Assembly (NCBI GenBank): GCA_041651415.1
Contig: JBAZJH010000004.1
Coordinates: forward strand, 1 to 62,266
Reading direction: 5' to 3'
Length of the DNA: 62,266 bases
Source: Minisyncoccota bacterium
GTDB lineage: Bacteria; Patescibacteriota; Minisyncoccia; UBA6257; XYB1-36-10
Shown: positions 1 through 62,266 of the stretch, piece by piece
Layout: every line of letters starts with the position of its first letter
Position numbering within the stretch: the first letter of the stretch is position 1
The notes under the pieces: model-generated
The model's input: the letters and a program-made list of their open reading frames with translations, nothing else
What the model was told of the DNA's origin: nothing
The model's database searches: none
Position numbers and translations under genes: made by a program

Positions 1-813
1 ACTTTTTCGGGAATTTTTTGGCAGGCGCAAATTCATACCGATTTTTTGTCGCCGTTTTTCTTTCGGCAATCATTCTTAAATAAGATAAGAGTGTTTGCCG
101 CGAAATTGATAATTTGGAAAGCGGATAGAATCCGGGTAGTTTCAGAAAGAATAAAAAAATCTCTGGTAGAAATCGGCTTGGAAGGAAAAAAGATAGATGT
201 TTTGCCGATATCAATTAAAGCGGAAGAGATAGAAAATATTCCGATATCTTTTAATTTAAAAGAGAAATATCCGGGGATGGATTTCATAATTTTGATGGTT
301 TCAAGAATAACTCCGGAAAAAAACATCAGATCGGCCGTGGCCGCATTTTTCGAAGCTTTGAAGAAAAGACCAAAAATGAAACTGGTTATAGCGGGAGAGG
401 GTCCGAGTTTGCCGGATTTAAAAAGGGAAACGGAAAAAAGAGGGATTCTTAAAGATGTAGAATTTTTAGGAGAACTGACGCATGAAAAAGCAATTTCTGC
501 CATGAAAACGGCCGACTTATTTTTATCTTCTTCGGTTTATGAGGGTTATGGAATGACGGCAGTTGAGGCGGCGGCGGCCGGGTGTCCGGTTTTAATAACC
601 GATACAGGGATAGCGGGAGAGATAATAAAGGACGGGGAAAGCGGGACGGTGGTTCCGGTCGGTTCAGTTTTGAAGATGGCGGAAGCGATAGAAGTTTTGG
701 CGGGAAATAAAGAGAAAAGAGAAAAAATGGCCGAGAGAGCGAAAGAGTCAGTTAAAAACTTAATGAGTAAAGATGAATATTTGAATAAATTTAAGGAAAT
801 TTTAGAAAAATGA
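1..813 (+). CDS. GT4 family glycosyltransferase, 5' end truncated by the window edge
   Basis: Frame is open from base 1 (TFSGIFWQAQIHTDFLSPFF), so the 46 start in the track is internal. GT4 motifs SRITPEKN and SVYEGYGMTAVEAAAAG. Confidence 0.85.
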   Translation, partial: TFSGIFWQAQIHTDFLSPFFFRQSFLNKIRVFAAKLIIWKADRIRVVSERIKKSLVEIGLEGKKIDVLPISIKAEEIENIPISFNLKEKYPGMDFIILMVSRITPEKNIRSAVAAFFEALKKRPKMKLVIAGEGPSLPDLKRETEKRGILKDVEFLGELTHEKAISAMKTADLFLSSSVYEGYGMTAVEAAAAGCPVLITDTGIAGEIIKDGESGTVVPVGSVLKMAEAIEVLAGNKEKREKMAERAKESVKNLMSKDEYLNKFKEILEK

Positions 814-1928
814 AATTGTTAATAATAACGCAAAAGGTTGATAAAAATGACAGCGTGCTGGGATTTTTTCATGGATGGATAAGGGAGTTCGCGGAAAAAT
901 TCGAAAAGATAACAGTAATTTGTCTTGAAAAAGGAAAAGAAGAATTGCCGGAAAGTGTAAAAGTTTTTTCTTTAGGAAAAGAGGTTGCAAAAAAGACGAC
1001 AGACAGAAAGTTAATAAAGTTTAAAGTTATAAAGCGATTGAGGTATATTTTTAATTTTTATAAATATATTTGGAAAGAAAGAAAAAACTATGAGACGGTA
1101 TTTGTTCATATGAATGAGGAATATGTTCTTTTAGGATGGTGGCTGTGGAAATTATCAGGGAAAAGAATTTTTTTATGGAGAAATCATCCGAAGGGAAGTT
1201 TAGCGACAAGAATAGTAGTTTTTTTGTCGGATAATGTTTTTTACACTTCTCCTTTTTCTTTTACGGCAAGATTTAAAAAAGGAATTTTGATGCCGGTTGG
1301 AATAGATGAGGATAAGTTTAAAGTTGAAAGCAGAAAGTTTAGAAAGCCAGAGGACAGACAAAAAAGTTTTTTTAAAATTTTATATTTAGGAAGGATAGCG
1401 CCGGTGAAAGGAATTGGAACGATTATAGAAGCGGGGAAAATTTTAAAAGAAAAAGGAACAGATTTTAAATTAGATATTATCGGGGAAGCTTTAGAAAAAG
1501 ACAAAAAGTATTATGAAAATTTAAAGTTAAGGGTTGAAGATTCAAAATTAGCCGGAGAAATAAGATTTTTGCCGGAGATTTCCAATTTAGAAGCGTCGGA
1601 GGTTTATGCCAATTATGATGTTTTTATAAATGCCACAAAGACGGGGAGTATGGATAAAACTATTTTTGAGGCGATTTTTGCGGAGTTGCCTGTTATTACT
1701 TCCAATCAGGCATTAAAAAATTTTTTTGGCGAGGAATATGCTCATTTGTTATTATTTAAAGAAGAAGATTCCAGTGATTTGGCTTTAAAAATAGAAAAGG
1801 CGAGGGAATTTTTAAATAGTGAAGGGGCTGGAAGAATGACTAAAGAGTTGAGAAAAAAAGCGGAGAAGGAGCAGAGCCTAAAAGAGCTTGGAAGAAAGCT
1901 ATCGGAGATTTTAAAAAGAGAACAATAA
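810..1928 (+). CDS. GT4 family glycosyltransferase
   Basis: LYLGRIAPVKG and GSMDKTIFEA motifs; ATGA overlap with the upstream gene. Confidence 0.85.
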   Translation: MKLLIITQKVDKNDSVLGFFHGWIREFAEKFEKITVICLEKGKEELPESVKVFSLGKEVAKKTTDRKLIKFKVIKRLRYIFNFYKYIWKERKNYETVFVHMNEEYVLLGWWLWKLSGKRIFLWRNHPKGSLATRIVVFLSDNVFYTSPFSFTARFKKGILMPVGIDEDKFKVESRKFRKPEDRQKSFFKILYLGRIAPVKGIGTIIEAGKILKEKGTDFKLDIIGEALEKDKKYYENLKLRVEDSKLAGEIRFLPEISNLEASEVYANYDVFINATKTGSMDKTIFEAIFAELPVITSNQALKNFFGEEYAHLLLFKEEDSSDLALKIEKAREFLNSEGAGRMTKELRKKAEKEQSLKELGRKLSEILKREQ

Positions 1929-2632
1929 TGCTTAAGCTATCAGTAATTATTCCGATTTATAACGAAGAAAAAACGCTTCGGGAAATAATAAAAAAAGTGG
2001 AAAATGTGAGGTTAATAGAAAATCTTGAGAAGGAGATAGTTTTGGTTGAGGATTTTTCCAAAGACACGACAGGAGAAATATTGAGGGAGTATGAGAAAAG
2101 AGACGGTTTTAAAGTTTTAAGACATAAAGAAAATAAAGGAAAGGGAGCGTCGGTTATAGACGGCTTAAAAATCGCCACGGGAGATTTTGTGATTATCCAA
2201 GACGCTGACTTAGAATATGAGCCGGAAGAATATAATGTGATTCTGCCTAAACTTTTAAGAGGCGAGGCGGACGCGGTTTACGGTTCAAGATTTCTAAAGC
2301 CGGAGTCAATAAAAAAAATGACTTTCAAGCAATATTTCAGCAATAAAATTTTAACCATATTATCCAATTTTCTTACCGGCCTTAAGCTGACGGATATGGA
2401 AACCTGTTATAAGGCATTAACAAGAAAAACGGTTTTGGAAATAAAAGACAAGTTGGTTTCTTCAAGATTCGGGATAGAGCCGGAGATAACAGCAAAGATA
2501 AAAAAATTCAGAGTGGCGGAGGTGCCTATTTCTTACAGAGGAAGGGGATACGGAGAAGGAAAAAAAATCGGGTGGAAAGACGGCATTTCAGCCATATGGC
2601 AGATAATCAAATATAATTTATTTTCAAAATAA
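1928..2632 (+). CDS. GT2 family, polyprenol-phosphate sugar synthase (DPM1/ArnC-like)
   Basis: LSVIIPIYNEE, NKGKG, QDADLEY (DxD), DMETCYK, FGIEPEIT, GKKIGWKDG motifs. Confidence 0.9.
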   Translation: MLKLSVIIPIYNEEKTLREIIKKVENVRLIENLEKEIVLVEDFSKDTTGEILREYEKRDGFKVLRHKENKGKGASVIDGLKIATGDFVIIQDADLEYEPEEYNVILPKLLRGEADAVYGSRFLKPESIKKMTFKQYFSNKILTILSNFLTGLKLTDMETCYKALTRKTVLEIKDKLVSSRFGIEPEITAKIKKFRVAEVPISYRGRGYGEGKKIGWKDGISAIWQIIKYNLFSK

Positions 2633-2635
2633 AAA

Positions 2636-3994
2636 ATGACGATTAAGAAATCTTTTAAATTTCTTTTTTCCGCCAAGCATTTTTATGTTTTTTTATTTTT
2701 GGTTTTTTTAGCAAGCTTTGGATATTCCTTGATTCACAATATAAAACCGGCGGTGGACGCGAGAGCATATGACACAATAGCAAAAAATTTAGTTAATTTT
2801 GGAGAATACAGATTAGGTTCGGAAAATACTTTAATGGAAGACGATTCTATCGTAAAAGTGGGTCCGGGGTATGAATTTTTTCTAGCGGCTGTTTATTCTA
2901 TTTTCGGAGAAAAAACTTGGATAATCTGGTTTCTGCAATCCTTGTTTTATTCTTTGACTATTTTAATCTTGGCGATTTTAATTGAAGCGTTTTTTGGAAA
3001 AGGGGAGAGAGAAGATTGGAAAAAAATATATTTTGTTTTGATTCCGGCAGGATTTTTTATAGATATGATAGAACTAAACGCGATGCTTCTTTCCGAATCT
3101 CTTTTTATCTTTTTAACTTCAGTTTCAGTTTTGATATTCTATTCAAATTTAGAAAAAAAAGATTCAAGAAAAAGCTTTTTTTTAGGGTTTATTTTGGGAA
3201 TTTTGTATCTCGTAAGGCCGGTGGCTTTAATGATTTTGTTCTCTTTTTTGTCAGTTTTGTTTTTTAAAAAAGAATACAAAACAGTTTTAGCGGTTATTTT
3301 TGTTTTTTCGGCTTTACAGGTTCCCTGGATATCAAGAAACTATCAAGTTTACGACAGTATTTTATTGACTCATACGACAGCGGGAGGAGTTGATTTATTA
3401 TCAGGAAATTATCCGGGAAATCACGGAGAATTCAGAAGCGATTTTGATTTATACAGGGAAACAGAGGAAAAAAGTTCCAATCAAATAGCCTTTTATGACA
3501 ATTCTTTAAAATGGTTTTTAGATTTTGCCAAGGAAAATCCGGTTTCTTTATCGTTAGTTTGGACAGAAAAGGGGATTATTTTTTGGTCGCCAACCAAGAC
3601 AGGAGGATTTTGGTTCCACTATTTTAATAGTTTTGAACAAACGTTAACGATTTTGTTTTCAATATTGTCTTATGTTCTTATTTTTGGGACAGCGCTTGTT
3701 TATTCTCTAAAAACAGCCAAAGAAAAAGCAAAAAACACTTTTTCAAAAGCGATGATTTTTTCCATGATTTTCTTATTTTTAGTATCAGTTATAACAATAG
3801 TCAGTAGCCGATATAGAATAACTCTTCTGCCTTTTGCGGTAATTTTGTCAGCGGGATATTGGTTTTCTGAAAAAGGAGAAATAAGTTGGAAGATGCAGCT
3901 AGCGCCACTTCTATTTTTTACAATAGCTGCCAGTTTGGATTTATATTTGCAGATTGATAAGTTTTGGCAAAAAATAGGGACAATAATTTCTTAA
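2636..3994 (+). CDS. Polytopic membrane protein, GT-C fold (PMT/ArnT-like) glycosyltransferase
   Basis: About 11-13 hydrophobic segments, N-terminal loop DARAYD, PGY..F, LLSESLF, LVRP and RYR motifs typical of GT39/PMT_2-like proteins. Confidence 0.65.
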   Translation: MTIKKSFKFLFSAKHFYVFLFLVFLASFGYSLIHNIKPAVDARAYDTIAKNLVNFGEYRLGSENTLMEDDSIVKVGPGYEFFLAAVYSIFGEKTWIIWFLQSLFYSLTILILAILIEAFFGKGEREDWKKIYFVLIPAGFFIDMIELNAMLLSESLFIFLTSVSVLIFYSNLEKKDSRKSFFLGFILGILYLVRPVALMILFSFLSVLFFKKEYKTVLAVIFVFSALQVPWISRNYQVYDSILLTHTTAGGVDLLSGNYPGNHGEFRSDFDLYRETEEKSSNQIAFYDNSLKWFLDFAKENPVSLSLVWTEKGIIFWSPTKTGGFWFHYFNSFEQTLTILFSILSYVLIFGTALVYSLKTAKEKAKNTFSKAMIFSMIFLFLVSVITIVSSRYRITLLPFAVILSAGYWFSEKGEISWKMQLAPLLFFTIAASLDLYLQIDKFWQKIGTIIS

Positions 3995-4001
3995 AAACAA
4001 G

Positions 4002-5099
4002 ATGAATTTTTTATTTAAAGATAAATGGATAAAATGGCTTCTATTTTTTGCCGTTATCAATCTTTTGATTTGTCTTTTTGCGAGATGGCCGATAATACCT
4101 TCCGGAGATTCAATAAGTTATTTTGAAGCAACGAAATTTTTAAGAGGAGAAGAAGTGGAAAAAAGTTTTGATTTTGCGACGATTTATAACAGATTATTAA
4201 CCGCTCCTTTGTTTATTTTTTTAACTTCATTATTCAGTTTTATTTTTGGAATTTACGGAAGCATGTTTTTTATCAATATTATTTTTTATCTAGCGGCAAC
4301 CGTATCTTTTTATCTTTTAGCCAATGAAGTTTTGCAAAATAAAAAGGCAGCTTTTTTAAGTTCTTTTTTCATTTTTTTGAATTACGACATAATAAACTTT
4401 GGAATAGCTCATTTAACCGATATGGCCGGATGGGCGTTTTTTATAGCCGCTTCTTTTTTGGCGGTAAAATATTTTAACCGACAAGAGAAGAAAGACTTTT
4501 GGCTGGCAGTAATTATTTCTTCCATCGGGGTTCTTTTCAAAGAATATGGAGGATTAGGAATGATAAGTTTGGTTTTTTTAATCGGTTTTTCTTTAAAAGG
4601 GAAAAAGGAAAAAATAAAAGAAATGTCGGTTGCTATTTTAACTTTCCTTTCCGTTTTAGCCGCTTATCATTTATTTTTTTATTTTTATTTCGGATACTCG
4701 TATCTCGATTGGTACGGATTCAATTTAAATTATTATCTGGCGAACCCAGCATCAAGAAAAAATTCTTACGATTTTATTTTACTGGTTAAAGTTTTGGGCT
4801 GGCTTTTTTTGGCAGGATGGCCGATTTTCGCTTTCGGTTTGATTAAAATTATAAAAGAAAAGTGGAATAAGGAAGGAATAGTTTTTTTAGCGCTGCTACC
4901 GGCTTCTTTGTTTTTTCTGGCTTGGCCGGTAATGACTCAGAGAATCGCTTTTGTTTTGGTTCCGTGGCTGGCGCTTGTTTCGGGATTTGGACTAGCGAAA
5001 ATAAAAAGCGATTTTACGCTTATTTTCTTCGTGTTTTTTTACGCTCTCTCTAGTTATTTAACCGGATATTTAATGGGAATAGTGAATGTTCCGATATAA
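4002..5099 (+). CDS. Polytopic membrane protein, GT-C fold glycosyltransferase
   Basis: Hydrophobic segments; loop motif GDSISY, then LTDMAGW and GVLFKE. Confidence 0.6.
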   Translation: MNFLFKDKWIKWLLFFAVINLLICLFARWPIIPSGDSISYFEATKFLRGEEVEKSFDFATIYNRLLTAPLFIFLTSLFSFIFGIYGSMFFINIIFYLAATVSFYLLANEVLQNKKAAFLSSFFIFLNYDIINFGIAHLTDMAGWAFFIAASFLAVKYFNRQEKKDFWLAVIISSIGVLFKEYGGLGMISLVFLIGFSLKGKKEKIKEMSVAILTFLSVLAAYHLFFYFYFGYSYLDWYGFNLNYYLANPASRKNSYDFILLVKVLGWLFLAGWPIFAFGLIKIIKEKWNKEGIVFLALLPASLFFLAWPVMTQRIAFVLVPWLALVSGFGLAKIKSDFTLIFFVFFYALSSYLTGYLMGIVNVPI

Positions 5100-5150
5100 G
5101 CAATTTGGAAGGAAAAAGGCGGAAAATTGTATTAAAATAGGGCAGAAAAA

Positions 5151-6293
5151 ATGAAACTGATTTATTTAACTTCCAAATCTTATCCCGGAAGGACAGCGGA
5201 CCATAATTTCGTGAAAAATATGGCAAAAACTTTTTCCCAAAAACTTGGGGAAGATTTTTTATTTGTGGGGGCAAAATTGGATGAAGAAGAATTTCAAGGA
5301 GTAAATAAGTTAAATTTGAGATTAGAAAAAAACAAAGGCAGAGCATTATTTTATTTTTTCTGGCTGCCGTTTTTTTATTTTAAAAGAAGGAATGAAGGCC
5401 TAATTTTTTTCTCCAATGATTCTTATTTGATTTTAATTTTGATTTTTTGGAAAAAGATTTTTCGGTTAAAGTATTTCATCTGTTCCGATTGGCATCAAAT
5501 GTTTTCTGATTTTAGAGATAAACTCATGGCGAGAGGAAGCGATTTTCTCATAACCACATCGGACAGATTAAAAAAACTTCTTATAGAAAAGACGGGAGTT
5601 TCGGGGGAAAAAATAATAACGGCAAGAGGAGGAGCGGACTTGAAAAAATTTCAAATAAATTCAAAATCAGAAATTCCAAGCAAAAGAAAGATGCTGGGAT
5701 TGCCAGAAGATAAGAAGCTAGTCGGATACATAGGGGGATTTAAAACGATGGGAATGGATAAGGGAATCGGAATAATGATAAAGGCGTTAAAATTTTTAAG
5801 GAGTGATTTTGCGATGGTTTTTGTCGGAGGAAAAGAAAAAGAGATAGAAGAATATAAAGAAATAGCAGAAAGAGAAAAAGTATCGGAACGAGTTATTTTT
5901 TTAGAATATCAGAAGGAAGAAAAGATAGCGGAATATGAAGAGGCGATGGATATTCTTGTTATTCCATATCCGGATTCTCTGCATTTTAGAGAGTGGGGAT
6001 TTCCGATGAAGGTCTATGAATATATGGCAAGCGGGACGCCAATAATTTATTCGGATTTGGATTTGATCAACGAGGTTTTAAAAGGGAGGGGGTTGAGCTT
6101 CAAGCCGGAAGATGAAAAAGATTTAGCATCAAAAATAAATTTTTTAACAGAGAACAAAAGCGAAGGAGAAAAGATGACAAAGGAAGCAAAAACTTCGGTT
6201 AAAAATTTTACTTGGGAAAGCCGAGCGGAGAAGATTTTGAAGTTTATAATTGGCAACTCCGACCGAAGTCGGAGCGCTCAAATTTTTAAATAA
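5151..6293 (+). CDS. GT4 family glycosyltransferase
   Basis: YIGG...KG and GFPMKVYEYMASGTPII motifs. Confidence 0.85.
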   Translation: MKLIYLTSKSYPGRTADHNFVKNMAKTFSQKLGEDFLFVGAKLDEEEFQGVNKLNLRLEKNKGRALFYFFWLPFFYFKRRNEGLIFFSNDSYLILILIFWKKIFRLKYFICSDWHQMFSDFRDKLMARGSDFLITTSDRLKKLLIEKTGVSGEKIITARGGADLKKFQINSKSEIPSKRKMLGLPEDKKLVGYIGGFKTMGMDKGIGIMIKALKFLRSDFAMVFVGGKEKEIEEYKEIAEREKVSERVIFLEYQKEEKIAEYEEAMDILVIPYPDSLHFREWGFPMKVYEYMASGTPIIYSDLDLINEVLKGRGLSFKPEDEKDLASKINFLTENKSEGEKMTKEAKTSVKNFTWESRAEKILKFIIGNSDRSRSAQIFK

Positions 6294-6317
6294 ATCAAAA
6301 TTCATAAAAATTTGGCA

Positions 6318-7475
6318 ATGAATATCTATTATATAACCAACGTTAGAATTCCGACGGAAAAAGCGCACGGATACCAGATAGCCAAAATGTGCGAAGAGTT
6401 CGGGAAGCTGGGGAATAAAGTCACCCTTATTTCTTCTTTTAGAAAAAACTATATAAAAGAGAATATCTTTGATTATTATTCGATCGGAAAAACATTTGAA
6501 ATAAAAGAAATCGGCAGTTTAGATTTTATGCCGATGGAAAAAATATTAGGCAGGACAGCTTTTATTTTACACAGATTTTTTTTCTTTTTTAAATTGTTTT
6601 TTATAACTTTTGAAAAGGGAGCGATTATTTACACAAGAGATATGGAGGTGGCTTTTTTGTTTTCAAGGCGCGGATACAAAACAATTTACGAAGCGCATAA
6701 TTTTGGAGAATGGGCATCTTTTTACAGATTTTTATTAAAAAAGGTTTTTTTGATAGTTTCCATAACTTTCGGATTAAAAAGGAAAATGGTTGAAGATGGT
6801 TTTGAAGAGAAAAAAATAGAAATTTTTCCAGATGGAGTCGATTTAAAGAAATTCCAAGAAGCAAGAGATGAGAGCCAAATAATCAAAGACAAGTTCGGAA
6901 TCAAAGAAAAGGAAAAAATTGCGATGTATGCGGGGAGTTTGCAAAAATGGAAAGGAGTGGATGTGCTTATAAAATCAATTTCTAACTTTCAATTTCTAAC
7001 TTCTAAAAAAGAAGAAAGTAAAGTGAAGCTAATGATAGTGGGAGGAGGGGGAGAAAAAAAAGAATTAGAAAAATTAGTCGGGGAGTTAGATTTGAAGAAT
7101 GAGGTGATTTTTGCGGGGTTGGCGGGAAAAAAGGAGATTCCCTCGTATATGATGGCGGCGGATTTGCTAGTTTTGCCGAATTCCGGAAAGGAGGAAATTT
7201 CCAGAACTTTTACGTCGCCCTTAAAAATGTTTGAATATATGGCGTCGGGAAAACCAATAGTGGCGGCGGATTTATCAAGTATAAGAGAGATATTAAATGA
7301 AGAAACGGCATTTTTATTTAAAGCGGATGATGCGGCGGACTTGGCGGATAAAATAAAAAGAGTTTTAGAAAATGAAGAAGAAGCTAAAAAAAGAGCGGAA
7401 AGAGCTTTAAAAGAGGTCGAAAAATATGATTGGAAGAATCGAGCGGAAGCAATTTTAGAAAAAATAAAAAAATGA
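6318..7475 (+). CDS. GT4 family glycosyltransferase
   Basis: NVRIPTEKAHG, YAGSLQKWKG and SPLKMFEYMASGKPIV motifs. ATG at 6318 preferred to TTG at 6312. Confidence 0.85.
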   Translation: MNIYYITNVRIPTEKAHGYQIAKMCEEFGKLGNKVTLISSFRKNYIKENIFDYYSIGKTFEIKEIGSLDFMPMEKILGRTAFILHRFFFFFKLFFITFEKGAIIYTRDMEVAFLFSRRGYKTIYEAHNFGEWASFYRFLLKKVFLIVSITFGLKRKMVEDGFEEKKIEIFPDGVDLKKFQEARDESQIIKDKFGIKEKEKIAMYAGSLQKWKGVDVLIKSISNFQFLTSKKEESKVKLMIVGGGGEKKELEKLVGELDLKNEVIFAGLAGKKEIPSYMMAADLLVLPNSGKEEISRTFTSPLKMFEYMASGKPIVAADLSSIREILNEETAFLFKADDAADLADKIKRVLENEEEAKKRAERALKEVEKYDWKNRAEAILEKIKK

Positions 7476-8707
7476 AGATATTAATTTTATCGGACGGATT
7501 TCCTTTAGAAGAAGAAGGGGGAGCGTCGATTGTCGCTTTTAATATGGCAAAGGGACTGGTCGAAAAAGGAGAGGAGGTTTTGGTTTTTACAACCACTAAA
7601 AATAAAAACTCAGAAGGGGAAAGCATTTATGATGATTTGCGGATTATGAAAGTTTTCAGCAATTACAACGAAAGATGGAGGGCATACATAAGTATTTATA
7701 ATTACCTGGTTTTAAAAAAACTTAAGAAAATTATTGCGGAATTTAAGCCGGATGTCATCCACGCGCATAATATTCATATTGGAATTTCTTACGGAGCTTT
7801 GAAAATAGCAAAGAGAAGCGGGGCAAAAGTTTTTATAACCATGCATGATGTGATGAGTTTCTCTTATGGGAAGCTTAGAACGAAGAGATATTTAAAGACG
7901 GCAGCAGAAGGAAAACCTGATTATAGAGTCAGTTTTTGGGATAATTTAAAAATGGCAAAAAAAAGATTTAATCCCTGGCGAAATTTTCTGATTAGAAAAT
8001 ATTTAAGATATGCTGATAAAATAATAGCAGTAAGCGCGGCTTTAAAAGAAGCTTTAGAACAGAATGGAATAAATAATGTGGCGGTGATAAAAAATGGAAT
8101 AGATTTTAGAAAATTTCAGAATTTAGAAGGCAAAGACGAGGCAAGATTAAAATTTCAAGTTTCGGATAACGAAAAAACGATTTTATTTGGAGGAAGACCA
8201 AGCGCGGCAAAAGGAGTAAAACAGCTTTTTGAAGCTCTAAAATCAATTAAGGATAAATGTTTTAAAGTGATAATTTTCGGAGAAAATGAAAAAAGAAAAG
8301 AGGAAATAAAAGAGGAAGCAAAAAGAAAGGGGATTTTAGAAAAAATTATTTTTTTAGGGAAAGTTCCAAATAAAGAGATAAAAGACATTTATAAAAAAGC
8401 GGATTTATTAGTTGTTCCGTCGGTTTGCTTTGATTCTTTTCCGACGGTTATTTTAGAAGCGATGGCGACAGGAATCCCGGTAATAGCGACGGTTTTCGGC
8501 GGCGCCAAAGAAATGGTTTTAGACGGAAAGACAGGTTTTATTGTGAATCCTTTTAAAACAAAAGAATTAGCGGAAAAAATAGAGGAGGTTCTTCTTGATG
8601 AAGAGAAGGCAAAAAAATTCGGAGAAGAAGGAAAAAAAAGAGCAGAAAAAGAATTTAATTCAGATAATTGGATAGAAGATATTTCAGGAATTTATAGAAG
8701 GTTTTAA
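7472..8707 (+). CDS. GT4 family glycosyltransferase
   Basis: MKILILSD start with ATGA overlap at 7472; HAHN, DSFPTVILEAMATG motifs. Confidence 0.85.
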   Translation: MKILILSDGFPLEEEGGASIVAFNMAKGLVEKGEEVLVFTTTKNKNSEGESIYDDLRIMKVFSNYNERWRAYISIYNYLVLKKLKKIIAEFKPDVIHAHNIHIGISYGALKIAKRSGAKVFITMHDVMSFSYGKLRTKRYLKTAAEGKPDYRVSFWDNLKMAKKRFNPWRNFLIRKYLRYADKIIAVSAALKEALEQNGINNVAVIKNGIDFRKFQNLEGKDEARLKFQVSDNEKTILFGGRPSAAKGVKQLFEALKSIKDKCFKVIIFGENEKRKEEIKEEAKRKGILEKIIFLGKVPNKEIKDIYKKADLLVVPSVCFDSFPTVILEAMATGIPVIATVFGGAKEMVLDGKTGFIVNPFKTKELAEKIEEVLLDEEKAKKFGEEGKKRAEKEFNSDNWIEDISGIYRRF

Positions 8708-9613
8708 AAAAGAAGAAATAACGCTTTTTTGTTCAGATTTATAGATGCTGATTATTTTTTCTTTTTGAATACTTTTTTCTTTTTTTAAAAAGGATGATTT
8801 TAAGCGATAAAGGTTTATAAGATTAAAAATCATTTCAAAAAAACCGGTTTTTTCTTTATTCACCCCTTTTATTAAGGAGATAATATTTTCTTTTTTGAAA
8901 TTATAATAACAAGAGCAATTATTAAAGCTAACTTCCAGAGCTTTAACTAATTGGATTTTTCTAGTCTCCTTATTTCCGGTTATGGAATTATTTTCCAGAC
9001 GATATTTTATAAGAGGTTCGGAGAGATTGGAAACTTTGTATCCCAAGTTAATAAGACGGGAAGTGAGTTCATAATCTTGAGCAAAAGAGAAATTTTCATT
9101 GTAATTTCCGACTTTAGCCAATATTTCTTTTTTAAAAAAGAGGGAGGGGTGAAGAAATGGATTTTTTAAGAGAGAGTGAAATTTTATTTCAAAAAATTCA
9201 ATGGGTTTATTTTTTTTGCCAACAATTTTCCCTTCTTCATTTATCAAAACAGCGGAACTGCCGACAAGAGCAAAATCTTCGTTTTTTTCCATAAAAGAGA
9301 GCTGTTTTTCAAGGCGTTCCGGAAAAGAGAGGTCATCGGCATCCAGGCGGGCAATATACTCGCCAGAGGCCTGTTTTAGGCCAATATTGAGAGATTTAGT
9401 AAGGCCCAGGTTTTTAGGGTTGTTTAAAATAATGATTCTTGGGTCGGAAAAATTCTTTATTATTTCCAGGCTGTTATCAGTGGAAGCGTCATTTACAATT
9501 ATAAATTCAAAATCGGAAAAAGTTTGATTTTGAATGCTTTTAATTGATTCTTCTAGATATTTAGCTCCGTCATAAACGGACATTAAAACGGAAATTTTAG
9601 GGTTTGATTTCAT
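8684..9613 (-). CDS. GT2 family glycosyltransferase
   Basis: KISVLMSVYD, NDASTD, ARLDADD, HPS, AQDYEL motifs. ATG at 9613 overlaps the upstream stop. Confidence 0.85.
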   Translation of the reverse strand: MKSNPKISVLMSVYDGAKYLEESIKSIQNQTFSDFEFIIVNDASTDNSLEIIKNFSDPRIIILNNPKNLGLTKSLNIGLKQASGEYIARLDADDLSFPERLEKQLSFMEKNEDFALVGSSAVLINEEGKIVGKKNKPIEFFEIKFHSLLKNPFLHPSLFFKKEILAKVGNYNENFSFAQDYELTSRLINLGYKVSNLSEPLIKYRLENNSITGNKETRKIQLVKALEVSFNNCSCYYNFKKENIISLIKGVNKEKTGFFEMIFNLINLYRLKSSFLKKEKSIQKEKIISIYKSEQKSVISSFLKPSINS

Positions 9614-10197
9614 TTGACGGCTTCCAAGGTTAATTCTAAGCCATAACAAGGAACGAAGGGGCTGAAGTATTTTTCATAGATTTCCTGAAGGCGAAAACGA
9701 AAATTAAATATTTTTTCCAGTATTTTAGAATGAAAAATAATTTTTTGTTTTTTGATGCGAAAATTGCAAGAATTATAAAATTTAGGAACTTTTCGGCGAT
9801 AAGGAAAATGACTTTTAGAAAAATAGGAAAAAGTGTAAAGTCCGAAAAATCTTTGATGAGTAGGGTCAGAATAAAAATAAGGATTGGAAAAATGAGGAAC
9901 AAAAGCGAAAAGAATTCCATTTGGCTTTAAAACGCGATAGATTTCTTCCATAAGAAAATTAAAATTAGCAATGTGTTCAAGGGAACTAGTGGCGTGGATT
10001 TCATCTATGGAATTATCGGGAAGAAAGGGAAGGCCATTTTCAAGATTGAAAACAATATCGGTTTCTGGAAGATTTAAAATATCCAGATTGATGCGGCCTG
10101 CTTTTTTAGAGTTTCCGCCGCCAAATTCGAGAATTATTTTTTCTCCGCTTAATATTTTTTCTTTAATATTTATTTTATCTAAAAATATATCATTCAT
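9610..10197 (-). CDS. Class I SAM-dependent methyltransferase (Methyltransf_11-like)
   Basis: ILEFGGG, SLEHI, EIYRVLKPNG, VPHF...DPTH motifs. Confidence 0.8.
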   Translation of the reverse strand: MNDIFLDKINIKEKILSGEKIILEFGGGNSKKAGRINLDILNLPETDIVFNLENGLPFLPDNSIDEIHATSSLEHIANFNFLMEEIYRVLKPNGILFAFVPHFSNPYFYSDPTHQRFFGLYTFSYFSKSHFPYRRKVPKFYNSCNFRIKKQKIIFHSKILEKIFNFRFRLQEIYEKYFSPFVPCYGLELTLEAVK

Positions 10198-10207
10198 AAA
10201 ATCAAAT

Positions 10208-11788
10208 CTAAAAATTAATTATTTTTTGACAGATGGAAATCCATTTTTTTCTCTCAAACATACCTTTTAATCTTAAGAGACGAGGGCCGAAAATGGGAAT
10301 TCTATAGAAAAAAGAAAAAGGAGATTTGTAGAATTTAGCGGCGCCTAAAGTAGAGCCGCGGCCGAAGTGGGAAGCAAAAGGAAAGGAAAAATCATTATTC
10401 AGATAATATTCGCCGACACCAAGGAGATTGTGAAAGGGGCCATTTTTGTAAAAACGGGTATTTTTCATTTCCAGAACTTTTCCTTTAAATCCGGCAGAAA
10501 GATATTTTTCTCTCAATTCACAACCGGTATCTTCGTGTTTTTCCAAATCTTTAGGACGAAAATCAATATTCAGTTTTTTAAAAGTTTCGGTTTCAAAAAA
10601 AGCGGCATAAATAAGAGGAAAGTCTTGAGGTTTGGAAGCGCTGTCAGCTTGAGTGCCGATGACTTTTATTTTTTCATTTATTTCTTTTAGAAGAATTTCA
10701 TCCCAGTTTTTTTTGAGCCAAATAGCATCGGCGTCCAAAACGGAAAAATAAGGCGTGTTAACTTTTTCAACCAGACAATTAAGGGCGGTGCCGTGGGCCA
10801 TAGAGCCGGTGAGATTAGTTTCTTTTCTTTCTATAAAGACATAAGGCTTTTGGGCGGTTATTTTTTTCAGATTTTGCCAGTCGTTTATCTTAGAGTTGTT
10901 ATCTAAGATAAAAATTTGATAAGGATTTTTAGTAAGCTTTTTCAATAAAAAGAGAGAGTTAGCGATAAAGGAAGAAGAATTATAATTAACTATGAGAATA
11001 GAAAGGCGAGGAATAAGTTTAGTAATAACTATTTCCTGATTGGGGTTGACGCCTATTTTGAATTTTAGAAAATTAAAAAGCCAGCCAAGTTTGCCGCTGC
11101 TTTTAGAAGGAATTTCTTTAATTCTAATAAAAGAAATATTGTCTTTTTTTTCTAAAATAGCATCAAGTTTTTTTTCGGTGATAAAGTTAATAGTTTTAAG
11201 AAAGTTCGGTGATTTGCCGAGGAGAAGAAGGTAAAAATAGCCGAAAATTTTCGGAAGAAAAGTAGGAAAAGGAATTTTATAATGGCCTTCGTAGGGAAAG
11301 GAATAATTAGGAGTATTGATATAGATTTTTCCGCCAGGTTTTACGATTCTAATCATTTCGTCCAGAGATTTATCAATATCTTTGACATGTTCCAAAACCG
11401 TGTAGCAATGAATAATATCAAAAGAATTATCCGGAGAAGAGATTTTTTCACAATATTCTCTTTTAAAATTTTCAGGAGAGAGATTCAAGGCGGAACATTT
11501 TTCTTTAATAATTTCCAGCGCTTTTTCGTCTGGTTCGAGGCCAGAGATTTGGCAATTATATTTTTCTTTCAAGGCAACGGCTAAGCCACCGGTGCCGGCG
11601 CCGACGATAAAATGTTTCAGATTAGCAAGCGGAAGATTTAAATCTTCCAATCGACTCAATCTTTTTTTCTCATTCTCTTCTTCTTTTAATCTGAAAACAG
11701 CTCTTTTTTCAGGATTTTTTAAAGAACAGATATTTTTGTAGTAGTTGAGATAATAATCAAATATTTTCTTTTCCAGTTCTTTATTCAT
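10208..11788 (-). CDS. Methyltransferase - GT2 glycosyltransferase fusion
   Basis: N-half: VGAGTG, VLEHV, RIVKPGG. C-half: LSILIVNYNS, ILDNNS, VLDAD (DxD). Confidence 0.75.
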   Translation of the reverse strand: MNKELEKKIFDYYLNYYKNICSLKNPEKRAVFRLKEEENEKKRLSRLEDLNLPLANLKHFIVGAGTGGLAVALKEKYNCQISGLEPDEKALEIIKEKCSALNLSPENFKREYCEKISSPDNSFDIIHCYTVLEHVKDIDKSLDEMIRIVKPGGKIYINTPNYSFPYEGHYKIPFPTFLPKIFGYFYLLLLGKSPNFLKTINFITEKKLDAILEKKDNISFIRIKEIPSKSSGKLGWLFNFLKFKIGVNPNQEIVITKLIPRLSILIVNYNSSSFIANSLFLLKKLTKNPYQIFILDNNSKINDWQNLKKITAQKPYVFIERKETNLTGSMAHGTALNCLVEKVNTPYFSVLDADAIWLKKNWDEILLKEINEKIKVIGTQADSASKPQDFPLIYAAFFETETFKKLNIDFRPKDLEKHEDTGCELREKYLSAGFKGKVLEMKNTRFYKNGPFHNLLGVGEYYLNNDFSFPFASHFGRGSTLGAAKFYKSPFSFFYRIPIFGPRLLRLKGMFERKKWISICQKIINF

Positions 11789-12494
11789 ATTTTTTTGATT
11801 CTTCTATTTTTCTTTCCAGCCATTTTGCGCCAAAGAGTTTCAATTCCCGGTCGTGAAAAGAAATAAAACCTTTGCGGTCGTCAATAAATTCAATGCCGGA
11901 CATTTTTTCTTCGGAATCAAGCATATATTTTCCGGAAATAATTTTCTTTATGTTGGTGTTTTTGAGAGCATGATAAGTTTTGATGCTCCAGACGTTGCCA
12001 GAAGGGACAAAAATAGAGATTGGCTTTCCAAAATAATTTTCCAAAATAAATTGGGATTTTTTGATATGTTCTTCGTGAAGAGAACTTTCTAAATCCGGCC
12101 AAAATTCCCGATGGAAATAACGATTCGAAGCGTTAAAGAGCGGAAGGTGACGGCCAATAACGCAGTGAGTTAGACCGTGATTGGCTATTTCAATTTTATT
12201 TTCCAAAAAAGATTTTTTTAGAAAGGCCGCTTCTTTGGGAAATTTTTCCGGAAAAGAGGTAAGAGAAGAATCTTTTTCCACCCAAGAGGCGGTGATAGCA
12301 ATAATCGGCTTGATGTTGTTTTTTCCAAAAACAAGCAGGATATTTTCCCACTCCTTGGCGGTGAGTTCTCGGTAGGGGCCCCAGGCTTTGAAAGGGCTTA
12401 TTTTTTTTAAGAACCAAAAATTAGCCCATTTGATTTTGCTGTATTGTTCGAACTGTTTAGTGGAAGCGCCGATATCATCAATGCGGAAAATCAT
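11781..12494 (-). CDS. Polysaccharide deacetylase-like protein (NodB/DUF2334-like)
   Basis: FRIDDIG, EIANHGLTH and FVPSGN motifs. Confidence 0.7.
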   Translation of the reverse strand: MIFRIDDIGASTKQFEQYSKIKWANFWFLKKISPFKAWGPYRELTAKEWENILLVFGKNNIKPIIAITASWVEKDSSLTSFPEKFPKEAAFLKKSFLENKIEIANHGLTHCVIGRHLPLFNASNRYFHREFWPDLESSLHEEHIKKSQFILENYFGKPISIFVPSGNVWSIKTYHALKNTNIKKIISGKYMLDSEEKMSGIEFIDDRKGFISFHDRELKLFGAKWLERKIEESKKYE

Positions 12495-12495
12495 T

Positions 12496-13122
12496 TTATT
12501 TTTTTAAAATAATAAAAAGTCCGGAATAATAATTATCTTCCACTTTATCCAAATGAAAAATTTTTATAAAGGCGAGAAAGGGAAGGAGAAAAATAAAAAT
12601 TATTTTTTTAAGAAAAGAGGAATGGTTGTAAAAAAATTTTTTTCTTAAAATATCCCAGATAACAGTCCAGCCGTTTCCTATTTTGATAATTTTAGATTCA
12701 GAAAATTCTTTTAATTTTGAAGAAAGAAAGGTTTTAGTAAGACGTTGATTGTCTCCGTGTTCATGATAAAGAAAAGGAAGAGAAATAAAAGCAAAGCCGG
12801 AAGGCTTTAGAATACGTCCAATTTCTTTTAAAGCTTTGTCTATGTTTTTTAAATATTCGAAGACTTCCAAGCAAAGAACGGAATCAAAAGAGTTGTTTTC
12901 AAAAGAAAGCTCTTTTTCAATATCTCCAAAAGAGACATCAGCGCCGGTCTTGGCATTTTTATCAATAGCGATTATTTCGGAATCAGGAAAAAAATGGTCG
13001 TATCTTCGATTTTTAGAACCAATATCAATGATTCTTCCTGTTATAAGATTTTTATTTTCCAGAAGAATTTTTTCCAGGAGATTCCGATGGAAAGTCTGTT
13101 TGTAGTATTTCCAGATATTCAT
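12496..13122 (-). CDS. Class I SAM-dependent methyltransferase
   Basis: IIDIGS, SFDSVLCLEVFEY, RILKPSG, PFLYHEHG motifs. Confidence 0.8.
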   Translation of the reverse strand: MNIWKYYKQTFHRNLLEKILLENKNLITGRIIDIGSKNRRYDHFFPDSEIIAIDKNAKTGADVSFGDIEKELSFENNSFDSVLCLEVFEYLKNIDKALKEIGRILKPSGFAFISLPFLYHEHGDNQRLTKTFLSSKLKEFSESKIIKIGNGWTVIWDILRKKFFYNHSSFLKKIIFIFLLPFLAFIKIFHLDKVEDNYYSGLFIILKK

Positions 13123-14099
13123 TATTTTGAAAGATTAAATAATTTTAAAAAAAACTTTATTTTAAGAAAAGAAAAAAGGCTTATTTTTTTTACGGGGGAG
13201 CGGTTTATAAAGTCAAGATATTTTTGAGCTATATTTTCAATATTTTCTTGATTATTATTTTTATAATTTTCCAAACTAGAAGAAACTTGGTTTATTTTTG
13301 AGAGAAGGCCGAATTCGGAATCAAACAGTTCGCCGGACCCTTTTCTGATAATTTCAGGATTACTGCCGCTATTTAAGGCAATAACGGGGAGACCGGAAGA
13401 CATAGCTTCTAAAATGGAATTAGAACAAGCTTCCAGTTTTGAAGCAGAAATAAAAATGTCGCTTTTTTTGAAATGTTCGGCTATCTCAACGCTTGGGATA
13501 GGGGGCAGTTTGATTATATTTTTAAATTCAACAGGCGAATTTCCAATAAAAGTCATCTCAAATTTGTCGAAATCGAGATGATTGTCTAAAAATTCATAGA
13601 ACGAGAATCCTTTATTTTTATTTGAAGACCAACTAGCGGCAATGAGTTTTATTTTGCCGGAGCGGGAAATTCTGTTCTTAGAATTAAAAATAGAAGAATC
13701 GACAGCGTTATAAATAACAACAGAATTTTTATTATTGAAGCCGATTTTTTTTGCTTCTTCAAACGACCAGTTTGATTGAAAAATAGCTCCATCAGCGAAG
13801 GAAGCAGAAAGAGCGATGGCTTTGTCCATAAATTTCCAGCGAGGACCGCGATGATAGCGAAAAACATCGCCTAGACGGAAAATAAGTTTTTTTTCAGGGA
13901 ACAGTCTCTTTAACTTAACAGCTTCCAGAAGATTATGATAAGTGACAGTAAAAAGAACATTCGCTTCTTCTCTGTTTTCAACGAAGACAACATCTTTTTT
14001 TTCCAGCTCTTTTTTGAGAGCTTTTAAAAATTGATTTCCTCCGCCAAAAGGGCCATTTTCAAGTTTAAGAAGAAGTTTAATTTTTAAACTGGAGGTCAT
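13122..14099 (-). CDS. GT4 family glycosyltransferase
   Basis: GGGNQF and EACSNSILEAMSSGLP motifs. Start could be 14099 or 14126. Confidence 0.8.
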   Translation of the reverse strand: MTSSLKIKLLLKLENGPFGGGNQFLKALKKELEKKDVVFVENREEANVLFTVTYHNLLEAVKLKRLFPEKKLIFRLGDVFRYHRGPRWKFMDKAIALSASFADGAIFQSNWSFEEAKKIGFNNKNSVVIYNAVDSSIFNSKNRISRSGKIKLIAASWSSNKNKGFSFYEFLDNHLDFDKFEMTFIGNSPVEFKNIIKLPPIPSVEIAEHFKKSDIFISASKLEACSNSILEAMSSGLPVIALNSGSNPEIIRKGSGELFDSEFGLLSKINQVSSSLENYKNNNQENIENIAQKYLDFINRSPVKKISLFSFLKIKFFLKLFNLSK

Positions 14100-15882
14100 A
14101 ATATTTTTTATAGGTTCCACTTCCATTAATCAATTCTTCGTGAGTGCCGGATTCGGCGACTTGGCCATTTTCAATAACAATTATTTTATCGGCTTTTATG
14201 ATGGTAGACAGACGATGAGCAATAGCAATAACAGTTTTGCCAATTTTTGTTTTTTCCAGAGCGTTTTGAATAGTTTTTTCCGTTTTGGCGTCCAAAGAAC
14301 TAGTAGCTTCATCAAGAATAAGAATTTCCGGATTTCTTAAGATGGCTCGAGCAATAGCGATTCTTTGCTTCTGGCCACCGGAGAGTTTAACGCCGCGTTC
14401 GCCGAGAATAGTATTATAATTTTCCGGAAGATTTTTTATAAATTTATCTATATTGGCTATTTTTGCGGCTTCCTCGGCATCTTTTAAAGAAGTTTTTGAA
14501 GGAGAACCGTAAAGAAGATTGTTTAAAATAGAATCATTAAAAATAATCACATCTTGAGAAATGAAGCCGATTTTTTGGCGCCAACTTTTGAGATTAAGTT
14601 CTCTAATTTCTTTATCATCTATAAATATTTCACCGCTATCAGGGAAAAAAAGGCCGGCCAGCAAATTGGCAATTGTAGATTTTCCCATGCCAGTCGGGCC
14701 GACGAGAGCGATAAAATCTCCTTTTTTTATTTCAAAATTCAAATTATTAATAACAGGACGGTCTTTTTCATAAGAAAAACAAACATTATTGAAGGATATC
14801 TTGTTTCCAAATGATTTTAAAACGAATTCTCCTTCTTTTATTTTCATTTTTTTAGAGATATTAAGTTCAGTCTCGTAATTTTTAAAAGCAGGGGCATGTT
14901 CAAACATACCAGAAATTGATTGTAAAAAAATATTAACCTCAGAAAAAAGACGGAGAAAAATATAAAGGTAAGCGATAATAAACGGCAAATTAGAGATAAT
15001 GTCCAAATTGAGAACTTTAGAAGAAAAAATAATAAGGACAATAATTGAAGACATGACAAGAATTTCCGTGATAAAGGGAATAGAGTTTGTTTGTTTAGAT
15101 TGGCTGTAATTAAGAAGAGCCATATTAGTGGTTATTTTATTAAATCTGTTCTTTTCCGCATCTTCAGTTCCTGATATTTTAATAAGAGGAATACTCCCGA
15201 GCATTTCGATCATGCGAGAATGGAGGTTTTTAGCTTCTTCAGTTAATATTTGTCCGGTCCTCTTAACTCTGTTTAAAATGTTTCTGAAAAAAGGGAAAAA
15301 GAACAAAAAGAAAACAAAGATTAAAAAAGTGAGTTTCCAAGAAATAAGAAAAAGAATAAATCCATAAACAATAATTTTACTGAAATTACTTATAAGATTA
15401 AGCAAGACAAAAATGAAGGCGACAATACTATTTGTAAAAACATTGATATTAGTAACTACTTCTCCGGATTTCATAGAGTAAAAAAATTTCAAACTAGAAT
15501 CTGTTATGGAATTGAAAATATTATTTTGCAAATCTCTTTTGATCAAATTCCTAGTTTTTTCCAAAGTAATTGTTTTTAAATAATTAAAAATACTTCTTAA
15601 AATAATCATAACAAGAGCGAAGATGAGAAGTTTGATTAGAATATCAACTTTTTCACCATGGAAAAAATATTTTTGAATATTTTCAAAGGCGGGGAAAAAG
15701 GGGTTGGCGGATTCGGATATTAAATTTTGAAAAAAAGGAATAATGGCGCCAATAGAGAAACCATCGAAAAGAGAGCTTAATAAACTGAAAATTACCACAA
15801 GAAGAGCAAGTTTCTTGTAGTTTTTAAGATAATTTAATGATTTTTTGAAGTAATAAAGCTTTGTTTTTAAATAGAGATTCAT
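14077..15882 (-). CDS. ABC transporter, fused permease/ATPase (MsbA/PglK/Wzk-like), probable lipid-linked glycan flippase
   Basis: Six-TM N-half, Walker A GPTGMGKS, signature LSGGQKQR, ILDEATSSLD, AHRL. The flippase role is inferred from context. Confidence 0.85.
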   Translation of the reverse strand: MNLYLKTKLYYFKKSLNYLKNYKKLALLVVIFSLLSSLFDGFSIGAIIPFFQNLISESANPFFPAFENIQKYFFHGEKVDILIKLLIFALVMIILRSIFNYLKTITLEKTRNLIKRDLQNNIFNSITDSSLKFFYSMKSGEVVTNINVFTNSIVAFIFVLLNLISNFSKIIVYGFILFLISWKLTFLIFVFFLFFFPFFRNILNRVKRTGQILTEEAKNLHSRMIEMLGSIPLIKISGTEDAEKNRFNKITTNMALLNYSQSKQTNSIPFITEILVMSSIIVLIIFSSKVLNLDIISNLPFIIAYLYIFLRLFSEVNIFLQSISGMFEHAPAFKNYETELNISKKMKIKEGEFVLKSFGNKISFNNVCFSYEKDRPVINNLNFEIKKGDFIALVGPTGMGKSTIANLLAGLFFPDSGEIFIDDKEIRELNLKSWRQKIGFISQDVIIFNDSILNNLLYGSPSKTSLKDAEEAAKIANIDKFIKNLPENYNTILGERGVKLSGGQKQRIAIARAILRNPEILILDEATSSLDAKTEKTIQNALEKTKIGKTVIAIAHRLSTIIKADKIIVIENGQVAESGTHEELINGSGTYKKYYDLQFKN

Positions 15883-15901
15883 TATCTATAAAGATTATAC
15901 A

Positions 15902-17131
15902 TTATTTGACAGATTTTATTTCTTGTTTTTCAAGATAATCAAGAATTCTTTTGGAGGCCAGGGAATCAAGAAAGCCAGTGTTTTTAAGAAGATATTCGTC
16001 TCTTTTTTTCGGAATTATTTTGAGATCGGTTAGGTTATTTTTTTTAAGGAAAGATTTTATTTTTTTATAAGATAAAAACTCGGAAACTCCAGGAGCATCA
16101 AAAAGGGAACGATAGAAGAAAGAGGAGCGAGAAGCATTATTAAGAAATTTTGGCGCAAATATATTCAGGCAATAAATATTAGATACGGCTGATTCAAGAA
16201 TACTGGAGCTGCAAAATTGAATAGATAAGTCTGATAAAACAAGAGCTTCAAAACTTTTATGCGGAAACCAGTTCTCATCGTCAACGATAATAAGATCAGA
16301 GTTTTTTTTAATAGCATCTGGTTCAGAGTGTTTGGGGCGACTCTTAACAATTAAAAGAGCATTATTTTTAACGCACCATTTTTTAATAATTCTAATGATA
16401 TTCGCGTATTTTATTCCGAAAAGACTTTCCCAAATAAATTTGAAGTATCCGGATGAAAGACATTTTAAAAATGATTTGAGACGATTAGGTTCGCCGAAGA
16501 CGCGACTAATCCAAAAGGGGTCTTTATTGGTTATGTTTAAGGAAAACAAGAGAACAACTTTTTGGTTTGGAGAAATTCCATACTGTTGGCGAATAATTCT
16601 TTTATTGGCGAGGAAATTTAGAGATTCGCGAGGGGGAAAACCAATAGGAATAAATTTAAAAGATTTTTCTTTTGACAGCGGATAGGCTTTTAAAAAAGAG
16701 TTAATGGTTTCCTGACTATAAACAAAAAAGCCGTCAAGAATGTCGAGAAGTTTGGGATCCATATTAAAATGATCGCCATACCACTGCAAACAAAAAAGTT
16801 TGAAATTTAGATTATCTGTTTTTTGAAAAAAATCATCGAAAGAATCTTCTCTGAAAGGAAGCGAAAAAACTATTGAAATTTCGTTTTCTTTTATGAGAGA
16901 AATAAGGTCGGATGATTTATTAAAATAAAGAATATCGGTTTTTTCTATTTGAGGAATCTTTAGGTTTTCTTTAGAAAGAGAATAAAGATTTTTATTGTAA
17001 GTTGGGTTTTTATTATTTTGACATAAAATAAAAACTTGATGGTGGCGATTCAAGGATTCAATAATGACGGGAGCATAGGCTTTAATACTTGATGAACGAT
17101 CAAGAAGAAAGCCGATTTTTTTATGAATCAT
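15902..17131 (-). CDS. Uncharacterised soluble protein, probably GT-B fold (CDP-glycerol glycerophosphotransferase / nonulosonate transferase-like)
   Basis: 409 aa, two Rossmann-like halves, VKSRPKH and SDLSIQFCSSSILES segments; embedded in the glycan operon. Confidence 0.4.
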   Translation of the reverse strand: MIHKKIGFLLDRSSSIKAYAPVIIESLNRHHQVFILCQNNKNPTYNKNLYSLSKENLKIPQIEKTDILYFNKSSDLISLIKENEISIVFSLPFREDSFDDFFQKTDNLNFKLFCLQWYGDHFNMDPKLLDILDGFFVYSQETINSFLKAYPLSKEKSFKFIPIGFPPRESLNFLANKRIIRQQYGISPNQKVVLLFSLNITNKDPFWISRVFGEPNRLKSFLKCLSSGYFKFIWESLFGIKYANIIRIIKKWCVKNNALLIVKSRPKHSEPDAIKKNSDLIIVDDENWFPHKSFEALVLSDLSIQFCSSSILESAVSNIYCLNIFAPKFLNNASRSSFFYRSLFDAPGVSEFLSYKKIKSFLKKNNLTDLKIIPKKRDEYLLKNTGFLDSLASKRILDYLEKQEIKSVK

Positions 17132-17826
17132 AATGTTTCAGCGCTAAAAAAATCAGAGACGTTATTTTTAATTATTAATTCATAAACGGATCTTTTCAGT
17201 TCTTGATTTTCAAGATTAGGATTAAATTGAATTCCGACAGTCGGCGTTTTAAGCCAGCGCACTTCATTTTTAGCAAGAGTAAGACGTTTATTCATTAGCG
17301 CTTCCGTGATGATTAACTCTAAGCAAACTTTTTGGATGAAAGATACACGGTTCATAATATCAATATTAGCGGAGGGGAGAATGGGGGAAATGGCTTGAAC
17401 AATAATAGCGCCGTGGTCAATATCAGTGTCAGCAAGGTGGGCAGTGGCGCCAAAAAACTTAATACCGGAAGAAAAAGCCTGAAAAAGCGCTTTGAATCCT
17501 TTAAAAGAAGGAAGGAGGGATTCATGAAAGTTGATACAGGGAAAATTAGAAAGAAGAGGAAGAGTAATGAGTCGAGAAAAGAAAAGAAAACAACAGTCGA
17601 TATTACCTTGTTTAATCAACCAATCATTGGATTTTTTACTGAAAATATTATTATCTTTTTCTTCAAAACGAATTTGCGGAAGATGGCGATCGGCGGCAAC
17701 TTGTTCAATACCGCAAGAACGATCAGTGATAATGAAGTATTTGTTTTCGGGCCAGAAATTTTTCGCGATGTCATAAAAAGCGGCAAAAGCACTGCCTTCA
17801 GAGGAACTTATCACGGCAATTCTCAT
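17128..17826 (-). CDS. PurN-like formyltransferase (formyl_trans_N), probable sugar N-formyltransferase
   Basis: INFHESLLPSFKG and GATAHLADTDIDHGAII motifs (10-formyl-THF binding). No pur genes nearby. Confidence 0.75.
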   Translation of the reverse strand: MRIAVISSSEGSAFAAFYDIAKNFWPENKYFIITDRSCGIEQVAADRHLPQIRFEEKDNNIFSKKSNDWLIKQGNIDCCFLFFSRLITLPLLSNFPCINFHESLLPSFKGFKALFQAFSSGIKFFGATAHLADTDIDHGAIIVQAISPILPSANIDIMNRVSFIQKVCLELIITEALMNKRLTLAKNEVRWLKTPTVGIQFNPNLENQELKRSVYELIIKNNVSDFFSAETL

Positions 17827-18461
17827 AGTTTTAAAGGAGATTTTTTATAAAGATAAGTTGTATATTCAAAAAAAGAGGTGTCGTGGCGGATTTTAAAAAA
17901 GCGGGTAAGTTTTTCCGTTTTTTTGAGAAGGAGAGCCGGGTCATAATAAAAGTTTTCAGGATTTTTAAAATCAACTCGAGAAGTCAAATTATTAAATGCT
18001 ATTCCAAGTTTAGCAAAAGACCACATTTTATTAATTAAGCGGAACATAAATTTTTCCATAACAGAATCAGTGGCGTGCAGTTTTTGGGTAAGAAGGCCGT
18101 TGGCGATGACGTAATCAAAACGATTACGGCTAGAAAAAGAAAATATATCCTTATTCAGAAATTTAGCAGAAGGATGGGATTTTTTTGCAAGAGCAATCAT
18201 TTCGGGAACAATGTCGATGCCGGTGTAATTAAGGGAAATTTTTTGGCGTTGAGCAATTTCTAAAAGACTACCATAGCCGCAACCGACATCAAGAATGGAA
18301 GGAATTTGGTTTTTAGGATGATTGACTATGATTTCTAACATAAGATAGGAACGCAAATCGGCACTGGCTTGATTTTTCCAGTCAACTCCTTTGGCGGTTG
18401 GACCGTAAGCTGAAAAAGTGGAATGGTAGTGCTTTTTAAAATTGCGAGTGATAGAATCCAT
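17823..18461 (-). CDS. Class I SAM-dependent methyltransferase
   Basis: ILDVGCGYG, GIDIVPEM, FDYVIANG motifs. True start is MDSITRNF at 18461; the longer track ORF is the antisense of the DUF218 gene. Confidence 0.8.
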   Translation of the reverse strand: MDSITRNFKKHYHSTFSAYGPTAKGVDWKNQASADLRSYLMLEIIVNHPKNQIPSILDVGCGYGSLLEIAQRQKISLNYTGIDIVPEMIALAKKSHPSAKFLNKDIFSFSSRNRFDYVIANGLLTQKLHATDSVMEKFMFRLINKMWSFAKLGIAFNNLTSRVDFKNPENFYYDPALLLKKTEKLTRFFKIRHDTSFFEYTTYLYKKSPLKL

Positions 18462-18468
18462 AAAAAGG

Positions 18469-18497
18469 AGTATAGTGTGGGAATTGGCAAAATTCAA
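18469..18497 (-). promoter_or_regulatory. Sigma70-type promoter, positioned for a leaderless transcript
   Basis: Minus strand TTGAAT-17 nt-TATACT, followed by 7 nt and then the ATG at 18461. Confidence 0.55.
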
Positions 18498-18516
18498 TAG
18501 TGTTTTTTTATTTTTT

Positions 18517-19164
18517 ATGATTAAAGAAAGGCAAAAAAAAGGAACTAAAGCAGCAAAAGGAGCAGTTGTTGTTTTGGGCGGAACGGTAAAAAAGGGGAAA
18601 AAGGAATGGCATACTTGTGAGTTTGACGAGGGGGACAGATTCGGCGTAACAGGAGATAAATTAAGAGTATTAGTCGGAGCTTTTATTTTTAAGAAATTAG
18701 AAAATAAAAGAATTGATTTTGATATTATTGCTTCCGGAGGAAAAATAGAAGAGGGGATTTTTATAGCAGAAGTGATAAAAAAGGAATTAATAGTTTTAGG
18801 AGTGCCGGAAAGAAAAATCAAAGAAGAAAAAAAATCACGGAATACTTTCCAGCAATTTTTAAATATACAGACAGCAGCTAAAAAAAATAAATATAAAGAG
18901 CTAATGTTTATCACAAACGAATGGCACAAACCCAGAGTAAAAATAATTTTAAGAGAAGCGCCAAAATTGGAGAATTTAAGAAAAATGAAAAAGGAAGGAA
19001 AAATTAAAATTTTGGGAGCGGAAAAAATAGTTTTAAAGAGTGATAGAAAAGAATGGGAGAAAAAAATAAAAAAAGCTTATGCAAGTTTGGCAATAAAAAA
19101 AAGAATCGGATTGGAGAAAAAAGGGATTGAAGATATAAAAAAAGGAAGATATATTTTCAGATAA
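18517..19164 (+). CDS. YdcF/DUF218 (SanA/ElyC-like) family protein
   Basis: VVVLGG, IASGG, EKKSRNT and ITNEWHKPRV motifs. ATG at 18517 preferred. Confidence 0.75.
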   Translation: MIKERQKKGTKAAKGAVVVLGGTVKKGKKEWHTCEFDEGDRFGVTGDKLRVLVGAFIFKKLENKRIDFDIIASGGKIEEGIFIAEVIKKELIVLGVPERKIKEEKKSRNTFQQFLNIQTAAKKNKYKELMFITNEWHKPRVKIILREAPKLENLRKMKKEGKIKILGAEKIVLKSDRKEWEKKIKKAYASLAIKKRIGLEKKGIEDIKKGRYIFR

Positions 19165-19181
19165 ATTTTTTGAGAAGAAAA

Positions 19182-19207
19182 AAACCGCAGACAGAAGTCT
19201 GCGGTTT
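19182..19207. terminator. Probable bidirectional intrinsic terminator between convergent genes
   Basis: AAACCGCAGAC-AGAA-GTCTGCGGTTT perfect 11-bp stem flanked by A/T tracts. Confidence 0.7.
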
Positions 19208-19214
19208 CAAAATA

Positions 19215-20318
19215 TTAATTAATAAGAGAAAAAGTGAGAGGATCTCCGCGGCTGATGTCACATTTTGCGGTTTTACCCAAAAGATCAAAAAAATAACGAG
19301 TGGCGAGTCCGGGAGCGTTTGCGGTACGGAGACCGCGAATATTACCTTGAGTTAGCAATTCTCCAGTTTTTATGTTTTTTATGGCAATAATGACGCGGCG
19401 GAAACCGGCAAATTGTTTTTCGGTATCGTTTTTAGGGCCATAAATGATTTGGCCGAAAAGCGGTCCGTTTTTGATTTTGGAGGCAAGGCGGGATCGATCG
19501 CTGGGGAGTAATTTTTCATCGGACCGGATATTATCCACCATTGATTTAAACTCCAACTCATCAAGAGAAAAAGCATCATCTAAGATGAAAGGGTTATGTT
19601 GTAAAACCAGATGTTTTTCAATGATGGAAGCTCCAAGTATGGCAGCAGCGCGGGCGATATCGGTTCCCCCGGCGTTTTCAGAGAGACCTATTTCAACATT
19701 GAAGCGTTCTTTCAGGTCTAGCATAGTGGCGAGATTGGCAGTAGCGGAAGGGGAAGCTGAATCGTAAGATGTGAGACAGAAAAGCAGAATGAGATCTTTT
19801 GCTCCAAAATTGCGGAGAGTTTGAATGGAATAAGTCACTTCTTCCAAAGAATCAAGACCAGTGGAAGCAATGATGGGTCGGCCGGTTTTTGCCACCTTTT
19901 CCAAAAAAGGAATGAAGTTGAATTCATAGGAGGCAATTTTGTAGCAGGGGGGATTAAATTCTTCCAAAAAATCAACAGCACTTTCGTCAAAAGGAGTGGA
20001 AAAAGTTTCCAATCCATATTCGGCCGCTAAAGCAGAAAGTTGCGGAAACCAATTCCATGGAGTAGAGGCTTCTTCATAAAGTTTATAGAGCGTTCTACCT
20101 TTCCAGTTCCCAGCAGCTTGAAACCAAGGTTGAGGAGAATCAAGTGTCATAGTGCTTGCGGTGTAAGTTTGAAGCTTTACAGCGTCAGCACCAGCACGAG
20201 CGGCAGCTTTTACTAACTCTTTGGCTTGATAAAAATCTCCTTGATGATTACAGGAAATTTCAGCGATGATAAAAACTGGATGTCCAATGCCGATTGAGTA
20301 ATTTCCGATTTTGGTCAT
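19215..20318 (-). CDS. pseI: Nonulosonate (pseudaminic acid-type) synthase, NeuB/PseI family with C-terminal SAF domain
   Basis: IIAEISCNHQG, GADAVKLQTY, STPFD, YKIASYE, IIEKHL motifs; pseB and pseC in the same locus. Confidence 0.8.
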   Translation of the reverse strand: MTKIGNYSIGIGHPVFIIAEISCNHQGDFYQAKELVKAAARAGADAVKLQTYTASTMTLDSPQPWFQAAGNWKGRTLYKLYEEASTPWNWFPQLSALAAEYGLETFSTPFDESAVDFLEEFNPPCYKIASYEFNFIPFLEKVAKTGRPIIASTGLDSLEEVTYSIQTLRNFGAKDLILLFCLTSYDSASPSATANLATMLDLKERFNVEIGLSENAGGTDIARAAAILGASIIEKHLVLQHNPFILDDAFSLDELEFKSMVDNIRSDEKLLPSDRSRLASKIKNGPLFGQIIYGPKNDTEKQFAGFRRVIIAIKNIKTGELLTQGNIRGLRTANAPGLATRYFFDLLGKTAKCDISRGDPLTFSLIN

Positions 20319-20348
20319 AAAATTCTCCTTACCAATATAGAGAATAAG

Positions 20349-21239
20349 TTATTCTTTGCGAGCGTAGATGGTTATCTCGCGGCCAATTCCAAGTTCAGCA
20401 AAGTTTCGAAAGAGTTTTCTCTTGAATGGATTGTCGTGTTTGGCGAGCGTTTGTTCAAAGAGGACTCTTTTTTTATGAATCATTTTTCCTATTTCAGGGC
20501 AACCGACGTATTGGTCGCCAAAAAGAATAAACATTTCTAACGGAAAAGTCGATTCTTTAAGGATTACTTTGAAGCCAACACTTTCAATTAGTTTTACCAA
20601 GGTGGAGACGGTAAAATAATTGATGTGCACAGGAGCGGTTACCCACCATTCATCAAGATGATATTCTTGATTAGCGATTGTCTGCAAAACATTAAACTCA
20701 TTCGGCACTCTAACAATTAAGAGGCCGTTATCCACTAAAATGTTATTAATGTTTTGCAAGATGACGTTTGGTTCAAGCAGATGTTCAAGAACACCCAAGA
20801 GAACGGCAGTGTGGAATTTTTCCTGAACGACAGAATTTAGTTCTTCGATGTGAGATCGAACGACATTCAGACCGGATTCTCTAGCGTTCTTAATTGCCTG
20901 AAACGAAGGATCTAAACCGAAAGCGTCATAACCTTTTTCTTGGCAATAATGCAAAAAACTGCCGAAGCCACAACCGATATCGATGATTCTATTGCCAGGC
21001 GCTTTAGAGTTGACAATTTCGATAATATCAGCGTATTGAATGCCTAAAAAATCTTTTTCCTCTTTCTGATTCTGAATTTCAGGAGCGGAATCTTGAATTT
21101 GTCCCTCTCGGTAGTTTCCGCCATAGAATTGTTCTTCGTAGTAGGCTTTGAGAGTTTCACAACTGGGCAGAGGAGAAAGGTGAAAATATCCTTTCTCTTT
21201 ATCGAAGATAACAGAAAACTTGCCGGCATTTTCTTTCAT
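20349..21239 (-). CDS. Class I SAM-dependent methyltransferase
   Basis: IIDIGCGFG, VLEHL, VRVPNE, HINYF motifs; AAGGAG SD before the ATG at 21239. Confidence 0.8.
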   Translation of the reverse strand: MKENAGKFSVIFDKEKGYFHLSPLPSCETLKAYYEEQFYGGNYREGQIQDSAPEIQNQKEEKDFLGIQYADIIEIVNSKAPGNRIIDIGCGFGSFLHYCQEKGYDAFGLDPSFQAIKNARESGLNVVRSHIEELNSVVQEKFHTAVLLGVLEHLLEPNVILQNINNILVDNGLLIVRVPNEFNVLQTIANQEYHLDEWWVTAPVHINYFTVSTLVKLIESVGFKVILKESTFPLEMFILFGDQYVGCPEIGKMIHKKRVLFEQTLAKHDNPFKRKLFRNFAELGIGREITIYARKE

Positions 21240-21347
21240 TTTTTTCTCCTTTTTCAATTATTATTCAGTTTTAGAATGCTGGAAGTAAAATAACTTTTTT
21301 TTGCAAAAAAGTCAATTTAAAGGGAGAAAAAATGTCAGAAAAGAAAA

Positions 21348-22637
21348 TTAGCGAATTTTAAAAATATCGGTAATAGGGTCTCCTTTAAGATTTTTTCTTA
21401 AGGTTTTTTTATCAAGAAACTCTTTTAGTTTTTTAAAAATACAGCCATAAGCATTAATAACCGTGTCTAGATCTTTTTTAGTATGGCTTAAATTGAGAAT
21501 GTGGTTGCCAATCCAAAGAATATTTTTTTCCAAAAGCTCCTGCTGGATATAGCTTTTAATTTCGATAGCGGCAAAGCCGTTAGAGCTTGAAACAAGAACT
21601 GATTGCCAGGGAACGATTCCGACAATTATGACAGTATCTCCCAGATTATTTTTTTTGATTAAACGGTCCAGATTTTTTTTGAGATAGAGAGCTTTTTGCT
21701 TAATGACGGACGGAAACTTTTCTTTTTCCATCACTTTTATAGTGGCAATGGCGGCAGCAAGAGACAGACATTCTCCGCCAGCGGTGAAAGAGAAAAAAAT
21801 GTCTTCCATTTTTTTCATATATTTAGCTTTGCCGACAACAGCAGAAATAGGCATGCCGTTAGACATAGCTTTGCCAAAGGTGGCGAGATCGGGCGTGACT
21901 TTATAAAGAGCTTGCGCTCCGCCGAGACTAGTTTTCCAACCGCTGGCGACTTCGTCAAAAATAAGAAGAGCGCCATATCTATGAGTAATTTTTTTAACAG
22001 CGGCAAGAAAACCAGGAGAAGGAGCTTCATAAGTAGCTGGCTCCAAAATAACGGCAGCTATTGATTTGGAATATTCCTTAAAGATTTTTTCAAGGGAAGA
22101 GATGTCGTTAAAGGTGAATTTATGAGACAGAGCGCGAGTGGCTTCAGGAATGCCAAGATTTCGAGTGGTGGTGCCAATAGACCAATCGTGCCAACCATGG
22201 TAGCCACCGACGGCAATATGATCTCGGCCGGTGACAGCGCGGACGAGACGAATGGCGGCAGTAGTGACATCGGAACCATTCTTGCCAAAACGAACCATTT
22301 CGGCGCAGGGAATATGTTTTTTTAGCAGAAGAGCCAGCTCGTATTCCAAGGAGGAAGCAAGAGAAAAGACGATTCCTTTCTTAAGCTGATTTTTAATAGC
22401 TTTATCGATAGCCGGATATTGATAACCGAGGCTGATGGCGGCTAATCCACTAACCAAATCAATATATTCATTTCCGTCGATATCCCAAAGGTGAGAACCG
22501 CGGCCGCGGACAGCAAAAAGAGGAGCTACTTCTTTAATGTATTGAAGATAGCTTTTTGAAAAGGTTTGTGAAGCGGTGGGAACAATGGAAACGACTTTTT
22601 TAAATAAAGAATTGCTTTTGTTAAATTTTGATTTCAT
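21348..22637 (-). CDS. Class III PLP aminotransferase (GSA-aminomutase-like), glycan-locus type
   Basis: GSHLWDIDGNEYID, FGKNGSD, YHGWHD, LLIFDEV, DLATFGKAMSNG motifs. Confidence 0.85.
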   Translation of the reverse strand: MKSKFNKSNSLFKKVVSIVPTASQTFSKSYLQYIKEVAPLFAVRGRGSHLWDIDGNEYIDLVSGLAAISLGYQYPAIDKAIKNQLKKGIVFSLASSLEYELALLLKKHIPCAEMVRFGKNGSDVTTAAIRLVRAVTGRDHIAVGGYHGWHDWSIGTTTRNLGIPEATRALSHKFTFNDISSLEKIFKEYSKSIAAVILEPATYEAPSPGFLAAVKKITHRYGALLIFDEVASGWKTSLGGAQALYKVTPDLATFGKAMSNGMPISAVVGKAKYMKKMEDIFFSFTAGGECLSLAAAIATIKVMEKEKFPSVIKQKALYLKKNLDRLIKKNNLGDTVIIVGIVPWQSVLVSSSNGFAAIEIKSYIQQELLEKNILWIGNHILNLSHTKKDLDTVINAYGCIFKKLKEFLDKKTLRKNLKGDPITDIFKIR

Positions 22638-23377
22638 CAATAATATTTTTTAAAGCCGCTATTGTCAGTGTAACGGCTGTTAAGATTGAAAATGTGGGGA
22701 TTTTTATCTAATAAATCCACATAATGAGAGAGTGGAGCGTCAATGGGACTATGAGCGATGAGAAATTTGATTACTTCGAAATCTTCCGGATAATCAAGCG
22801 TTAAACGATAGCGAGAAAGATTTTCCGGGTAGTTAAAAAAACTTTTTTTAATTTTTTTATTTTTACGCATAATAGGAGTGACATGCTCGCGCTCGGCGGG
22901 GAGACGAGCGGAGGAAGCGGCAAGAGCCAGAAGTTCTTTAGTAAAGACTTCGCCGCCAATACCATCAGGAAAAGTTTCATAATTTTCGGCAGAGGTGCTG
23001 GCAAAATCAACCGATTGACTGAAAAAAAGATCAATTAAATTATTGATGATGGCCGGGTCATTTAGTGGACAATCACTTGTGAGGCGAATAATGTGCTGAT
23101 AATTCGGATAAGCGAGAGAGCAGAGATGGTAGCGATTAAGAACATCATCTTCAGAACCGCGGAAGCAATCAATATTAAGGCGACGACATTCATCAATAAT
23201 GGCATCATTTTCCGGATTAGTTGAAGTAGCGACAATGATTTTATCTATTTTAGAACATAATTTATATCGTTTAATTTGATAACCGAGAATAGTATCTTCT
23301 TCATTAACTTTAAAAAGAACCTTGCCGGGCAGGCGGGTAGACTTTAGACGAGCTTGGATAATGGCGAGAGTAGACAT
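22637..23377 (-). CDS. spsF: SpsF-type acylneuraminate cytidylyltransferase
   Basis: IIQARLKSTRLPGKVL, FRGSEDDVLNRY, RLTSDCPL, REHVT, RLTLDYPED motifs. Confidence 0.8.
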   Translation of the reverse strand: MSTLAIIQARLKSTRLPGKVLFKVNEEDTILGYQIKRYKLCSKIDKIIVATSTNPENDAIIDECRRLNIDCFRGSEDDVLNRYHLCSLAYPNYQHIIRLTSDCPLNDPAIINNLIDLFFSQSVDFASTSAENYETFPDGIGGEVFTKELLALAASSARLPAEREHVTPIMRKNKKIKKSFFNYPENLSRYRLTLDYPEDFEVIKFLIAHSPIDAPLSHYVDLLDKNPHIFNLNSRYTDNSGFKKYY

Positions 23378-23379
23378 AA

Positions 23380-24045
23380 TTAATCGTTAAGAGTTCTAAT
23401 TATTTGAAAGGCTTCAGCAAAATGATAGCCAACTTCCAGGCCGCGATATTGAGCCAGAATTTTAATACTTTCCAAGGAACGGGGATGAGGGTATTCTCTT
23501 AATTCATCTTCATATATTTTTAAAATGTCTATTTTTTTAGGAAGAAATTTTGCGATGTCGTTATATTCAGTCGGGCAAAAAGCATAAGTTTTCATTTGCC
23601 ATTCAGTGGAAGAAGGCGTTTCAAAAGTGAGAATTTTTTTAACAGAGAATTTAGGTTGAGGACGGCAAACAGTTAAGACTGCTTGAAAGGTCAAGCGATG
23701 GTCAATATTCAGATCGTGGGCGTGGTGCGTATAAATAATACTGGGATTAAGTTTGTTAACGGTGTTTTCAATAATTTTAATTATTTTAAGCAGGGGAATA
23801 GAATCGAACTGATTATCCGGAAGTTTTTCCATTATGAGATTACTGACTCCAAGAAGACGAGACACTTCTTTAGCTTGTCGCTCTCTTTTATTGATATCAG
23901 CACCGGAATCTCGGGAAGTTTCGCCATCACTTAAGATGAGAATACTGACATTATCTCCGGATGAAATATGTTTAAGAATTGTTCCGCCAACGCCTAAAAC
24001 TTCGTCGTCCGGGTGAGCGGTTATGACTAGAATATTATTTTTCAT
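23380..24045 (-). CDS. PIG-L/LmbE family N-deacetylase
   Basis: TAHPDDEVLG and DLNIDH motifs. Confidence 0.85.
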   Translation of the reverse strand: MKNNILVITAHPDDEVLGVGGTILKHISSGDNVSILILSDGETSRDSGADINKRERQAKEVSRLLGVSNLIMEKLPDNQFDSIPLLKIIKIIENTVNKLNPSIIYTHHAHDLNIDHRLTFQAVLTVCRPQPKFSVKKILTFETPSSTEWQMKTYAFCPTEYNDIAKFLPKKIDILKIYEDELREYPHPRSLESIKILAQYRGLEVGYHFAEAFQIIRTLND

Positions 24046-24718
24046 ATATATCCACTTGAGCGATTATTTTGTTATTTTTGAATTTAGCTTTAGAAAGGTC
24101 AAATTTTAATTTCTTTGTTTCTAAAAATGCTTGCGGATATCCTTCAGCATCAAGCATTCGGATAATATCATATGTTTTATTTAAATTAAAAGAGGGTAAA
24201 ATTTTACTTTGTTTCGGCTTTCTTCTTTTAAACAAAACTATTTTTCCTTGCTGGGATTTTGGTTTTGGATGATTGTTAATGATAAAAGGAATTATCTTGC
24301 GAAAAATGTTTTTAGCGGCACGGCGAAAAATTTCTTCCGCATTTCCTTTTAAACTTAAATTTTTTTGGCAATAAATATCTCCTGTATCCAAACCGGCATT
24401 AACCCTAAGAGCGGAAATTTTGGTGCGAGTATGCCCGCGCATAATCAGATTTTGCAGGGGACTGCCGCCGCGGCCGTAAGGCAAGTCGGTCATATGAAAA
24501 ACAATGCATTCAAAATTAGACCAGATATCTTCCGAAATAATCCAGGACCAGTGAGGAAAAAAAATAATTTTTGGATTTATTTTTTTGATTTTAAGAGGAG
24601 TGAGATCCTTTTTGTCAGTAATTAAAAACCAGTTGTTTTTTTTATCTTTGTTTTTTAAATTATTAAATTCTTCGTTATTCCAGGATTTAGCGGTGGCTAC
24701 AAGATAATTTTCTTTCAT
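24035..24718 (-). CDS. Fmt-like formyltransferase (short), probable sugar N-formyltransferase
   Basis: FFPHWSW, FHMTDLPYGRGGSPLQN, GLDTGDIY, IRMLDAEGYP motifs. Confidence 0.8.
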   Translation of the reverse strand: MKENYLVATAKSWNNEEFNNLKNKDKKNNWFLITDKKDLTPLKIKKINPKIIFFPHWSWIISEDIWSNFECIVFHMTDLPYGRGGSPLQNLIMRGHTRTKISALRVNAGLDTGDIYCQKNLSLKGNAEEIFRRAAKNIFRKIIPFIINNHPKPKSQQGKIVLFKRRKPKQSKILPSFNLNKTYDIIRMLDAEGYPQAFLETKKLKFDLSKAKFKNNKIIAQVDIYEK

Positions 24719-24726
24719 AATATTTA

Positions 24727-25425
24727 TTATACATTTTTGCGGCCGCTTCTTATTACGTTAAGAGAATTTGGCCCTTCGTTAAAAATCAGGTCAATAACGG
24801 ACAGATGAGAAATAAAATCTCCCCAGAGCTGATCATAAACAGGATGTTCAAAGTTTTGATATTCCAGTTTTATATTATTTTTTATAAAGTGATTATCGGC
24901 ATCAATATAATCTTTGGCTCCAACCGGGGACAGATATTCATCAGCGCCGATTTTTCGGCAAATATCACAAAGCAGTTCTGATTTTTTTCCTTGAGGATTA
25001 AGATTTGATGAATAAAATACTTGGCAATTCAGACCAATAATTTTTTTTATCCATAGAGTCAGAGGAATAGAAATATCAATAAGTTTTGTAATTTCTTGAG
25101 AATAAAGATGACCTAATTCATTAAAATATTTTTCAAAGAACGGAGCTTTGGCATAGTTTATTTTTATAGACTGCAGATGTTTTTCTTTCCATTGCTGAGA
25201 GTTATCCAAAACAACTTCATTTATCTTTTGATGATATTTTCCTTTACTTAAAACAGGAATAGACAGCCATAATTCACCACTGGGAGATTTAATTCGATTT
25301 CTTTGCTCCCAATCTCTTTTGATGTGCTGAACATGGTCTAGAAACACAAAAGCGTCACATTGATCCATTAAATCAAAATAACCCATCCAAGGAAGATAAT
25401 TCGGCTGCATAATGACGGCTTTCAT
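24727..25425 (-). CDS. wbqC: WbqC family protein
   Basis: IMQPNYLPWMGYFD, FVFLDHVQ, QRNRIK, YLSPVGAKDY, LSVIDLIFNEG motifs. Confidence 0.85.
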   Translation of the reverse strand: MKAVIMQPNYLPWMGYFDLMDQCDAFVFLDHVQHIKRDWEQRNRIKSPSGELWLSIPVLSKGKYHQKINEVVLDNSQQWKEKHLQSIKINYAKAPFFEKYFNELGHLYSQEITKLIDISIPLTLWIKKIIGLNCQVFYSSNLNPQGKKSELLCDICRKIGADEYLSPVGAKDYIDADNHFIKNNIKLEYQNFEHPVYDQLWGDFISHLSVIDLIFNEGPNSLNVIRSGRKNV

Positions 25426-25432
25426 AAGGTAA

Positions 25433-25461
25433 ATAATAGATTAAAAGATGAGGAGAGTCAA
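25433..25461 (-). promoter_or_regulatory. Sigma70-type promoter for the wbqC operon, leaderless
   Basis: Minus strand TTGACT-17 nt-TATTAT, then 7 nt and the ATG at 25425. Confidence 0.6.
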
Positions 25462-25532
25462 CTTGATTTTTTTTAATTTAGTATTATTATATTGGGAGAA
25501 TTTTAAAAGAGAAAAAAGACAGAAAGGAAAAA

Positions 25533-26594
25533 ATGATGGAATTTATCACGACTAAAAAGTATCTCCGCGGCAACTTTAATCGAGTTATCAAGTATGAGGA
25601 GTTAAAGATTCTTAGAGCGATTGAAGTCGGTCAAGATTTAAATTTAAGAAACGACAAAGAAAATCTTGGTTTATTAGAGCAATACGGGAATGAGGGATAT
25701 AAAATAATTCCGATCAAGAGAATTTCTTTTAACAGCAACGCTCTTCTCGATGATTTTCCAAAGAGAGTGATGGTGGAAATGACAGGAAGATGCAATTTGG
25801 CATGCCGGATGTGTCCAAGAAAAGACATGAAGCGTCCGCTCGTTAATATGGATAAGGAACTGTATAAAAAAATAATCAACGAATTGGATGAATACGGAAT
25901 TGATGCTTTTTGGTTTTTCCATTTTGGAGAATCGATTTTGCATCCGGATTGGAAAGAATTAGTCAGTTATGCCGGCGAGAAAAAGAATCTTGGCATAACT
26001 TGGTTTTCCACAAACGGAGTTTTATTTGGCGAAGAAGAGATTGATTTTGTTTTAAATTCCAAGATTACCTTTCTTAATTATTCTTTGCATGGCACAAATG
26101 AGGAGGTGTACAGCTTTGTTTCTTCAAAAGAGAATTATCCGAATGTTCGCAAGCATTTGGAGATGATACTTTGGAAAAAGAAGGAGCTAGGCAAGGGTCC
26201 GATAATTCATATTCAGATGATTGACCAAGAGGGAACTCATCATGACATTGACGAATTTCTGGAAACTTTTTATCGTACCGGAGAGATATTAAGCATTATT
26301 TCTCTCGAGTATACAAATTTGCCGGAAAATCGGTATGGGTTAAAACGAAACCGGTCTGGGGAATTAAAAAAATGCAATCGAATTTCGAGAGGAGATTGTT
26401 TTGTTGATTGCTCAGGTTTTGTGAAGCTTTGCGACGCCGATTACGATAGTCTAAGAGCTATCGGCAATTTAAGAGACGGAACTCTTCATGAGTTTTGGAA
26501 TTCTCCGGCCAGAAAACTCGTTTATGAATTGAATGACCAGGGGAGGATGTTTGAGCTTGAATGTTGTCGTGATTGCGCTGATTTTGATCTTTGA
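25533..26594 (+). CDS. Radical SAM protein with C-terminal SPASM/twitch-like Cys cluster
   Basis: CNLACRMC (CxxxCxxC), FGESILHP, STNG, and C-terminal C...C...C...CxxC. Confidence 0.85.
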   Translation: MMEFITTKKYLRGNFNRVIKYEELKILRAIEVGQDLNLRNDKENLGLLEQYGNEGYKIIPIKRISFNSNALLDDFPKRVMVEMTGRCNLACRMCPRKDMKRPLVNMDKELYKKIINELDEYGIDAFWFFHFGESILHPDWKELVSYAGEKKNLGITWFSTNGVLFGEEEIDFVLNSKITFLNYSLHGTNEEVYSFVSSKENYPNVRKHLEMILWKKKELGKGPIIHIQMIDQEGTHHDIDEFLETFYRTGEILSIISLEYTNLPENRYGLKRNRSGELKKCNRISRGDCFVDCSGFVKLCDADYDSLRAIGNLRDGTLHEFWNSPARKLVYELNDQGRMFELECCRDCADFDL

Positions 26595-26612
26595 TTTTTA
26601 TTAGGAAAATCT

Positions 26613-26642
26613 ATCCCGTTCTTAAATTTTTAAGGACGGGAT
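26613..26642. terminator. Probable bidirectional terminator
   Basis: ATCCCGTTCTTA / TAAGGACGGGAT stem followed by a T run, between the convergent radical SAM and AKR genes. Confidence 0.6.
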
Positions 26643-27565
26643 TTTTTTAGCGGTGTTTTCCAGAGGGATGGATTAACAATGGCTTTTTCAGTTTGAGAAA
26701 ATTTTTCTTCCATAAAAAAGAAAAAGTCATTGGGCAGAGGAGGAAGATTAGTGGCAACGAATAGGACTTCCTTAATTTCAGCAGGAGTATTAGCGCCGAA
26801 AACAATAAAGTCGAGATTGGGATTTTTAAGAGTGAAAGCGAGAGTGGCGGCAAGAGGAGAGAGATGACAGCGATTAAGATAACTAATGAATTCATTTAAG
26901 AGGGGTTTAGCGCGGTTAAGATGAGGAGGAACTTTTTTAGAAGGCATAAGCAAAAGGCCTTGCAAGAAAGGGCTGCGAGCAAAGACAGTGATATTGTTTT
27001 TTTTAGCAAGATTAAAAAAGCCAGCGTGATTAAGACGTTGGTCAAAAATATTATAAGGAATTTGGATATAATCGACCGGCATATTAGCGGCGTAGAGAGC
27101 TTCGGCTTCGTCATAAATAGAGACGCCGAATTTTTTAATTAAACCATCAGATTTAGCTTTTTTAAGACCATTAATTATGTGGATATTATAAACATATTGA
27201 GGAGTATGGAGCAGATAACCATCCAGTTGGTCGATATTGAGGCGTTGGAGAGATTTATTAATTTCCAGGCGGATAATATCAGATGCTTTAACACCATCAG
27301 GATAATCATTTAAGGCGTAGGGTTTTAATTTGGAGATAATTTTTATTTTATTATTCAAATTGCGGGATTTAATCCATTTTCCCAAGACATCTTCGGCAGC
27401 GCCATAAGCAAAGGCAGTGTCAAAAGTATCAATGCCAAAAGTTAAAGCATTGTCTAAAATAGAAAAAGATTCTTTTAGAGAAGGCTGGCCTTTTATATTA
27501 TTTAAACCGTATGGCAGACCGAGCTCAACAGTGCCAAGAACCAGTTTAGAGTTTTTTTTATTCAT
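26630..27565 (-). CDS. Aldo/keto reductase
   Basis: LVLGTVELG, FDTAFAYG, IISKL, YLLH, FGVSIY, QIPYNIFD motifs. Confidence 0.85.
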   Translation of the reverse strand: MNKKNSKLVLGTVELGLPYGLNNIKGQPSLKESFSILDNALTFGIDTFDTAFAYGAAEDVLGKWIKSRNLNNKIKIISKLKPYALNDYPDGVKASDIIRLEINKSLQRLNIDQLDGYLLHTPQYVYNIHIINGLKKAKSDGLIKKFGVSIYDEAEALYAANMPVDYIQIPYNIFDQRLNHAGFFNLAKKNNITVFARSPFLQGLLLMPSKKVPPHLNRAKPLLNEFISYLNRCHLSPLAATLAFTLKNPNLDFIVFGANTPAEIKEVLFVATNLPPLPNDFFFFMEEKFSQTEKAIVNPSLWKTPLKKSRP

Positions 27566-28574
27566 AGTTATATTTCTTTTCTTTCATAAACATCGGAACA
27601 ATTAATCCGCCGAAGCCCTTCTTAAAGTGGGAGATATTGAGCTGCTTATCAGTGGGTGACCAATAGGGCTGGTGTCCTATTTCATAAAATTTCATTTTTT
27701 TGTTTTTCATATATTTAATAGCGGACCATTGAATTACGTGAGAGGTAGGAATGTTGTTGATATTAGGATCATTACAGGCAGAACCATAGAAGGCGTTGTC
27801 TTTGAAGGTGTAGAAATAAGAGACACCAACAGGAATTTTATCAAGAAAGGCAAAGACAATAAAATTTTTGCTATCTTTAATTAATTTAAACATAATATCA
27901 AAAGTTGAAGAGGGGCGGTTAGAGACGCCAAATCTTTTCTTATAGAGCAGGGTATATTGATTAAAAATCTCAGAGGTTATATTTGAAGAATCAAAAACAG
28001 AAGTAGTAAGGATTTTTTCTCCTCTAGTTATATCAGCTCTATGCCCATGGCGGAGATTTCTTTTTAATTCGTTTAATGATTTAGACAAGTCAATTATCTG
28101 GCTGGAAGCATTGACATTGTTATAGCTAAAAAAGGAAAACATTTTGTCGGCGGTAGAGTATTTTTTATTTAAAAAGGAAAGAGAGAGGGAAGAGAGAACG
28201 AATCGGGAAACGGAAACATTGTTTTCTCGGGATAGTTTTTCTATTTCTTCAAGAATTATTTGATATATTTTTTCTTTATCAGAAGAGAGAATATTATTAG
28301 AAAGGGCGGGCATGGGGGTGGCCCAACTACTGAAATAAAAGCCGTTAATCAAATCGTTTTCCGATTTTTTTATTTCGAGAATCAGAGGAATGACAGCAAG
28401 TATTTTTCCGTTTTTTTGAATAGAAAAACTAAAATTTTTAGCTTCAGAATCTAATTGATATTTAAAGATAAAATTAATCCAATCAGAGGTGTGCCAAAAC
28501 CAAGCATCATTTGATTGTAGGCAGAAGCTGTTCCATTTTTTTTCTTCAGTATTCGAAAAGGGTATTATCTGCAT
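27558..28574 (-). CDS. GNAT / FemAB-like acyltransferase
   Basis: IIDLSKSLNEL..NLRHGHR, AFYGSAC, HVIQWSAI, HFKKGFGG: tandem-GNAT FemABX-like pattern. Confidence 0.7.
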   Translation of the reverse strand: MQIIPFSNTEEKKWNSFCLQSNDAWFWHTSDWINFIFKYQLDSEAKNFSFSIQKNGKILAVIPLILEIKKSENDLINGFYFSSWATPMPALSNNILSSDKEKIYQIILEEIEKLSRENNVSVSRFVLSSLSLSFLNKKYSTADKMFSFFSYNNVNASSQIIDLSKSLNELKRNLRHGHRADITRGEKILTTSVFDSSNITSEIFNQYTLLYKKRFGVSNRPSSTFDIMFKLIKDSKNFIVFAFLDKIPVGVSYFYTFKDNAFYGSACNDPNINNIPTSHVIQWSAIKYMKNKKMKFYEIGHQPYWSPTDKQLNISHFKKGFGGLIVPMFMKEKKYNYE

Positions 28575-28577
28575 AAT

Positions 28578-29561
28578 TTAGCAATTGTTAATCGCACATA
28601 CAATATCTTCCAGGTTTTTTTTACTCAAATATTGATGACAAGGGACAGCGAGGCATTTCTTATAAAGAGGATTAAACAGATTACGATTAATATCAAAATG
28701 AAGAATTTCAACATCGAAGTTTTTTCGAGATAGATCGTTTTTCATCTTAGAAAGCTTTTTTTCGGGAGCAAAAATAGGAAGAGCAAGAGGATTGGGATCT
28801 ATATTTGGATCGTGGTCGGGTATAAGAAATTCCGGAAGAATATTTTTTTTGAGGAAATTATAGTTTTCTTTTCTTTTTTTTAAGTCCGATTGCAAGGATT
28901 CCAGTGAAGGTGGAAAAAGATTTAAAGATTTTTGAGGAGTGGAATAAAAGGTGTGGTATTGGCTATAACATATTTCAGTGGCGGTTGAGGAAGGATGCCC
29001 TCGATAAGCTCTCAGAGCTTTACGGGCACACCAGTCGCTAAAGACTTTTTTTAGAAAATTTTCTTTTTGGTGAAATGGTTTTAAGTTTTGGCCAGAAACT
29101 TTTAAAAATCCTCCCATACCGGTGGGAAATATTTTTGAAAAACTAAAAATGGAAAAATTTCCAAAACTGCCTATATTTTTTCCTTTATACTTCGAATCAA
29201 AGGAATGGGCGCAATCTTCTATTATTAAAAGTTGTCTTTTTTTTGATTCAAGAATAACGGAATCCATATCTTGGGGATAGCCCCATTGATGGAGTATGAG
29301 GACAGCTTTTGTTTTTAAATCGGGAGTTTTGACTGGAAAAGAAGTTTGGTTGAGAATGGAGAGGACGCACTGACTTAGGAAATCGGGAATGAGGATGTGA
29401 TCGCAGCGTGATAGTTTGGATAGCTTCAGAGCTTCTAAAAGAGCGAATCTTCCTGAGCTGAAAATGCTTAGGGGGGAATTAAAAAAATATTCTAAAGTTT
29501 TTTTGACGTTAGATTTTTGAGGTCGGATTTTTTTGTTATAAGGGTAGATGGTTATAGGCAT
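28578..29561 (-). CDS. DegT/DnrJ/EryC1/StrS family PLP aminotransferase (short)
   Basis: SSGRFAL, IIEDCAHS, FSFSKIFP (PLP Lys), VPCHQYL motifs. Confidence 0.75.
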   Translation of the reverse strand: MPITIYPYNKKIRPQKSNVKKTLEYFFNSPLSIFSSGRFALLEALKLSKLSRCDHILIPDFLSQCVLSILNQTSFPVKTPDLKTKAVLILHQWGYPQDMDSVILESKKRQLLIIEDCAHSFDSKYKGKNIGSFGNFSIFSFSKIFPTGMGGFLKVSGQNLKPFHQKENFLKKVFSDWCARKALRAYRGHPSSTATEICYSQYHTFYSTPQKSLNLFPPSLESLQSDLKKRKENYNFLKKNILPEFLIPDHDPNIDPNPLALPIFAPEKKLSKMKNDLSRKNFDVEILHFDINRNLFNPLYKKCLAVPCHQYLSKKNLEDIVCAINNC

Positions 29562-30283
29562 TTTTCGATAATAAGATCTTCTCGTGAATCGGAAAAAGGA
29601 AGGCTAGATGATTGTTTTAAAAAAGAAAAACGGCGGATTTCGGGAGTATTTTTTAAAATTGATTCCAGAAGAGGTTTGGTTATAACAAGAGAAGAAGGAG
29701 CGGTGTTGATTTTATAGAAGCGATAAAAGAAATTAGTAGTTTCTTTTTTAATATAGTATTGAATGTTTTTTATAAAATTAATAATAGGACGGGATTGGCG
29801 GTGTTTTAAATTTGCTTCATATTTGTCTCTCAAAGGAATATCACCAATCAATATTCTTCCTCCAGGAGAAGTGGTTCGGATTAGTTCGAAAAAGAGTTTT
29901 TCAAGAGAGTTATAATTATCCAAATAATGGATAACGCTGTAACAGATAACAGCAGAAAATTGATTGTTAGGAAAATCTAATTTTTTATTGAGATCAACAA
30001 TTTTAAAGTCGGTCGGACAGAAAAATTTTTTTTGTCGGGCTATAAATAAAGCAGATGGAGCATTATCAGAAAGGGTAATTGATGAGCAAGGAAAAATATA
30101 TTGGGTGATGTCGCCAGTGCCGGAACCAACATCAAGAATTTTGTCTTCTTTTTTAAGATTTAGCTTAAGCGATATTTCTCGGGCAATTTTTTTAAATAAA
30201 AAAAGATGGAAAGAAAACATTCTTCCAGAGCGAAGGAAAGAAGGAGTTTTAGAAAGCTGGTTAAAGGAGTCGATGAATGACAT
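29552..30283 (-). CDS. Class I SAM-dependent methyltransferase
   Basis: ILDVGSGTG, YSVIHY, GGRILIGDIP motifs. Confidence 0.8.
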   Translation of the reverse strand: MSFIDSFNQLSKTPSFLRSGRMFSFHLFLFKKIAREISLKLNLKKEDKILDVGSGTGDITQYIFPCSSITLSDNAPSALFIARQKKFFCPTDFKIVDLNKKLDFPNNQFSAVICYSVIHYLDNYNSLEKLFFELIRTTSPGGRILIGDIPLRDKYEANLKHRQSRPIINFIKNIQYYIKKETTNFFYRFYKINTAPSSLVITKPLLESILKNTPEIRRFSFLKQSSSLPFSDSREDLIIEKCL

Positions 30284-31432
30284 TTATTTACTGAAAAAAT
30301 TTTTTATGGAAGAAATTGTTTTTTTTATTTGTTTTGAGGTTAATCCAGGATAGAGAGGAATGGTAATGGCGGTTTTGGCATAGAGATCAGCGATGGGGAG
30401 ATTTATGTTTTTAAAACCGTTTTCTTGATAATAAGGATGGGAATAAACAGGCGGATAATGAAAATTGATGCCAATGCCGGATTGTTTTAAATATTCATAA
30501 AGAGGAAGACGATCCTCCGGATTTTTTGTTCTGATGACAAAGAGATGCCAACTGGAGCGAATACTTTGGTCTTTAGCAGGAAGGATTATTTCCGGAAAAT
30601 TCTCGAGTTCTTTAAAATAAAAATCAGCAAGTTCTTGGCGTTTTTTTATAAAATTTTCAAGTTTTTTGAGCTGGCTTAAGCCGAGAGCGGAATTAATATC
30701 TGACAAGCGATAATTAAAACCGAGATTAGTCATAACATTAAAACCTTGTTCATTTTTTCTAATACCATGGCTTCTTAAGAGTTTTAATTTTTCATAAAGT
30801 TCTTGATTATCGGTGGCAATAGCGCCGCCTTCGCCGGTAGTAATAGATTTTACCGGATGAAAACTAAAAATAGTCATAGAGCTTTTTCCGCTACCTATGG
30901 GCTGGTTTTTGTAAAAAGCGCCAAGAGCATGAGCGGCATCTTCAATAACAGCAAGGTTGTGGCGGGAAGCAATATCCCAAATTTTTTCCATAGCGCAGGG
31001 ATGGCCGGCAAAATGAACGGGAACAATAGCTTTAGTTTTTTCAGTAATGAGAGATTCTATTTTTGATTCATCGATATTTGAGGTGTCTTCTCTAATATCA
31101 CAAAAAACTGGTTTTGCGCTGAGAACAAGAAGCATATTAGCGGTAGCGGCAAAAGTGTTTGGAGTGGTGATAACTTCATCGCCTTCTTTTAGTCCGGAAG
31201 CAAGATAAGCCAAGTGAAGAGCAGCGGTACCGGAGGAAACAGCAACAGCATAACGAGAACCGACGATTTTTGCTAAAGCTTTTTCAAAGGCCGGACCGAT
31301 CGGGCCTTGAGTAAGCCAATCAGACCGAAGAGTTTTAATAACGGAAAAAATGTCTTTCCAACTCAGATATTGTCGGCCGTAAGGGATTATATTTTTTGGA
31401 TTATTTCCTGAAGTTTTTCGTTGGTTAGCCAT
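30284..31432 (-). CDS. pseC: UDP-4-amino-4,6-dideoxy-N-acetyl-beta-L-altrosamine transaminase
   Basis: IPYGRQ, SDWLTQGP, SSGTAALH, EDAAHALG, FSFHPVKSITTGEGG, GFNYRLSD motifs; adjacent to pseB. Confidence 0.88.
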   Translation of the reverse strand: MANQRKTSGNNPKNIIPYGRQYLSWKDIFSVIKTLRSDWLTQGPIGPAFEKALAKIVGSRYAVAVSSGTAALHLAYLASGLKEGDEVITTPNTFAATANMLLVLSAKPVFCDIREDTSNIDESKIESLITEKTKAIVPVHFAGHPCAMEKIWDIASRHNLAVIEDAAHALGAFYKNQPIGSGKSSMTIFSFHPVKSITTGEGGAIATDNQELYEKLKLLRSHGIRKNEQGFNVMTNLGFNYRLSDINSALGLSQLKKLENFIKKRQELADFYFKELENFPEIILPAKDQSIRSSWHLFVIRTKNPEDRLPLYEYLKQSGIGINFHYPPVYSHPYYQENGFKNINLPIADLYAKTAITIPLYPGLTSKQIKKTISSIKNFFSK

Positions 31433-32376
31433 TCTGTGTTGGTATTGCTCGCAAAACGAAAAGAAGGATTGAGTTTTGACCCGATGGTTTCATATTTGGA
31501 AAAGACAGGGCTTTGAGCAAGTCCTGATTCAGGAATGACAACATAATATTTTTCTGTTTCATAACCGTGCTTGGATTCTTCTTCAGTGAGAAGAGTTTCA
31601 TGCAGTTTCTCTCCTGGCCTAATGCCAGTCACTTCCTGTTTTGCTGCCGGGGCGATTATTTTAAAGAGATCAGAGATTTTCATGCTGGGAATTTTAGGGA
31701 CAAATATTTCTCCTCCTTCCATATTCTTCAGCGCAAAAAGAACCAAGTTAAAACTTTGCCTTAAAGTTATCCAAAATCTAGTCATGTCAGGATGAGTTAT
31801 CTCAACTTTATCAACTTTTTTGTTTAAAAATTTTTCAACAACGCTGCCGCGGCTGCCGATAACATTGCCATAACGGACGGCGCTGAATTTAGTTTTTTGA
31901 GAGGGAGAATAAGAATTGCTGTTTATAAAAAGTTTTTCAGCGCAAAGTTTGGTAGCGCCGTAAAGATTAACCGGCTGAGCAGCTTTATCAGTAGAGATGA
32001 GCAAAACTTTTTCTATATTTTGATTAAGAGCGGCTTCAACAATATTTTGAGAACCGATAACGTTAGTTTTAATGGCTTCTTGAGGATTGTATTCAATAGC
32101 AGGAACTTGTTTTAGAGCAGCGGCATGGACAACAATATCCACTTTTTGAAAAGCTCTTTCTAAGCGTCCCAAGTCTCGAACATCACCGATAAAAAAGCGA
32201 AGACGATCTTCAAATTGGCGCAGTTCTTGCGCCATATGAAATTGCTTATATTCGTCACGGCTAAAGATTATTATTTTTTGAGCAAGAGAATTTTCCAGGA
32301 GAAATCGAGTGAAGCTTTTGCCGAAAGATCCAGTGCCGCCGGTAATGAGGATGGTTTTGTCTTTTAAAAATTCCAT
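31387..32376 (-). CDS. pseB: UDP-N-acetylglucosamine 4,6-dehydratase (inverting)
   Basis: LITGGTGSFG, FSRDEYKQ, AALKQVPAIEYNP, STDKA, LYGATK, RYGNVIGSRGSV, MTRFWI, GIRPGEKLHE motifs. Confidence 0.92.
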   Translation of the reverse strand: MEFLKDKTILITGGTGSFGKSFTRFLLENSLAQKIIIFSRDEYKQFHMAQELRQFEDRLRFFIGDVRDLGRLERAFQKVDIVVHAAALKQVPAIEYNPQEAIKTNVIGSQNIVEAALNQNIEKVLLISTDKAAQPVNLYGATKLCAEKLFINSNSYSPSQKTKFSAVRYGNVIGSRGSVVEKFLNKKVDKVEITHPDMTRFWITLRQSFNLVLFALKNMEGGEIFVPKIPSMKISDLFKIIAPAAKQEVTGIRPGEKLHETLLTEEESKHGYETEKYYVVIPESGLAQSPVFSKYETIGSKLNPSFRFASNTNTEWLTNEKLQEIIQKI

Positions 32377-32499
32377 AATGAATATAGTACAGGAATAGTA
32401 TAATATTTATTGCGGATTGGCAATAATTTGACTATTTTTCTATTTTTAATTATTATAGAAGAAGAATTTCGAAAATTTTAGAAAGGAAGGAAAAGAAAA

Positions 32500-33561
32500 A
32501 TGCTGATTTTGGCGGTGATGAACGATATAGGAAGTTGTAAAACGATTTTTCCAGTAGGATTATACTTGCGGAAAATAGGTCACAAAGTTAAATTTCTCGC
32601 GAGTGGAAATTCTTTAGGAATTTTATCAGAAGAGGATGAGAAGAAAATAAAAAAAGGAGATGTAAAAGCGGTGGTGACTGGAATGTCTACTGACCCATTT
32701 GAATATTCAGTAGCATCAACTTGGAGGGATAAATGTCCAATAATCGCAATTCCTGACCAGTGGTCAACGCCGTTTTTTTCTGGCGGTTGGAAAAATAGAG
32801 AATGTTATCCGGATGTTGTATGTGTAAATGATGAGATTGGGAGAGGAGCGGTGAGATCTTGGGGATTTAACGGTTTTATAGTTGAAACTGGCTGGCCGGC
32901 GCTTGATGTTTATGCGGATAGAGAAAAATGGAAAGCGAAAAATCAAGAGATGCGAGAAAAATTATATTTAGCTTTAAAGCTTTCTTTAAAAACTAAACTA
33001 ATCTTTTTTATCGGCCAGGGATCAAGAGAAAATGCGGAAGCATTGCAAGAACTTCTTGAAACAACTGCAAAAATTGGATTATCAGTTAAAGTGATAGCGA
33101 TGGAACATCCAAATATGAGACGACATGAACCGGAGGGGACAAAGTTTTGGGATAGGGTAGTTGGTGTTGAAGAAGAAAAAGGCCAGAGTTTGCTTTTAAA
33201 ATCTTCCGGATTTTCTTCTTTAGAGGTATTAATGGCGGCTGACGTAGTAGTATCTGATTTTTCTTCTATGTTGACTGAGGCGGCGATTTTAGGAAAATCG
33301 GTAATTTCTGTGTTTTATCCCAGTAAACGAATCTGTGAGATTTTCAAAAAGTGGGATTGGGCGCAAAATACATTTCCATTAGAAGCTCTGGGTTGTTGTT
33401 TTAAAGCAGAGAATCGCGACCAACTCCAAGAATTTTTGGAGCGAGCTTTAATTTCTGGATTTGAATTTTCGGAGCGTGCAAAAAAAGTTTTTCGGTTGGA
33501 TGGGAAGAATTCAGCAAGAGTAGCAAAGATTGTTGAAAATCTTGCCGAGTGTCATCTCTAA
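32500..33561 (+). CDS. Uncharacterised GT-B-fold-like protein (TagF/glycerophosphotransferase-like C-terminus)
   Basis: ETGWPALD and MEHP...ADVVVSDFSSMLTEAAILGK segments; divergent from pseB. Confidence 0.45.
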   Translation: MLILAVMNDIGSCKTIFPVGLYLRKIGHKVKFLASGNSLGILSEEDEKKIKKGDVKAVVTGMSTDPFEYSVASTWRDKCPIIAIPDQWSTPFFSGGWKNRECYPDVVCVNDEIGRGAVRSWGFNGFIVETGWPALDVYADREKWKAKNQEMREKLYLALKLSLKTKLIFFIGQGSRENAEALQELLETTAKIGLSVKVIAMEHPNMRRHEPEGTKFWDRVVGVEEEKGQSLLLKSSGFSSLEVLMAADVVVSDFSSMLTEAAILGKSVISVFYPSKRICEIFKKWDWAQNTFPLEALGCCFKAENRDQLQEFLERALISGFEFSERAKKVFRLDGKNSARVAKIVENLAECHL

Positions 33562-33568
33562 TGTATCG

Positions 33569-33598
33569 TTGCCTATCTTTATGAGATAGGCAATTTTA
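33569..33598 (+). terminator. Intrinsic terminator
   Basis: TTGCCTATCT-TTATG-AGATAGGCAA 10-bp stem plus T run, 8 nt after the stop codon. Confidence 0.65.
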
Positions 33599-33678
33599 TT
33601 AGTCAGGCTTGAATAGTAATAAGAGTCATAATAATATGCTTAAGAGGAAGAATAATTTTTGTTTAAATGTTTATATAA

Positions 33679-34266
33679 ATGTTTATATTTAAAAAGATTG
33701 TAAATAAAATCAGAAATTTATTTTCTGAGAAGCCGAGAATCAAATTGCTGAAACTCATGCCTAAAAATTCGGTTTGCGCCGAAATTGGAGTTTGGAAAGG
33801 AGATTATTCAAAGAAGATGATAGATATTGTAAAGCCGAAAGAGCTGCATTTAATAGATCCTTGGCATTTTTTTAATGATGAAAAATATAAAGATTCAATA
33901 TATGGAGGAAAAGAAGCGAAATCAGAAAAAGATATGGAAAATATTTATAATGATGTTTTAAAGAGATTTTCAGAAAATAAGGAGGTAATAATAAAAAGAA
34001 ACACATTTGAAGAAATATTAAATGATTATCCGGATGGATATTTTGATTGGGTTTATATTGATGGGGACCACTCTTACGAAGCGGCAAAAAAAGATTTGCG
34101 CAATTCCGAAAAGAAAGTGAAAGAAGGAGGGTTTATCACTGGAGACGATTATCGGGAGGGAGGATGGTGGAAAGGCGGAGTAAAGAAGGCGGTTAATGAA
34201 TTTATAAAAGAACATCCTAATAAAAAAATAAGAATAATCGGAGATCAGTTTATAATAAAAAAGTAA
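33679..34266 (+). CDS. Class I SAM-dependent methyltransferase (Methyltransf_24-like)
   Basis: AEIGVWKG, LIDPW, DWVYIDGDHSYE, ITGDDY motifs. Confidence 0.85.
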   Translation: MFIFKKIVNKIRNLFSEKPRIKLLKLMPKNSVCAEIGVWKGDYSKKMIDIVKPKELHLIDPWHFFNDEKYKDSIYGGKEAKSEKDMENIYNDVLKRFSENKEVIIKRNTFEEILNDYPDGYFDWVYIDGDHSYEAAKKDLRNSEKKVKEGGFITGDDYREGGWWKGGVKKAVNEFIKEHPNKKIRIIGDQFIIKK

Positions 34267-34286
34267 AAACTATTTAAGCTTAACTA

Positions 34287-34895
34287 ATGAGCAGTTTATT
34301 TAAAGTAAATAAAAAAAAAGTTCTTTTTATCCATCTTCCCAGGACTGGCGGAACAAGCATGTGCAGAAGCTTAAAGCTACCTGTTTTAGGCCATCAACCT
34401 ATAACTAAATTTAAACCAAAACCTTTTCCTTTTTCTCTCTTTTGCAAAAAGCCTTTCTCTTTCGCTTTTGTAAGAAACCCATGGGATAGAGTAGTTTCAA
34501 TTTTTTTTCTTTTAAATGGAAAATGGACCAATAAAAAGAATGAGGCAGATCGAAAAACTTATGTAGAAAAATATAACGGGAATTTTGATAATTTTATTTT
34601 AGAATCTTTTAACGGCGACAAGCCTTTAATATTCAATCAGCAACATTTTAAACCGCAATATTTATATGTCTGTGATGAAAAAGGAGATATTGCCGTTGAT
34701 TTTATCGGCAAATATGAAAATATTCAGGAAGATTTTGATAAAATATGTTCTAAAATAGGGCTAGGCAAAATAGAACTTATCCGTGAAAATGTTAGCGTGC
34801 ACAAGAATTATCGAGAATACTATAATGAAAAAACAAAAGAAATTATCAGAAGAGCCTATCAAAAAGACATTGAATTATTCGGTTATGAATTTTAA
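34287..34895 (+). CDS. Sulfotransferase family 2 protein
   Basis: FIHLPRTGGTS (5'-phosphosulfate-binding loop) and FVRNPWDRVVS (3'-phosphate-binding), plus DFIGKYE and YQKDIELFGY. Confidence 0.88.
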   Translation: MSSLFKVNKKKVLFIHLPRTGGTSMCRSLKLPVLGHQPITKFKPKPFPFSLFCKKPFSFAFVRNPWDRVVSIFFLLNGKWTNKKNEADRKTYVEKYNGNFDNFILESFNGDKPLIFNQQHFKPQYLYVCDEKGDIAVDFIGKYENIQEDFDKICSKIGLGKIELIRENVSVHKNYREYYNEKTKEIIRRAYQKDIELFGYEF

Positions 34896-34930
34896 TTTTC
34901 AGAGAAAAAACTTTTTTGTATAAAATAATT

Positions 34931-37714
34931 TTAAAGAAGTTTTTTGGATTTTAAAAAGACGATAATTTTTTCAAGACTTTCTTTTATATCCGAAGAATCT
35001 GTTTTTATTTCCAAATCCGGATTTTTAGGAGATTCATAGGGATTGGATTCGGCTAAACCGATAAAGTTGTCTATCTCTCCTTTTAGAGCTTTTTGATACA
35101 ATCCTTTAACATCTCTTTTAATACAAGTTTCAAGGGAACTGTTGACAAAAAATTCAATGAACTTATCACTGATGATATTTTTTATTTTCTCTCGGTCTTC
35201 TAAATAGGGGGCAATAACAGGGATTAAAACAAAATCATAAGTTTGCCTTTTTTCTTTAGCAAGCTTGGCTATCAGAAAATTATTTTTTCTGATATCTTCG
35301 CGAGAAAACCCCAAGTGTTTATTTTGCGTATTTCTGACAGAATCTCCATCTATAATAAAGACGGATTTATCTTGAGTTTCTAAAACTTCTTTTAGTTTTT
35401 CCGCCAAAGTGGTTTTCCCTGATCCAGAAAGCCCGGTGAACCAAATAACAGACCCTGTTTTATCCGATTTTTCTTCAATAAATACTTCCTCTTTATTTTT
35501 TATAGCGTCTGTAATTATTTGAGATATTTCCGGGCGCATAAACCAATTGGGAAGAGACTCTCCTTTTTTTAAAATTTTTCTGGCTTCTGTTCCACTGATA
35601 TGCAGTTTTTCTCCTTCAGTGTGGTTATAAATGTCTTCCGATTCGTGAATATACTGATTTAACTTTTTAGAATAAAATACTTGGTCGAAGAAAATCGGTT
35701 TTATACCAAGGTCTGGAAATTGGCTGAAAATTTCATGAGAGGCTTTGGAGTGATAAAAATTTCCAACACCGGTATGGTCCCGACCGACAATAAAATGGCT
35801 GCAGCCGAAATTTTTTCGGCAAAGAGCGGTAAAAATAGCTTCTCTCGGACCGGCATAACGAGAGAAAGTGGAAAAAGTAGAAAAAACAACTTTGTTTTTC
35901 GGGTAGAAAAGATTATTCATTATTTTATAGCCTTCAATAATAAATTTAGCGTGAAAGTCTCCTGGCTTTTTTTTACCGATAATCGGATGAATAAAAAGCC
36001 CGTGGCACCCTTCTTTTTCCAAAGCTTTAAGCTGAATAAATTCGTGACTTTTATGAATGACGTTTCTGGTGTGAAAACCGATAATTTTAGTCCAATCTTT
36101 TTCTTCAAATAGCCTTCTTGTTTGTCTTGGGGTGAGTTCATATTCTTTTGTTTCCGAATCTCTTGTTTTAATAAGATTTATTTTCCCGCCTATAATAATG
36201 GGTTTGATGTTTTTTGCCCATTTTACTCCCGGATGTTCTGGATTTTCTGTCCCATATAATTTTCTTATAAAATTTTCTTTGTCCAACCTGAATATATCTT
36301 TAACGTTCAAGAGAGCAACTATTTCTTGGTGCTTATTAGTAAGGGCGATTTCTTGGCCTAGAAAGATATTTTTGGATTGTTCTTCGGAGATATCTAAAAT
36401 AATAGGAATTGTCCAAATTAGGCCGTTTTTAAGGCGCATATTATCAAGAACACAATCTAAATCATCTTTTTTCATAAAACCTTCCAAAGGACTGAAAGCT
36501 CCTATAGCAATCTGTTCGACATCCATCTCTTGATTTTCATCTAATTCTATTTTAAAGAGAGAATTCAAATAGTTTTGACGCGGGGGATTTTCCATTATGC
36601 GATTAACCAGCTTTCCTCCATGAGGGGGAACAAGAGAAGAGTTGTTTTTAAAAAAATAATTTAAATTTTTTAAAAGAGAAGATAGTTCTTGATTGGCTTT
36701 TTCAAATAGATTTGAATTATTTACCAGTTCGGCTTCATTGATTAATTTATTCATTACGGTTAAACATTCTATGGGGTGTTTACCGATGGCCGTTTCAGCT
36801 GCCAAAATCAAACCTTCCGCTCCATCCAAAATGGTATTAATTACGTCGTTAGCCTCGGCTCTAGTCGGCTTTTTTTCTTTAATCATTGTTTCTAAGAGAT
36901 TAGTGGCGATAAAAACCCCTTTATTTTTTTCCTTAGCTTTGCTGATGATTATTTTTTGAGTAAGAGGAATTTTTTCTATGGAAATTTCTTTACTTAGATC
37001 TCCTCTGTCAATAAGCAGATAGTCTGATTTAGAGATTATTTCGTCCAGATTTTCCAAAGCTTCAAAGCATTCTATTTTGGAAATGATTCTCATTGAGTTT
37101 TTTGTGGCGCGCCTTACCTCATCTATGTCGGAACCTTTGCGGACAAAAGAAACGGCGATGTGCCCGATTTTTTCTTTCAGCCCCAATTCAATGGATTGAT
37201 AGTCTTTTTCCGATAAGGGGGGAAGAAAAAATTTTTTAGGGAAAACAGGGTCGATAATGACGGCTTTATTTTTTCCCAGAGAGCCGCTAGTAATAACTTT
37301 GGCGGTTATGAATCCTTCTTTCCTTGTTGAAACGTCGGAAATTTTTAGAATAAGAGTATTAAAATCTATGTAAACAAGATCTCCTTTTTCCAATTGATTG
37401 ATGATGTGACCAGGTTTCAAATTTATTTTTTCTTCATTGCCGAGAGTTTCTTCTTTGTAAATTTTTACGGTGTCGTTTTCATTTAAAATTACTGAATCTT
37501 TATAAAGATTGCCGGTTCTTACTTGCGATCCTTCAGTGTCAATGATAAAAGGAAGACCTACTTTTTTAGAGAGATCAATAAAATATTTCAAGTCATTCAA
37601 AGAAGAGTGAGACATATTGACTCTAATAAAACTAACTCCAGCCTCTTTAATCTTTATTAAATGAGATTCGGTGTTAGTTGCTGGTCCGACGGTGACGATT
37701 ATTTTTGTATTCAT
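34931..37714 (-). CDS. pyk-sat-cysC: Triple fusion: pyruvate kinase (A+B domains) - ATP sulfurylase - adenylylsulfate kinase
   Basis: PK: TKIIVTVGPA, RVNMSH, ISKIE, RGDL, ATNLLETM, PTRAE, ETAIGKHP. Sat: PHGGKL, FSPLEGFM, TRNVIHKSH, YAGPREA, HFIVGRDH. CysC: WFTGLSGSGKTT, DGD.VR, RDVKGLY, PYESP. One continuous frame. Confidence 0.92.
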   Translation of the reverse strand: MNTKIIVTVGPATNTESHLIKIKEAGVSFIRVNMSHSSLNDLKYFIDLSKKVGLPFIIDTEGSQVRTGNLYKDSVILNENDTVKIYKEETLGNEEKINLKPGHIINQLEKGDLVYIDFNTLILKISDVSTRKEGFITAKVITSGSLGKNKAVIIDPVFPKKFFLPPLSEKDYQSIELGLKEKIGHIAVSFVRKGSDIDEVRRATKNSMRIISKIECFEALENLDEIISKSDYLLIDRGDLSKEISIEKIPLTQKIIISKAKEKNKGVFIATNLLETMIKEKKPTRAEANDVINTILDGAEGLILAAETAIGKHPIECLTVMNKLINEAELVNNSNLFEKANQELSSLLKNLNYFFKNNSSLVPPHGGKLVNRIMENPPRQNYLNSLFKIELDENQEMDVEQIAIGAFSPLEGFMKKDDLDCVLDNMRLKNGLIWTIPIILDISEEQSKNIFLGQEIALTNKHQEIVALLNVKDIFRLDKENFIRKLYGTENPEHPGVKWAKNIKPIIIGGKINLIKTRDSETKEYELTPRQTRRLFEEKDWTKIIGFHTRNVIHKSHEFIQLKALEKEGCHGLFIHPIIGKKKPGDFHAKFIIEGYKIMNNLFYPKNKVVFSTFSTFSRYAGPREAIFTALCRKNFGCSHFIVGRDHTGVGNFYHSKASHEIFSQFPDLGIKPIFFDQVFYSKKLNQYIHESEDIYNHTEGEKLHISGTEARKILKKGESLPNWFMRPEISQIITDAIKNKEEVFIEEKSDKTGSVIWFTGLSGSGKTTLAEKLKEVLETQDKSVFIIDGDSVRNTQNKHLGFSREDIRKNNFLIAKLAKEKRQTYDFVLIPVIAPYLEDREKIKNIISDKFIEFFVNSSLETCIKRDVKGLYQKALKGEIDNFIGLAESNPYESPKNPDLEIKTDSSDIKESLEKIIVFLKSKKLL

Positions 37715-37756
37715 TAAAAGTATGAAATAAAGAAAAAAATTTTAAATTAAAATCTT

Positions 37757-38821
37757 TTATAAATAGAATTTTTGGAAGCAACGATCAGCCATTATGCGCC
37801 AGGAATAATTTTTTACTTCAAGAAGGGCGTTTCTGACGATTTTTTCGGATAAAGATTTATCTTTTAATATTTTTTCGGCTTGAGCAGAGATTTCTTCAAT
37901 GTTCTCCGATTCAGCGATTAAAATGTTTTCATTTTCTTTTCCTAAGTCTTTTACCATACCGACAGATGTTGAGACAAGAGGCGTGCCAGTAGCCCAAGAT
38001 TCAAGAAGAGCCATGGGTCCGCCTTCAGTTCTTGAAGTGATGAGATAAAGGTCGAGAGCATGATAAAAATCGGCAATGTCGTTGTATTTTTTTGAAAATT
38101 TGTGGGTAAAAGGGATATTAGATTGAGAAAGGCGATTTTTGACGTAACCGCGGGAGGGTCCGGAGAGAAGAACGTGAAGAGGATATTTTTTGGAAAGAAG
38201 TTCAACGGTATCACAAAAAATATCCGGTCCTTTAACTAATTTTGGTTCCAGACCGTCTTCCCAACCGTTGCCGTCTTTTTGAAAGGAGCCGATGGTGATT
38301 TTATCAAGAGGCAAGCCAAGACGCTTTTTTATTTCTGTCTTTTCGGAAGGATTTTTAAGAGGTTTAAAAATTTTAAGGTCGATACCGAGAGGGACTACTT
38401 TAATTTGTTCTTCCTTGATTCCAAGTTTAACCAGCCCTTCTTTAGTGACAGAGCAAGAGGTGTGGACGGTGATGTTTTTTTCTTTTATTTCTTCGGCAAG
38501 TTCTTTTTCTATATCACGATTATTCAAATGATACCAAGAGACGATTATTTTATTGGAAAGATGAACTTTATTTTTATGCGAGGCAAAAACATGAACAGAA
38601 CCGAAATGAATTATTTTATTTTTAATAAAGAGAGGGGAAAGAGAAAGACGAACTTTGGCTAACTTTGCTTTATTCAAGTTCTCCGCTATTTCTTGAGTGA
38701 CAGTTTTAATAATCCAGCTATTTTCATCGGGAATCAAAAAAATTTCGCCGCGGCGGAATAAATTCAAAAAAGATTGAAAATAAAAACGCAATTTTCTTAA
38801 TATTTTTTTTAAAGTAAACAT
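37757..38821 (-). CDS. GT4 family glycosyltransferase
   Basis: GSFQKDG, KGPDIF, SRTEGGPMALLESWATG motifs. Confidence 0.85.
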   Translation of the reverse strand: MFTLKKILRKLRFYFQSFLNLFRRGEIFLIPDENSWIIKTVTQEIAENLNKAKLAKVRLSLSPLFIKNKIIHFGSVHVFASHKNKVHLSNKIIVSWYHLNNRDIEKELAEEIKEKNITVHTSCSVTKEGLVKLGIKEEQIKVVPLGIDLKIFKPLKNPSEKTEIKKRLGLPLDKITIGSFQKDGNGWEDGLEPKLVKGPDIFCDTVELLSKKYPLHVLLSGPSRGYVKNRLSQSNIPFTHKFSKKYNDIADFYHALDLYLITSRTEGGPMALLESWATGTPLVSTSVGMVKDLGKENENILIAESENIEEISAQAEKILKDKSLSEKIVRNALLEVKNYSWRIMADRCFQKFYL

Positions 38822-38822
38822 T

Positions 38823-39542
38823 TTATTTTTTAGACAAAACTCCCAGAAATTCTCCGAAATTAACGATAAAATTTTCTATTTTCCAACCGGACTCGTCTAA
38901 TTCCTTTTTCAGTCCTTCCAAAGTATATTCAATGCGGTGAGTGGGGTCGAGACGGTATTCAAAACCATTTTCTTTTTTATAAACGGCGAGCCAGTCGCGG
39001 GTTAAAAGAGGAACTCTTAAAATAATAGTATCGGAAAGCCGTCCCAATTTTTTTAGAAAATCGACTCGATTTTCTAAATGTTCTAATACATTGGAAAGAA
39101 CGATTTTATTAAACTGCCGATTAAATTCAAAGGAAACGGCGTCGCCAAAGACAAAAGAGAGATTAGGAAGATTGTTTTCTTTTTTGGCTATCGCCAAGCT
39201 TTTTTTGTTCAGATCGATGCCGACGACTTCTCTTGCGCGGGCGGCGATAATTTTAGAAAGATAACCTTCATGGCAGCCGACATCAAGAATGACATCGTTT
39301 TTTTCAACGCAGGAAAGAAAAAAAGAAAAATAATCAATGATTTTATGCTTGGGGTGGGAATTGTTATTCAAGCGGCGGGCGAGAGAGGTTATTTTGGAAT
39401 AGCTTTTATTATGAAGATAAATATAAAAGCGAAGCTTAAAGCGATTTAAAAAAGAATTATTTTTCCAAAGAGCGGAATAGACAGATTTAAAAGTCTGCCA
39501 TGGTCCGTAATGAAATAAAGAATAAAAAAGTTTTTTTATCAT
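38823..39542 (-). CDS. Class I SAM-dependent methyltransferase
   Basis: ILDVGCHEG, GIDLN, SNVLEHL motifs. Confidence 0.8.
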   Translation of the reverse strand: MIKKLFYSLFHYGPWQTFKSVYSALWKNNSFLNRFKLRFYIYLHNKSYSKITSLARRLNNNSHPKHKIIDYFSFFLSCVEKNDVILDVGCHEGYLSKIIAARAREVVGIDLNKKSLAIAKKENNLPNLSFVFGDAVSFEFNRQFNKIVLSNVLEHLENRVDFLKKLGRLSDTIILRVPLLTRDWLAVYKKENGFEYRLDPTHRIEYTLEGLKKELDESGWKIENFIVNFGEFLGVLSKK

Positions 39543-40465
39543 TAAAAGATTGATTTATTTTTAAAAGAATGGATGACAAGAGCATAAAAACCGGGAGAAG
39601 TTTTTTGGGAGGAATTCAGAAAACTGTTTTTAACAGCGGAAAGGAGCAGAGAGTTGTAGTTTTCAGTTTCAAGTTCGCGACGGTCTTTGGAACGGGCAAT
39701 ATATTTAGGTTTGGTAATAAAATCGAAATGGAGGCGATTGCAATTTTTGTCGCCGAGATTAAAGAGAAAACAATCGGAAAAATCCGAAAAGAGGCGGGAA
39801 ATTTTGGAAACGGTTTTGGGAGTGTATTCGCGAAAACCATGACCGCGATAAAGAGGAAGGCAGGCGGCGGAGGGGAAGAGATGAATTTGAAGAGTCGGTT
39901 TTTTTTCCGATAAAATGAATTTTTTGATTTGTTTAAAAAAATAAAGGTCTTTTTTAAAATGCTCGATAGCGGATTGGCTGATAAAGAGATTGGTTTTTTT
40001 AGGAATTGAAGGAAAAACATTTTGGCTGTTTCCTTCATGAAATTTAAAATCCGGGAATTCTTTTTCCAAGACCGGCCAATTTTTGTTGAAAACAGAATCT
40101 ATGCCGACATAAGAAGAAATTTCAGCGCCGGCTTTATTAGCAAAAAATTTTCCGTAATTGCCGGAGCCGCAACCAACGTCAAAAATATTAATGGCGTTAA
40201 GTTCTTCCTTGATTTTTGTCCAAGGGAGGGAAAGCCAGAAAAGGTCGGAAAGCTTTCTCGAGGGAGAACTTTTTATTTCGGTCAAAGGCCAAAATTTTTT
40301 CAGTTCTTGTTCGCTTAAAGAAAAATTTTTTATTTTCAGTTTTTTATCAAGAAACGAATAAGGAAGAGAGTTGTTCAGGCGATTGCCGGCCATAAAAAGA
40401 CGCATGCCCCATTTGGAAAGCCGGCGGTCAGCGTTGATGTTAAAAAAAGAAGTGGAGCCAAACAT
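39542..40465 (-). CDS. Class I SAM-dependent methyltransferase
   Basis: IFDVGCGSG, YVGID, SQSAIEHF motifs. Confidence 0.7.
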   Translation of the reverse strand: MFGSTSFFNINADRRLSKWGMRLFMAGNRLNNSLPYSFLDKKLKIKNFSLSEQELKKFWPLTEIKSSPSRKLSDLFWLSLPWTKIKEELNAINIFDVGCGSGNYGKFFANKAGAEISSYVGIDSVFNKNWPVLEKEFPDFKFHEGNSQNVFPSIPKKTNLFISQSAIEHFKKDLYFFKQIKKFILSEKKPTLQIHLFPSAACLPLYRGHGFREYTPKTVSKISRLFSDFSDCFLFNLGDKNCNRLHFDFITKPKYIARSKDRRELETENYNSLLLSAVKNSFLNSSQKTSPGFYALVIHSFKNKSIF

Positions 40466-40487
40466 AAAAATAATTAATTAAGAATTT

Positions 40488-42482
40488 CTAATTTCTAACT
40501 AATTTTTTATAAATACTAATTTCTTTATCTATTTGGGTGGAAAGGGAAAAATTTTCTAAAACAAAGCGGCGAGCATTTTTTCCTAATTTTTTTTGAAGTT
40601 CGGCGTTTACAGCGAGCTCTTTTATTTTTTCTCTTAAGCTTTCCGGAGAAATTTCAGAAAGAAGGCCGTTAAAATTATCGCTAATCACTTCGCGGCTGCC
40701 GGGAACGTCGGTGGCGACACAAGCAAGTCCGCAAGACATGGCTTCGAGAAGGGTTTTAGGCATACCTTCATAAAGAGAAGGGAGAATAAAAATTTCATAA
40801 CGATTAAGCGTTTCCGGCAGGGAATTGTTCGGGATGATGCCGAGAAAATTAACAGAAACATTTTTTTCTTCGGCAAAATTTTCCAGTTTATCTTTTAATT
40901 TGCCTGAACCGACTATATCTAAAGAAAGATTGGTTCCGGAAAGAGCTTCAATCAGAGAAAAAAGGTTTTTTTGCTCATTGAGACGGCCGACAAAAATAAG
41001 GCGGTCAGAATATTTGTTCAGATTTAGAGGTTTGAAAATGTCAGTATCGATATAGTTAGCAATAACGGAAATTTTATTTTCAGGGATTTTATATTCTTCT
41101 ATCAGATATTTTTTATCAGCGAGGGAAGTGACAAAAGCGTGATTAGAAAAACGATAGGCGGTTTTTTCCAAGCGTTTAATTTTAAAAATATTTTTATTTT
41201 CTTTAGTGTCGAAAAGCGACTGAGTATAGCCGGTGCGGATGATAAGTTTGGCGAAAGGATTGATAAACTTGGCAATGAGAGCGGTTTTGGCGCCGCGCAT
41301 TTGATTGGTTTTAAAAAAGTGAGAACGGAGAATTGTCGGAAGATGGAGAAAGGGGGCAAACCAATAATAAAGACGAATGGGCATCCGAACATTTTTGTAG
41401 ATTATTTTAATGTTCGGTTTTAAAAATTTTTGGTAAGCGAGTTCGCTCTTGTCGCCATAAGTGAAAATAAAAATATTTTTGAAGCGCAGAGCTAAGAGAT
41501 TATAAGAAGCGATTTCGCGGGAAAGCAGGCCGGATTTTTCCCAGTTTTTGAAATTCATGCCTGAGGTCATGAAAAGGACGAGATTTTTTTTCTTTAAATC
41601 GGCAATTTTCGGTTCGGCGTATTTTAATTTGTCTATAAAAAAATAAAATAATTTTTTTATCAGATTGTATGTTTTAGGAAAACGAGAGCGTAAATACGAG
41701 GAAAAAGGAACTTTAGCTCTTAAAGCGTAAATAGTTTTCGGGTCAATAATATTTCCTCCGTGCCTTTTCATAACTTCTTTTCTTTCATTATTGCAAAGAT
41801 TTTTTTTTGAAACTGTAACGGATTTTTCCCATTGGCGATAGGTAGCCAAAATTTTTTTTAAGTGAAGCGATTTTCCGTTTTTTAAGATTCTTAGCCACAA
41901 ATCATAATCGGGGGCGCATTTTAAGCCTTCATCGAGATAACCAATTTTATCAATTATTGCTTTAGTAAAAAAAGCGGCGGGTTGGCAGATACTGTGGTTA
42001 CGGCGTAAAAATTTTTCAAAATTTCCCGGCTCTGAAGAAAGAAGTTTTCTATGACCGGTTTCTTGATAAAGAGAATAGCAATCTCCGTAAATGAGGCTCA
42101 TTTCGGGGTGGTTATTAAATTCGTTTATTATGGATTTTATAGTGTTAGGTTCAAAATAATCATCCGAATTAAGCCAGCCGATTATTTCTCCGGACGATTC
42201 TTTTATGCCTTTATTGACAGCGCTAGCAAATCCTTTATTTTTTTGTTCGAACCATTTTAAATTTAAATGGTCGCAATTAATCGGAAGTTGTTTGTTTTTT
42301 AGAAGCAGTTCATATTTTTTTATTATTTCTATGCCGTTATCAGGAGAACCATCATTAATGATGATGTGTTCCAAATTAAAATCGCCTTCTTGAGAAAGAA
42401 CGCTTTTTATGGTTTGTTCCAGGGTCTCTTCTTGATTGTAGAAGGGGGTGATGATGGAAACGCTTTTGAACTTTTTCGGCAT
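40488..42482 (-). CDS. GT2 - GT4 glycosyltransferase fusion
   Basis: N-half: SIITPFYNQ, NDGSPD, WLNSDD, ICQPAAF, DYDLWLR. C-half: VGRLNEQKN, YEGMPKTLLEAMSCG. Confidence 0.85.
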   Translation of the reverse strand: MPKKFKSVSIITPFYNQEETLEQTIKSVLSQEGDFNLEHIIINDGSPDNGIEIIKKYELLLKNKQLPINCDHLNLKWFEQKNKGFASAVNKGIKESSGEIIGWLNSDDYFEPNTIKSIINEFNNHPEMSLIYGDCYSLYQETGHRKLLSSEPGNFEKFLRRNHSICQPAAFFTKAIIDKIGYLDEGLKCAPDYDLWLRILKNGKSLHLKKILATYRQWEKSVTVSKKNLCNNERKEVMKRHGGNIIDPKTIYALRAKVPFSSYLRSRFPKTYNLIKKLFYFFIDKLKYAEPKIADLKKKNLVLFMTSGMNFKNWEKSGLLSREIASYNLLALRFKNIFIFTYGDKSELAYQKFLKPNIKIIYKNVRMPIRLYYWFAPFLHLPTILRSHFFKTNQMRGAKTALIAKFINPFAKLIIRTGYTQSLFDTKENKNIFKIKRLEKTAYRFSNHAFVTSLADKKYLIEEYKIPENKISVIANYIDTDIFKPLNLNKYSDRLIFVGRLNEQKNLFSLIEALSGTNLSLDIVGSGKLKDKLENFAEEKNVSVNFLGIIPNNSLPETLNRYEIFILPSLYEGMPKTLLEAMSCGLACVATDVPGSREVISDNFNGLLSEISPESLREKIKELAVNAELQKKLGKNARRFVLENFSLSTQIDKEISIYKKLVRN

Positions 42483-42554
42483 ATGACGATTTTAAATAAA
42501 GATAACAAAAAAACAAATGAATAAACAAGTTTTGCTTTAAGGGCCTTTTCTATT

Positions 42555-42582
42555 TTGATTATAAGTTTTTTTAAGCTATAGT
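42555..42582 (+). promoter_or_regulatory. Sigma70-type promoter, near-leaderless
   Basis: TTGATT-16 nt-TATAGT, then 8 nt and the ATG at 42591. Confidence 0.5.
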
Positions 42583-42590
42583 AATCTAAA

Positions 42591-44840
42591 ATGAATAAAA
42601 ATAACTTGGCGGTTTTTTATGAATGGGGGGCAAAAGCGATAATTTTTGCGGCGCCGCTACTTTTTCTTTTTATAGATAAGGCGTCTTTCTTTCCATATGT
42701 AGCTCCGAGAGCTTTTATCTTCAGATTTTTAATAGAGATAGCTTTTGCTTTTGTGGTCGGGGGCTGGCTTTTAAAAGGGAAGTTAAAGCCGAAAATTTCT
42801 TTAATCAGTGCGGCGGTTTTGATTTTTTTAGTCGTTATCGGAGTGGCCGATTATTTTGGCGCGAATCCTGACCGGAGTTTTTGGTCAAGATTTGAAAGAA
42901 TGGATGGATATTTGAATTTAATTCATCTGGTTTTGTTTTTCTTGGCAGCGCGTTTTGCTTTAAAGAAAAGAAGCGATTGGTTTTGGTTTTTTAATGCGAC
43001 TCTTTTTGTCTCGGCGGCGGAGTTTTTATACGCTTTATTGCAAAAATTGGGGAAAATAGAATCCATAATCGGAGGGTTCCGCGCGGAAGGAACTTTCGGA
43101 AATCCGACATATCTCGCGGCGTTTGCGCTTTTCGCTTTCGGGATAGCGCTCGCGCTTTTAACAGAAAGCAAGGAATTTTGGAAAAAAATAGTTTTTTCAG
43201 GAATAGCTTTAATCAACTTGATTACGATATATATGTCGGCAACAAGAGGAGTTTTTGTGGCTTTATTTGCTGGATTTATTATTTTTACGGGAATTATTCT
43301 TTTTATAAAAACAGAAGGAAGAGGAATAAAAATTTTAAAGAAAGCGAGTTTGTGGGGACTCGCGATACTTTTAGCGCTGTCCGCTTTGATTTGGTTTTTT
43401 AGAGATTCAAGTTTTATTTCAGGAAATGAAACTTTAAGGAGATTAACTTCCATTTCTTTTTCTGACCGAACGACTGTTGGAAGATTTTTAGTTTGGAAAA
43501 TGGCGTTAGAAGGAGCGATGGAACGGCCGATTTTGGGATGGGGACAGGAAAATTTTGTGGATGTTTTCAATAAGTATTATGACCCGGCGCTTTATAACCA
43601 AGAGATGTGGTTTGATAGAGCGCATAATGTGGTGATGGATTGGTTCGTAGCCGGAGGAGTTTTAGGACTTTTATCTTATCTTTTTATTTTTGGCGCGGCC
43701 GGTTTTGTTATTCTTCGAGTAATTAAAGGAGAGAGAGAAGAAGAGAAAAAGATTTCAGGAGCGATTATTCTAACTCTTTTTATTTCTTATTTTGTCCAAA
43801 ATATTTTTGTTTTTGACAATATGGCGACTTACGTGATGTTTTTTTCGCTTCTTGCTTACGCGGATTTTTTAAAAAAGGAAACGGGCGGGAGTCCGGAGGC
43901 GGGAAATTCAGAAGGAAAAGACAGGAAATATTTAAGCTTATCGGCGGCAGCTGTTTTAATCGTCATCTTTTCAGCGGTTTCCTGGTTTATAAATTTCAAA
44001 CCTTATCTGCAAGCAAGAGCGATGATAAAATCGGTAGAGATGATGTATGAAAAAAAGACGGTAGGCGGAGAAGTTTTGGAAAGTTTTAAAAATATTTTGA
44101 ATTACAACACTTTCGGAAATGAGGAAATGGCGGAGCAGATGGGAAAAATAATAAATGAGATTTTAATGACTTCCAAGGGAAATATAATTCCGGAAGCGGA
44201 GAAAAAAGTTTTTATGGAAGAAACCATGAAAGAGATGAAAAAAGAGATTGAAAGAGACCCGAATAATTTAAGAATGAGATTGTTTATGGGAACGATTTAT
44301 ACCAGATTTGCGGATTTGGATAAAAGCTATTGGGAATTGGGGAACAACGAATTAAGAGAAGCTTTGAAGATATCGCCGAATAAACAGCAGATTTATATAG
44401 CTTTAGTGGAAAGTTATTTAAAGAGCGGAGATTATGAAAAAGCTTACAATATTGCAGAAAAGGCTTATGAACTTGATAAAAATTACAAAGTGACAAGAGG
44501 AACTTTGGCTTATACCGCGCTTATTGCCGGAAAAAATGAAAAAGTGGAGGAATTAGCGAGGGAAGGTTTGAGCCATGAATATTTGGCAAAACTGGGCGAT
44601 ATTTATATCGTTCTTAAGGATTTCAAAAAGGCAATAGAAATGTTTGAGGGGGCAGTGAGGGAACATCCGGGATTGCCGGAATATCGGGCGAAGCTGGCCG
44701 GACTTTATCTAAACCAGGGAAAAATAAAAGAAGCGGTGGAGCAGGCGAGGATGGCGGAAAAACTTGACCCGGCAAATTATGCGGAGGGAGTGAGGGTGTT
44801 TTTGGAAAATGTAAAAAAGTTGGGATACGAAATAGATTAG
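42591..44840 (+). CDS. O-antigen ligase-like (Wzy_C) membrane protein with C-terminal TPR repeats; candidate O-oligosaccharyltransferase
   Basis: About 12 TM segments; SFWSRFERMDG, GTFGNP, SATRG, RPILGWGQE, DRAHN motifs; helical TPR-like tail. Confidence 0.8.
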   Translation: MNKNNLAVFYEWGAKAIIFAAPLLFLFIDKASFFPYVAPRAFIFRFLIEIAFAFVVGGWLLKGKLKPKISLISAAVLIFLVVIGVADYFGANPDRSFWSRFERMDGYLNLIHLVLFFLAARFALKKRSDWFWFFNATLFVSAAEFLYALLQKLGKIESIIGGFRAEGTFGNPTYLAAFALFAFGIALALLTESKEFWKKIVFSGIALINLITIYMSATRGVFVALFAGFIIFTGIILFIKTEGRGIKILKKASLWGLAILLALSALIWFFRDSSFISGNETLRRLTSISFSDRTTVGRFLVWKMALEGAMERPILGWGQENFVDVFNKYYDPALYNQEMWFDRAHNVVMDWFVAGGVLGLLSYLFIFGAAGFVILRVIKGEREEEKKISGAIILTLFISYFVQNIFVFDNMATYVMFFSLLAYADFLKKETGGSPEAGNSEGKDRKYLSLSAAAVLIVIFSAVSWFINFKPYLQARAMIKSVEMMYEKKTVGGEVLESFKNILNYNTFGNEEMAEQMGKIINEILMTSKGNIIPEAEKKVFMEETMKEMKKEIERDPNNLRMRLFMGTIYTRFADLDKSYWELGNNELREALKISPNKQQIYIALVESYLKSGDYEKAYNIAEKAYELDKNYKVTRGTLAYTALIAGKNEKVEELAREGLSHEYLAKLGDIYIVLKDFKKAIEMFEGAVREHPGLPEYRAKLAGLYLNQGKIKEAVEQARMAEKLDPANYAEGVRVFLENVKKLGYEID

Positions 44841-44861
44841 AAAAAAATTAAAAACAAAACT

Positions 44862-44970
44862 AATTAAGAGAGCAGAAACAATCTCTCAGAAAGGGGCTAA
44901 TCGCCAGTTTTCTTCGAGAATGTTTCTGCTCTTTAATTTTTATGGGAAAAGCAGAGTGATAATTAAGTAA
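44862..44970 (+). ncRNA. Structured repeat unit 1 (stem-loop, GGGCTAATCGCCA loop, downstream GGGA..GTGATAA)
   Basis: 12-bp stem 44869-44880/44921-44932 plus inner TCTC/GAGA and AGAAA/TTTCT helices; shared motifs with three other copies. RNA function is inferred. Confidence 0.55.
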
Positions 44971-44997
44971 TTTTTTAAAACAGTTTTTAGACGGATT

Positions 44998-45125
44998 AAT
45001 AGAACAAAAAACAATCCTTCAAAACAGGGCTAATCACCAATTGTTTTTCAGGAATGTTTTTTGTTCTATTTAAAATTTTTAGGGAAGTAGAGAGTGATAA
45101 TAAGGTAATTGCCTAATCGGCAATT
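44998..45125 (+). ncRNA. Structured repeat unit 2
   Basis: Perfect 16-bp stem 44998-45013/45055-45070, inner TCCT/AGGA and AAAAC/GTTTT helices, loop GGGCTAATCACCA at 45027, GTGATAA at 45094, trailing hairpin AATTGCC-TAATC-GGCAATT. Confidence 0.55.
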
Positions 45126-45130
45126 TTTAA

Positions 45131-45282
45131 GAAAGAAGAAGAATAACCGGCAAATTTTTAAAAACAGGGCTAGTCACCAATTCCGCCATCCGCCAGTTTG
45201 CGGAGCGGACAGGCATTTTTTTAGCTATTATTCTTTTTTAATTTTCCATAGAGGAGTAAGAGTGATAATAATGCCCCGATAA
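45131..45282 (+). ncRNA. Structured repeat unit 3 (degenerate, with palindrome inserted in the loop)
   Basis: Loop GGGCTAGTCACCA at 45167, stem AAGAATAA/TTATTCTT, GAGGAG..GTGATAA at 45251-45268. Confidence 0.45.
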
Positions 45283-45351
45283 AATACGGGGTAAATATTT
45301 GCCTGCGGCAAATTTTATAAAAAATGAAATGATTGGTTTTTTAAAAATATT

Positions 45352-46797
45352 CTATTTTTTAAAAAGAGAGAAAAGAAGTTTTTCTTTGAAGAGGAGAAGA
45401 AGAGCGAGGTAGAAGAGAGAGGAAAGGAGGATGTTTGAGATAAGATGAAATTCAAAATAGAAAAGAGAAAAAGTGAGGGCGGACATAAGAAGAGAGGCGA
45501 GAATAATTTTTTTCAAATGAGGAAAGAGAGAAAAAGAAACGATTTTTTTGACGCGGAAAAGAAGGTAAGTATTAATGGCAAGTTGATTCAAAAGAGTAGC
45601 GAAAGCGCAGCCGGCGATGCCAAATTTGGGAATTAAGACGATATCTAAAATGATATTGCCGAGCATGCCGAAACAGGAGAAGGCAATAAGCTTTTTTTGT
45701 TCGTTTAGCGCAAAAACGGCGTTACCGATAATAATGGAAGGGAAGATTATAAAAATAGTAAGAGAAAGAATGGCAAAGCTTAAACCGGAAGCAAGATAAG
45801 CGGGACCGTAGAGAAGGCGGATAATATTTTCGCTTAAAATAAAACCGCCAAAAGAAATTGGAAGAGCGAGGGCAAGAACAGCCGAGATGGATTTTTCAAA
45901 AACTTTTTTGAATTCGCCGTTTTTATTTTCGGAAATTCTAGACATCATCGGAAAAAGACTGGCGGCAAAAACCGAAGGCAAAAGATAAAGAAGCTGAATG
46001 GGTTTTTCGGCGGCGGCGAAAAGGCCGGTAGCTTCGGCTCCGAGCATCCAACTGATAATAACGATATCGGTGTTAATCATAACCGCTCCCATAATGGACA
46101 TAACGCTAAAAGGAAGAGAAAGAGAGAGAACTCTTTTAATATCGGAAAAGTTTATTTTTTTAAGAAAAAGAGGAAAAGTTTTTCGGACGGCGAAAATCAT
46201 AAGGATGGAACCGGAGAGGGAGCCCAAGGCATAGCCCCAGGCGAGAGAAAAGCTGTTTTTAAAAGAAAAAAGGAGAAGAAAGCCGAGAGCGGCAATCATC
46301 AGATTGGTAAAAATATTCACCGAAGATTCGATTTCCATTTTTTCAGCGGCGCGAGTCAAAGAAGAACCGAAATCGCGAACAGAATCAAAAGCAAAAATAA
46401 GAACAGCAATAAAAATAAGTCCGCGCGCTTCTTCAAGTGGAGAAAGATAAGAAGAAAAAAGAAAGGCAAGAACAATAAGAAGGGCGGTGAAAAAGAATTT
46501 TACGAAAAAGCCGGCGGAAAGAAGAGAAAAGTTTTTAGTTCCCTCGCGAGAAAGTTCTCTTGTCGTAAAAGCATTCAGGCCGAGGTCGGAAAAAATGGAA
46601 AGAAAAGCGGCGAGGGAAAGAGCGTAGGAAAAGGCGCCCCAACTGCCAGCGCCCAAGACTCTTGCGGCATAAACAATGAGAGCGGTTCTAATCAAGCGGC
46701 CGAGAACTTGACCCAAAAGAAGCCAAAAAGTGTTTTTGAGGATAGTTTCTTTTGGCGAGCCGTTTTTAAACAGGCGAGCAGAAATTTTTTTAAGCAT
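45352..46797 (-). CDS. wzx: Wzx-type flippase (polysaccharide biosynthesis protein)
   Basis: KNTFWLLLGQ, ARVLGA, FSDLGL, NTDIVIISW...GLFAAA, LIPKFGIAG motifs; about 12-14 TM. Confidence 0.85.
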   Translation of the reverse strand: MLKKISARLFKNGSPKETILKNTFWLLLGQVLGRLIRTALIVYAARVLGAGSWGAFSYALSLAAFLSIFSDLGLNAFTTRELSREGTKNFSLLSAGFFVKFFFTALLIVLAFLFSSYLSPLEEARGLIFIAVLIFAFDSVRDFGSSLTRAAEKMEIESSVNIFTNLMIAALGFLLLFSFKNSFSLAWGYALGSLSGSILMIFAVRKTFPLFLKKINFSDIKRVLSLSLPFSVMSIMGAVMINTDIVIISWMLGAEATGLFAAAEKPIQLLYLLPSVFAASLFPMMSRISENKNGEFKKVFEKSISAVLALALPISFGGFILSENIIRLLYGPAYLASGLSFAILSLTIFIIFPSIIIGNAVFALNEQKKLIAFSCFGMLGNIILDIVLIPKFGIAGCAFATLLNQLAINTYLLFRVKKIVSFSLFPHLKKIILASLLMSALTFSLFYFEFHLISNILLSSLFYLALLLLFKEKLLFSLFKK

Positions 46798-48158
46798 TAT
46801 TCCGGAGTGGCAAAAAGAGTTTTAATGGTTTTTATAATAATACTTAAATCTTTTCCGAGCGAGCGGTGCTTAATGTAAAAAAGGTCATATTCAAGTTTTT
46901 CATAAGCGTCTTCTATGGAAGAACCGTAGCGATAGTTGATTTGCGCCCAACCGGTGACGCCTGGTTTTAGAATATGCCTTGTTTCATAAAAAGGAATTAT
47001 TTCTTTTAAGTTTTTGACAAATTCCGGACGTTCCGGACGGGGGCCGACAAAGGAGATATCGCCTAAAAAAATGTTCCAAAGCTGAGGAAGCTCGTCCAGA
47101 TGAGTTTTTCGAAGAAAGCTGCCAATTCTGGTTTGGCGTGAATCTTTTTGCTTTGCCCATTCCGGTCCGTTTTTTTCGGCGTCTTTTTTCATAGAGCGGA
47201 ACTTGTAGAGAGTGAATTCTTTTTCGTTTCGGCCGACGCGAGTTTGAGAATAAAGAGCGGGGCCGGGGGAGAATATTTTAAGGAGAAGAAAGATAAAAAG
47301 AAAAAGCGGAGAGAGAAGAACGAGAAGAAAAAGGGAAAAAATAATTTCACCGAGGCGTTTTATCGAATCATAGGCTTTTCTTCTTTTTGCCAAATTATCC
47401 AAAAACCAAATGTCTTCAATTTCGGAGAGCGGAACTTTTTGAAAAATTTTTTCATAAAAATCGGAAGTGTTTTCCACATCAAGATTAAGATTCAATCTTT
47501 TATAGAGAGCAGAGATTTTGGAGAGATGTTTTTTAGAACTTTCCGGCAGAATGATGGCATCTATTTTATTTTCGGAAAGAATTTTTTCGATGGAATTTTC
47601 CGAGTTTTTCATTTCTTCGGCATTCAGCCATTCTTTAACGCGATAGCCGAGCTGGCGATTGTTTCTTAAAAAGTCGTAAATTTTTTGCGAGGTTTCGGAA
47701 GAACCGATAAGAAGAATATTCAGATAGGATTGATAATAAACAATGGAGTTAAAAATCCGGCGCCAAAGAGTTTCAAAAATAAACATAAAAAGGAGCAGGA
47801 GAAAAAGATTGGTTTTCGGCGAGATGCCGAAAAAAGGAATGAAATAGAAGAAAATGATGGAAATTATCGCCCAGACAACAAGGGAGAGAAAAAGGGTTTT
47901 AAAAAACTCGGCGTTGTTTTTGAGAATTTTTTGTTCGTAAAGATTGGAGATGTAAAGGATGCTGAGCCAGAGAGGAAGAAAAAAAGAAAAAGGAAGAAGA
48001 TGAATGGAAAATTCCTCGAAGATTTTTTCCGGATAACGAATGGAAATGACAAGAAGGAGGCTCGCAAAAAAAATAGCGATATCGCCGAGAAAAAGGATTA
48101 TTTTTTTGAAGCGCAAAGACATTTTTGTGATTTTATAATTTTTACGTAAAAGGGTCAA
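46797..48158 (-). CDS. Polyprenyl glycosylphosphotransferase (WbaP/WcaJ-like initiating transferase)
   Basis: Four N-terminal TM segments; Bac_transf motifs LYKFRSM, DELPQLWN, SFVGPRPE, KPGVTGWAQ, KLEYDLFYI. Start could be 48122. Confidence 0.9.
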   Translation of the reverse strand: MTLLRKNYKITKMSLRFKKIILFLGDIAIFFASLLLVISIRYPEKIFEEFSIHLLPFSFFLPLWLSILYISNLYEQKILKNNAEFFKTLFLSLVVWAIISIIFFYFIPFFGISPKTNLFLLLLFMFIFETLWRRIFNSIVYYQSYLNILLIGSSETSQKIYDFLRNNRQLGYRVKEWLNAEEMKNSENSIEKILSENKIDAIILPESSKKHLSKISALYKRLNLNLDVENTSDFYEKIFQKVPLSEIEDIWFLDNLAKRRKAYDSIKRLGEIIFSLFLLVLLSPLFLFIFLLLKIFSPGPALYSQTRVGRNEKEFTLYKFRSMKKDAEKNGPEWAKQKDSRQTRIGSFLRKTHLDELPQLWNIFLGDISFVGPRPERPEFVKNLKEIIPFYETRHILKPGVTGWAQINYRYGSSIEDAYEKLEYDLFYIKHRSLGKDLSIIIKTIKTLFATPE

Positions 48159-48218
48159 ATGTTAGTACAAAAAGAGGGGCAAATAGATTTCAGAGAAAAA
48201 ATTAACTATAATATCTTT

Positions 48219-48398
48219 ATGAAAAACAGAAATCTTTTTATCACGCTTATTATTTTAGGAATTTGGGTTTTTGTTTCGCCATGGGTGCTTGGGTTTTCAG
48301 GATTGGAGCTCGCTTTATGGAGCAATATTTTTTCAGGGACGATAGCGATAGTTTCAACTTTATGGATTTGGCTGAATGAGAACGAAGAAGAAAAATAA
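48219..48398 (+). CDS. SPW-repeat small membrane protein
   Basis: LGIWVFVSPWVLGF motif; TATAAT 6 nt before the ATG at 48219. Confidence 0.7.
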   Translation: MKNRNLFITLIILGIWVFVSPWVLGFSGLELALWSNIFSGTIAIVSTLWIWLNENEEEK

Positions 48399-48421
48399 AT
48401 TTATAAATAATAAATAAAAAA

Positions 48422-49336
48422 ATGAAATACGATTTAGCAATAATCGGGGGAGGGCCGGCGGGAACGGCGGCGGGAGTATACGCGGCGAGAAAAAATATGA
48501 AGACGGTTTTTATATCGGACGGATTCGGCGGGCAGTCGGTGGTTTCAGAGGAAATCCAAAATTGGATAGGGGAGGTGGCTATTTCCGGAACGGATTTGGC
48601 AAAAAAATTTGAGAAACATCTGCAAGCGCAAAAAGGTTTGGAAATAATTTCGGACCGAGCGGAAAAAATAGAGAAAGTCGGAGAAGGATTTTTAATAACA
48701 ACAAAAGAAGGAAAACAATTTGAGACGAGAGCGGTTTTTTTGGCGCTTGGGGCAAGAAGAAGAAAATTGGGAGTTTTAGGAGAAGAAAAATTTGCGGGGA
48801 GAGGAGTGGCTTATTGCGCGACTTGCGACGCGCCACTTTTCCGCGGAAAGGACGTGGCGGTAGTCGGCGGAGGAAACGCGGGGCTCGAATCGGTTTTAGA
48901 CCTTTTGCCTTACGCCAATAAAATTTATCTTTTGGAATTCGGCGATTTTTTGAAAGGAGACGCAATAACACAGGAGAAGGTGAAAGGAAACGAAAAAGTG
49001 GAAATAATATTGAAAGCGAAAGTCGAGGAAATTTTAGGAGAAAAAATGGTTGGCGGGTTGAAATACGAAGATTTAAATAATGGTGAAAAAAAAGAACTAA
49101 AAGTTCAGGGAGTGTTTGTGGAAATCGGGTCAACACCGAATTCCGATATGGTAAAGGATTTGGTTAATCTGAATGAGAGAAGGGAAATAATTGTGGATCA
49201 CAGGACGCAGATGTCGTCTTTCTCCGGGATTTGGGCGGCGGGAGACGTGTCGGATGTTCTATATAAGCAAAATAATATTTCGGCGGGGGATGCAGTGAAG
49301 GCGGTGTTGAATATTCAGGAGTGGTTAAATAAATAA
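48422..49336 (+). CDS. trxB: Thioredoxin-disulfide reductase family (TrxB/AhpF-like)
   Basis: GGGPAG, YCATCD (CxxC), VVGGGNAG, WAAGDV motifs. Confidence 0.85.
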   Translation: MKYDLAIIGGGPAGTAAGVYAARKNMKTVFISDGFGGQSVVSEEIQNWIGEVAISGTDLAKKFEKHLQAQKGLEIISDRAEKIEKVGEGFLITTKEGKQFETRAVFLALGARRRKLGVLGEEKFAGRGVAYCATCDAPLFRGKDVAVVGGGNAGLESVLDLLPYANKIYLLEFGDFLKGDAITQEKVKGNEKVEIILKAKVEEILGEKMVGGLKYEDLNNGEKKELKVQGVFVEIGSTPNSDMVKDLVNLNERREIIVDHRTQMSSFSGIWAAGDVSDVLYKQNNISAGDAVKAVLNIQEWLNK

Positions 49337-49478
49337 AAGAGTAGAAAGTTTTTTAGAAACGCGGTCCATTTGCTCCTGCGGCAAATGTCCGCTGGCTCTC
49401 GCTTCGGCATATCCGTTTAAAAAGCGGATAACCAAGCTGCCGAAGCTCCGAGATCTTCTAAAAAACTTTCTACTCTTT
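49336..49478. repeat. Perfect 23-bp inverted repeat enclosing a multibranch palindromic core
   Basis: AAAGAGTAGAAAGTTTTTTAGAA (49336-49358) pairs with 49456-49478; inner stems CATTTGC/GCAAATG, GCTTCGGCA/TGCCGAAGC, TATCCG/CGGATA. Confidence 0.85.
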
Positions 49479-49518
49479 GTCTGTAATTTCCCGAATATTT
49501 TTTAGGAAAAGTTATAAC

Positions 49519-49676
49519 AAGGAGGTTGTCTGCGACAACTTTTAAAGGAAAAGTTTCTGATTTTTAAAGTTAATCTTTTGCGAATATATTCAAAAAACCG
49601 GAAAATTATTTAATAATAATTCTGAATATTCTTGGGAAAAAGAGTGAGAATAAGGAGGTTGTCTGCGACAACTTTT
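49519..49676. repeat. Two identical 25-bp direct repeats containing a GTTGTC-TGC-GACAAC hairpin, 133 bp apart
   Basis: AAGGAGGTTGTCTGCGACAACTTTT at 49519-49543 and 49652-49676. Confidence 0.85.
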
Positions 49677-49846
49677 TTTAAAGAAGAGCGCTTGGTTTTT
49701 TAATAAAGAGTTTCTGGTTTTCAAAATTATTTTTTGAGATTTCTAAATGCATTCAGGAAGGGGAGTAGACTTGACGATAAGTTTTTTCTATGCTATTTTT
49801 TTTGGTAGTAATATAAAATCTTTAGAAATTTAGAGAGGAGAGGAAA

Positions 49847-50206
49847 ATGTCTTACAGACAATATGCTCTTTTATCAAGTTGGTCTTTTGATCATTTTCAT
49901 ACTGAAATAGGAACTCTTTCATTTGAGGATTGTGATAATGTTGATTTTATGGTATTACTTTTGACAGACGAAGAATGTAATGAAGGACAAAAGTCAATAA
50001 AGGAGACTCTAAACAACTTTTTGAAGGGATTGTTTGAGGCTCAAGGCGTATCAATAATGGATGGAGATATGCTTTGTCTTTGTGAGGTTTTAAACAGGCG
50101 AGATGTGACAAATTTTAATGATTGGAAAAATGGAAAAGAGATAAATCTTCAACTATCTCTCAAACCAATATTAAAGTTTGATAAAGGACAACCTGTTGCT
50201 ATATAA
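49847..50206 (+). CDS. Hypothetical protein (119 aa)
   Basis: AGAGGAG SD, ATG start and own terminator; no recognisable motif. Confidence 0.65.
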   Translation: MSYRQYALLSSWSFDHFHTEIGTLSFEDCDNVDFMVLLLTDEECNEGQKSIKETLNNFLKGLFEAQGVSIMDGDMLCLCEVLNRRDVTNFNDWKNGKEINLQLSLKPILKFDKGQPVAI

Positions 50207-50225
50207 ATTAGACTTTGAATATTTT

Positions 50226-50255
50226 AAAGGTCTGGAAGAAATTCCAGGCTTTTTT
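50226..50255 (+). terminator. Intrinsic terminator
   Basis: AAAGGTCTGGAA-GAAA-TTCCAGGCTTTTTT. Confidence 0.65.
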
Positions 50256-50380
50256 ATTTCGGACTAGTTTAGAGTTTTAAACCTATTTAATAGGAGGAGA
50301 AGTGGTGATAAAGCAGTTCCGACGTTTGCTAGTTAGCGGAGTCGGAGTTTTCTATATAAAAAGAGCTAAAAAACAAGGGG

Positions 50381-50408
50381 TTGATTTTTTTATATAATAT
50401 GTTATACT
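50381..50408 (+). promoter_or_regulatory. Sigma70-type promoter with extended -10
   Basis: TTGATT-16 nt-TATACT with TG at -15/-14. Confidence 0.5.
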
Positions 50409-50480
50409 ATGAAAAGCAATTTTTGAGAAAAATAAAAAAGAAACCCCGACGTAAAAGTCGAGGCAAAAAGGAGAAAAAGG

Positions 50481-50690
50481 ATGATGACTTTCGCGATTAT
50501 TTATTTTTTCTTCGGGTTTTCCGCTTATTTTATTTTACGGTATATAAGCGGTGAGCGGTGCTTCGGGTTTCTGTCGTTCTTTACGGCAATCGGATGGGGA
50601 GTTTTGTGGCCTCTTCCGTGCGTTGCCTTTCTGGTGTTTCCTTCCGGAGATTTTAATGAGGAGATGGAAACAGAATTGGAAGAAGTGTAG
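50481..50690 (+). CDS. Small membrane protein (69 aa)
   Basis: AAGGAG SD, two hydrophobic segments with a WP motif, acidic tail, own terminator. Confidence 0.6.
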   Translation: MMTFAIIYFFFGFSAYFILRYISGERCFGFLSFFTAIGWGVLWPLPCVAFLVFPSGDFNEEMETELEEV

Positions 50691-50703
50691 AAATCGTACT
50701 TTT

Positions 50704-50740
50704 AAGGCCTGGAATTTTTTCCGGGCCTTTATTTTTTTTA
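50704..50740 (+). terminator. Intrinsic terminator
   Basis: AAGGCCTGGAA...TTCCGGGCCTT followed by a T run. Confidence 0.65.
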
Positions 50741-50852
50741 ATATATTTACATATTTTTGCTTTGTGTTATATTTTAAATAGCATAAGTCTGCCTCTGCTG
50801 ATTTTGGAAGAATTCAAGGATTTAGAAAGATTAGAGGAAGGAGATTTAGATT

Positions 50853-51053
50853 ATGAATTTAACCGTGTTGGCGCATCAAAGTTTTGGCGGATTGGGCTGT
50901 CCTCAGATTTTAAGAAGTGAGGAAGGAAGGATATTTGTTGTTGGAAAGGTACTTAATGAAGAGGAAAAGGGAGAAATTGCTAATGTAGGAGAAGGAGAGG
51001 ATGTAGTAGAAATTTCTTCTTCACTTCTAAGAGAAATAGAGGGGAAAGTATAA
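50853..51053 (+). CDS. Hypothetical protein (66 aa) with GCP motif
   Basis: GAGGAAGGAG SD, ATG start, own terminator. Confidence 0.6.
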   Translation: MNLTVLAHQSFGGLGCPQILRSEEGRIFVVGKVLNEEEKGEIANVGEGEDVVEISSSLLREIEGKV

Positions 51054-51078
51054 TTTTTCTAAGACAAGACAATAGTTT

Positions 51079-51107
51079 ATCTCGGAAGTAATTCCGGGAT
51101 TTTTTTT
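51079..51107 (+). terminator. Intrinsic terminator
   Basis: ATCTCGGAA-GTA-ATTCCGGGAT stem followed by a T run. Confidence 0.6.
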
Positions 51108-51134
51108 GGAAAGAAAGCGGATTATAATCTTTTT

Positions 51135-52490
51135 ATGAATGGAGGAGTTTTGGCAATTTTAGGAGCGATAATATTTATGGGCGGATTTTTGACGGGAAAT
51201 TCCGGAGTGGTGGGAAATGGATTATGGGCGGATTTGCATCGGACTTTTTCGGGGGAAAAGATATTGGCGGAAGTGGCGATTTCGGAGAATAAAGTTTCCG
51301 GCGGGGAGGAAAAAGAAGTTTTGGAAGAGACGGGAGCGATGGCGAGCGAAGAAAATTATCTTGAAACAAAAAAAGCGGAAACAAGCGAAGCGAATTTTCC
51401 GCAGCAGGTAATTTTAAACATAAACATGGCGGGAGCGACGGTGCAACTTAAAACCGATAAAGTGGAAATAAGCGGAGAAAATTTAGAATGGAGAAATGGA
51501 GCGGTTTTAGAACAAGATTTAGTGAAACAAGCGGAGAGTGGGGGAAAGTGCGCGATAAACGATTACAAAGTTCCGGACAGAAGAGGGGTTTATTTTTCGG
51601 AAGCGGCGTGGATGGGAACGGGAATTTCCACAAGCGATGAGTGGATAGAATTGAAAAACACAACGCAGAGCGAGGTTGATTTAAGCGGATGGGAGTTAAG
51701 GAATAAAGACGGAAATTTAAATATTGTTTTTCCGGAAGGAAAAAAGATGAAAGCGAGAGAAATTATGGTTTTAGAAAGAGGAGATGATGAAACGATTCAA
51801 GGAGTGGCGGCGGGAATAATTTATAAAGGAGCTTTAGGAAACGAGGATGAAGGAATTTATCTTTTTGACGCGAGCTGCAATTTAGTGGACAAGGCAGAGG
51901 CGGATAAAGATTGGCCGGCGGGAAATGCCAAAGAGAAAAAGACGATGGAAAGGGATTGGATAACTTTAGAATGGAAAGATTCTTTAATAGCCGGCGGAAC
52001 GCCGGGAGGCGATAATGGAGTGGTGGTGGCGAGCGAAAAGTTAAGTTTGCGAGCTGGCGGAGAAAACGGAGAAGGAGAAGAAGTTTCAAGTCAGACGGAA
52101 GTTGTGGCGGAAGGGGAAATTTGTATAAGCGAGGCGAGAGCGGGAAGTGATGGAAACGCGGACGATGAATATATAAAAGCAGTAAATTTAGGAGAGGGAG
52201 AAATAAATTTGGAAGGGTGGACGATAAAGAAAAAATCATCAACGGGAGCGGAAACGACTCTTGTTTCCGAGAGTTTACTTTCGGGAAAAAAGATAACAGG
52301 AAAAGGACAGATGATTCTCGGGCATAGCGAGGGATATGGCGGGGCGGCAGATATTTTATGGCCGAAGTCGTATAGTTTGGCTTACGAAAAAAACGGGGTT
52401 ATCTTTTATGACAAAGCAGGAAAAAAGATTGATGAGATAAATTGGGAAAAACTGGAAAAAGGAGAGATTTTAAAAAAAGAGTGCAAATAA
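51135..52490 (+). CDS. Secreted/anchored protein with two lamin tail domains
   Basis: N-terminal hydrophobic anchor; FSEAAW...DEWIELKN...VDLSGWEL and ISEARAG...DEYIKAVN...INLEGWTI. Confidence 0.75.
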   Translation: MNGGVLAILGAIIFMGGFLTGNSGVVGNGLWADLHRTFSGEKILAEVAISENKVSGGEEKEVLEETGAMASEENYLETKKAETSEANFPQQVILNINMAGATVQLKTDKVEISGENLEWRNGAVLEQDLVKQAESGGKCAINDYKVPDRRGVYFSEAAWMGTGISTSDEWIELKNTTQSEVDLSGWELRNKDGNLNIVFPEGKKMKAREIMVLERGDDETIQGVAAGIIYKGALGNEDEGIYLFDASCNLVDKAEADKDWPAGNAKEKKTMERDWITLEWKDSLIAGGTPGGDNGVVVASEKLSLRAGGENGEGEEVSSQTEVVAEGEICISEARAGSDGNADDEYIKAVNLGEGEINLEGWTIKKKSSTGAETTLVSESLLSGKKITGKGQMILGHSEGYGGAADILWPKSYSLAYEKNGVIFYDKAGKKIDEINWEKLEKGEILKKECK

Positions 52491-53086
52491 AAAATAAAAA
52501 TAGAATAGCGGTGGTATTAAATGATTTTAGAAGCGTTTATAATACGGCGGCGTGTTTTCGGACGGCGGATGGGGCGGGAGTGAAAAAAATTTATTTAACA
52601 GGAACGACGCCGGCGCCTTTTGACCGATTCGGAAGAGAAAGAAAAGATTTTACAAAAGTTTCTTTAGGAGCGGAAAAGAGCGTAGAATATGAGAAAGGAA
52701 AAGATGTTTTTGAATTGATTGATAAATTGAAAAAAGAAGGATTTTTAGTGGCGGCAGTGGAGCAGAACAAAAAATCAGAGGATTTATTTGAGTTTGCGAA
52801 AAAATATAAGGAACTGGATTCCCGCCATGCCTTCCGGCAGGCAGGCCTTCGCCCGCCTTTTGGCGAGACAAGCGGGAATAACAGAAAGGATGGTCTTTCT
52901 GATTTGAGTCGTAGAAATGACAGAGATAAAATTGCTTTGATTTTTGGAAATGAAGTGGAAGGCGTTTCTAAAGAGATTTTGAAAAAGTGCGATAAGATTT
53001 TAGAAATTCCGATGTTGGGGAAGAAAGAATCGCTGAATGTGTCGGTGGCGTTTGGGGTGGCAGTTTATATGTTGAGTAATTTGTAA
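52481..53086 (+). CDS. SpoU/TrmH family RNA 2'-O-methyltransferase with an in-frame palindromic insertion
   Basis: LNDFRSVYNTAACFRTADG, KVSLGAE, LIFGNEVEG, EIPMLGKKESLNVSVA motifs. GTG at 52481 preferred. Confidence 0.85.
   Translation: MQIKNKNRIAVVLNDFRSVYNTAACFRTADGAGVKKIYLTGTTPAPFDRFGRERKDFTKVSLGAEKSVEYEKGKDVFELIDKLKKEGFLVAAVEQNKKSEDLFEFAKKYKELDSRHAFRQAGLRPPFGETSGNNRKDGLSDLSRRNDRDKIALIFGNEVEGVSKEILKKCDKILEIPMLGKKESLNVSVAFGVAVYMLSNL
52814..52882. repeat. REP-like palindrome CTGGATTCCCGCC...GCGGGAATAAC with two nested insertions, inside the SpoU CDS
   Basis: TTCCCGC/GCGGGAA arms enclose CATGCCTTCCGGCAGGCAGG and CCCGCCTTTTGGCGAGACAA. Confidence 0.75.
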
Positions 53087-53111
53087 GTCGGGAAATTATT
53101 AGAAGTTTGCG

Positions 53112-53157
53112 AATTACTAATTTCTAATTACTAATGATTAATTAATGACTAATGAAA
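53112..53157. repeat. 7-nt periodic tract (AATTACT/AATTTCT/AATGACT)
   Basis: Six heptamers with one 4-nt slip, intergenic. Confidence 0.75.
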
Positions 53158-53195
53158 GAATAACTAAAAATGAGTTTAACGAGTAATTAAAGAAA

Positions 53196-53252
53196 CTGGA
53201 TTTCTGCCTGTGTTTTTCTCGGCAAGATTTAGGCGAGACAGGCGGAAATGAC
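53196..53252. repeat. Degenerate REP-like palindrome CTGGATTTCTGCCT...GGCGAGACAGGCGGAAATGAC
   Basis: Same outer arms and GGCGAGACA core as the 52814 copy. Confidence 0.65.
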
Positions 53253-53263
53253 GTGAAAGAAAG

Positions 53264-53806
53264 ATGAAAAAAATGGCAATAACAATTTTAGCGGCGGTGC
53301 TTTTAGCGGGAGCGGGAATAATGATTCTCGGCTTTGTTTTGGCGCAAAAAGAAGAATACAGGAAAGCCGAAGTTATATTTAAAACGGAAAAAGGAGAAGC
53401 GAAATTTTTGGCGGAAGTGGCGGATAATACTTTTAAAAGAACGAGAGGATTATCAGGAAAGGAAAATTTAGGAGAAAAAGAAGGAATGCTTTTTGTTTAT
53501 AGCATAGCGGGAAAACCTGGTTTTTGGATGAAAGATATGAATTTTGCGATAGATATTGTTTGGATAAAAGGAGAAGAGGTGGTGGGAGTGACAAAAGAGG
53601 TGAAACCAGAGAGTTATAAAGAAGGAAAAGTTTTTTATCCACCAACTAAGAAAGTTGGCGAGACAGGTCCGCCAGTATCAGAAAAAGTTGGCGAGACAGG
53701 TCTGTCGGAAGCAGTTGATAAGATTTTAGAAATAAAAGCTGGAGAAGCGGAAAAGAATAATATAAAGGAAGGAGATAAAGTAGAAGTTGTTTTTGGCAAC
53801 TTCTAA
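53264..53806 (+). CDS. DUF192 family protein with an in-frame 21-codon palindromic insertion
   Basis: AEVAD..FKRTRGLS, GMLFVY, FWMKDMNFAIDIVWI, ILEIKAG motifs. Confidence 0.85.
   Translation: MKKMAITILAAVLLAGAGIMILGFVLAQKEEYRKAEVIFKTEKGEAKFLAEVADNTFKRTRGLSGKENLGEKEGMLFVYSIAGKPGFWMKDMNFAIDIVWIKGEEVVGVTKEVKPESYKEGKVFYPPTKKVGETGPPVSEKVGETGLSEAVDKILEIKAGEAEKNNIKEGDKVEVVFGNF
53638..53700. repeat. Tandem pair of TCC(A/G)CCA...TGGCGAGACAGG elements (30 + 33 bp) inside DUF192
   Basis: AAAGTTGGCGAGACAGGTC occurs at 53651 and 53684; removing 53638-53700 restores VFYLSEAVDKILEI. Confidence 0.8.
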
Positions 53807-53932
53807 TTGCCGACAAATCTTCGAAAAAAGGGCTAATCGCCAACCTACCTAACGGCAGGCAGGAATTTTTTCAGAATTGTCGGCAGTTTTTAAATAATTT
53901 CTTTGTGGGAAGATAAAGTGGTAATAAGATGA
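53805..53932 (+). ncRNA. Structured repeat unit 4 (with CCTACCTAACGGCAGGCAGG inserted in the loop)
   Basis: 12-bp stem 53805-53816/53877-53888, A-A mismatch, TCT/AGA helix, TC/TC internal loop, GGGCTAATCGCCA at 53830, GGGA..GTGGTAA at 53907-53924. Confidence 0.55.
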
Positions 53933-54010
53933 AAATAAAAAGTAATTTATAAAAAAAGACCAGGAAGAGTCTTGAGGGGGGAATAAAAATGCAAAATTAC
54001 TAATAACAAA

Positions 54011-54030
54011 AAAGCCCGATTAAGGGCTTT
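54011..54030 (-). terminator. Intrinsic terminator of the 54046-54291 gene
   Basis: AAAGCCC/GGGCTTT stem with a minus-strand T run. Confidence 0.55.
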
Positions 54031-54045
54031 AAAAGTATTTGAAGA

Positions 54046-54291
54046 TTAATCAGCTATTTTCAGTTTTATCACTTCTGTATTTGGGGGAAAATGAACAGAA
54101 GAAGTGCAGTGTCCATCATATGGCACAAATTTGCATTTGCCACAACAAAATATTGCATAACGAGCTTCTTCTTTACTTTTTATAAAAAGAAAAGAAAAAA
54201 ATAGTGTACTTGATAAAGATTGAGTTTCGCTTGAAGTGATTGCTGTTGTAAAAATGTCACCTTCTTGCAACTTTTCAAATGTAGTGATCAA
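54046..54291 (-). CDS. Hypothetical Cys-containing protein (81 aa)
   Basis: TTG start with AGGAG SD, consensus promoter upstream and terminator downstream. Confidence 0.55.
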   Translation of the reverse strand: MITTFEKLQEGDIFTTAITSSETQSLSSTLFFSFLFIKSKEEARYAIFCCGKCKFVPYDGHCTSSVHFPPNTEVIKLKIAD

Positions 54292-54330
54292 TTTCTCTTC
54301 TCCTTTTATTTGATTTTTGATGCTTAAAAT

Positions 54331-54358
54331 ATTATATTCTTTTTTGTTGATTTGTCAA
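54331..54358 (-). promoter_or_regulatory. Consensus sigma70 promoter
   Basis: Minus strand TTGACA-16 nt-TATAAT; a divergent TGATATAAT extended -10 at 54381-54389 faces gap. Confidence 0.65.
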
Positions 54359-54415
54359 TGTTAAAAGTTTTTTTGAAAAGTGATATAATGTAGAAATTAA
54401 AAGTAAAAAAGGAAA

Positions 54416-54454
54416 CCCCTGCCTACCGGCAGGCAGGCTTTGACGGGCTCAGGG
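54416..54454. repeat. CCTGCCTACCGGCAGGCAGG palindrome nested in a CCC...TTTGACGGGCTCAGGG REP-like element in the gap leader
   Basis: Read directly at 54418-54437 and 54438-54454. Confidence 0.7.
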
Positions 54455-54486
54455 AATAAAAGCGGGGGTTGAAGGGAAAAAAATGT

Positions 54487-55503
54487 ATGAAAAAAATTGC
54501 AATAAACGGGTTTGGGAGAATTGGGAGATTGTTTTTGAGACAGATTATAAACGAGTCGGAGATTGAAGTGGCGGCGATAAACGACTTGGGAGAGGCGGAA
54601 AATTTGGCTTATTTATTCAAGCATGATTCGGTTTATAGAAATTGGCCGGAGGAAGTGAAAATGGAAGGCGGAGAGCTTGTTATCGGAGGAAGAAGAATAA
54701 AAATGTTGCAGGAAAAGGAAGCAGAAAAGTTGCCGTGGGGAGAAATGGGAATTGATGCAGTTGTGGAGTCATCCGGAGCTTTTGAAGGATTTCAAAAAGC
54801 GAAAGCGCATTTAACGGCAGGGGCAAAGAGAGTGGTAATAACCGCGCCGGCTAAAGATGAAGAAGGAATAGAAGGAGGAAAAACAATTTTAATGGGAATA
54901 AATGACGGAGAACTGGCAAACTGTGTTTTGTCTTCCAATGGGTCATGTACGACGAACGCGACGGCGCCGGTAGTGAAAATTTTATCGGAGAAAATAGGAA
55001 TAGAAAAAGCGGTTTTAAACACAATTCACGCTTATACGGGAACACAGCTAATCACAGACGGGCCGGTGAAGGGAAAAGATTTTTTAAGAGGCCGAGCGGG
55101 AGCGCAGAATATAATTCCATCAACGACGGGAGCGGCGATAGCGACGACAAGAGTGGTGCCGGAAATGACGGGAAAATTTGACGGGGTGGCAATGAGAGTG
55201 CCGGTTATAACCGGGTCGTCGGCGGACATCACTTTTTTAGCAAAAAGAAAAACAAGCGTGGAAGAAGTGAATCAGATTTTAAGAGAAGCGGCAAAGGAAG
55301 AAAGATGGCAAGGAGTGCTGAAAGTAACCGAAGAGCCGCTTGTCTCGGGAGACATAATCGGAGAACCATTTGCGGCGATTGTGGATTTATCTTTCACAAA
55401 AGTGGTGGATGGAGATTTGGTGAAAGTTTTGTCGTGGTATGACAATGAATGGGGATATGTGGCCACTTTAGCGCAGCATGTGAAAAAGGCGCTAAAGAAG
55501 TAA
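54487..55503 (+). CDS. gap: Glyceraldehyde-3-phosphate dehydrogenase (type I)
   Basis: IAINGFGRIGR, SNGSCTTN (catalytic Cys), NIIPSTTGAA, SWYDNEWGY motifs. ATG at 54487 preferred. Confidence 0.95.
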   Translation: MKKIAINGFGRIGRLFLRQIINESEIEVAAINDLGEAENLAYLFKHDSVYRNWPEEVKMEGGELVIGGRRIKMLQEKEAEKLPWGEMGIDAVVESSGAFEGFQKAKAHLTAGAKRVVITAPAKDEEGIEGGKTILMGINDGELANCVLSSNGSCTTNATAPVVKILSEKIGIEKAVLNTIHAYTGTQLITDGPVKGKDFLRGRAGAQNIIPSTTGAAIATTRVVPEMTGKFDGVAMRVPVITGSSADITFLAKRKTSVEEVNQILREAAKEERWQGVLKVTEEPLVSGDIIGEPFAAIVDLSFTKVVDGDLVKVLSWYDNEWGYVATLAQHVKKALKK

Positions 55504-55567
55504 GTTAAAAGTTTATAAAGTTTATAAAGTTCGTAAAGTTAAAAGTTTATAAAGTTTAAAGTTAAAA
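55501..55567 (+). repeat. AAAGTT-core periodic tract (7-9 nt units) upstream of the four-helix-bundle gene
   Basis: AAAGTTTAT AAAGTTTAT AAAGTTCGT AAAGTTA AAAGTTTAT AAAGTTT AAAGTTA. Confidence 0.85.
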
Positions 55568-55912
55568 GTGAAAGCTGAAAGATTTGAAGATTTAATATTT
55601 TGGAAGAGATCGAAATTTTTAGTAGTGGAAATTTATAGAACTTTTAGAAATGTTAAAGATTTTGGTTTTAGAGACCAGATCCAAAGAGCGGCTGTGTCTG
55701 TAATGAATAATTCAGCAGAAGGTTTTGAAAGAAAAGGAAATAAAGAATTTAAACATTTTCTTTTTATAGCTAAAGGTTCATGTGGAGAGGTGAGGTCTAT
55801 GTTAAATATTGCTTTTGAATTAGGATATATAGATAAGATAAATTTTGAGAAATTAAGTGGTATTTCAGAAGAAATATCAAAAATTATGTCTGGTTTTATA
55901 AAAAAACTTTAA
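55568..55912 (+). CDS. Four helix bundle protein (23S rRNA IVP / bAvd-like family)
   Basis: FEDLIFWKRS, DFGFRDQIQRAAVSVMNNSAEGFER, FLFIAKGSCGEVRSML motifs; GTG start. Confidence 0.9.
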   Translation: MKAERFEDLIFWKRSKFLVVEIYRTFRNVKDFGFRDQIQRAAVSVMNNSAEGFERKGNKEFKHFLFIAKGSCGEVRSMLNIAFELGYIDKINFEKLSGISEEISKIMSGFIKKL

Positions 55913-55940
55913 GAACTTTTAACTTTATAACTTTTTACTA
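55905..55940 (-). repeat. Inverted AACTTT-core tract downstream of the four-helix-bundle gene
   Basis: AACTTT AAG AACTTTT AACTTTAT AACTTTTT is the reverse complement of the upstream tract type. Confidence 0.75.
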
Positions 55941-55944
55941 TTGT

Positions 55945-56403
55945 ATGTTGATTTATATAGCAGCAGACCATAAAGGATTCAGATTAAAAAACGAACTGAT
56001 CGGATTTTTAAAGCAGCAAGGATATGACCCGAAAGATTTTGGAAACAAGAATTATGAAGAGGGAGACGATTATCCGGATTTTGCGGAGGAGCTTGCAAAA
56101 GAAATAAAACTGGCGTCAGCGGCGGGAGAAGCGAGAGGAATTTTGATTTGCGGTTCGGGAGCGGGAATGAATATCGCGGCGAATAAATTTGAAGGAGTGA
56201 GAGCAACAATCGGATTTTCCACAGACCAAATTTTTGACGCGAGACAGGAGGACGACGTGAATGTGCTGGTTTTAGCGGCTAGTTTTCTTGATGAAAATGC
56301 GGCGATGGAGATTTTGAAGGTTTTTTTAAAAACGCCTTTTTCCGGAGAAGAAAGGCATAAAAGAAGAATTGAGAAAATAAAAAGAATTGAGCTACAAAAA
56401 TAG
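55945..56403 (+). CDS. rpiB: Ribose-5-phosphate isomerase B
   Basis: IAADHKG, DDYPD, GILICGSGAGMNIAANK, GEERHKRRI motifs. Confidence 0.92.
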   Translation: MLIYIAADHKGFRLKNELIGFLKQQGYDPKDFGNKNYEEGDDYPDFAEELAKEIKLASAAGEARGILICGSGAGMNIAANKFEGVRATIGFSTDQIFDARQEDDVNVLVLAASFLDENAAMEILKVFLKTPFSGEERHKRRIEKIKRIELQK

Positions 56404-56470
56404 TTAAAAAGCTCATAAAGTTCGTAAAGTTAATAAAGTTTTTAAAGTTAAAAGTTTATAGAGTTCATAA
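56403..56470 (+). repeat. Second AAAGTT-core tract between rpiB and rpe, no gene enclosed
   Basis: AAAGCTCAT AAAGTTCGT AAAGTTAAT AAAGTTTTT AAAGTTA AAAGTTTAT AGAGTTCAT. Confidence 0.8.
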
Positions 56471-56472
56471 TT

Positions 56473-57105
56473 ATGGAGGTAATACCAAGTATAAATGAAG
56501 AAAATTTTGAGGAAATAAAAAGGAAACTTGAGATTGTCGAAAAAATCGGAGCGGAGTGGACGCAAATTGATTTTTCTGACGGAACATTCGGGGAAAGAAA
56601 AATTTTTTTAAGCCCGGAAGATTTAAAAGAAATTTCCGATAAAGTAAAAATTGAAATGGACTTTATGGCGCAGGAGCCGGAAGAAAAAATTTTGCCGTGG
56701 CTTCTTGCGGGGAAAATAAAGAGAGCAATTTTTCATTTGGAAACTTTAAGCGATATTAAAACAATAAAGAAAATCTGTTTGGAAAACGGAATAGAGCCGG
56801 GAATTTCCATTTTGTTTTCAACCGGAAAAGAAATGATTTTTCCTTTTTTGAAAGAGTTTGATTTTTTCCAAGTGCTCTCGGTGCCGCCCGGATTCTCCGG
56901 ACAAGATTTTAAAGAAGAAACAATCGAGAAGATAAAGTTTTTGCGAGAGAACTTGCCAGATGCTAAAATAGAAGTGGACGGAGGAATAAATGAAAAAACG
57001 GCGAGAAGCGCAAAAGAAGCGGGAGCGAATGTTCTCGTATCATCATCTTTTATCTTTAACGACCCGGACCCGTTTTCCGCTTATAAAAAACTTTTAGAAA
57101 TTTAA
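56473..57105 (+). CDS. rpe: Ribulose-phosphate 3-epimerase family protein (divergent)
   Basis: VIPSI, IDFSDG, PGFSGQDF, IEVDGGIN motifs; adjacent to rpiB and gap. Confidence 0.8.
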   Translation: MEVIPSINEENFEEIKRKLEIVEKIGAEWTQIDFSDGTFGERKIFLSPEDLKEISDKVKIEMDFMAQEPEEKILPWLLAGKIKRAIFHLETLSDIKTIKKICLENGIEPGISILFSTGKEMIFPFLKEFDFFQVLSVPPGFSGQDFKEETIEKIKFLRENLPDAKIEVDGGINEKTARSAKEAGANVLVSSSFIFNDPDPFSAYKKLLEI

Positions 57106-57111
57106 AATCAA

Positions 57112-58320
57112 ATGAAATATCGCTACATCGCTTCAGAAATAAACGGAAAAGTAGCGGAAGGAGAGATTGAGGCGGAAGGACCGGCAGAAGTTTTAGAAAT
57201 GCTTTCCGAGAAAGGGCTTCGGCCGATTTCCGTTAAGCCGGCCAAGAGCTTATCTTTTGCTTCCCGGTCGCTTTTTAGAGGAAGCGTGAACACTTCAGAT
57301 AAAGTTTTTTTAACTAAGTATTTGGCTTTAATGCTGAAAGTGGGAACGGATTTGTTAAAAGCCATCAATATTTTAATAGACGATTTTGACAAGCCGGCAG
57401 TGAAAGATATTCTTCTTGAAGTGAGAAAAACGCTTGAAAAAGGACAGCCGTTTTATTCCACATTTGCCAAGCATAAAAATTCTTTTTCACCGGTTTTTGT
57501 GAGTTTAATAAGAGCGGGAGAAACATCGGGAAATTTGGAAAAAGTTTTTGAGGATTTGTCGATTTCACTTGAGAAAGAGCAGGTTTTAAAAAATAAAATA
57601 AGATCAGCAATGGTTTATCCGCTGCTTTTGCTTGGCATGTCTGTTGTGATGGTGGTTTTTTTGGTAACTTTCGCTTTGCCAAAAATTTCCGGAATGTTTC
57701 AGACGGGAAGTTTTGAGCCGCCTCTTTTTTCAAAAATAGTTTTTTCAATAGGAGGATTTTTGGGGAATTATATGTTTATCTTTTTTCCACTTTTCGCTTT
57801 TTTAGCCGGAGGAGGAATTTATTTTTTTATGAAAACAGGAGTGGGAAGAAGAATTTTTTTCAGAGTCGTAAGTTATATTCCGGTTGTGAGCGGAGTTTTA
57901 AAAAAGATAGCTTTACAGAGGTTTGCCACGACGCTGTCGTCTTTAATGAGGTCGGGACTACCGATACTTGACGCGATTGAAATAACAGCGGAAGCGGTCG
58001 GGAATGAAGAAATAAAAGCAAGTTTGATGAGAATTTCAAGAGAGGGGATTTCAAAAGGATTAACACTAGGAGACGCTTTTAAAAGAGAAAGAGATTTTCC
58101 AAAAGTAGTGAGTAATCTAGTTGCGGTTTCAGAAAAGGCGGGGCATGTGGAAGACGTGCTTGATACTTTGGCAAATTTCTATGAGACAGAAATAGATGTT
58201 TCAGTAAAAGCGCTAGTGTCTTTCGTAGAGCCAATGATGCTTTTATTTTTGGGACTGATAATCGGGGGTATTGCGCTTGCGGTTATTATCCCGGTTTATC
58301 AATTAGTCGGACAATTTTAA
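57112..58320 (+). CDS. pilC: Type IV pilus / T2SS inner membrane platform protein (PilC/GspF)
   Basis: Two T2SSF repeats: LIRAGETSGNL, IRSAMVYP, SGLPILDAI, VSEKAGHVE, EPMMLL. Confidence 0.92.
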   Translation: MKYRYIASEINGKVAEGEIEAEGPAEVLEMLSEKGLRPISVKPAKSLSFASRSLFRGSVNTSDKVFLTKYLALMLKVGTDLLKAINILIDDFDKPAVKDILLEVRKTLEKGQPFYSTFAKHKNSFSPVFVSLIRAGETSGNLEKVFEDLSISLEKEQVLKNKIRSAMVYPLLLLGMSVVMVVFLVTFALPKISGMFQTGSFEPPLFSKIVFSIGGFLGNYMFIFFPLFAFLAGGGIYFFMKTGVGRRIFFRVVSYIPVVSGVLKKIALQRFATTLSSLMRSGLPILDAIEITAEAVGNEEIKASLMRISREGISKGLTLGDAFKRERDFPKVVSNLVAVSEKAGHVEDVLDTLANFYETEIDVSVKALVSFVEPMMLLFLGLIIGGIALAVIIPVYQLVGQF

Positions 58321-58329
58321 TTAAAAAAA

Positions 58330-59490
58330 ATGAAAAAAGGGAAAAATTTTATAAAGAAAGTTTTGAGGAAAGAAAATGGGTTTACAATGATGGAGATGAT
58401 TATTTCAATCGGGGTTTTGACGCTTTTGTCAGTGGTTGGGACAACAGGAATGATGTCAGTTAGAACAAAAAAAATTCTTGATGGAGAAGCGGATATGATT
58501 CTTACAACTATAAGAGAAACGCAGGATAAAGCCTTAAAGCAAGAAAGGTCAAATGCTTGGGGAATAAAATTTTTTAATGCGACGAGCGGAGATGATTATT
58601 ATGTCCAGTATTACGGAACAAGTTTTGCAACCGGAACGCAAAAATCAATTTTCTATCTTCCGAAAACGGTAAAATTTTTATATCCAACCGAGGGAAACAG
58701 CACAGAGATGATAGTGACAAAAGCGACGGGAGTGCCGTCCGCGGAAAATTATGTGGATATAGGGTCAACAGGGGTGGAGGGGAGCTATAGAATAAGATTA
58801 GACCCGAGAGGCAAGGCGGAAAAAATAAAAAACGGATATGGACTCTTGGCTTATTACAAATTTGATGACCCGGCATCGGTAGTTTCGGCGTTTGATTCCA
58901 GCGGAAAATATGTAAATGCCACAATATCAGGAGCGACATCGGGAGTGGCGGGAAAAATCCAAAGAGCTTTGTCTTTTAACGGAACGAGCAATTATGCGCG
59001 AGCGAGCGGATTCACTGACCTTGGAACAAGCAATCAAGCATATACTTTTATGGGTTGGGTGAAACTGGGGACAGGAGAAACAGATGGAAATATAATTCAT
59101 ATGTCGAGCGTGATTGGCGGAACAGGATGGTGTATACCGCCGGTAGCAATAGCTGGTGGAAAAATAAGAGGATATAGCTATAACAGCGGGGCAGTTTCAG
59201 TAACCGGAACGACAACTTTAACACCTGGAATTTGGTATCATTTTGCCAATACTTGGAGTGCAACAAACGGACTCCGTATTTATTTAAATGGAAAATTGGA
59301 AGCATCAACGGCGCAAGCAAATTATACGGCAAGTGGAGCGAGTAATTTTATATTTTTTGGTTTAGATCCTTCCAGCTGTTCTGGAAATGTGGGGTGGTTT
59401 TCTGGGTTAATCGATGAGGTGAGAATTTATAATAGGGCACTTTCCGAAAAAGAAATAAAAGATTTATATAAAGAAACAGAGGAGATGTAG
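58330..59490 (+). CDS. Prepilin-type protein with C-terminal LamG/concanavalin A-like domain
   Basis: Class III signal G|FTMMEMII; LLAYYKFD, ALSFNG, WYHFA, YLNG, GLIDEVRIYNRALS motifs. Confidence 0.85.
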   Translation: MKKGKNFIKKVLRKENGFTMMEMIISIGVLTLLSVVGTTGMMSVRTKKILDGEADMILTTIRETQDKALKQERSNAWGIKFFNATSGDDYYVQYYGTSFATGTQKSIFYLPKTVKFLYPTEGNSTEMIVTKATGVPSAENYVDIGSTGVEGSYRIRLDPRGKAEKIKNGYGLLAYYKFDDPASVVSAFDSSGKYVNATISGATSGVAGKIQRALSFNGTSNYARASGFTDLGTSNQAYTFMGWVKLGTGETDGNIIHMSSVIGGTGWCIPPVAIAGGKIRGYSYNSGAVSVTGTTTLTPGIWYHFANTWSATNGLRIYLNGKLEASTAQANYTASGASNFIFFGLDPSSCSGNVGWFSGLIDEVRIYNRALSEKEIKDLYKETEEM

Positions 59491-59507
59491 TATAATTAAA
59501 ATAAGTT

Positions 59508-59556
59508 CAGTAAATAGTAACTAGTGACTAGAAAATAGAGATTGGTTATTAGATAT
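59508..59556. repeat. 7-nt periodic tract (TAGTAAC TAGTGAC TAGAAAA TAGAGAT TGGTTAT TAGATAT)
   Basis: Seven in-register heptamers between the two pilin-like genes. Confidence 0.75.
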
Positions 59557-59574
59557 TTATCAATTTGAAAAAAA

Positions 59575-60270
59575 GTGTCTAATAAAATGAAAGGGAAAAT
59601 AATAAAAAATATAAAAGATAGATTTGTTTCAATTAAAATTATAGCGAATAAATTTTTATCAAGGCGGAGCGGACAGGCCTTGATGGAACTTTTAGTCGGA
59701 GTGGGAGTGGGGGCGATAATTCTCGGTTCAACAGTCGGTATAGCGAGAGTTTCAGTGCGTTCTAATTCAGATATAAGAAAAATGAAAGCCGCGACTTTTT
59801 TGGCGAAAGAGTTAGAGGTGGATCTGGAAGTTTTTTCCGACGCAAATTGGAGCGGGTTCTATGGCTTAACGAAAGGGGCGAGTAATCATTATTATATGAT
59901 AACAACTTCATCTCCTTTTACTTCTGCTTCAGGAGAAGAAACAATAACACAAGACGGAGTTAATTATACCAGATATTTTTATGTAGAAAATGTTTATCGC
60001 TCGGATTCTAATGACTCAATTGTAACTTCTGGAGGGTCGCTTGACCCATCAACACAAAAGACGACGATAAAAGTGACTTGGCAGGGAGCAGAGGGGGATG
60101 TGACGTTAGTAAACTACTTTGCGAGATATAGGAACTTTTCTTTTAATCAATCGGATTGGATCGGAGGATATGGAACAGATGGTCCGCTTTCTTTTTCCAG
60201 TAATGTTTTTTCAACTTCAACAACGGTTTCTATCGGAACGGCTGGTGTTTTAAAATTACAGGGGTATTGA
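59575..60270 (+). CDS. Minor pilin-like protein
   Basis: G|QALMELLVGVGVGAIILG prepilin-like segment and YTRYFYVENVYR motif. Start is 59575 (GTG) or 59587 (ATG). Confidence 0.7.
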   Translation: MSNKMKGKIIKNIKDRFVSIKIIANKFLSRRSGQALMELLVGVGVGAIILGSTVGIARVSVRSNSDIRKMKAATFLAKELEVDLEVFSDANWSGFYGLTKGASNHYYMITTSSPFTSASGEETITQDGVNYTRYFYVENVYRSDSNDSIVTSGGSLDPSTQKTTIKVTWQGAEGDVTLVNYFARYRNFSFNQSDWIGGYGTDGPLSFSSNVFSTSTTVSIGTAGVLKLQGY

Positions 60271-60412
60271 TAATAAAAGACTGATTTATAATTAATAATA
60301 TAACTTTAAAAATTTAATATTCAAATTCGAAAAGGAAAATAGTTTTAAACATAAAGGATTTCTATACACAGGTTTTTTATTTATTTTTTTGGTATAATTT
60401 AAAAAAGGTTTA

Positions 60413-61108
60413 ATGAATTTAAAAAACAAAGAAGGTTTTTTTTCTTACAGCAATATAATTTGGATGATAGCGGTGATTGTTGTTTTTTTTGCTTGTGTTT
60501 TTTACTACAATTCCAAAATAAGTGAAATAAAAGAAAGACAGATTGCGGAAAACACGAGCGCGGAAAAAGTGATCAAAGTTTCACAAAAGAACAGCGATCA
60601 AATTTTTGACGATCGAAGCATTATAGAGCCGAATAATGATATTTGGAAAGATGTGGGAGGTTCGCCTTTTAGAAATTTTGAGGAAGTGAAATATGCGGCG
60701 AATGGCAAGACGGTCGGTCTTTATTCCGGAGAAACAAAATTTGATATTTTGTCGGGACTGGTTTGGAGTGCGCCGTCTAATTTTCCCTTAAGCAACCAAT
60801 TTGTCATTAACAAAGAAGGAAAAATTTCAGGAGGAGCGGCGTTGGGGTTTTGCGCGGCATTAAATAAAATAAAATATGCCGGGTTTGATAATTGGAGACT
60901 GCCGACGCAAAAAGAATTAATGCAAGGATATATAGACGGGGCGAGCAGTTCGCTTCTCGACAAGCCATATTATTTTTGGTCAGGAACAGAATTTTTGGGT
61001 GATGCGACAAGGGCGTGGAGAATGAATCTTAGAGCTGGAGATGTTACAAGCAGTTTAAAAAAAGAAGAATTAACAAATAGCGTCATATGCGTAGCCGGAA
61101 CAAGATAA
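60413..61108 (+). CDS. Membrane-anchored DUF1566 / Lcl C-terminal (C-type-lectin-fold) protein
   Basis: N-terminal TM; SGLVWS, FCAAL, NWRLPTQKEL, YFWSGT, AW, VICV motifs. Confidence 0.8.
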   Translation: MNLKNKEGFFSYSNIIWMIAVIVVFFACVFYYNSKISEIKERQIAENTSAEKVIKVSQKNSDQIFDDRSIIEPNNDIWKDVGGSPFRNFEEVKYAANGKTVGLYSGETKFDILSGLVWSAPSNFPLSNQFVINKEGKISGGAALGFCAALNKIKYAGFDNWRLPTQKELMQGYIDGASSSLLDKPYYFWSGTEFLGDATRAWRMNLRAGDVTSSLKKEELTNSVICVAGTR

Positions 61109-62266
61109 ACGGAAAGAAAAAGCGTGAAATTTTTTATAATGCTTTAGGTGGGGTTGTTTTTGGACTTTTGGCGGTTTTAGGAGCTTCAGTGGCCTTGGCT
61201 TTCACTGAGCCGACAACAGTTCCTTCTATAACTGAGCCGACGAGCGCGGATTCTGTGGGGCAAATTGAGACATCTTTGGGTACGCCAAATAGCGTGACGA
61301 CCGGAACGGATACAATTTTTGGGTATTTGCGGCTTATTTTTACCAATATGGGCAGTTCGCCGGTGGCGCAAACGCCAAATGGAACAGACAGCGCAAAGAT
61401 AACGGATTTGCTTGGAACAAGCGCAACAGTCGCAAACGGCAAAACAGTTTTTAATTTTTTAAAAGCGATAAACGACGGAGTGGCTGATTTTCCGAGTATA
61501 GCCAATGTGAGAAGTATTGATACGGTGGCGGGAGTGTCAGGATTAATCGGGGATTGCGTGGCGACGAACGACACAGGGCAATGTTATATAACACAGACGA
61601 CTAAGAGTGCTCTTGACACAGATTTAGTGACGACAAATATCCGAGCGGGAGTAAATATATTCGGCGTGGCGGGAGATTCTAATGTGGTGAATACTTCAAG
61701 CGGAACGGCGGCAGCCAGTCAAATACTTTCGGGATTAGTGGCGTGGGTAGACGGAGCTTCGGTAACGGGAACAATGGCAAATGTGGGGGCGCAAACAATC
61801 ACACCGTCAACTTCTAATCAAACAATTACAACCGGCTATCATAATGGAACAGGATATTGCGCGGGAGATGCGGATCTAATAGCGGCAAATATAAAAAGCG
61901 GGGCAAATATATTCGGCGTGGCGGGGGATTCCAATGTGGTGAATACTTCAAGCGGAACGGCGGTAGCCAGTCAAATACTTTCGGGATTAGTGGCGTGGGT
62001 AGACGGAGCTTCGGTAACGGGAACAATGGCAAATTGCGCTGCAGATAATGGCGGAACCTGTTATGTTTCGCAAGCAGCGAAAAGCACTTTAGATACGGAT
62101 TTGGTGGCGGCAAACATAAAAAGCGGCGTAAATATATTTGGCGTGGCGGGAAGCATAGCGGAATCGCCGGCGAATTGTTCTTCGGAAGGCCAGCAAAGTT
62201 GCGTGGCGACGGGAAGTTATTATGCTGGAACCTCCAAAATCGTAAGCGATATAACAGTAAGCCAAA
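61087..62266 (+). CDS. Secreted repeat-rich (tail-fibre-like) protein, 3' end truncated by the window edge
   Basis: Not in the ORF track. ATG at 61087 is the first start after TAG 61078-61080 and the frame is open to the end. MRSRNKINGKKKREIFYNALGGVVFGLLAVLGASVALA|FTEP, then three DxDL..xNI(K/R)xGxNIFGVAG repeats. Confidence 0.85.
   Translation, partial: MRSRNKINGKKKREIFYNALGGVVFGLLAVLGASVALAFTEPTTVPSITEPTSADSVGQIETSLGTPNSVTTGTDTIFGYLRLIFTNMGSSPVAQTPNGTDSAKITDLLGTSATVANGKTVFNFLKAINDGVADFPSIANVRSIDTVAGVSGLIGDCVATNDTGQCYITQTTKSALDTDLVTTNIRAGVNIFGVAGDSNVVNTSSGTAAASQILSGLVAWVDGASVTGTMANVGAQTITPSTSNQTITTGYHNGTGYCAGDADLIAANIKSGANIFGVAGDSNVVNTSSGTAVASQILSGLVAWVDGASVTGTMANCAADNGGTCYVSQAAKSTLDTDLVAANIKSGVNIFGVAGSIAESPANCSSEGQQSCVATGSYYAGTSKIVSDITVSQ
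61653..62034 (+). repeat. 130-bp near-identical intragenic direct repeat (61653-61782 and 61905-62034)
   Basis: Three mismatches in 130 bp by manual alignment; 252-bp (84-codon) period. Confidence 0.9.

What the first reader, a model, noticed from the sequence alone, without database searches (positions are those of the whole stretch)
34931..37714. Pyruvate kinase fused to ATP sulfurylase and APS kinase: a one-polypeptide, PEP-powered PAPS factory
Seen: one 927-aa frame carries a pyruvate kinase barrel plus B domain (about aa 1-330, no C-terminal allosteric domain), a full Sat-type ATP sulfurylase (TRNxxHxxH, RYAGPREA) and a full APS kinase (P-loop GLSGSGKT). Established: Sat-CysC fusions make PAPS using two ATP, and APS kinase releases ADP; PK turns PEP + ADP into ATP. 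Inference: the PK module regenerates ATP next to the sulfate-activation sites, giving a PEP-driven PAPS synthase suited to a fermentative, ATP-poor cell. PEP is also the co-substrate of the PseI synthase in the same locus. I know Sat-CysC fusions but not a characterised PK-Sat-CysC enzyme.
Basis: partly seen in the sequence, partly recalled or inferred. Interest (0 to 1): 0.92.

Follow-up and report, generated by a model that had tools for sequence, protein, structure and literature searches.

The report
Pyruvate-kinase-fused PAPS synthase for glycan sulfation
A tiny uncultured bacterium encodes one protein that joins a pyruvate-kinase core to the two enzymes that make the sulfate donor PAPS; it belongs to a widespread but apparently unstudied family that probably recharges its own ATP from phosphoenolpyruvate while supplying sulfate for cell-surface sugars.

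Summary
A single 927-aa ORF on the minus strand (34931-37714) carries four parts: a pyruvate kinase (PK) A+B core without the C-terminal domain, a PUA-like domain, a Sat-type ATP sulfurylase, and an APS kinase. It is not an assembly chimera, because more than 120 protein clusters from independent assemblies share the architecture.

Catalytic residues of all three enzymes are essentially invariant across the family. The gene lies in a nonulosonate/surface-glycan cluster, tail to tail with a sulfotransferase. The genome has no PAPS/APS reductase, so PAPS here serves sulfation, not sulfur assimilation.

Two parts of the reading need correcting:
- The conserved core is PK-Sat. APS kinase is gained and lost repeatedly.
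- The family also occurs in large-genome Proteobacteria, Acidobacteriota and Chloroflexota, so it is not an adaptation to ATP-poor fermenters.

PK and Sat trees each show one clade, which implies a single fusion spread horizontally. That clade carries fixed changes in the PK cation loop (DTEGSQ[IV]R) and in the Sat sulfate pocket (QxRN to HxRN, GRDHAG to GRDHTG). I found no paper or solved structure describing the fusion. It is a new variant of a known kind.

The parts
34931..37714 (-). Whole ORF, 927 aa: PK(A+B)-linker-PUA_2-ATP sulfurylase-APS kinase
   Evidence: AF2 model mean pLDDT 90.4, pTM 0.78
36764..37714 (-). Pyruvate-kinase module (aa 1-317): TIM-barrel A domain plus B lid, no C-terminal allosteric domain. 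Catalytic residues R31 N33 S35 H36 D59 T60 R66 K150 K213 E215 D239 T271 E307. Clade signature DTEGSQVR, IDRGDLSKE, ATNLLETM.
   Evidence: Pfam PF00224 E 6e-71; aligns to PDB 2e28 and 1pky-type PKs, E 2e-55; conservation; Foldseek PykF about 3.5 A over 343 columns
36629..36763 (-). Inter-module linker (aa 318-362), the least conserved segment; predicted as two helices (314-329, 334-350)
36167..36628 (-). PUA-like N-terminal domain of ATP sulfurylase (aa 363-516)
   Evidence: Pfam PF14306 E 1e-47
35510..36145 (-). ATP sulfurylase catalytic domain (aa 524-735): H548-T-R-N (canonical QxRN), H554xxH557, RYAGPREA, GRDH-T648-G (canonical GRDHAG)
   Evidence: Pfam PF01747 E 7.5e-74; TIGR00339 above cut-off; pocket comparison; Foldseek 8a8d TM 0.94, rmsd 2.2 A
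35003..35455 (-). APS kinase (aa 754-904): P-loop GLSGSGKT, DGD, LGFSxxD..NN, KGLY
   Evidence: Pfam PF01583 E 5e-45; TIGR00455 above cut-off; motifs conserved in about 80 of 80 full-length relatives
34287..34895 (+). Sulfotransfer_2-family sulfotransferase, convergent, 35 nt from the stop of the fused gene; the likely consumer of PAPS
   Evidence: Pfam PF03567 E 2e-17
37757..38821 (-). GT1-family glycosyltransferase, 42 nt upstream on the same strand (probable same operon, with methyltransferases at 38823-40465 and a GT2/GT1 gene at 40488-42482)
42591..48158 (.). Glycan assembly genes: Wzy_C/O-antigen-ligase-like with TPR (42591-44840 +), Wzx-type flippase (45352-46797 -), Bac_transf priming transferase (46797-48158 -)
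19215..23377 (-). Nonulosonate genes: NeuB/PseI-family synthase (19215-20318), methyltransferase, class-III aminotransferase, CMP-sugar synthetase CTP_transf_3 (22637-23377). PseB-like (31387-32376) and PseC-like DegT (30284-31432) genes lie nearer the fused gene.

Best explanation
The gene encodes a self-contained PAPS synthase with a built-in ATP-regenerating unit. The Sat module adenylylates sulfate (ATP + SO4 -> APS + PPi). The APS-kinase module phosphorylates APS (APS + ATP -> PAPS + ADP). The N-terminal, unregulated PK core converts ADP + PEP into ATP + pyruvate beside them. This holds the local ATP/ADP ratio high and removes ADP, which inhibits APS kinase. The net reaction is SO4 + ATP + PEP -> PAPS + PPi + pyruvate. 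PAPS is used by the adjacent Sulfotransfer_2 enzyme to sulfate a nonulosonate-containing surface glycan built by the surrounding cluster. PPi is removed by the genome's membrane H+-pyrophosphatase, and PEP comes from enolase.

Shown here: the architecture, conservation of the catalytic residues of all three enzymes, the sulfation context, the absence of sulfate reduction, and a single origin followed by horizontal spread of the PK-Sat unit. Inferred: PK activity, its nucleotide acceptor, and any kinetic coupling or channelling between the modules.
For: Architecture and domain scores.

PK module: catalytic and nucleotide-contact residues are invariant in 120 relatives and in A1/A3. The three modules are conserved to a similar degree, about 0.6-0.9 per 20-residue block, and only the linker is lax.

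Own-genome context: a sulfotransferase is adjacent. The genome has no PAPS_reduct/CysH/CysD. It has enolase and an H+-PPase.

Context conserved across domains of life: a sulfotransferase is adjacent in L003, L006, L020, L022, L024 and, weakly, L028. CysQ or a CysC-CysQ fusion is adjacent in L003, L006 and L020. Sulfotransfer_1/3 is the joint most frequent neighbour family.

Short PK-Sat forms: 8 of 9 such genomes have an APS kinase elsewhere.

Independent unfused linkage: CPR genome G250 has an abutting/overlapping CysC | Sat | C-less PK gene cassette. That PK is an extra paralogue sharing the DRGDLS signature.

Published biochemistry: without PK/PEP regeneration, ADP accumulates and PAPS is 'practically missing' with human PAPSS1 (PMC9885120).

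Structure prediction: AF2 pTM of 0.78 for the whole chain suggests a defined multi-domain assembly.
Against: No activity data exist for any member.

The fused PK clade sits on a long stem and has fixed deviations near the active site: K114E, P116S, E117Q, A292D, G297S, I298K and Q328N (rabbit PK numbering from memory). Its acceptor or cation dependence may therefore differ from a normal PK.

The Sat sulfate pocket is also altered (Q to H, A to T).

The conserved fusion partner is Sat, which does not release ADP, so simple ADP recycling does not explain why PK is tied to Sat rather than to CysC.

The window's genome lacks a CysQ-type PAP phosphatase and a SulP transporter. PAP disposal and sulfate uptake are therefore unexplained.

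A fusion may reflect only co-expression, not kinetic coupling.
Confidence: 0.62

Rival explanations
1. Altered chemistry. The PK-like module and the H/T-type sulfurylase form a co-adapted pair whose reaction is not simply PK plus Sat. Possibilities include a different phosphoryl acceptor, direct nucleotide hand-over that uses PEP cleavage to force the unfavourable adenylylation, or a changed anion specificity of the sulfurylase.
For: Clade-exclusive, near-invariant substitutions occur in both active sites. In PK: D[TS]EG[SA]Q[IV]R, DRGDLS[KR]E and ATN. In Sat: FH[TS]RN and GRDHTG in all fused forms, against FQTRN and GRDHAG in the unfused Sats examined (one reads GRDRAG). Gln195 and the Ala293 backbone contact the sulfate of APS (PMC6607087). 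The fused PK clade has a long stem branch (0.9). The fusion partner is always Sat.
Against: All changes map to one ancestral branch, so the co-occurrence is a single event, not repeated co-evolution. Two descendants that lost PK keep H/T (L032, L080). All residues known to contact PEP, Mg2+ and ADP in PK, and the HxxH, RN and GRDH residues in Sat, are retained. The context (sulfotransferases, APS kinase, CysQ) is what ordinary PAPS synthesis predicts.
Confidence: 0.14
2. The PK module is an ordinary glycolytic pyruvate kinase that happens to be fused, giving co-expression or moonlighting but no specific functional coupling with sulfate activation.
For: In 6 of 12 fusion-bearing genomes the fused module is the only PK-family hit, so it may serve as the cell's PK there. 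C-domain-less PKs are also used as stand-alone enzymes in this phylum, including this genome's own 343-aa PK.
Against: The window's genome and 6 of 12 others keep a separate PK. The fused PK is a distinct clade that co-diverged with its Sat and moved horizontally with glycan clusters. G250 keeps a dedicated extra PK inside a CysC-Sat-PK operon. Several of the six genomes are incomplete MAGs or DPANN archaea that may lack glycolysis.
Confidence: 0.12
3. The PK module is non-catalytic: a structural, oligomerisation or PEP-sensing regulatory domain. This would be analogous to the APS-kinase-like regulatory domain of fungal ATP sulfurylase.
For: There is a precedent for degenerate enzyme domains serving as regulators in ATP sulfurylases (fungal APS-kinase-like domain; PMC2275785). 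The cation-site signature is non-canonical.
Against: Every catalytic residue (R31, K213, E215, D239, T271, E307, K150, R66) is invariant or nearly so across about 120 relatives at 40-60% identity. That is not expected for a purely structural domain.
Confidence: 0.07
4. Assimilatory sulfate activation for cysteine synthesis, or an assembly artefact.
For: Sat-CysC fusions are often assimilatory. One relative's locus (L003) also carries CysD/CysN-like and PAPS_reduct genes.
Against: The window's 99%-complete genome has no PAPS_reduct-family gene. The gene sits in a glycan cluster beside a sulfotransferase. More than 120 independent assemblies share the architecture.
Confidence: 0.03

Closest known systems
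Bifunctional Sat/APS kinase of Aquifex aeolicus (PDB 2gks) and other bacterial Sat-CysC PAPS synthases
   Same: PUA-like + ATP sulfurylase + C-terminal catalytic APS kinase in one chain. Best PDB match: E 2e-101 over aa 386-924, 33% identity.
   Different: No PK module. Canonical QxRN and GRDHAG pocket. The NCBIfam equivalog NF004040 scores 439 bits against a cut-off of 669. The predicted Sat/APSK domain arrangement differs (rmsd about 10.7 A when both domains are aligned).
Metazoan PAPS synthases PAPSS1/2
   Same: One polypeptide makes PAPS for sulfotransferases. The APS-kinase step is sensitive to ADP/APS dead-end inhibition, and PK/PEP regeneration rescues PAPS yield in vitro (PMC9885120).
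   Different: Domain order is APSK-ATPS. There is no ATP-regenerating domain; in vitro the PK is added as a separate enzyme.
ATP sulfurylase fused to inorganic pyrophosphatase (stramenopiles, haptophytes) or to APS reductase (Heterocapsa)
   Same: An auxiliary enzyme is fused to ATPS, interpreted as shifting the very unfavourable ATPS equilibrium or channelling APS (PMC2275785).
   Different: The helper there acts on the product side (PPi hydrolysis, APS reduction). Here the helper would act on the substrate and energy-charge side (ATP supply, ADP removal). PK is not among the fusions listed in that survey.
CysDN GTPase-coupled ATP sulfurylase (my own knowledge; not examined here)
   Same: Hydrolysis of a second high-energy compound is coupled to the uphill adenylylation of sulfate.
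   Different: Unrelated fold (CysD is in the PAPS_reduct superfamily, CysN is an EF-Tu-like GTPase). That coupling is conformational, whereas no such coupling is shown here.
Canonical pyruvate kinases (E. coli PykF 1pky, G. stearothermophilus 2e28)
   Same: A+B domains, about 34% identity, all catalytic residues kept.
   Different: No C-terminal allosteric/tetramerisation domain. DTEGSQ[IV]R instead of DTKGPEIR or DLQGPK[IV]R. DRGDLSKE instead of ARGDLGxE. ATN instead of ATQ. A separate clade on a long stem.

Membership tests
Pyruvate kinase (Pfam PF00224; EC 2.7.1.40) | TIM-barrel A domain with inserted B (lid) domain | tested here: met
   PF00224 covers model positions 3-327 of 328, E 6e-71; aligns to PDB PKs over A+B; Foldseek PykF rmsd about 3.5 A over 343 columns
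Pyruvate kinase (Pfam PF00224; EC 2.7.1.40) | Catalytic and ligand residues: Arg/Asn/Ser of RxNxSH, Asp-Thr of the cation loop, Arg119, Lys206, Lys269, Glu271, Asp295, Thr327, Glu363 (rabbit numbering, from memory) | tested here: met
   R31 N33 S35 H36 D59 T60 R66 K150 K213 E215 D239 T271 E307 are invariant or nearly so in 120 relatives
Pyruvate kinase (Pfam PF00224; EC 2.7.1.40) | Canonical monovalent-cation loop signature (DTKGPEIR if K+-dependent, DLQGPK[IV]R if K+-independent) | tested here: not met
   DTEGSQVR here. The fused clade reads D[TS][EQA]G[SAP]Q[IV]R, against D[LT]xGP[KRE]xR in 24 housekeeping PKs
Pyruvate kinase (Pfam PF00224; EC 2.7.1.40) | C-terminal alpha/beta (allosteric) domain; full-length equivalog score | tested here: not met
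   No PK_C hit. TIGR01064 scores 292.9 bits, below its 306.4 cut-off, matching model positions 2-347 of 476. The genome's own stand-alone PK is also C-less.
Pyruvate kinase (Pfam PF00224; EC 2.7.1.40) | PEP + ADP -> pyruvate + ATP activity | not testable with these tools
   Needs an enzyme assay
Sat-type (homo-oligomeric) ATP sulfurylase | PUA-like domain plus ATP-sulfurylase domain above curated cut-offs | tested here: met
   PF14306 and PF01747; TIGR00339 362.7 against 322.95; NF003166 432.1 against 387; 8a8d TM 0.94
Sat-type (homo-oligomeric) ATP sulfurylase | HxxH motif and Arg/Asn of QxRN; GRDH of VGRDHAG | tested here: met
   R550 N551 H554 H557 G644 R645 D646 H647 invariant
Sat-type (homo-oligomeric) ATP sulfurylase | Gln of QxRN and Ala of GRDHAG (sulfate-pocket residues; PMC6607087) | tested here: not met
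   H548 and T648 here. Every fused-clade Sat with intact motifs has H/T (L031's motifs are degenerate); about 70 unfused Sats all have Q/A
APS kinase (CysC) | P-loop GxxGxGK[ST], DGD, and the FSxxDR..N and KGLY motifs; curated cut-off | tested here: met
   PF01583 E 5e-45; TIGR00455 170 against 138.7; motifs conserved in about 80 of 80 full-length relatives
Bifunctional Sat/CysC equivalog (NCBIfam NF004040) | Score above the equivalog cut-off | tested here: not met
   439.1 bits against a cut-off of 669

The most novel reading that the evidence does not exclude
The PK-Sat unit is a previously unrecognised way of forcing sulfate activation. It would be a PEP-driven sulfate-activating enzyme in which a dedicated, co-evolved PK lineage and an H/T-pocket sulfurylase work as one machine, through direct ATP hand-over, an altered acceptor or altered anion handling. 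It would stand alongside the GTPase-coupled CysDN and the pyrophosphatase-fused ATPS as a third energy-coupling solution. On this reading it spreads horizontally as a plug-in PAPS source for surface-glycan sulfation in CPR bacteria, DPANN archaea and others.
Probability: 0.15. Interest if true: 0.85.

Novelty: new variant of a known kind. Interest (0 to 1): 0.62.

Why it matters
ATP sulfurylase catalyses one of the most unfavourable reactions of central metabolism. The known ways of driving it are PPi hydrolysis, APS phosphorylation and GTP hydrolysis (CysDN). A natural enzyme that carries its own PEP-driven ATP regenerator would add a new energetic solution. It would also mirror what biotechnologists build by hand for PAPS production (PK/PEP regeneration), so it could serve as a ready-made one-polypeptide catalyst for enzymatic sulfation.

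The finding also implies that sulfated surface glycans are made by ultra-small CPR and DPANN cells, for which I found no published description of surface-glycan sulfation. The sulfation cassette appears to move horizontally between very distant lineages. The hypothesis can be tested directly with one recombinant protein.

Tried and rejected
1. Chimeric assembly or frameshift: rejected, because the architecture recurs in more than 120 clusters from independent assemblies.

2. Assimilatory role: rejected for this genome, which has no PAPS_reduct-family gene.

3. 'Adaptation to ATP-poor fermenters': rejected on taxonomic spread.

4. Fused PK derived from the host's own PK: rejected. The own PK (L001) lies elsewhere in the tree.

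5. H/T pocket changes as independent co-evolution with PK: downgraded. Both trees show one origin, and two PK-less descendants keep H/T.

6. Soluble pyrophosphatases: family I and family II (DHHA2) are absent, but an H+-PPase is present, so the idea that PK substitutes for missing PPi removal was dropped.

7. CysQ (Inositol_P) and SulP are absent from the genome.

8. Promoter/terminator scan around the gene: uninformative in this AT-rich DNA.

9. Seven literature searches found no description of a PK-sulfurylase fusion, and a fusion survey does not mention PK. The library does not cover most subscription journals, so absence is not proof.

10. The search of protein representatives was not used. 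One search already saturated the list with fused relatives.
Full report
**1. Observation**

The window holds one ATG-initiated ORF of 927 aa at 34931..37714, on the minus strand. Pfam finds four domains:
- PK barrel, aa 2-317 (E 6e-71)
- PUA_2, aa 363-516
- ATP-sulfurylase, aa 524-735 (E 7.5e-74)
- APS_kinase, aa 754-904 (E 5e-45)

NCBIfam agrees. The Sat (TIGR00339) and APS-kinase (TIGR00455) domain models score above their cut-offs. The full-length pyruvate kinase model TIGR01064 is matched only over positions 2-347 of 476 and falls just under its cut-off, because the C-terminal PK domain is missing.

The window is contig 4 of a 741-kb, 99%-complete genome. Its closest protein relatives are labelled Candidatus Pacebacteria, Parcubacteria and other Patescibacteria.

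**2. Not an artefact**

A search of 5.8 billion proteins returned at least 120 clusters with the same architecture, at 52-90% identity, from NCBI, JGI, ENA and Logan assemblies. Of these 120, 80 carry the APS kinase and 40 are about 750-aa PK-PUA-Sat proteins without it. An AlphaFold2 model built on 47 relatives is confident throughout (mean pLDDT 90.4, pTM 0.78), and the linker is predicted as two helices.

**3. Are the modules catalytic?**

*PK module.* It aligns over the A and B domains to solved PKs (2e28, PykF; E 2e-55). In 120 relatives every canonical residue is invariant or nearly so: R31, N33, S35, H36, D59, T60, R66, K150, K213, E215, D239, T271 and E307.

*Sat module.* It keeps R550, N551, H554, H557, RYAGPREA and GRDH.

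*APS kinase.* It keeps its P-loop and the DGD, FSxxD..NN and KGLY motifs in about 80 of 80 full-length relatives.

Conservation is similar in all three modules, and only the linker (aa 321-360) is lax. All three are therefore under purifying selection as enzymes.

**4. Context in this genome**

The gene ends 35 nt from a convergent Sulfotransfer_2 gene (34287-34895). It follows a GT1 glycosyltransferase, two methyltransferases and a GT2/GT1 gene on its own strand.

The wider locus includes:
- a Wzy-like protein, a Wzx-type flippase and a Bac_transf priming transferase
- PseB-like and PseC-like enzymes
- a NeuB/PseI-family synthase and a CMP-sugar synthetase

The genome-wide searches gave the following.

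| Function | Result |
|---|---|
| PAPS_reduct family (CysH/CysD) | absent |
| Inositol_P-type CysQ | absent |
| SulP transporter | absent |
| Family I pyrophosphatase | absent |
| Family II (DHHA2) pyrophosphatase | absent |
| Enolase | present |
| Membrane H+-pyrophosphatase | present |
| Separate PK (343 aa, also C-less) | present |

PAPS therefore cannot feed sulfate reduction here, and sulfotransfer is its only visible use. PEP can be made and PPi can be removed.

**5. Context elsewhere**

Gene neighbourhoods of distant relatives repeat the theme:
- In a 1-Mb CPR contig (L003) the order is sulfotransferase, APS kinase, PK-Sat-CysC, CysQ-like phosphatase, beside NeuB and glycosyltransferases.
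- In an archaeal contig with STT3 (L006) the order is sulfotransferase, PK-Sat, CysC-CysQ fusion.
- A Woesearchaeota locus (L004/L005) is a glycan cluster.

Among 99 neighbours of 13 named-genome loci, Sulfotransfer_1/3 is the joint most frequent family, tied with methyltransferase domains, followed by radical-SAM enzymes and glycosyltransferases. Immediately flanking genes are sulfotransferases in L020, L022, L024 and (weakly) L028, and a CysQ in L020. Eight of nine genomes with the short PK-Sat form have an APS kinase elsewhere.

**6. Distribution and evolution**

In 401 species-level Patescibacteria genomes, only the window's genome and G098 carry the PK-fused form, and about ten others have unfused Sat or Sat-CysC. 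None of the three same-order genomes has it.

In the species-representative genome collection, fused forms occur in Gammaproteobacteria, Acidobacteriota (5.8-Mb contig), Nisaea (4.6-Mb chromosome), Rhodospirillales, Nitrospina, Chloroflexota/Dehalococcoidia, Parcubacteria, Saccharibacteria, Staskawiczbacteria, Woesearchaeota and Pacearchaeota.

A PK-domain tree puts all 36 fused PK modules in one clade (SH-aLRT 92, stem 0.9 substitutions per site), apart from 24 housekeeping PKs including this genome's own. Phyla and domains are intermixed inside the clade, as are long and short forms. A Sat-domain tree gives a congruent clade (SH-aLRT 99).

The simplest history is one fusion of PK to Sat, co-divergence of the two halves, wide horizontal transfer with glycan clusters, and repeated gain and loss of the APS kinase.

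**7. Clade-specific active-site changes**

The fused PK clade differs from housekeeping PKs as follows.

| Motif | Fused clade | Housekeeping PKs |
|---|---|---|
| Cation loop | D[TS][EQA]G[SAP]Q[IV]R | D[LT]xGP[KRE]xR |
| Mg2+/PEP site | [IVL]DRGD[LM][SG][KR]E | [VI]ARGDL[GA]xE |
| Thr327 region | ATN | ATQ |

Every PK-fused Sat with intact motifs reads FH[TS]RN ... GRDHTG (L031's motifs are degenerate). About 70 unfused Sats all read FQTRN, and all but one read GRDHAG; the exception, L010, reads GRDRAG. In yeast ATPS, Gln195 hydrogen-bonds the sulfate of APS and the backbone NH of Ala293 binds a sulfate oxygen (PMC6607087). Both changes therefore line the sulfate pocket.

Two stand-alone Sats (L032, L080) keep H/T, have no PK in their loci, and are nested within the fused clade. 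They are secondary PK losses. Because all these changes map to one stem, they are a clade signature and not statistically independent co-evolution.

**8. An independent, unfused linkage**

CPR genome G250 (L019) encodes three abutting or overlapping genes: a sulfatase-like/APS-kinase protein, then a canonical Q/A-type Sat, then a 325-aa C-less PK. This PK shares the DRGDLS signature. It groups next to the fused clade, although on a very long branch. It is an extra paralogue, because the genome has a canonical PK elsewhere. This supports a functional tie between a dedicated PK lineage and sulfate activation that goes beyond the fusion itself.

**9. Mechanism**

The best reading is a PAPS synthase with on-board ATP regeneration. 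Sat and CysC consume two ATP and release PPi and ADP. PK converts ADP + PEP to ATP, so the net reaction is SO4 + ATP + PEP -> PAPS + PPi + pyruvate.

Published in-vitro work with human PAPSS1 shows why this helps. Without the PK/PEP module, ADP accumulates and the PAPS peak is 'practically missing', because APS kinase forms a dead-end complex (PMC9885120).

The core fusion is PK-Sat, so ATP supply to the sulfurylase, or a plug-and-play cassette that works in any host after transfer, is at least as likely a driver as ADP recycling from CysC.

In 6 of 12 fusion-bearing genomes the fused module is the only PK hit. This is compatible with its being a competent PK, and it also leaves open a moonlighting role.

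PK activity, acceptor identity, cation dependence and any channelling are inferred, not shown.

**10. Comparison with the known**

No PDB chain spans both halves. The best hits are A. aeolicus Sat/APSK 2gks for aa 386-924 and PykF or 2e28 for aa 2-343, and the maximum query-normalised TM-score is 0.41.

Reviews of ATPS fusions list APS kinase, pyrophosphatase and APS reductase, but not PK (PMC2275785). A systematic survey of metabolic gene fusions does not mention pyruvate kinase. Seven full-text searches found no description of the fusion. Database sources name these proteins only 'sulfate adenylyltransferase' or 'pyruvate kinase'.

Earlier agents of this scan reached the same conclusion on other members. 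I treated those notes as leads and re-tested the main claims.

**11. Verdict**

This is a real, widespread and apparently uncharacterised variant of PAPS synthase. It is of moderate-to-high interest because it suggests a new energetic helper for sulfate activation, it points to sulfated surface glycans in CPR and DPANN organisms, and it can be tested with one recombinant protein.

Noticed in passing
L001 1429-2460 (-) = G000 contig 1, about 66056-67012: The genome's stand-alone pyruvate kinase is only 343 aa and also lacks the C-terminal allosteric domain (DLQGPRIR, the K+-independent type). In the phylum survey many PK frames are 337-384 aa rather than about 480, so C-less PKs seem recurrent in Patescibacteria.
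   Followed up: partly
L019 224-3559 (+) (genome G250, Patescibacteria): An unfused cassette encodes a sulfatase-like + APS-kinase fusion protein, then a canonical Sat, then a 325-aa C-less PK, as abutting or overlapping genes. The PK is an extra paralogue (a canonical PK lies on another contig) and shares the DRGDLS signature of the fused clade.
   Followed up: partly
L031 5977-7971 (+) (Dehalococcoidia MAG): A PK module is fused to a Sat-like domain whose catalytic motifs are degenerate (FDTYT for FHTRN, GNGHTH for GRDHTG). This may be an inactivated sulfurylase retained with an intact-looking PK.
   Followed up: no
P0006 (1341 aa) and P0075 (1019 aa): Larger architectures exist: Sat-CysC-PK-Sat, with two sulfurylase copies, and NTP_transferase-PK-Sat.
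   Followed up: partly
L006 10293-11669 (+): In an archaeal contig with STT3, an APS_kinase + Inositol_P (CysC-CysQ) fusion protein lies directly downstream of a PK-Sat gene and a sulfotransferase. The whole PAPS cycle is covered by two fusion proteins.
   Followed up: no
L003 1048-3897 (+): The same cluster as a PK-Sat-CysC gene also carries two PAPS_reduct-family genes and an EF-Tu-like GTPase (CysH/CysD/CysN-like) plus a stand-alone APS kinase. That organism appears to have two sulfate-activation systems side by side.
   Followed up: no
L027 5977-10039 (+) (Nitrospina MAG): The PK-Sat-CysC match is spread over about 4 kb and three ORFs (192, 300 and 726 aa). This could be a disrupted copy or an insertion.
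   Followed up: no
window 27558-28574 (-) and 15902-17131 (-): Two sizeable ORFs (338 and 409 aa) inside the glycan/nonulosonate cluster have no Pfam match at E <= 1e-3 / 1e-5.
   Followed up: no
window 28578-29561 (-): A 327-aa ORF matches the DegT/DnrJ aminotransferase model only over about 70 residues (aa 83-153). It lies next to a full-length DegT gene and may be a remnant or a divergent paralogue.
   Followed up: no
window 1-62266: GC skew is positive in every 2-kb bin of the window (0.02-0.44) whatever the gene orientation. It is lowest around the fused gene (34-38 kb).
   Followed up: no

Follow-up and report, generated by a model that had tools for sequence, protein, structure and literature searches.

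A one-stranded family of capped hairpin repeats behind genes of a Minisyncoccota bacterium

The window analyzed here is a 62,266-nt stretch of DNA from a Minisyncoccota bacterium (GenBank assembly GCA_041651415.1, contig JBAZJH010000004.1, positions 1 to 62,266, forward strand). It contains the sequence GGGCTARTCRCCA at positions 44894, 45027, 45167 and 53830, all on the + strand (four occurrences vs. 0.08 expected by chance), and each lies at the tip of a long hairpin; the stems of these hairpins diverge yet remain complementary. Units 1 to 3 follow one another in tandem, unit 1 starting 22 nt past the stop codon of an O-antigen-ligase/TPR gene (42591-44840), and unit 4 overlaps the TAA stop of a DUF192 gene (53264-53806). 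As the preliminary description had noted, a conserved motif is found 3' of all four units: it is a purine-rich box with GTG(A/G)TAA at positions 44956, 45094, 45262 and 53918. A pair of small hairpins (45274-45313) separates the third box from a convergent gene on the - strand (45352-46797), and the same two hairpins also occur 3' of the boxes at C2:180000, C2:135207 and C8:692. Table 1 shows the positions of the individual features.

Table 1. Hairpin units, boxes and small hairpins in the window.
Feature	Position	Strand	Remark
Unit 1 hairpin, subtype A	44862-44938	+	model R1 score 78.5 bits
Unit 1 loop motif GGGCTAATCGCCA	44894-44906	+	
Box 1, purine tract GGGAAAAGCAGA then GTGATAATTA	44944-44965	+	kept at the orthologous sister-species site
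Unit 2 hairpin, subtype B	44996-45072	+	R1 score 80.9 bits
Unit 2 loop motif GGGCTAATCACCA	45027-45039	+	
Box 2, GGGAAGTAGAGA then GTGATAATAA	45082-45103	+	
Small hairpin H2, AATTGCC-TAATC-GGCAATT then T run	45107-45125	+	
Unit 3, degenerate or chimeric hairpin	45136-45238	+	5' arm subtype-C-like, 3' arm subtype D
Unit 3 loop motif GGGCTAGTCACCA	45167-45179	+	
Unit 3 nested GC hairpin	45182-45209	+	
Box 3, AGAGGAGTAAGA then GTGATAATAA	45250-45271	+	
Small repeated hairpin CCCCG-ATAAAATA-CGGGG	45274-45291	+	
Small repeated hairpin ATTTGCC-TGC-GGCAAAT	45297-45313	+	
Unit 4 hairpin, subtype C	53805-53888	+	R1 score 42.7 bits
Unit 4 loop motif	53830-53842	+	
Unit 4 nested hairpin	53843-53863	+	
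Box 4, TGGGAAGATAAA then GTGGTAATAA	53906-53927	+	

Units 1, 2 and 4 fold into hairpins of 20-25 bp with energies of -35.6, -37.0 and -35.1 kcal/mol (z-scores -4.7, -4.9 and -3.0), and they share one layout: outer stem, A/A mismatch, 3-4-bp helix, UC/UC internal loop, 5-bp A/U helix and conserved loop. When the 21 insert-free copies of the whole genome were analyzed, 96.4% of the stem cells were paired and 16 of the 19 stem pairs showed changes on both sides; none of 500 shuffles reached this level of pairing and covariation, and slid controls were about 50% paired. Folding and genome-wide covariation thus bear out the covarying stem-loop of shared architecture that had been proposed for units 1, 2 and 4. 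Unit 3 had been called degenerate, and rightly so: it was missed by model R1, and its pairing is limited to the nested GC hairpin and the stem base.

The invariant columns of the alignment are the loop and the A/U helix. Together with the second helix and the 2x2 UC/UC internal loop they form a conserved cap, in which the loop carries a mini-hairpin GC-UAAUC-GC; the feet of the stem are copy- or subtype-specific. Each module is 60-110 nt long and holds one hairpin. In subtype B the shared core ends at AAAAAC...GTTTTT, and the flanks beyond it are inverted complements that differ from copy to copy (CC/GG, AGCC/GGCT, AGAACA/TGTTCT). Small GC hairpins are nested immediately 3' of the loop CCA, and C/D chimeras occur at window unit 3, at C2:177878 (which has the same nested insert as unit 3) and at locus L061 of genome G001. 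T-rich tracts lie directly 3' of the stems of units 1, 3 and 4. A simple consensus terminator scan calls only the small H2 hairpins and none of the long hairpins, whose stems are AU-rich and whose loops measure 13-60 nt. The H2 hairpin of the window resembles a terminator and has in its pentaloop the UAAUC that also occurs in the cap.

The four copies in the window are no local peculiarity, since the genome total is 38: in 741 kb, 33 copies are detected by model R1 and five more are degenerate hairpins. On a single strand of this genome the loop motif is present in 32 exact and five one-mismatch versions, and the copies themselves are distributed 38:0, all on one strand. Relative to the stop codon of the co-oriented gene in front of it, the first hairpin of a locus begins at -5 to +56 nt, and almost all hairpins start within about 60 nt of a stop codon, which agrees with the earlier remark that copies start at or just past stop codons and are oriented with the upstream gene. 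A co-oriented gene lies upstream in 22 of the 24 occupied intergenic regions; put differently, 22 of 230 regions with an upstream + gene are occupied vs. 2 of 195 with an upstream - gene. The module sites are 3' UTRs or intercistronic spaces of co-oriented genes, and the genes in front of them are unrelated housekeeping genes, including those for L25, GlyRS, PolA, RuvA, DnaJ, PheT, L11 and EF-P. Modules stand singly or in tandem sets of up to three, and 3' of them come a purine-rich GTGATAATAA box, which is distinct from the module, and small terminator-like hairpins. Within tandem sets every copy has the same direct orientation (+ strand), inverted doublets are absent, and no target-site duplication is visible as a direct repeat in the flanks of the copies. 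One Logan assembly contig is broken off inside the unit 1 loop, a break typical of repeats. The window contains one tandem cluster and one solo copy of a genome-wide repeat family.

It had been proposed that loop and box together form a self-contained RNA, in which the loop pairs with the GTGAT box in an H-type pseudoknot and which serves to protect the 3' end, to sense a ligand or to cleave itself as a small ribozyme. The complementarity is indeed present: AUCRC(C) can pair with (G)GUGAU over 5-6 bp in 24 out of 28 hairpin-box pairs, and C2:177878 provides one G-C compensatory case. However, it is at chance level, with a Watson-Crick match of at least 5 bp in 34-50% of shuffles, and it does not covary, the pairing score being 5.18 out of 6 for cognate and 5.20 out of 6 for non-cognate pairs; C8:766, with an A-C mismatch, is a counter-example. 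Hairpin and box are also separable modules. Several tandem hairpins have no box of their own and one box is common to the tandem set; the GTGATAA box is found as well 3' of three other hairpins (two belong to another family of long hairpins, and the third is an IS200-type end hairpin), and the related g45 family described below has the cap and no box. A discrete ncRNA class built on the pseudoknot is not supported by these observations. The invariant loop and the co-orientation with genes would suit such an RNA, as would the result of the Rfam search: Rfam 15 gave no match in the window at gathering thresholds and only generic hairpin matches far below threshold at E<=10, none of them relevant and none a ribozyme or riboswitch, so that the element indeed matches no known family there. 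The distribution of 38 copies behind unrelated genes, on the other hand, is unlike that of a riboswitch. A trans RNA partner of the loop was not found either, as no rRNA, tRNA or intergenic site has a complementary 9-10-mer. We consider the self-contained pseudoknot RNA very unlikely, and in the reading favored below the loop-box pseudoknot has no part in the mechanism.

The box could also be read as a Shine-Dalgarno site with a GTG mini-ORF that the loop would occlude. GGAGG-like purine tracts do lie 5-10 nt upstream of the conserved GTG, and many of the frames end after four codons (VIIR, VIIM, VIVM). This reading was rejected because the 16S rRNA 3' tail (...GCGTGGAACAATTAAAT) has no CCUCC anti-SD. 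A Shine-Dalgarno sequence would be without a partner in this organism, since GGAG is found upstream of just about 12% of the genes. The GTG is changed to GCG, GGG, GGA, GTT or GTA in 6 of the 28 boxes, and frame length ranges from 4 to 30 codons, short frames being expected in AT-rich sequence; all this leaves the mini-ORF with hardly any probability.

The turnover of the modules can be followed in a sister species, Candidatus Paceibacterota STF2_126 (genome G001). Its orthologous locus carries three hairpins at the same positions, which belong to other subtypes, and the boxes are conserved. At the site of unit 2 the stem base AGAACAA/TTGTTCT is retained and the interior is that of subtype D; unit 3 is absent from the locus. 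One G001 copy, behind the L25 gene at a non-orthologous locus, matches window unit 4 at 98.6% identity, compared with 82-85% for the flanking genes. The two species further differ in the presence or absence of copies at C1:118346 and C2:153827. These comparisons show that copying or exchange of modules between loci takes place in the DNA. G001 lacks an orthologue of the gene in front of unit 4; in G004 the orthologue is followed by a plain small hairpin, and this genome is too distant to be used as an empty site. A protein search returned one sister at 82% identity, one 60% relative without the element and identical re-assemblies, with no strain-level empty site among them, and a metagenome scan with the upstream protein returned one distant relative only. 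Clean pairs of empty and filled sites with defined ends were not found, and mobility is deduced from turnover.

A related family in genus g45 is represented by 33 copies in four genomes. It has the A5/U5 helix, the UC/UC internal loop and a GCUAAUCGC tip on quite different stems. In three species, some of its copies lie at orthologous positions between rpmJ and rpsM. When both lineages were put into one alignment, register shifts kept RNAalifold from folding it, so each lineage was given a model of its own. In a survey of 300 genomes from the order and 400 from the class, carriers are limited to the genera g1 and g45/g24, with a patchy distribution, and a degenerate pattern scan of genome contigs gave almost only chance matches. 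A phage vector was not found in IMG/VR: all 30 pattern matches were due to chance, and neither model matched except in one coding region.

The strict strand polarity raises the possibility of a DNA-level, strand-specific element without an RNA role. The hairpin would extrude from single-stranded DNA of the G-rich strand (the lagging-strand template), and the cap would be the recognition or nicking site of a putative structure-specific enzyme that copies it into other hairpins. All 38 copies of this genome are on the G-rich strand, where the sign of the GC skew at third codon positions (GC3 skew) is the same for + and - genes (contigs C1-C5), and about 300 real genes of the other strand are without any copy. 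Contig 1 of genome G175 has 15 copies, 14 of them on the same strand, and some of these are antisense to the genes around them. The chimeras with crossovers at the loop and the small GC hairpins 3' of the loop CCA point in the same direction, and the copy-specific flanks that are inverted complements are as expected of insertion at the center of an existing palindrome. Nor do the stems speak for RNA: the preliminary description had deduced a + strand RNA from G-U pairs that would be A-C mismatches on the other strand, and this does not extend to the stems, in which 24 G-U vs. 17 A-C combinations give no informative G-U excess. However, a purely DNA-level process does not predict the strong preference, within the G-rich strand, for the 3' side of co-oriented genes described above, and 28 of the 33 g45 copies are co-oriented with their neighboring genes. 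No transposase, nuclease or recombinase is tied to the family. The two Y1_Tnp genes of the genome under study are flanked by unrelated hairpins, the resident IS200/IS605 ends carry CCACGGCCGTAAGGCCGTGG, which is unrelated to the cap, and Y1_Tnp is absent from G001, G051, G203 and G285, all of which carry the repeat. Mobilization by RAYT/IS200 was rejected on these two grounds, the dissimilar hairpins and the lack of co-occurrence between Y1_Tnp and the repeat. We regard an element acting only at the DNA level as unlikely, with a chance that is still appreciable.

In a more specific version, the cap would be the recognition site of a putative enzyme that copies it into the tips of pre-existing hairpins of the G-rich strand, making it a hairpin-tip 'homing' or gene-conversion element without a transposase of any known type. 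Such homing would explain the copy-specific palindromic stem bases around a shared core, the chimeras broken at the loop, the small GC hairpins nested like Russian dolls immediately 3' of the CCA, the 38:0 polarity and the patchy spread in two unrelated genera. We offer it as a speculative proposal that is rather improbable as it stands.

The reading that we favor, with only slightly more confidence than doubt, is a lineage-restricted, multi-copy and modular family of hairpin repeats, REP/BIME- or Correia-like, that would serve as a 3'-end structure when transcribed and is not a new riboswitch or ribozyme. With 38 copies behind unrelated genes, modules swapped between sister species, chimeras and a patchy spread, it looks like an interspersed repeat and not like a conserved regulatory RNA. 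Modules may be exchanged between loci by gene conversion, or may be inserted into the tips of existing hairpins, with crossovers often falling in the conserved loop, which would account for the subtypes and chimeras and for the modules found swapped in the sister species. Judged from its position, the element is probably transcribed with the upstream gene and probably acts as a 3'-end hairpin, for which the generic roles of terminator helper, 3'-exonuclease barrier or processing site would come into question, and the conserved cap may be the docking site of a putative factor. A functional RNA would also be in keeping with a cap that is conserved in two family-level lineages and with hairpins kept in place between sister species.

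Ultra-small CPR genomes are regarded as streamlined. In the genome studied here about 0.5% of the DNA belongs to this capped-hairpin family, with more in several other hairpin families. Read as RNA, the cap would be a lineage-specific way to end or protect transcripts, which would matter in an organism apparently without Shine-Dalgarno pairing and with few classical terminators; read as DNA, it would stand for a transposase-free, strand-coupled spread of structured repeats. The family breaks assemblies, and it should be masked or modeled before 'novel structured RNAs' are called in Paceibacteria.

Several known systems resemble the family in part. TIGR-Tas systems also occur in CPR hosts and have tandem stem-loops with varying stems and short conserved loop motifs; stem-loop TIGR arrays with CCA as 'box C' have been described (PMC12045711), and the loop of the present family likewise ends in CCA. 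A guide array of this type has practically no probability here. No Nop-domain Tas protein (PF01798) was matched in the whole genome, with positive controls; the invariant loop of 13-18 nt, with the same 13-mer in 32 copies, holds no variable spacers of 8-12 nt, of which a TIGR loop has two, flanked by box C/D motifs, and the copies are dispersed behind housekeeping genes and not arrayed by an effector gene.

Integron attC sites are recombination sites defined by structure, with variable sequence, a conserved fold and a single orientation. They conserve the stem base (R''/R' cores) and extrahelical bases and vary at the tip, whereas by inspection the reverse is true here, and the present family has no cassette ORFs. 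The IS200/IS605-derived PATEs and other single-strand DNA elements are likewise hairpin-based and have their orientation bound to one chromosomal strand, and elements of this type occur in this genome as well; in contrast to them, the present hairpins are unrelated to the resident IS200 ends, form no left-end/right-end pair and show no correlation with Y1_Tnp across genomes.

Other likenesses are found among repeats beside genes. Correia elements (NEMIS) of Neisseria and ERIC/IRU elements of enterobacteria measure about 100-150 nt and fold into long hairpins in mRNA; they are located beside genes and transcribed with them, as position suggests for the present family too. RNase III or RNase E cleaves the Correia and ERIC hairpins, and this affects termination and the stability of the transcript. 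In those elements the terminal inverted repeats are fixed and the target duplication is TA, whereas the present family has a variable outer stem and a fixed loop, and its strict one-strand polarity is not a feature of Correia or ERIC elements. REP/BIME sequences (REPINs) are short, multi-copy extragenic palindromes at gene 3' ends and between cistrons; they too form mosaics with other small motifs, have expanded in particular lineages and are transcribed with the upstream gene, the last point again being deduced here from position. REPs act as mRNA 3'-end stabilizers and termination aids. Unlike REPINs, the present family has direct copies on one strand instead of inverted doublets and no associated RAYT, Y1_Tnp being absent from four carrier genomes; its stems are longer (20-25 bp). 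REPs conserve the foot tetranucleotide GTAG/GTGG, whereas the present family conserves the tip of the hairpin and has copy-specific feet.

The loop motif GGGCTARTCRCCA occurs four times in the window against a chance expectation of 0.08. Units 1, 2 and 4, the intact window hairpins that carry it, span 20-25 bp and have folding z-scores between -3.0 and -4.9; of unit 3, only the stem base and a nested GC hairpin remain. On the 3' side of every unit we observed a T-rich spacer, then a purine tract, then GTG(A/G)TAAT(A/T)A (tract and GTG(A/G)TAA motif together are called the box). The opposite strands fold equally well, as expected since the units are palindromes. Motif positions, folds and boxes thus agree with the preliminary description, which had reported four loop motifs, hairpins in units 1, 2 and 4, a degenerate unit 3 and a box after each. 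No Rfam family matches, consistent with its failure to match the element to a known family. A Logan assembly contig (run SRR8542065) terminates at window position 44898, within the unit 1 loop, a repeat-induced assembly break, and a 184.6-kb contig of ENA assembly ERZ27247363 spans the unit 1 locus with sequence identical to the window.

The units belong to a genome-wide family. On its + strand the assembly (G000; 741 kb in 10 contigs, the window being C4) carries the loop motif 32 times exactly and five times with one mismatch; the sole reverse-strand match is degenerate and lacks arms. A covariance model (A1/R1, hereafter R1) built from 21 insert-free copies detected 33 hairpins on the + strand, each minus-strand match being the antisense reading, at a lower score, of one of these palindromes, and missed five further motif-bearing copies that are degenerate or chimeric. 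At least five stem subtypes (A-E) can be told apart. Across the 21 aligned copies, 96.4% of cells are paired and both sides have changed in 16 of 19 stem pairs, a pairing level reached by none of 500 shuffles (slid controls are ~50% paired); the covarying stem proposed from the window alone is therefore borne out across the genome. The invariant part is apical, an A-run/T-run helix with the loop ACA-GGGCTARTCRCCA-(A)TCR, to which subtypes A-C add a UC/UC internal loop; the R=G loop variant folds as GGC-UAAUC-GCC. In some copies a small GC-rich hairpin is inserted immediately 3' of the loop CCA; one subtype has a further hairpin nested inside this insert like a Russian doll.

Locations of the hairpin repeat and associated features in G000
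Feature	Location	Remark
Loop motif	window 44894, 45027, 45167, 53830	all + strand
GC-rich inserts (CCGCC-AAAG-GCGG, CCTGCCTGCCGGTAGGCAGG)	window 45182-45209, 53843-53863; C1:10773-10807, C1:31704-31725	directly 3' of loop CCA
Small terminator-like hairpin (H2), AATTG(C/T)C-TAATC-G(G/A)CAATT	window 45107-45125; C2:177993, C2:180041, C5:31936	just 3' of box; pentaloop UAAUC, as in the conserved apex
Tandem hairpins, single box between them	C1:25475/25544, C2:105247/105348, C2:153884/153993	
Second long-hairpin family, apex AGAGAGCGCTCCAAGGCCGCTAGGCCGGTCTTACTCTC	C1:10892-10966, C2:174137-174217, C2:177696-177794, C5:23104-23185	same purine/GTGATAATAA box 3' at two of four sites
Third hairpin family, 13-bp stem, loop TAGCCGTAGAAACCTTGCGCTAACGCGCAATGTTTCTACGG	C1:19183, 104987, 246793, 248334, 266957, 285291; C2:7568	mostly + strand, even amid minus-strand genes
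IS200-type right-end hairpin (CCACGGCCGTAAGGCCGTGGAGTTTCATTTTTT)	C2:187250-187330	adjoins GTGATAATAA box
Variant copy, loop CCGCGAATCGCGA	C2:153077-153141	-/+ region, upstream of + gene; copy conserved at orthologous site in sister species (locus L056)
16S rRNA gene	C1 ~17256-17330	outside window; terminates ...GCGTGGAACAATTAAAT without CCUCC anti-Shine-Dalgarno tail

The preliminary description had also proposed that the loop pairs with the box in a pseudoknot. When each loop was matched to its cognate box (28 pairs) and to all other boxes, the cognate score was 5.18 of 6 and the non-cognate score 5.20 of 6, so the pairing shows no covariation. Watson-Crick matches of 5 bp or more arose in 34% of double shuffles and in 50% when the box alone was shuffled at the same composition, which puts the complementarity at chance level. 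Against one apparently compensatory case (G with C, C2:177878) stands an A-C mismatch at C8:766. The argument from wobble pairs that the RNA is read from the + strand does not hold in the stems, where G-U (24) shows no excess over A-C (17). Of the preliminary description, then, the observation stands; its interpretation as a pseudoknotted riboswitch, ribozyme or protective knot does not. The box is a module separable from the hairpin: tandem hairpins can share a single box, and the same box lies 3' of two copies of another long-hairpin family without the AUCAC loop (C1:11057, C2:174249) and of an IS200-type end hairpin (C2:187315). The abutment of the latter hairpin type on a box suggests that several kinds of hairpin element land preferentially in the T-run preceding the box.

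Nor is the box a ribosome-binding site. A Shine-Dalgarno sequence followed by a GTG mini-ORF would account for a purine tract next to GTG; this reading is weakened by the 16S rRNA gene, whose 3' end (...GAAGTCGTAACAAGGCACGTGTAGCGGAAGCTGTGCGTGGAACAATTAAAT) lacks CCUCC, by the loss of GTG from 6 of 28 boxes and by reading frames of 4-30 codons from the box. GGAG precedes only ~12% of long ORFs, and translation in G000 seems to initiate without Shine-Dalgarno pairing. Read on the minus strand, the box looks like a T-rich tail attached to the small H2 hairpins, so bidirectional terminators may account for some of its A-richness.

The genes upstream of the copies are unrelated housekeeping genes (L25, GlyRS, TatD, RuvA, TsaE, PolA, UDG, FolD, DnaJ, PheT, L11, EF-P), with an O-antigen-ligase/TPR gene and a DUF192 gene in the window, and the first hairpin of a locus begins -5 to +56 nt from the stop codon. 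Among intergenic regions of at least 30 nt in G000, copies occupy 12 of 152 between two + genes, 10 of 78 between convergent (+/-) genes, 2 of 89 between divergent (-/+) genes and 0 of 106 between two minus genes. No minus-strand copy was found 3' of the ~300 minus-strand genes of G000, which are real genes (a random sample gave ProRS, D-Ala-D-Ala ligase and glycosyltransferases). Third-position GC skew on the + strand has the same sign for + and - genes across C1-C5 (+0.25 to +0.48, for example in window 10000-40000) and the opposite sign in C6-C7. The + strand is therefore G-rich wherever the repeat occurs, and presumably the leading strand there. Copy orientation is thus linked to the chromosomal strand as well as to the upstream gene, and in G000 the two links could not be told apart. 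The five large contigs all have one polarity. Since + and - genes share the skew sign in C1-C5, ~300 genes, including long runs (C3, C2:0-100 kb, C1:220-298 kb), lie on the C-rich strand; their proteins appear Ser/Phe/Leu-rich.

Comparison with the sister species G001 (Candidatus Paceibacterota STF2_126; genes 80-85% identical in DNA, seven detectable hairpins) revealed rapid turnover. At the window locus boxes 1 and 2 align well, flanks included. Hairpin 1 is subtype A in G000 versus B/E-like with a decayed loop in G001; hairpin 2 is subtype B versus D on the same stem base (AGAACAA/TTGTTCT); and the chimeric unit 3 corresponds to a different decayed hairpin without a box. The L25 gene is followed by subtype D in G000 versus subtype C in G001, the latter 98.6% identical to window unit 4. 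The orthologue of C1:118346 has a hairpin in G001 and none in G000, and the UDG gene is followed by two hairpins in G000 and none in G001. At least three chimeras join a 5' arm of type C to a 3' arm of type D, and the copy-specific extensions flanking the shared core of a subtype are mutual inverted complements, not direct repeats. A slowly evolving cis-regulatory RNA does not fit these subtype swaps, presence/absence differences, chimeras and inverted flanks. Repeated gene conversion initiated at the loop would fit the turnover, as would insertion of the cap (the conserved apex) into the tips of older palindromes. No precise empty site was found in a thin lineage sample of a single sister (82% protein identity), a single relative (60%) that lacks the element, and otherwise identical re-assemblies, one of which breaks within the unit 1 loop.

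Across 300 genomes of the order, R1 found the family in G000 and G001 only, with weaker matches in genus g45 and one g24 genome, both of another family (f21). The f21 unit, GGTTCGGAATATTGTT-TC-AAAAACA-CGCTAATCGCTAT-MG-TTTTTT-TC-AACAAYATTCCGAACC, has the same A5/U5 helix, UC/UC internal loop and GC-UAAUC-GC tip as the G000 cap; its stems differ from those of G000 and likewise covary (two-sided change in 11 pairs). A second model (R2) found 9 copies in G051, ~20 in G175, 4-5 in G203 and 1 in G285, and no additional carriers among 400 genomes of the class. Of 33 related copies inspected, 28 are co-oriented with neighbouring genes and five antisense, and none has a GTGATAA box. Some copies, such as those between rpmJ and rpsM, lie at sites that are orthologous among three species; on G175 contig 1, 14 of 15 lie on one strand, two of them antisense to local genes. 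The repeat is absent from the other genera of both families; such patchiness points to horizontal spread or to repeated loss.

The evidence best supports a family of modular hairpin repeats that share a conserved cap, turn over fast and are polar with respect to strand. TIGR stem-loop arrays (PMC12045711) are ruled out, since the genome has no Nop/Tas gene and the loop here is invariant; the genome offers the loop no complementary partner, and no phage copies of the repeat were found. G000 encodes two IS200-type Y1 transposases, whose end hairpins are unrelated to the repeat, and Y1_Tnp is absent from the carriers G001, G051 (100% complete), G203 and G285, so the transposase link that defines REP-RAYT systems does not hold. 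The part that lacks explanation and deserves follow-up is a cap kept between two family-level lineages, together with strict polarity. Judging from position, the hairpins are probably REP/BIME- or Correia-like 3'-UTR elements that putatively help to end or protect transcripts; although the repeat falls outside both REP/BIME and Correia by their membership tests, it would act like each of them as a 3'-UTR hairpin.

Follow-up and report, generated by a model that had tools for sequence, protein, structure and literature searches.

The gap, rpiB and rpe genes form a run whose synteny is kept across the order. In the window, i.e., the whole stretch of 62,266 nucleotides analysed here from a Minisyncoccota bacterium, this run is split between gap and rpiB by a small gene of the PF05635 family (Table 1). 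The preliminary description of the DNA had reported this split, and the gene identities are borne out by Pfam matches. It had also placed three AAAGTT/AACTTT tracts around the gene and downstream of rpiB, all of which were recovered by TRF and as exact cores. Thus, positions 55501-55945 hold an intact gene for a four-helix-bundle (4HB) protein of 114 amino acids between an upstream AAAGTT array and a downstream array of the complementary AACTTT.

Table 1 Features of the gap-rpiB-rpe region (window coordinates)
Feature	Position	Strand	Basis
Promoter-like site, ahead of gap	54361..54389	+	TTAAAA-17-TATAAT with TG, 10/12 matches; consensus match only
gap, glyceraldehyde-3-phosphate dehydrogenase, upstream host gene	54484..55503	+	Pfam Gp_dh_N E 9e-36, Gp_dh_C E 7e-51
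Left arm, AAAGTT units, 7- and 9-nt register	55502..55573	+	TRF; exact cores; pairing with right arm
4HB gene, PF05635 (23S rRNA IVS protein / S23p family)	55568..55912	+	Pfam 112 bits
Right arm, AACTTT units	55903..55945	+	Exact cores; duplex with left arm
rpiB, downstream host gene	55945..56403	+	Pfam LacAB_rpiB E 4e-42
Solo AAAGTT array, rpiB-rpe spacer	56408..56470	+	TRF period 9, 7.2 copies
rpe, third in the conserved gap-rpiB-rpe run	56473..57105	+	Pfam Ribul_P_3_epim E 1e-33

The arms are tightly fitted to the neighboring genes. The left arm begins within the gap stop codon and overlaps the initial 4HB codons. It contains seven exact AAAGTT cores at 55508-55563 (TRF period 9/16, score 74-85), and about 8-9 units stand directly 5' of the GTG start, which has no Shine-Dalgarno sequence. 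The right arm, with four exact AACTTT cores at 55905-55934 in a tract spanning 55905-55939, covers the last 4HB codons and the TAA stop (55910-55912) and ends at the rpiB ATG. The solo array, of left-arm polarity, takes up the rpiB-rpe spacer and holds no gene; of its AAAGTT units, five are exact and two degenerate. Allowing at most one mismatch, TAAAGTTNNTAAAGTT was found 10 times in the window where 0.25 matches were expected, a number reached in none of 100 shuffles. No promoter-like or terminator-like site was detected on the + strand between gap and rpiB. The site ahead of gap is the sole promoter-like site preceding the gap/4HB/rpiB/rpe run.

The 4HB protein matches PF05635 over the full profile (positions 1-105 of 106), scoring 112 bits where the curated cut-off is 33.8 (E 1.9e-32), and its gene was also recovered by a search of the whole genome. 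Its relatives in the PDB are 2gsc (E 1e-11) and 2rld (E 8e-5), with five chains per entry. By its size and its relation in sequence to solved pentameric four-helix bundles, it belongs to the family. The family is very large: among the 8000 candidates listed, at least 7955 PF05635 homologues have E <= 1e-10 to this protein. Solved structures exist for PF05635, and the family is related to bAvd, the DGR accessory protein that binds nucleic acid and reverse transcriptase; we know of no established function. Two other assemblies hold the identical protein and identical DNA, and samples containing the organism include ERZ27247363 and SRR8542065. The genome under study (G000; 0.74 Mb, 99%-complete) has three PF05635 genes. 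Only one carries AAAGTT arms, while the other two have other units; the genome contains no fewer than three array families, and each of the three genes has a different one at its flanks. A gene for RNase III, rnc, is also present (G000:C7:2821-3210, E 2e-36).

Pairing of the arms

The best inverted pair of arms measures 24 nt with 92% complementarity. As RNA, 55513-55558 of the left arm is predicted to form 38 base pairs with 55903-55945, the right arm (-30.4 kcal/mol, compared with -12.5 +/- 3.3 kcal/mol for shuffled arms). In the minimum-free-energy fold of 55495-55950, this 38-bp stem closes the whole ORF (z = -3.7), in agreement with the earlier proposal that the flanks can pair and loop out the gene. 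The solo array at 56408-56470 could pair with the right arm too, in an alternative duplex of -27.3 kcal/mol. According to these folding predictions, the arms most likely form a stem of the RNase III type in the operon transcript. Placed directly 5' of the start codon, such a stem could just as well prevent translation.

Pairing flanks are a property of the whole family. Among PF05635 genes taken from 61 relatives, the flank duplex had a median of -32 kcal/mol (31 genes) versus -21 kcal/mol for 58 control genes (p = 2e-5). The flanks of four-helix-bundle genes collected across genomes, as the preliminary description had proposed, thus pair better than controls, which contradicts the notion that such tracts are no commoner or more oriented beside these genes than in random intergenic DNA. 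In these relatives, the repeat units of the cassettes vary between loci, and a 16S rRNA gene harbors one of the cassettes.

Distribution of the unit and of its repeat

A genome of the same genus (G001), with 90% identity to G000 in both the gap and the rpiB protein, shows what the junction looks like without the insert. Its gap stop and rpiB ATG are 20 nt apart, with neither 4HB gene nor tract between them. Its rpiB-rpe spacer of 135 nt has no AAAGTT array, and none occurs anywhere else in the genome. Between the empty and the occupied site, the arm-gene-arm unit replaces the whole 20-nt spacer. All other relatives with adjacent gap and rpiB also lack a 4HB gene there. The 4HB gene and its two tracts act as a single unit that this species has and its congener lacks, so the gene is not vertically conserved at this site.

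Since the unit is absent from the closest relative and the gene type occurs with its repeat in at least eight phyla, it may well be one travelling unit. Its putative mobility is derived from comparative presence and absence, and loss in G001 rather than gain in G000 would be a less probable history. The mobile or excisable unit proposed earlier therefore stands in part: arms and gene are absent together in G001, but no target-site duplication was seen at the G000/G001 junction, no excision junction was found, and no transposase or recombinase lies in the arm-gene-arm unit. The further idea that gene-free tracts are empty sites finds no support, as the sole truly empty site found, in G001, has no tract. 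They may be scars, the other origin proposed for them. Contig C99 of G001 was considered as a second, congener-specific cassette and rejected. The contig is GC-rich, its ndk shares only 36% identity with the G000 ndk, and the contig is probably a contaminant (bin contamination 7%).

The repeat itself is patchily distributed. Of 61 related genomes, 8 contain AAAGTT arrays, with more than two matches in only four of them, and just 3 of the 60 relatives of G000 reach eight matches or more. Two genomes carry arrays without a matching cassette: G004, in which PF05635 genes are entirely lacking, and G016, whose one PF05635 gene is non-cognate. Arrays can therefore persist or arise without the cassette.

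In G000, the repeat is found well beyond the gap-rpiB junction. The 23S rRNA contains a 107-nt insert at a helix tip (Rfam model positions ~1891-1903), which folds as an AAAGUU/AACUUU hairpin (z = -6.1) and has no ORF. Moreover, about 14 solo arrays adjoin stop or start codons. Seven of them, AACUUU in sense, lie 1-13 nt before start codons without Shine-Dalgarno sequence, including those of rpsL and MreB-like paralogues, and five AAAGUU-sense arrays lie 5-14 nt past stop codons. The solo arrays, as distinct from the cassette itself, qualify as start-codon-proximal heptamer repeats that are patchy among genomes. Near-identical array copies are found about 2 kb apart, at C3:40828 and 42821 and at C2:140496 and 142476. 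The motif is on the G-rich replication strand in 16/16 solo AAAGTT arrays (p ~1e-3 to 4e-5 against the hexamer background) and in 5/5 CTAATT arrays, whatever the gene direction. In two other carriers the bias is weak (10 to 5), and replication-strand bias is regarded as a lead, not a rule.

Across phyla, the arm unit follows the protein. All six of the closest homologues inspected (68-71% identity), Segatella hominis included, have AAAGT[TC] upstream and [AG]ACTTT downstream. The comparison was widened to 36 intact homologues at 59% identity or above, which span at least eight phyla, including Patescibacteria, Bacteroidota, Spirochaetota, Nitrospirota and Proteobacteria. AAAGT/ACTTT was present on both flanks in 26 of them, in the same orientation in 21, whereas 6% of background windows had the motif. 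The remaining 10 lack it on one or both flanks, and a few homologues have flipped or direct arms. Not one of 29 homologues at 45-55% identity has AAAGT/ACTTT arms; other clades have other units. Given 26/36 above and 0/29 below, arm sequence is coupled to protein clade in the sequences compared. The arms are retained by homologues at 59-71% identity from many phyla, which occupy no fewer than six operon junctions unrelated to one another. Unit spacing throughout the clade is bimodal, at 7 and 9 nt, with T at position 9 of the 9-mer in 99% of units.

The coupling was also measured in 45 cassettes. Arm 5-mer similarity was 0.37 at protein identities of at least 55% versus 0.155, which 0 of 10000 permutations reached, and the link persisted with the AAAGT clade removed. 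A global Mantel-type correlation between arm similarity and protein identity was nil (Spearman 0.005), the relation existing only above ~55% identity. Furthermore, AAAGTT arrays occur in all eight genomes with an AAAGT-clade cassette, with 18-268 matches in five of these. The arms are probably binding sites of the 4HB protein, as had been suggested before as an alternative; it is the coupling of unit and clade that speaks, indirectly, for this part of the suggestion. Arm conservation could instead reflect constraint by a host factor.

Interpretation and relation to known systems

The favored explanation, considered somewhat probable, is a cassette of the intervening-sequence (IVS) type residing outside rRNA, with arms that are likely an RNase III stem and probably read by the protein. 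The unit would consist of one PF05635 gene within inverted arrays of the clade-specific TAAAGTY, in 7- and 9-nt steps. Having no promoter of its own, it would be transcribed by read-through from the host operon. The arms would then pair in the operon RNA as a long duplex cut by host RNase III, by analogy to the Coxiella IVS. Such a cut would make the insert tolerable in an operon or rRNA and free the message of the 4HB gene. The protein, presumably pentameric and Avd-like, would bind its own repeat units as RNA or single-stranded DNA, in the service of cassette expression, persistence or spread. Binding of its own repeats is suggested by the constancy of the arm core, which is retained despite variable spacers and 30-40% divergence of the protein. 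The same element family may also include gene-less derivatives, namely the hairpins without an ORF and the solo arrays.

The closest described systems are ORF-bearing IVSs of 23S rRNA with an S23p / PF05635 ORF, known from helix 45 of Coxiella burnetii and from Leptospira (PMC4990558). In Coxiella, the ends of the IVS form a 28-bp stem in which RNase III cleaves, and tandem GACAGAT heptamers precede the S23p ORF (PMC4990558). The present cassette shares the protein family and an ORF enclosed by terminal inverted repeats, with a predicted stem of 38 bp instead of 28 bp. It likewise has short tandem repeats directly 5' of the start, AAAGTT taking the place of GACAGAT. Moreover, the host has an RNase III gene, and the arms recur as an ORF-less hairpin in its 23S rRNA. 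In contrast to the IVSs, the cassette lies between protein-coding operon genes, not in an rRNA helix, and its register is a mixed one of 7 and 9 nt. RNase III cleavage is known for Coxiella, whereas the cassette is known from its sequence. Published IVS work reports no clade-specific arms across phyla and no link to solo arrays (PMC4990558).

The solo arrays resemble a second system, the TAACTGA heptamers found as intergenic direct repeats in marine Beggiatoaceae, cyanobacteria and Bacteroidetes (MacGregor 2015, PMC4679880). Their patchy distribution suggests horizontal spread "with no mechanism evident", and in Microcystis they have a same-strand orientation on the chromosome (PMC4679880). 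Short tandem arrays a few nt before start codons without RBS and a patchy phylogenetic distribution are common to both. The unit differs, however, and the arrays described here have the same unit as the arms of a gene cassette in their own genome. Four-helix-bundle genes and inverted arm pairs are not mentioned in the TAACTGA paper (PMC4679880). A search of the literature on PF05635/S23p/TIGR02436 and heptamer repeats returned only the IVS and TAACTGA papers, and the gene family was not tied to arms outside rRNA.

The locus ties together the PF05635 family, heptamer-type repeats at start codons and rRNA intervening sequences. The last of these have so far been treated as a curiosity of rRNA, and short heptamer-type repeats beside bacterial start codons have, to our knowledge, no explanation. 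Here, the gene-plus-arms design stands in an ordinary operon, and the same genome has the arms in its 23S rRNA and at ~14 other gene borders. The vague annotation "nucleic-acid-binding?" can thus give way to a hypothesis that is testable on a specific ligand, (TAAAGTY)n, for example the RNA (AAAGUUUAU)5. The locus also hints at a very small kind of selfish element and at a code, perhaps programmable, by which proteins recognize repeats. A more general proposal can be put forward tentatively. IVS proteins might read tandem 7-9-nt arrays in a sequence-specific manner, with one unit per clade, and gene plus arms might be a pan-bacterial class of minimal, self-perpetuating cassettes of operons and rRNA. 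Solo heptamer arrays would then be gene-less offspring or landing sites, laid strand-specifically at the replication fork.

Other explanations of the locus were weighed against the IVS-type cassette. The arrays could belong to a host regulon, as cis-acting leader and trailer elements of host mRNAs under a trans-acting 4HB regulator that is autoregulated via its flanking sites. The position of the solo arrays at ORF ends, seven before starts and five past stops, would fit, as would three PF05635 genes coexisting with at least three array families, a different one for each gene. Carriers of AAAGT-clade genes also tend towards many AAAGTT arrays, and an unknown post-transcriptional regulator was proposed for the TAACTGA arrays (MacGregor 2015, PMC4679880). 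Nevertheless, this explanation is unlikely. The arrays are not kept at orthologous genes, G001 having no AAAGTT array and different spacers, and the adjoining genes have no common functional theme. Both orientations occur although they are different sequences as RNA, G004 and G016 have arrays without the cognate gene, and the arms are also found inside rRNA, where a role in translation is meaningless.

Less likely still is a MITE- or IS-like DNA element moved in trans, with the arms as TIRs for a transposase or an enzyme of the Y1/RAYT type, the 4HB gene as cargo, and the solo arrays and hairpins as non-autonomous copies. Inverted terminal arrays, ORF-less hairpins and near-identical arrays ~2 kb apart are what such an element would leave, and the strand bias in G000 (16/16 and 5/5) fits insertion into single-stranded DNA at the fork. 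In two other genomes, however, the bias is weak, and the G000/G001 junction lacks a target duplication. Arm units differ between cassettes of one genome, so a single enzyme could not serve all of them. Furthermore, a host transposase acting in trans would not account for arms whose identity, across phyla, goes with the clade of the cargo protein. REP/BIME (REPIN) and MITE-like hairpins are similar in being short, strand-biased intergenic inverted repeats at gene ends with gene-less copies. Unlike these, the arms are tandem arrays, not a unique palindrome, and the sole linked gene encodes the 4HB protein; no RAYT or transposase partner was identified.

Neutral slippage of simple repeats in AT-rich spacers, with functionless arms and arrays and a gene association due to mere co-inheritance, is already disfavored and very improbable. 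Copy number and spacers do vary fast, the congener G001 has no arrays, and heptamer copy number varies between Coxiella strains (PMC4990558). Slippage cannot, however, create a complementary array across a gene. It leaves unexplained the continued complementarity of left and right arms despite locus-specific units, and why unit and 7/9-nt register stay with one protein clade over at least eight phyla and 30-40% protein divergence.

A part in a DGR, in which the 4HB protein would serve a reverse transcriptase as its Avd and the repeats would be those of a template or target RNA, is scarcely credible: PF05635 is related to bAvd, in Segatella a homologue is flanked by genes for bAvd and a reverse transcriptase, and RVT_1 is encoded two genes upstream of another homologue, but the gap-rpiB locus itself is ruled out as a DGR by the absence of a reverse transcriptase (PF00078) from the whole 99%-complete genome, the locus has no template/variable repeat pair, and Segatella already has a separate bAvd gene, its armed cassette resembling another operon-junction insertion. 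What the protein shares with bAvd is a small, basic four-helix bundle and relatives with five chains in their crystal entries; unlike bAvd, its gene stands alone between arms, with neither reverse transcriptase nor template/variable repeat in the genome.

A further carrier of the repeat, G023, has an 18-bp direct repeat, GTTAACGGGTTAATTTTA, flanking an AAAGTT array on its contig C16. It was considered as a target duplication, which would have suited the MITE- or IS-like element, and was rejected as the module also precedes another array on the same contig. Indeed, GTTAACGGGTTAATTTTA is part of a recurring composite module in this genome. The AAAGTT hairpins of G023 are not in rRNA, and one of them lies directly upstream of a tRNA gene.

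The cassette at the gap-rpiB junction

The genome under study, a Patescibacteria (CPR) genome of 741 kb and 99% completeness whose contig C4 is the window, carries a four-helix-bundle (4HB) gene within the gap-rpiB-rpe run. The ORF matches PF05635 (23S rRNA intervening-sequence (IVS) protein / four-helix-bundle family) with 112 bits over the full profile, and its relatives in the PDB are 2gsc and 2rld, with five chains in each entry. The preliminary description, which placed the gene between inverted AAAGTT and AACTTT tracts and noted a third tract behind rpiB, was borne out in every point (see table).

Features of the window and related elements elsewhere in the genome
Feature	Position	Strand	Remarks
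gap	54484-55503	+	upstream neighbour of the 4HB gene
4HB gene	55568-55912	+	114 aa, GTG start, between gap and rpiB
rpiB	55945-56403	+	downstream neighbour of the 4HB gene
Left arm	55502-55573	+	8-9 AAAGTT units, 7 or 9 nt apart; from the interior of the gap stop codon to the first 4HB codons
Right arm	55903-55945	+	4-5 AACTTT units (complement); covers the last 4HB codons and stop, ends at the rpiB ATG
Third AAAGTT array, gene-less	56408-56470	+	occupies the rpiB-rpe spacer
C2 PF05635 gene	C2:96591-96956		CTAATTN arms; also present in the congener G001 at the orthologous site, downstream of gyrA (88% protein identity)
C1 PF05635 gene	C1:12871-13248		TAAATAG-type units; intact here, orthologue frameshifted in G001
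23S rRNA hairpin insert	C3 about 76100-76245 (L004 6100-6245)	-	ORF-less AAAGUU/AACUUU hairpin with cassette-arm units

With 10 occurrences in the window, the double-unit pattern far exceeds the expected 0.25. The arms can pair over 38 base pairs at -30.4 kcal/mol (shuffled arms: -12.5 +/- 3.3), and in the minimum-free-energy fold of the whole segment the arm stem encloses the 4HB ORF (z = -3.7). The solo, i.e., gene-less, array in the rpiB-rpe spacer (56404-56472) is a second complement of the right arm (-27.3 kcal/mol), so that an alternative stem could enclose rpiB instead of the 4HB gene. On the + strand, a promoter-like site was found upstream of gap only, and no terminator-like site between gap, the 4HB ORF, and rpiB. 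Other short-period arrays of the window lie at 53112-53155 (AATTACT/AATTTCT) and 59509-59531 (AGTAACT), 19-26 nt past + strand stop codons; the former is a member of the CTAATTN family, from which the arms of the 4HB cassette on contig C2 are built.

In the congener G001, whose gap and rpiB proteins are 90% identical to those of the genome, the gap stop codon and the rpiB ATG are separated by 20 nt (AATTATTTTTTTGAGAAAAA), with neither four-helix-bundle gene nor tract, and the 135-nt rpiB-rpe spacer is unrelated. In this comparison, gene and arms behave as a single indel. No target duplication was seen at the gap-rpiB site between the two genomes. Two independent assemblies of the same organism both hold the cassette, with zero base differences over 3.9 kb. 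The gap-rpiB-rpe order is conserved across the order, and this 4HB gene was present at none of the 28 other rpiB loci inspected. The gap-rpiB spacers of other relatives contain a solo AATTCTA x4 array (G033, L013) or ORF-less hairpins with heptamer-type arms (G017, L019; G021, L031), and some are free of any element. The junction is thus a busy one, and the elements of other lineages are unrelated.

The three PF05635 copies of the genome are in three states: the C4 cassette is species-specific, and the other two are described in the table. The G001 orthologue of the C1 gene (L080, G001:C98 674-910) is a pseudogene, its frame shifted by the loss of an internal segment between two direct repeats of AAAGTTTGG.

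Arm units across the PF05635 family

PF05635 genes were found in 39 of 61 related genomes (0-7 copies each). The 80 nt before the start and the 80 nt after the stop were tested for pairing at the 31 loci with sufficient flank, with 58 gap, rpiB, and rpe genes of the same genomes as controls. The median was -32 kcal/mol for PF05635 versus -21 kcal/mol for the controls (Mann-Whitney p = 2e-5), and 21 of the 31 loci had z <= -2.3 against shuffles. By eye, a run of 7-9-nt units upstream and its complement downstream are visible at nearly every PF05635 locus. The unit differs from locus to locus, e.g., GGAGTTA/TAACTCC, GAATCAT/ATGATTC, and GATGTTA/TAACATC. One PF05635 gene (L062, G041:C10 about 4849-5154) lies in the 5' region of a 16S rRNA gene; its arms are GGAGGTGGGAAGTGTGAGGTG and the complement, flanked within the 16S rRNA gene by ...GCAAGTCGAACGAGT and GGCGAACGGGCGAGTAACGCG. 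A stop codon of their own is missing from several PF05635 genes whose upstream arrays are of the GGAATNT or GACAAGA type (L038, L040, L043, L045, L083); these reading frames continue into the downstream gene and are open over 263-429 aa or more.

The family is very large and evolves slowly. At least 7955 homologues of the 4HB protein were retrieved at E <= 1e-10, and the best non-self matches among those listed, from many phyla, share 64-71% identity. Six close homologues were looked up, and all are located at other operon junctions, such as ftsE|ftsX, after pheT, an epimerase|ABC-2 junction, upstream of an ECF sigma-factor gene, and between the accessory protein bAvd and the reverse transcriptase of a diversity-generating retroelement (DGR) in Segatella hominis. 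Each of the six has arrays of AAAGT[TC] on its upstream side and of [AG]ACTTT on its downstream side. The arms of the Segatella gene, AGTTAAAAGTTTGTAAAGTTCATAAAGTTAAAAGTTTGTAAAGTTGAAAGT-ATG ... TGA-ACTTTCAACTTTACAAACTTTCAACT, could almost be exchanged for those of the window. In S. hominis and gut metagenome contigs (L098-L101), which carry this 68%-identical 4HB gene, only one of two Avd-like genes is armed.

A survey was made of 80 further homologues from named genomes. Among intact homologues at >=59% identity, the motif was present on either side of the gene in 26 of 36 (21 canonical, 1 flipped, 4 mixed or direct), with sources in Patescibacteria, Bacteroidota, Spirochaetota, Gammaproteobacteria, Desulfobacterota, Nitrospirota, Victivallales, and Altimarinota. 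At 45-55% identity, none of 29 did, and those carry other units; the motif occurred in 6% of background windows. Within the clade defined by AAAGT/ACTTT arms, the spacing of AAAGT cores is bimodal (7 and 9 nt), and the 9-nt units follow the pattern AAAGT-Y-Y-R-T, where 99% have T at position 9. What is odd about the window, its 7/9 register, is thus a trait of the clade. Across 45 cassettes of a mixed set, arm 5-mer similarity was 0.37 for pairs at >=55% protein identity versus a baseline of 0.155 (0/10000 permutations), and 0.30 with the AAAGT clade removed; below 55% identity, arm and protein similarity showed no relation in this set.

Over an amino-acid divergence of 30-40%, neutral non-coding sequence would become random, and under a pairing-only constraint the unit could drift by compensatory change. 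The fixed core with variable spacers has the look of a repeated binding site. Since the 4HB gene is the sole constant companion of the arms, we infer, rather than demonstrate, that its protein reads the arm units.

Gene-less arms and strand orientation

Tracts with >=3 AAAGTT cores number 18 in the genome, one of them in the 23S rRNA. There, a 107-nt insert takes the place of a 12-nt loop at Rfam model positions about 1891-1903, the tip of helix 68 on the E. coli map. In rRNA sense, the insert folds as AAAGUU arm, loop, and AACUUU arm (-53 kcal/mol, z = -6.1), which is the cassette polarity minus the ORF.

At + strand genes, intergenic solo arrays read AAAGUU in the mRNA and start 5-14 nt past the upstream stop codon (5 cases); at - strand genes, they read AACUUU and end 1-13 nt ahead of the start codon (7 cases). 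These are exactly the places taken by the left arm behind gap and by the right arm ahead of rpiB, with one exception (C2:94008), distant from any ORF end. The start codons behind AACUUU arrays, which include those of rpsL and several MreB-like paralogues, have no Shine-Dalgarno sequence. In-frame AAAGTT arrays also occur inside two adjacent paralogous glycosyltransferase-like ORFs (C2:203333-203359 and 204508-204528); one of them encodes KVKSYKVHKV, immediately ahead of an LLIAGEG motif.

Triple-unit AAAGTT matches were found in 8 of 61 related genomes (42 in the genome under study, 28 in G023, 8 each in G016 and G004, 0 in G001), with a reversed control pattern near zero. Eight unrelated genomes picked for carrying an AAAGT-clade cassette all had matches, five of them 18-268. 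Array-cassette co-occurrence is imperfect. G004 has arrays without any PF05635 gene, the single PF05635 gene of G016 has different arms, and G023 combines a related TAAGTT-armed cassette with ORF-less AAAGTT/AACTTT hairpins, one just upstream of a tRNA gene. Arrays can therefore originate in the absence of a cassette or persist after its loss.

On contigs C1-C5, the + strand has a third-codon GC skew of +0.26 to +0.46, identical for genes of both orientations, which makes it the G-rich replication strand. The asymmetry of these contigs is unusually strong; C6, C7, and C10 are oppositely oriented. The G-rich strand carries the named motif in every one of the 16 solo AAAGTT arrays and the 5 solo arrays of the CTAATT family, compared with 53% of isolated AAAGTT hexamers (64% of intergenic ones; p about 4e-5 to 1e-3). 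In two other carriers the ratio was only 10 to 5. The bias is a lead, not an established rule, and points to a DNA-level, replication-linked step.

Both this bias and the hairpin copies would fit a MITE mobilised in trans, yet the arm units track the cargo protein across phyla. A host regulon, with the arrays as regulatory sites of host genes, would account for their positions adjoining start codons, but they are not conserved at orthologous genes, arms also occur in rRNA, and arrays exist without the gene. A role in a DGR is ruled out by the lack of a reverse transcriptase in the genome, and pure slippage cannot produce complementary arms.

Relation to rRNA intervening sequences

ORF-bearing rRNA IVSs with terminal stems and heptamers have already been published (PMC4990558). 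Solo heptamer arrays adjoining start codons were reported as unexplained, having spread "with no mechanism evident", in a paper that makes no mention of the four-helix-bundle gene family (PMC4679880). We found no publication that connects inverted repeat arms, or solo arrays, with PF05635 genes located outside rRNA. The present analysis adds the empty site of the congener, the 23S rRNA hairpin with the cassette's arms, and the polarity rule of solo arrays, as well as the quantified coupling of arm unit and protein clade across phyla, the 7/9-nt grammar, and the strand-bias lead. We class the element as a cassette of IVS type that lies outside rRNA and has arms specific to its protein clade.

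Best supported is the picture of an IVS-type cassette that resides in an operon. Read-through from the host operon would provide its transcription, and the 4HB protein would probably bind its own repeat unit. The Coxiella 23S IVS has a 28-bp stem, GACAGAT heptamers ahead of the S23p ORF (its PF05635 member), and RNase III cleavage in the stem (PMC4990558). The cassette shares the stem and the short repeats upstream of a PF05635 ORF; unlike the Coxiella IVS, it lies outside rRNA, and its cleavage is only predicted. The cassette arms would give a long duplex resembling the one that RNase III cuts in Coxiella, and an rnc gene is present in the genome.
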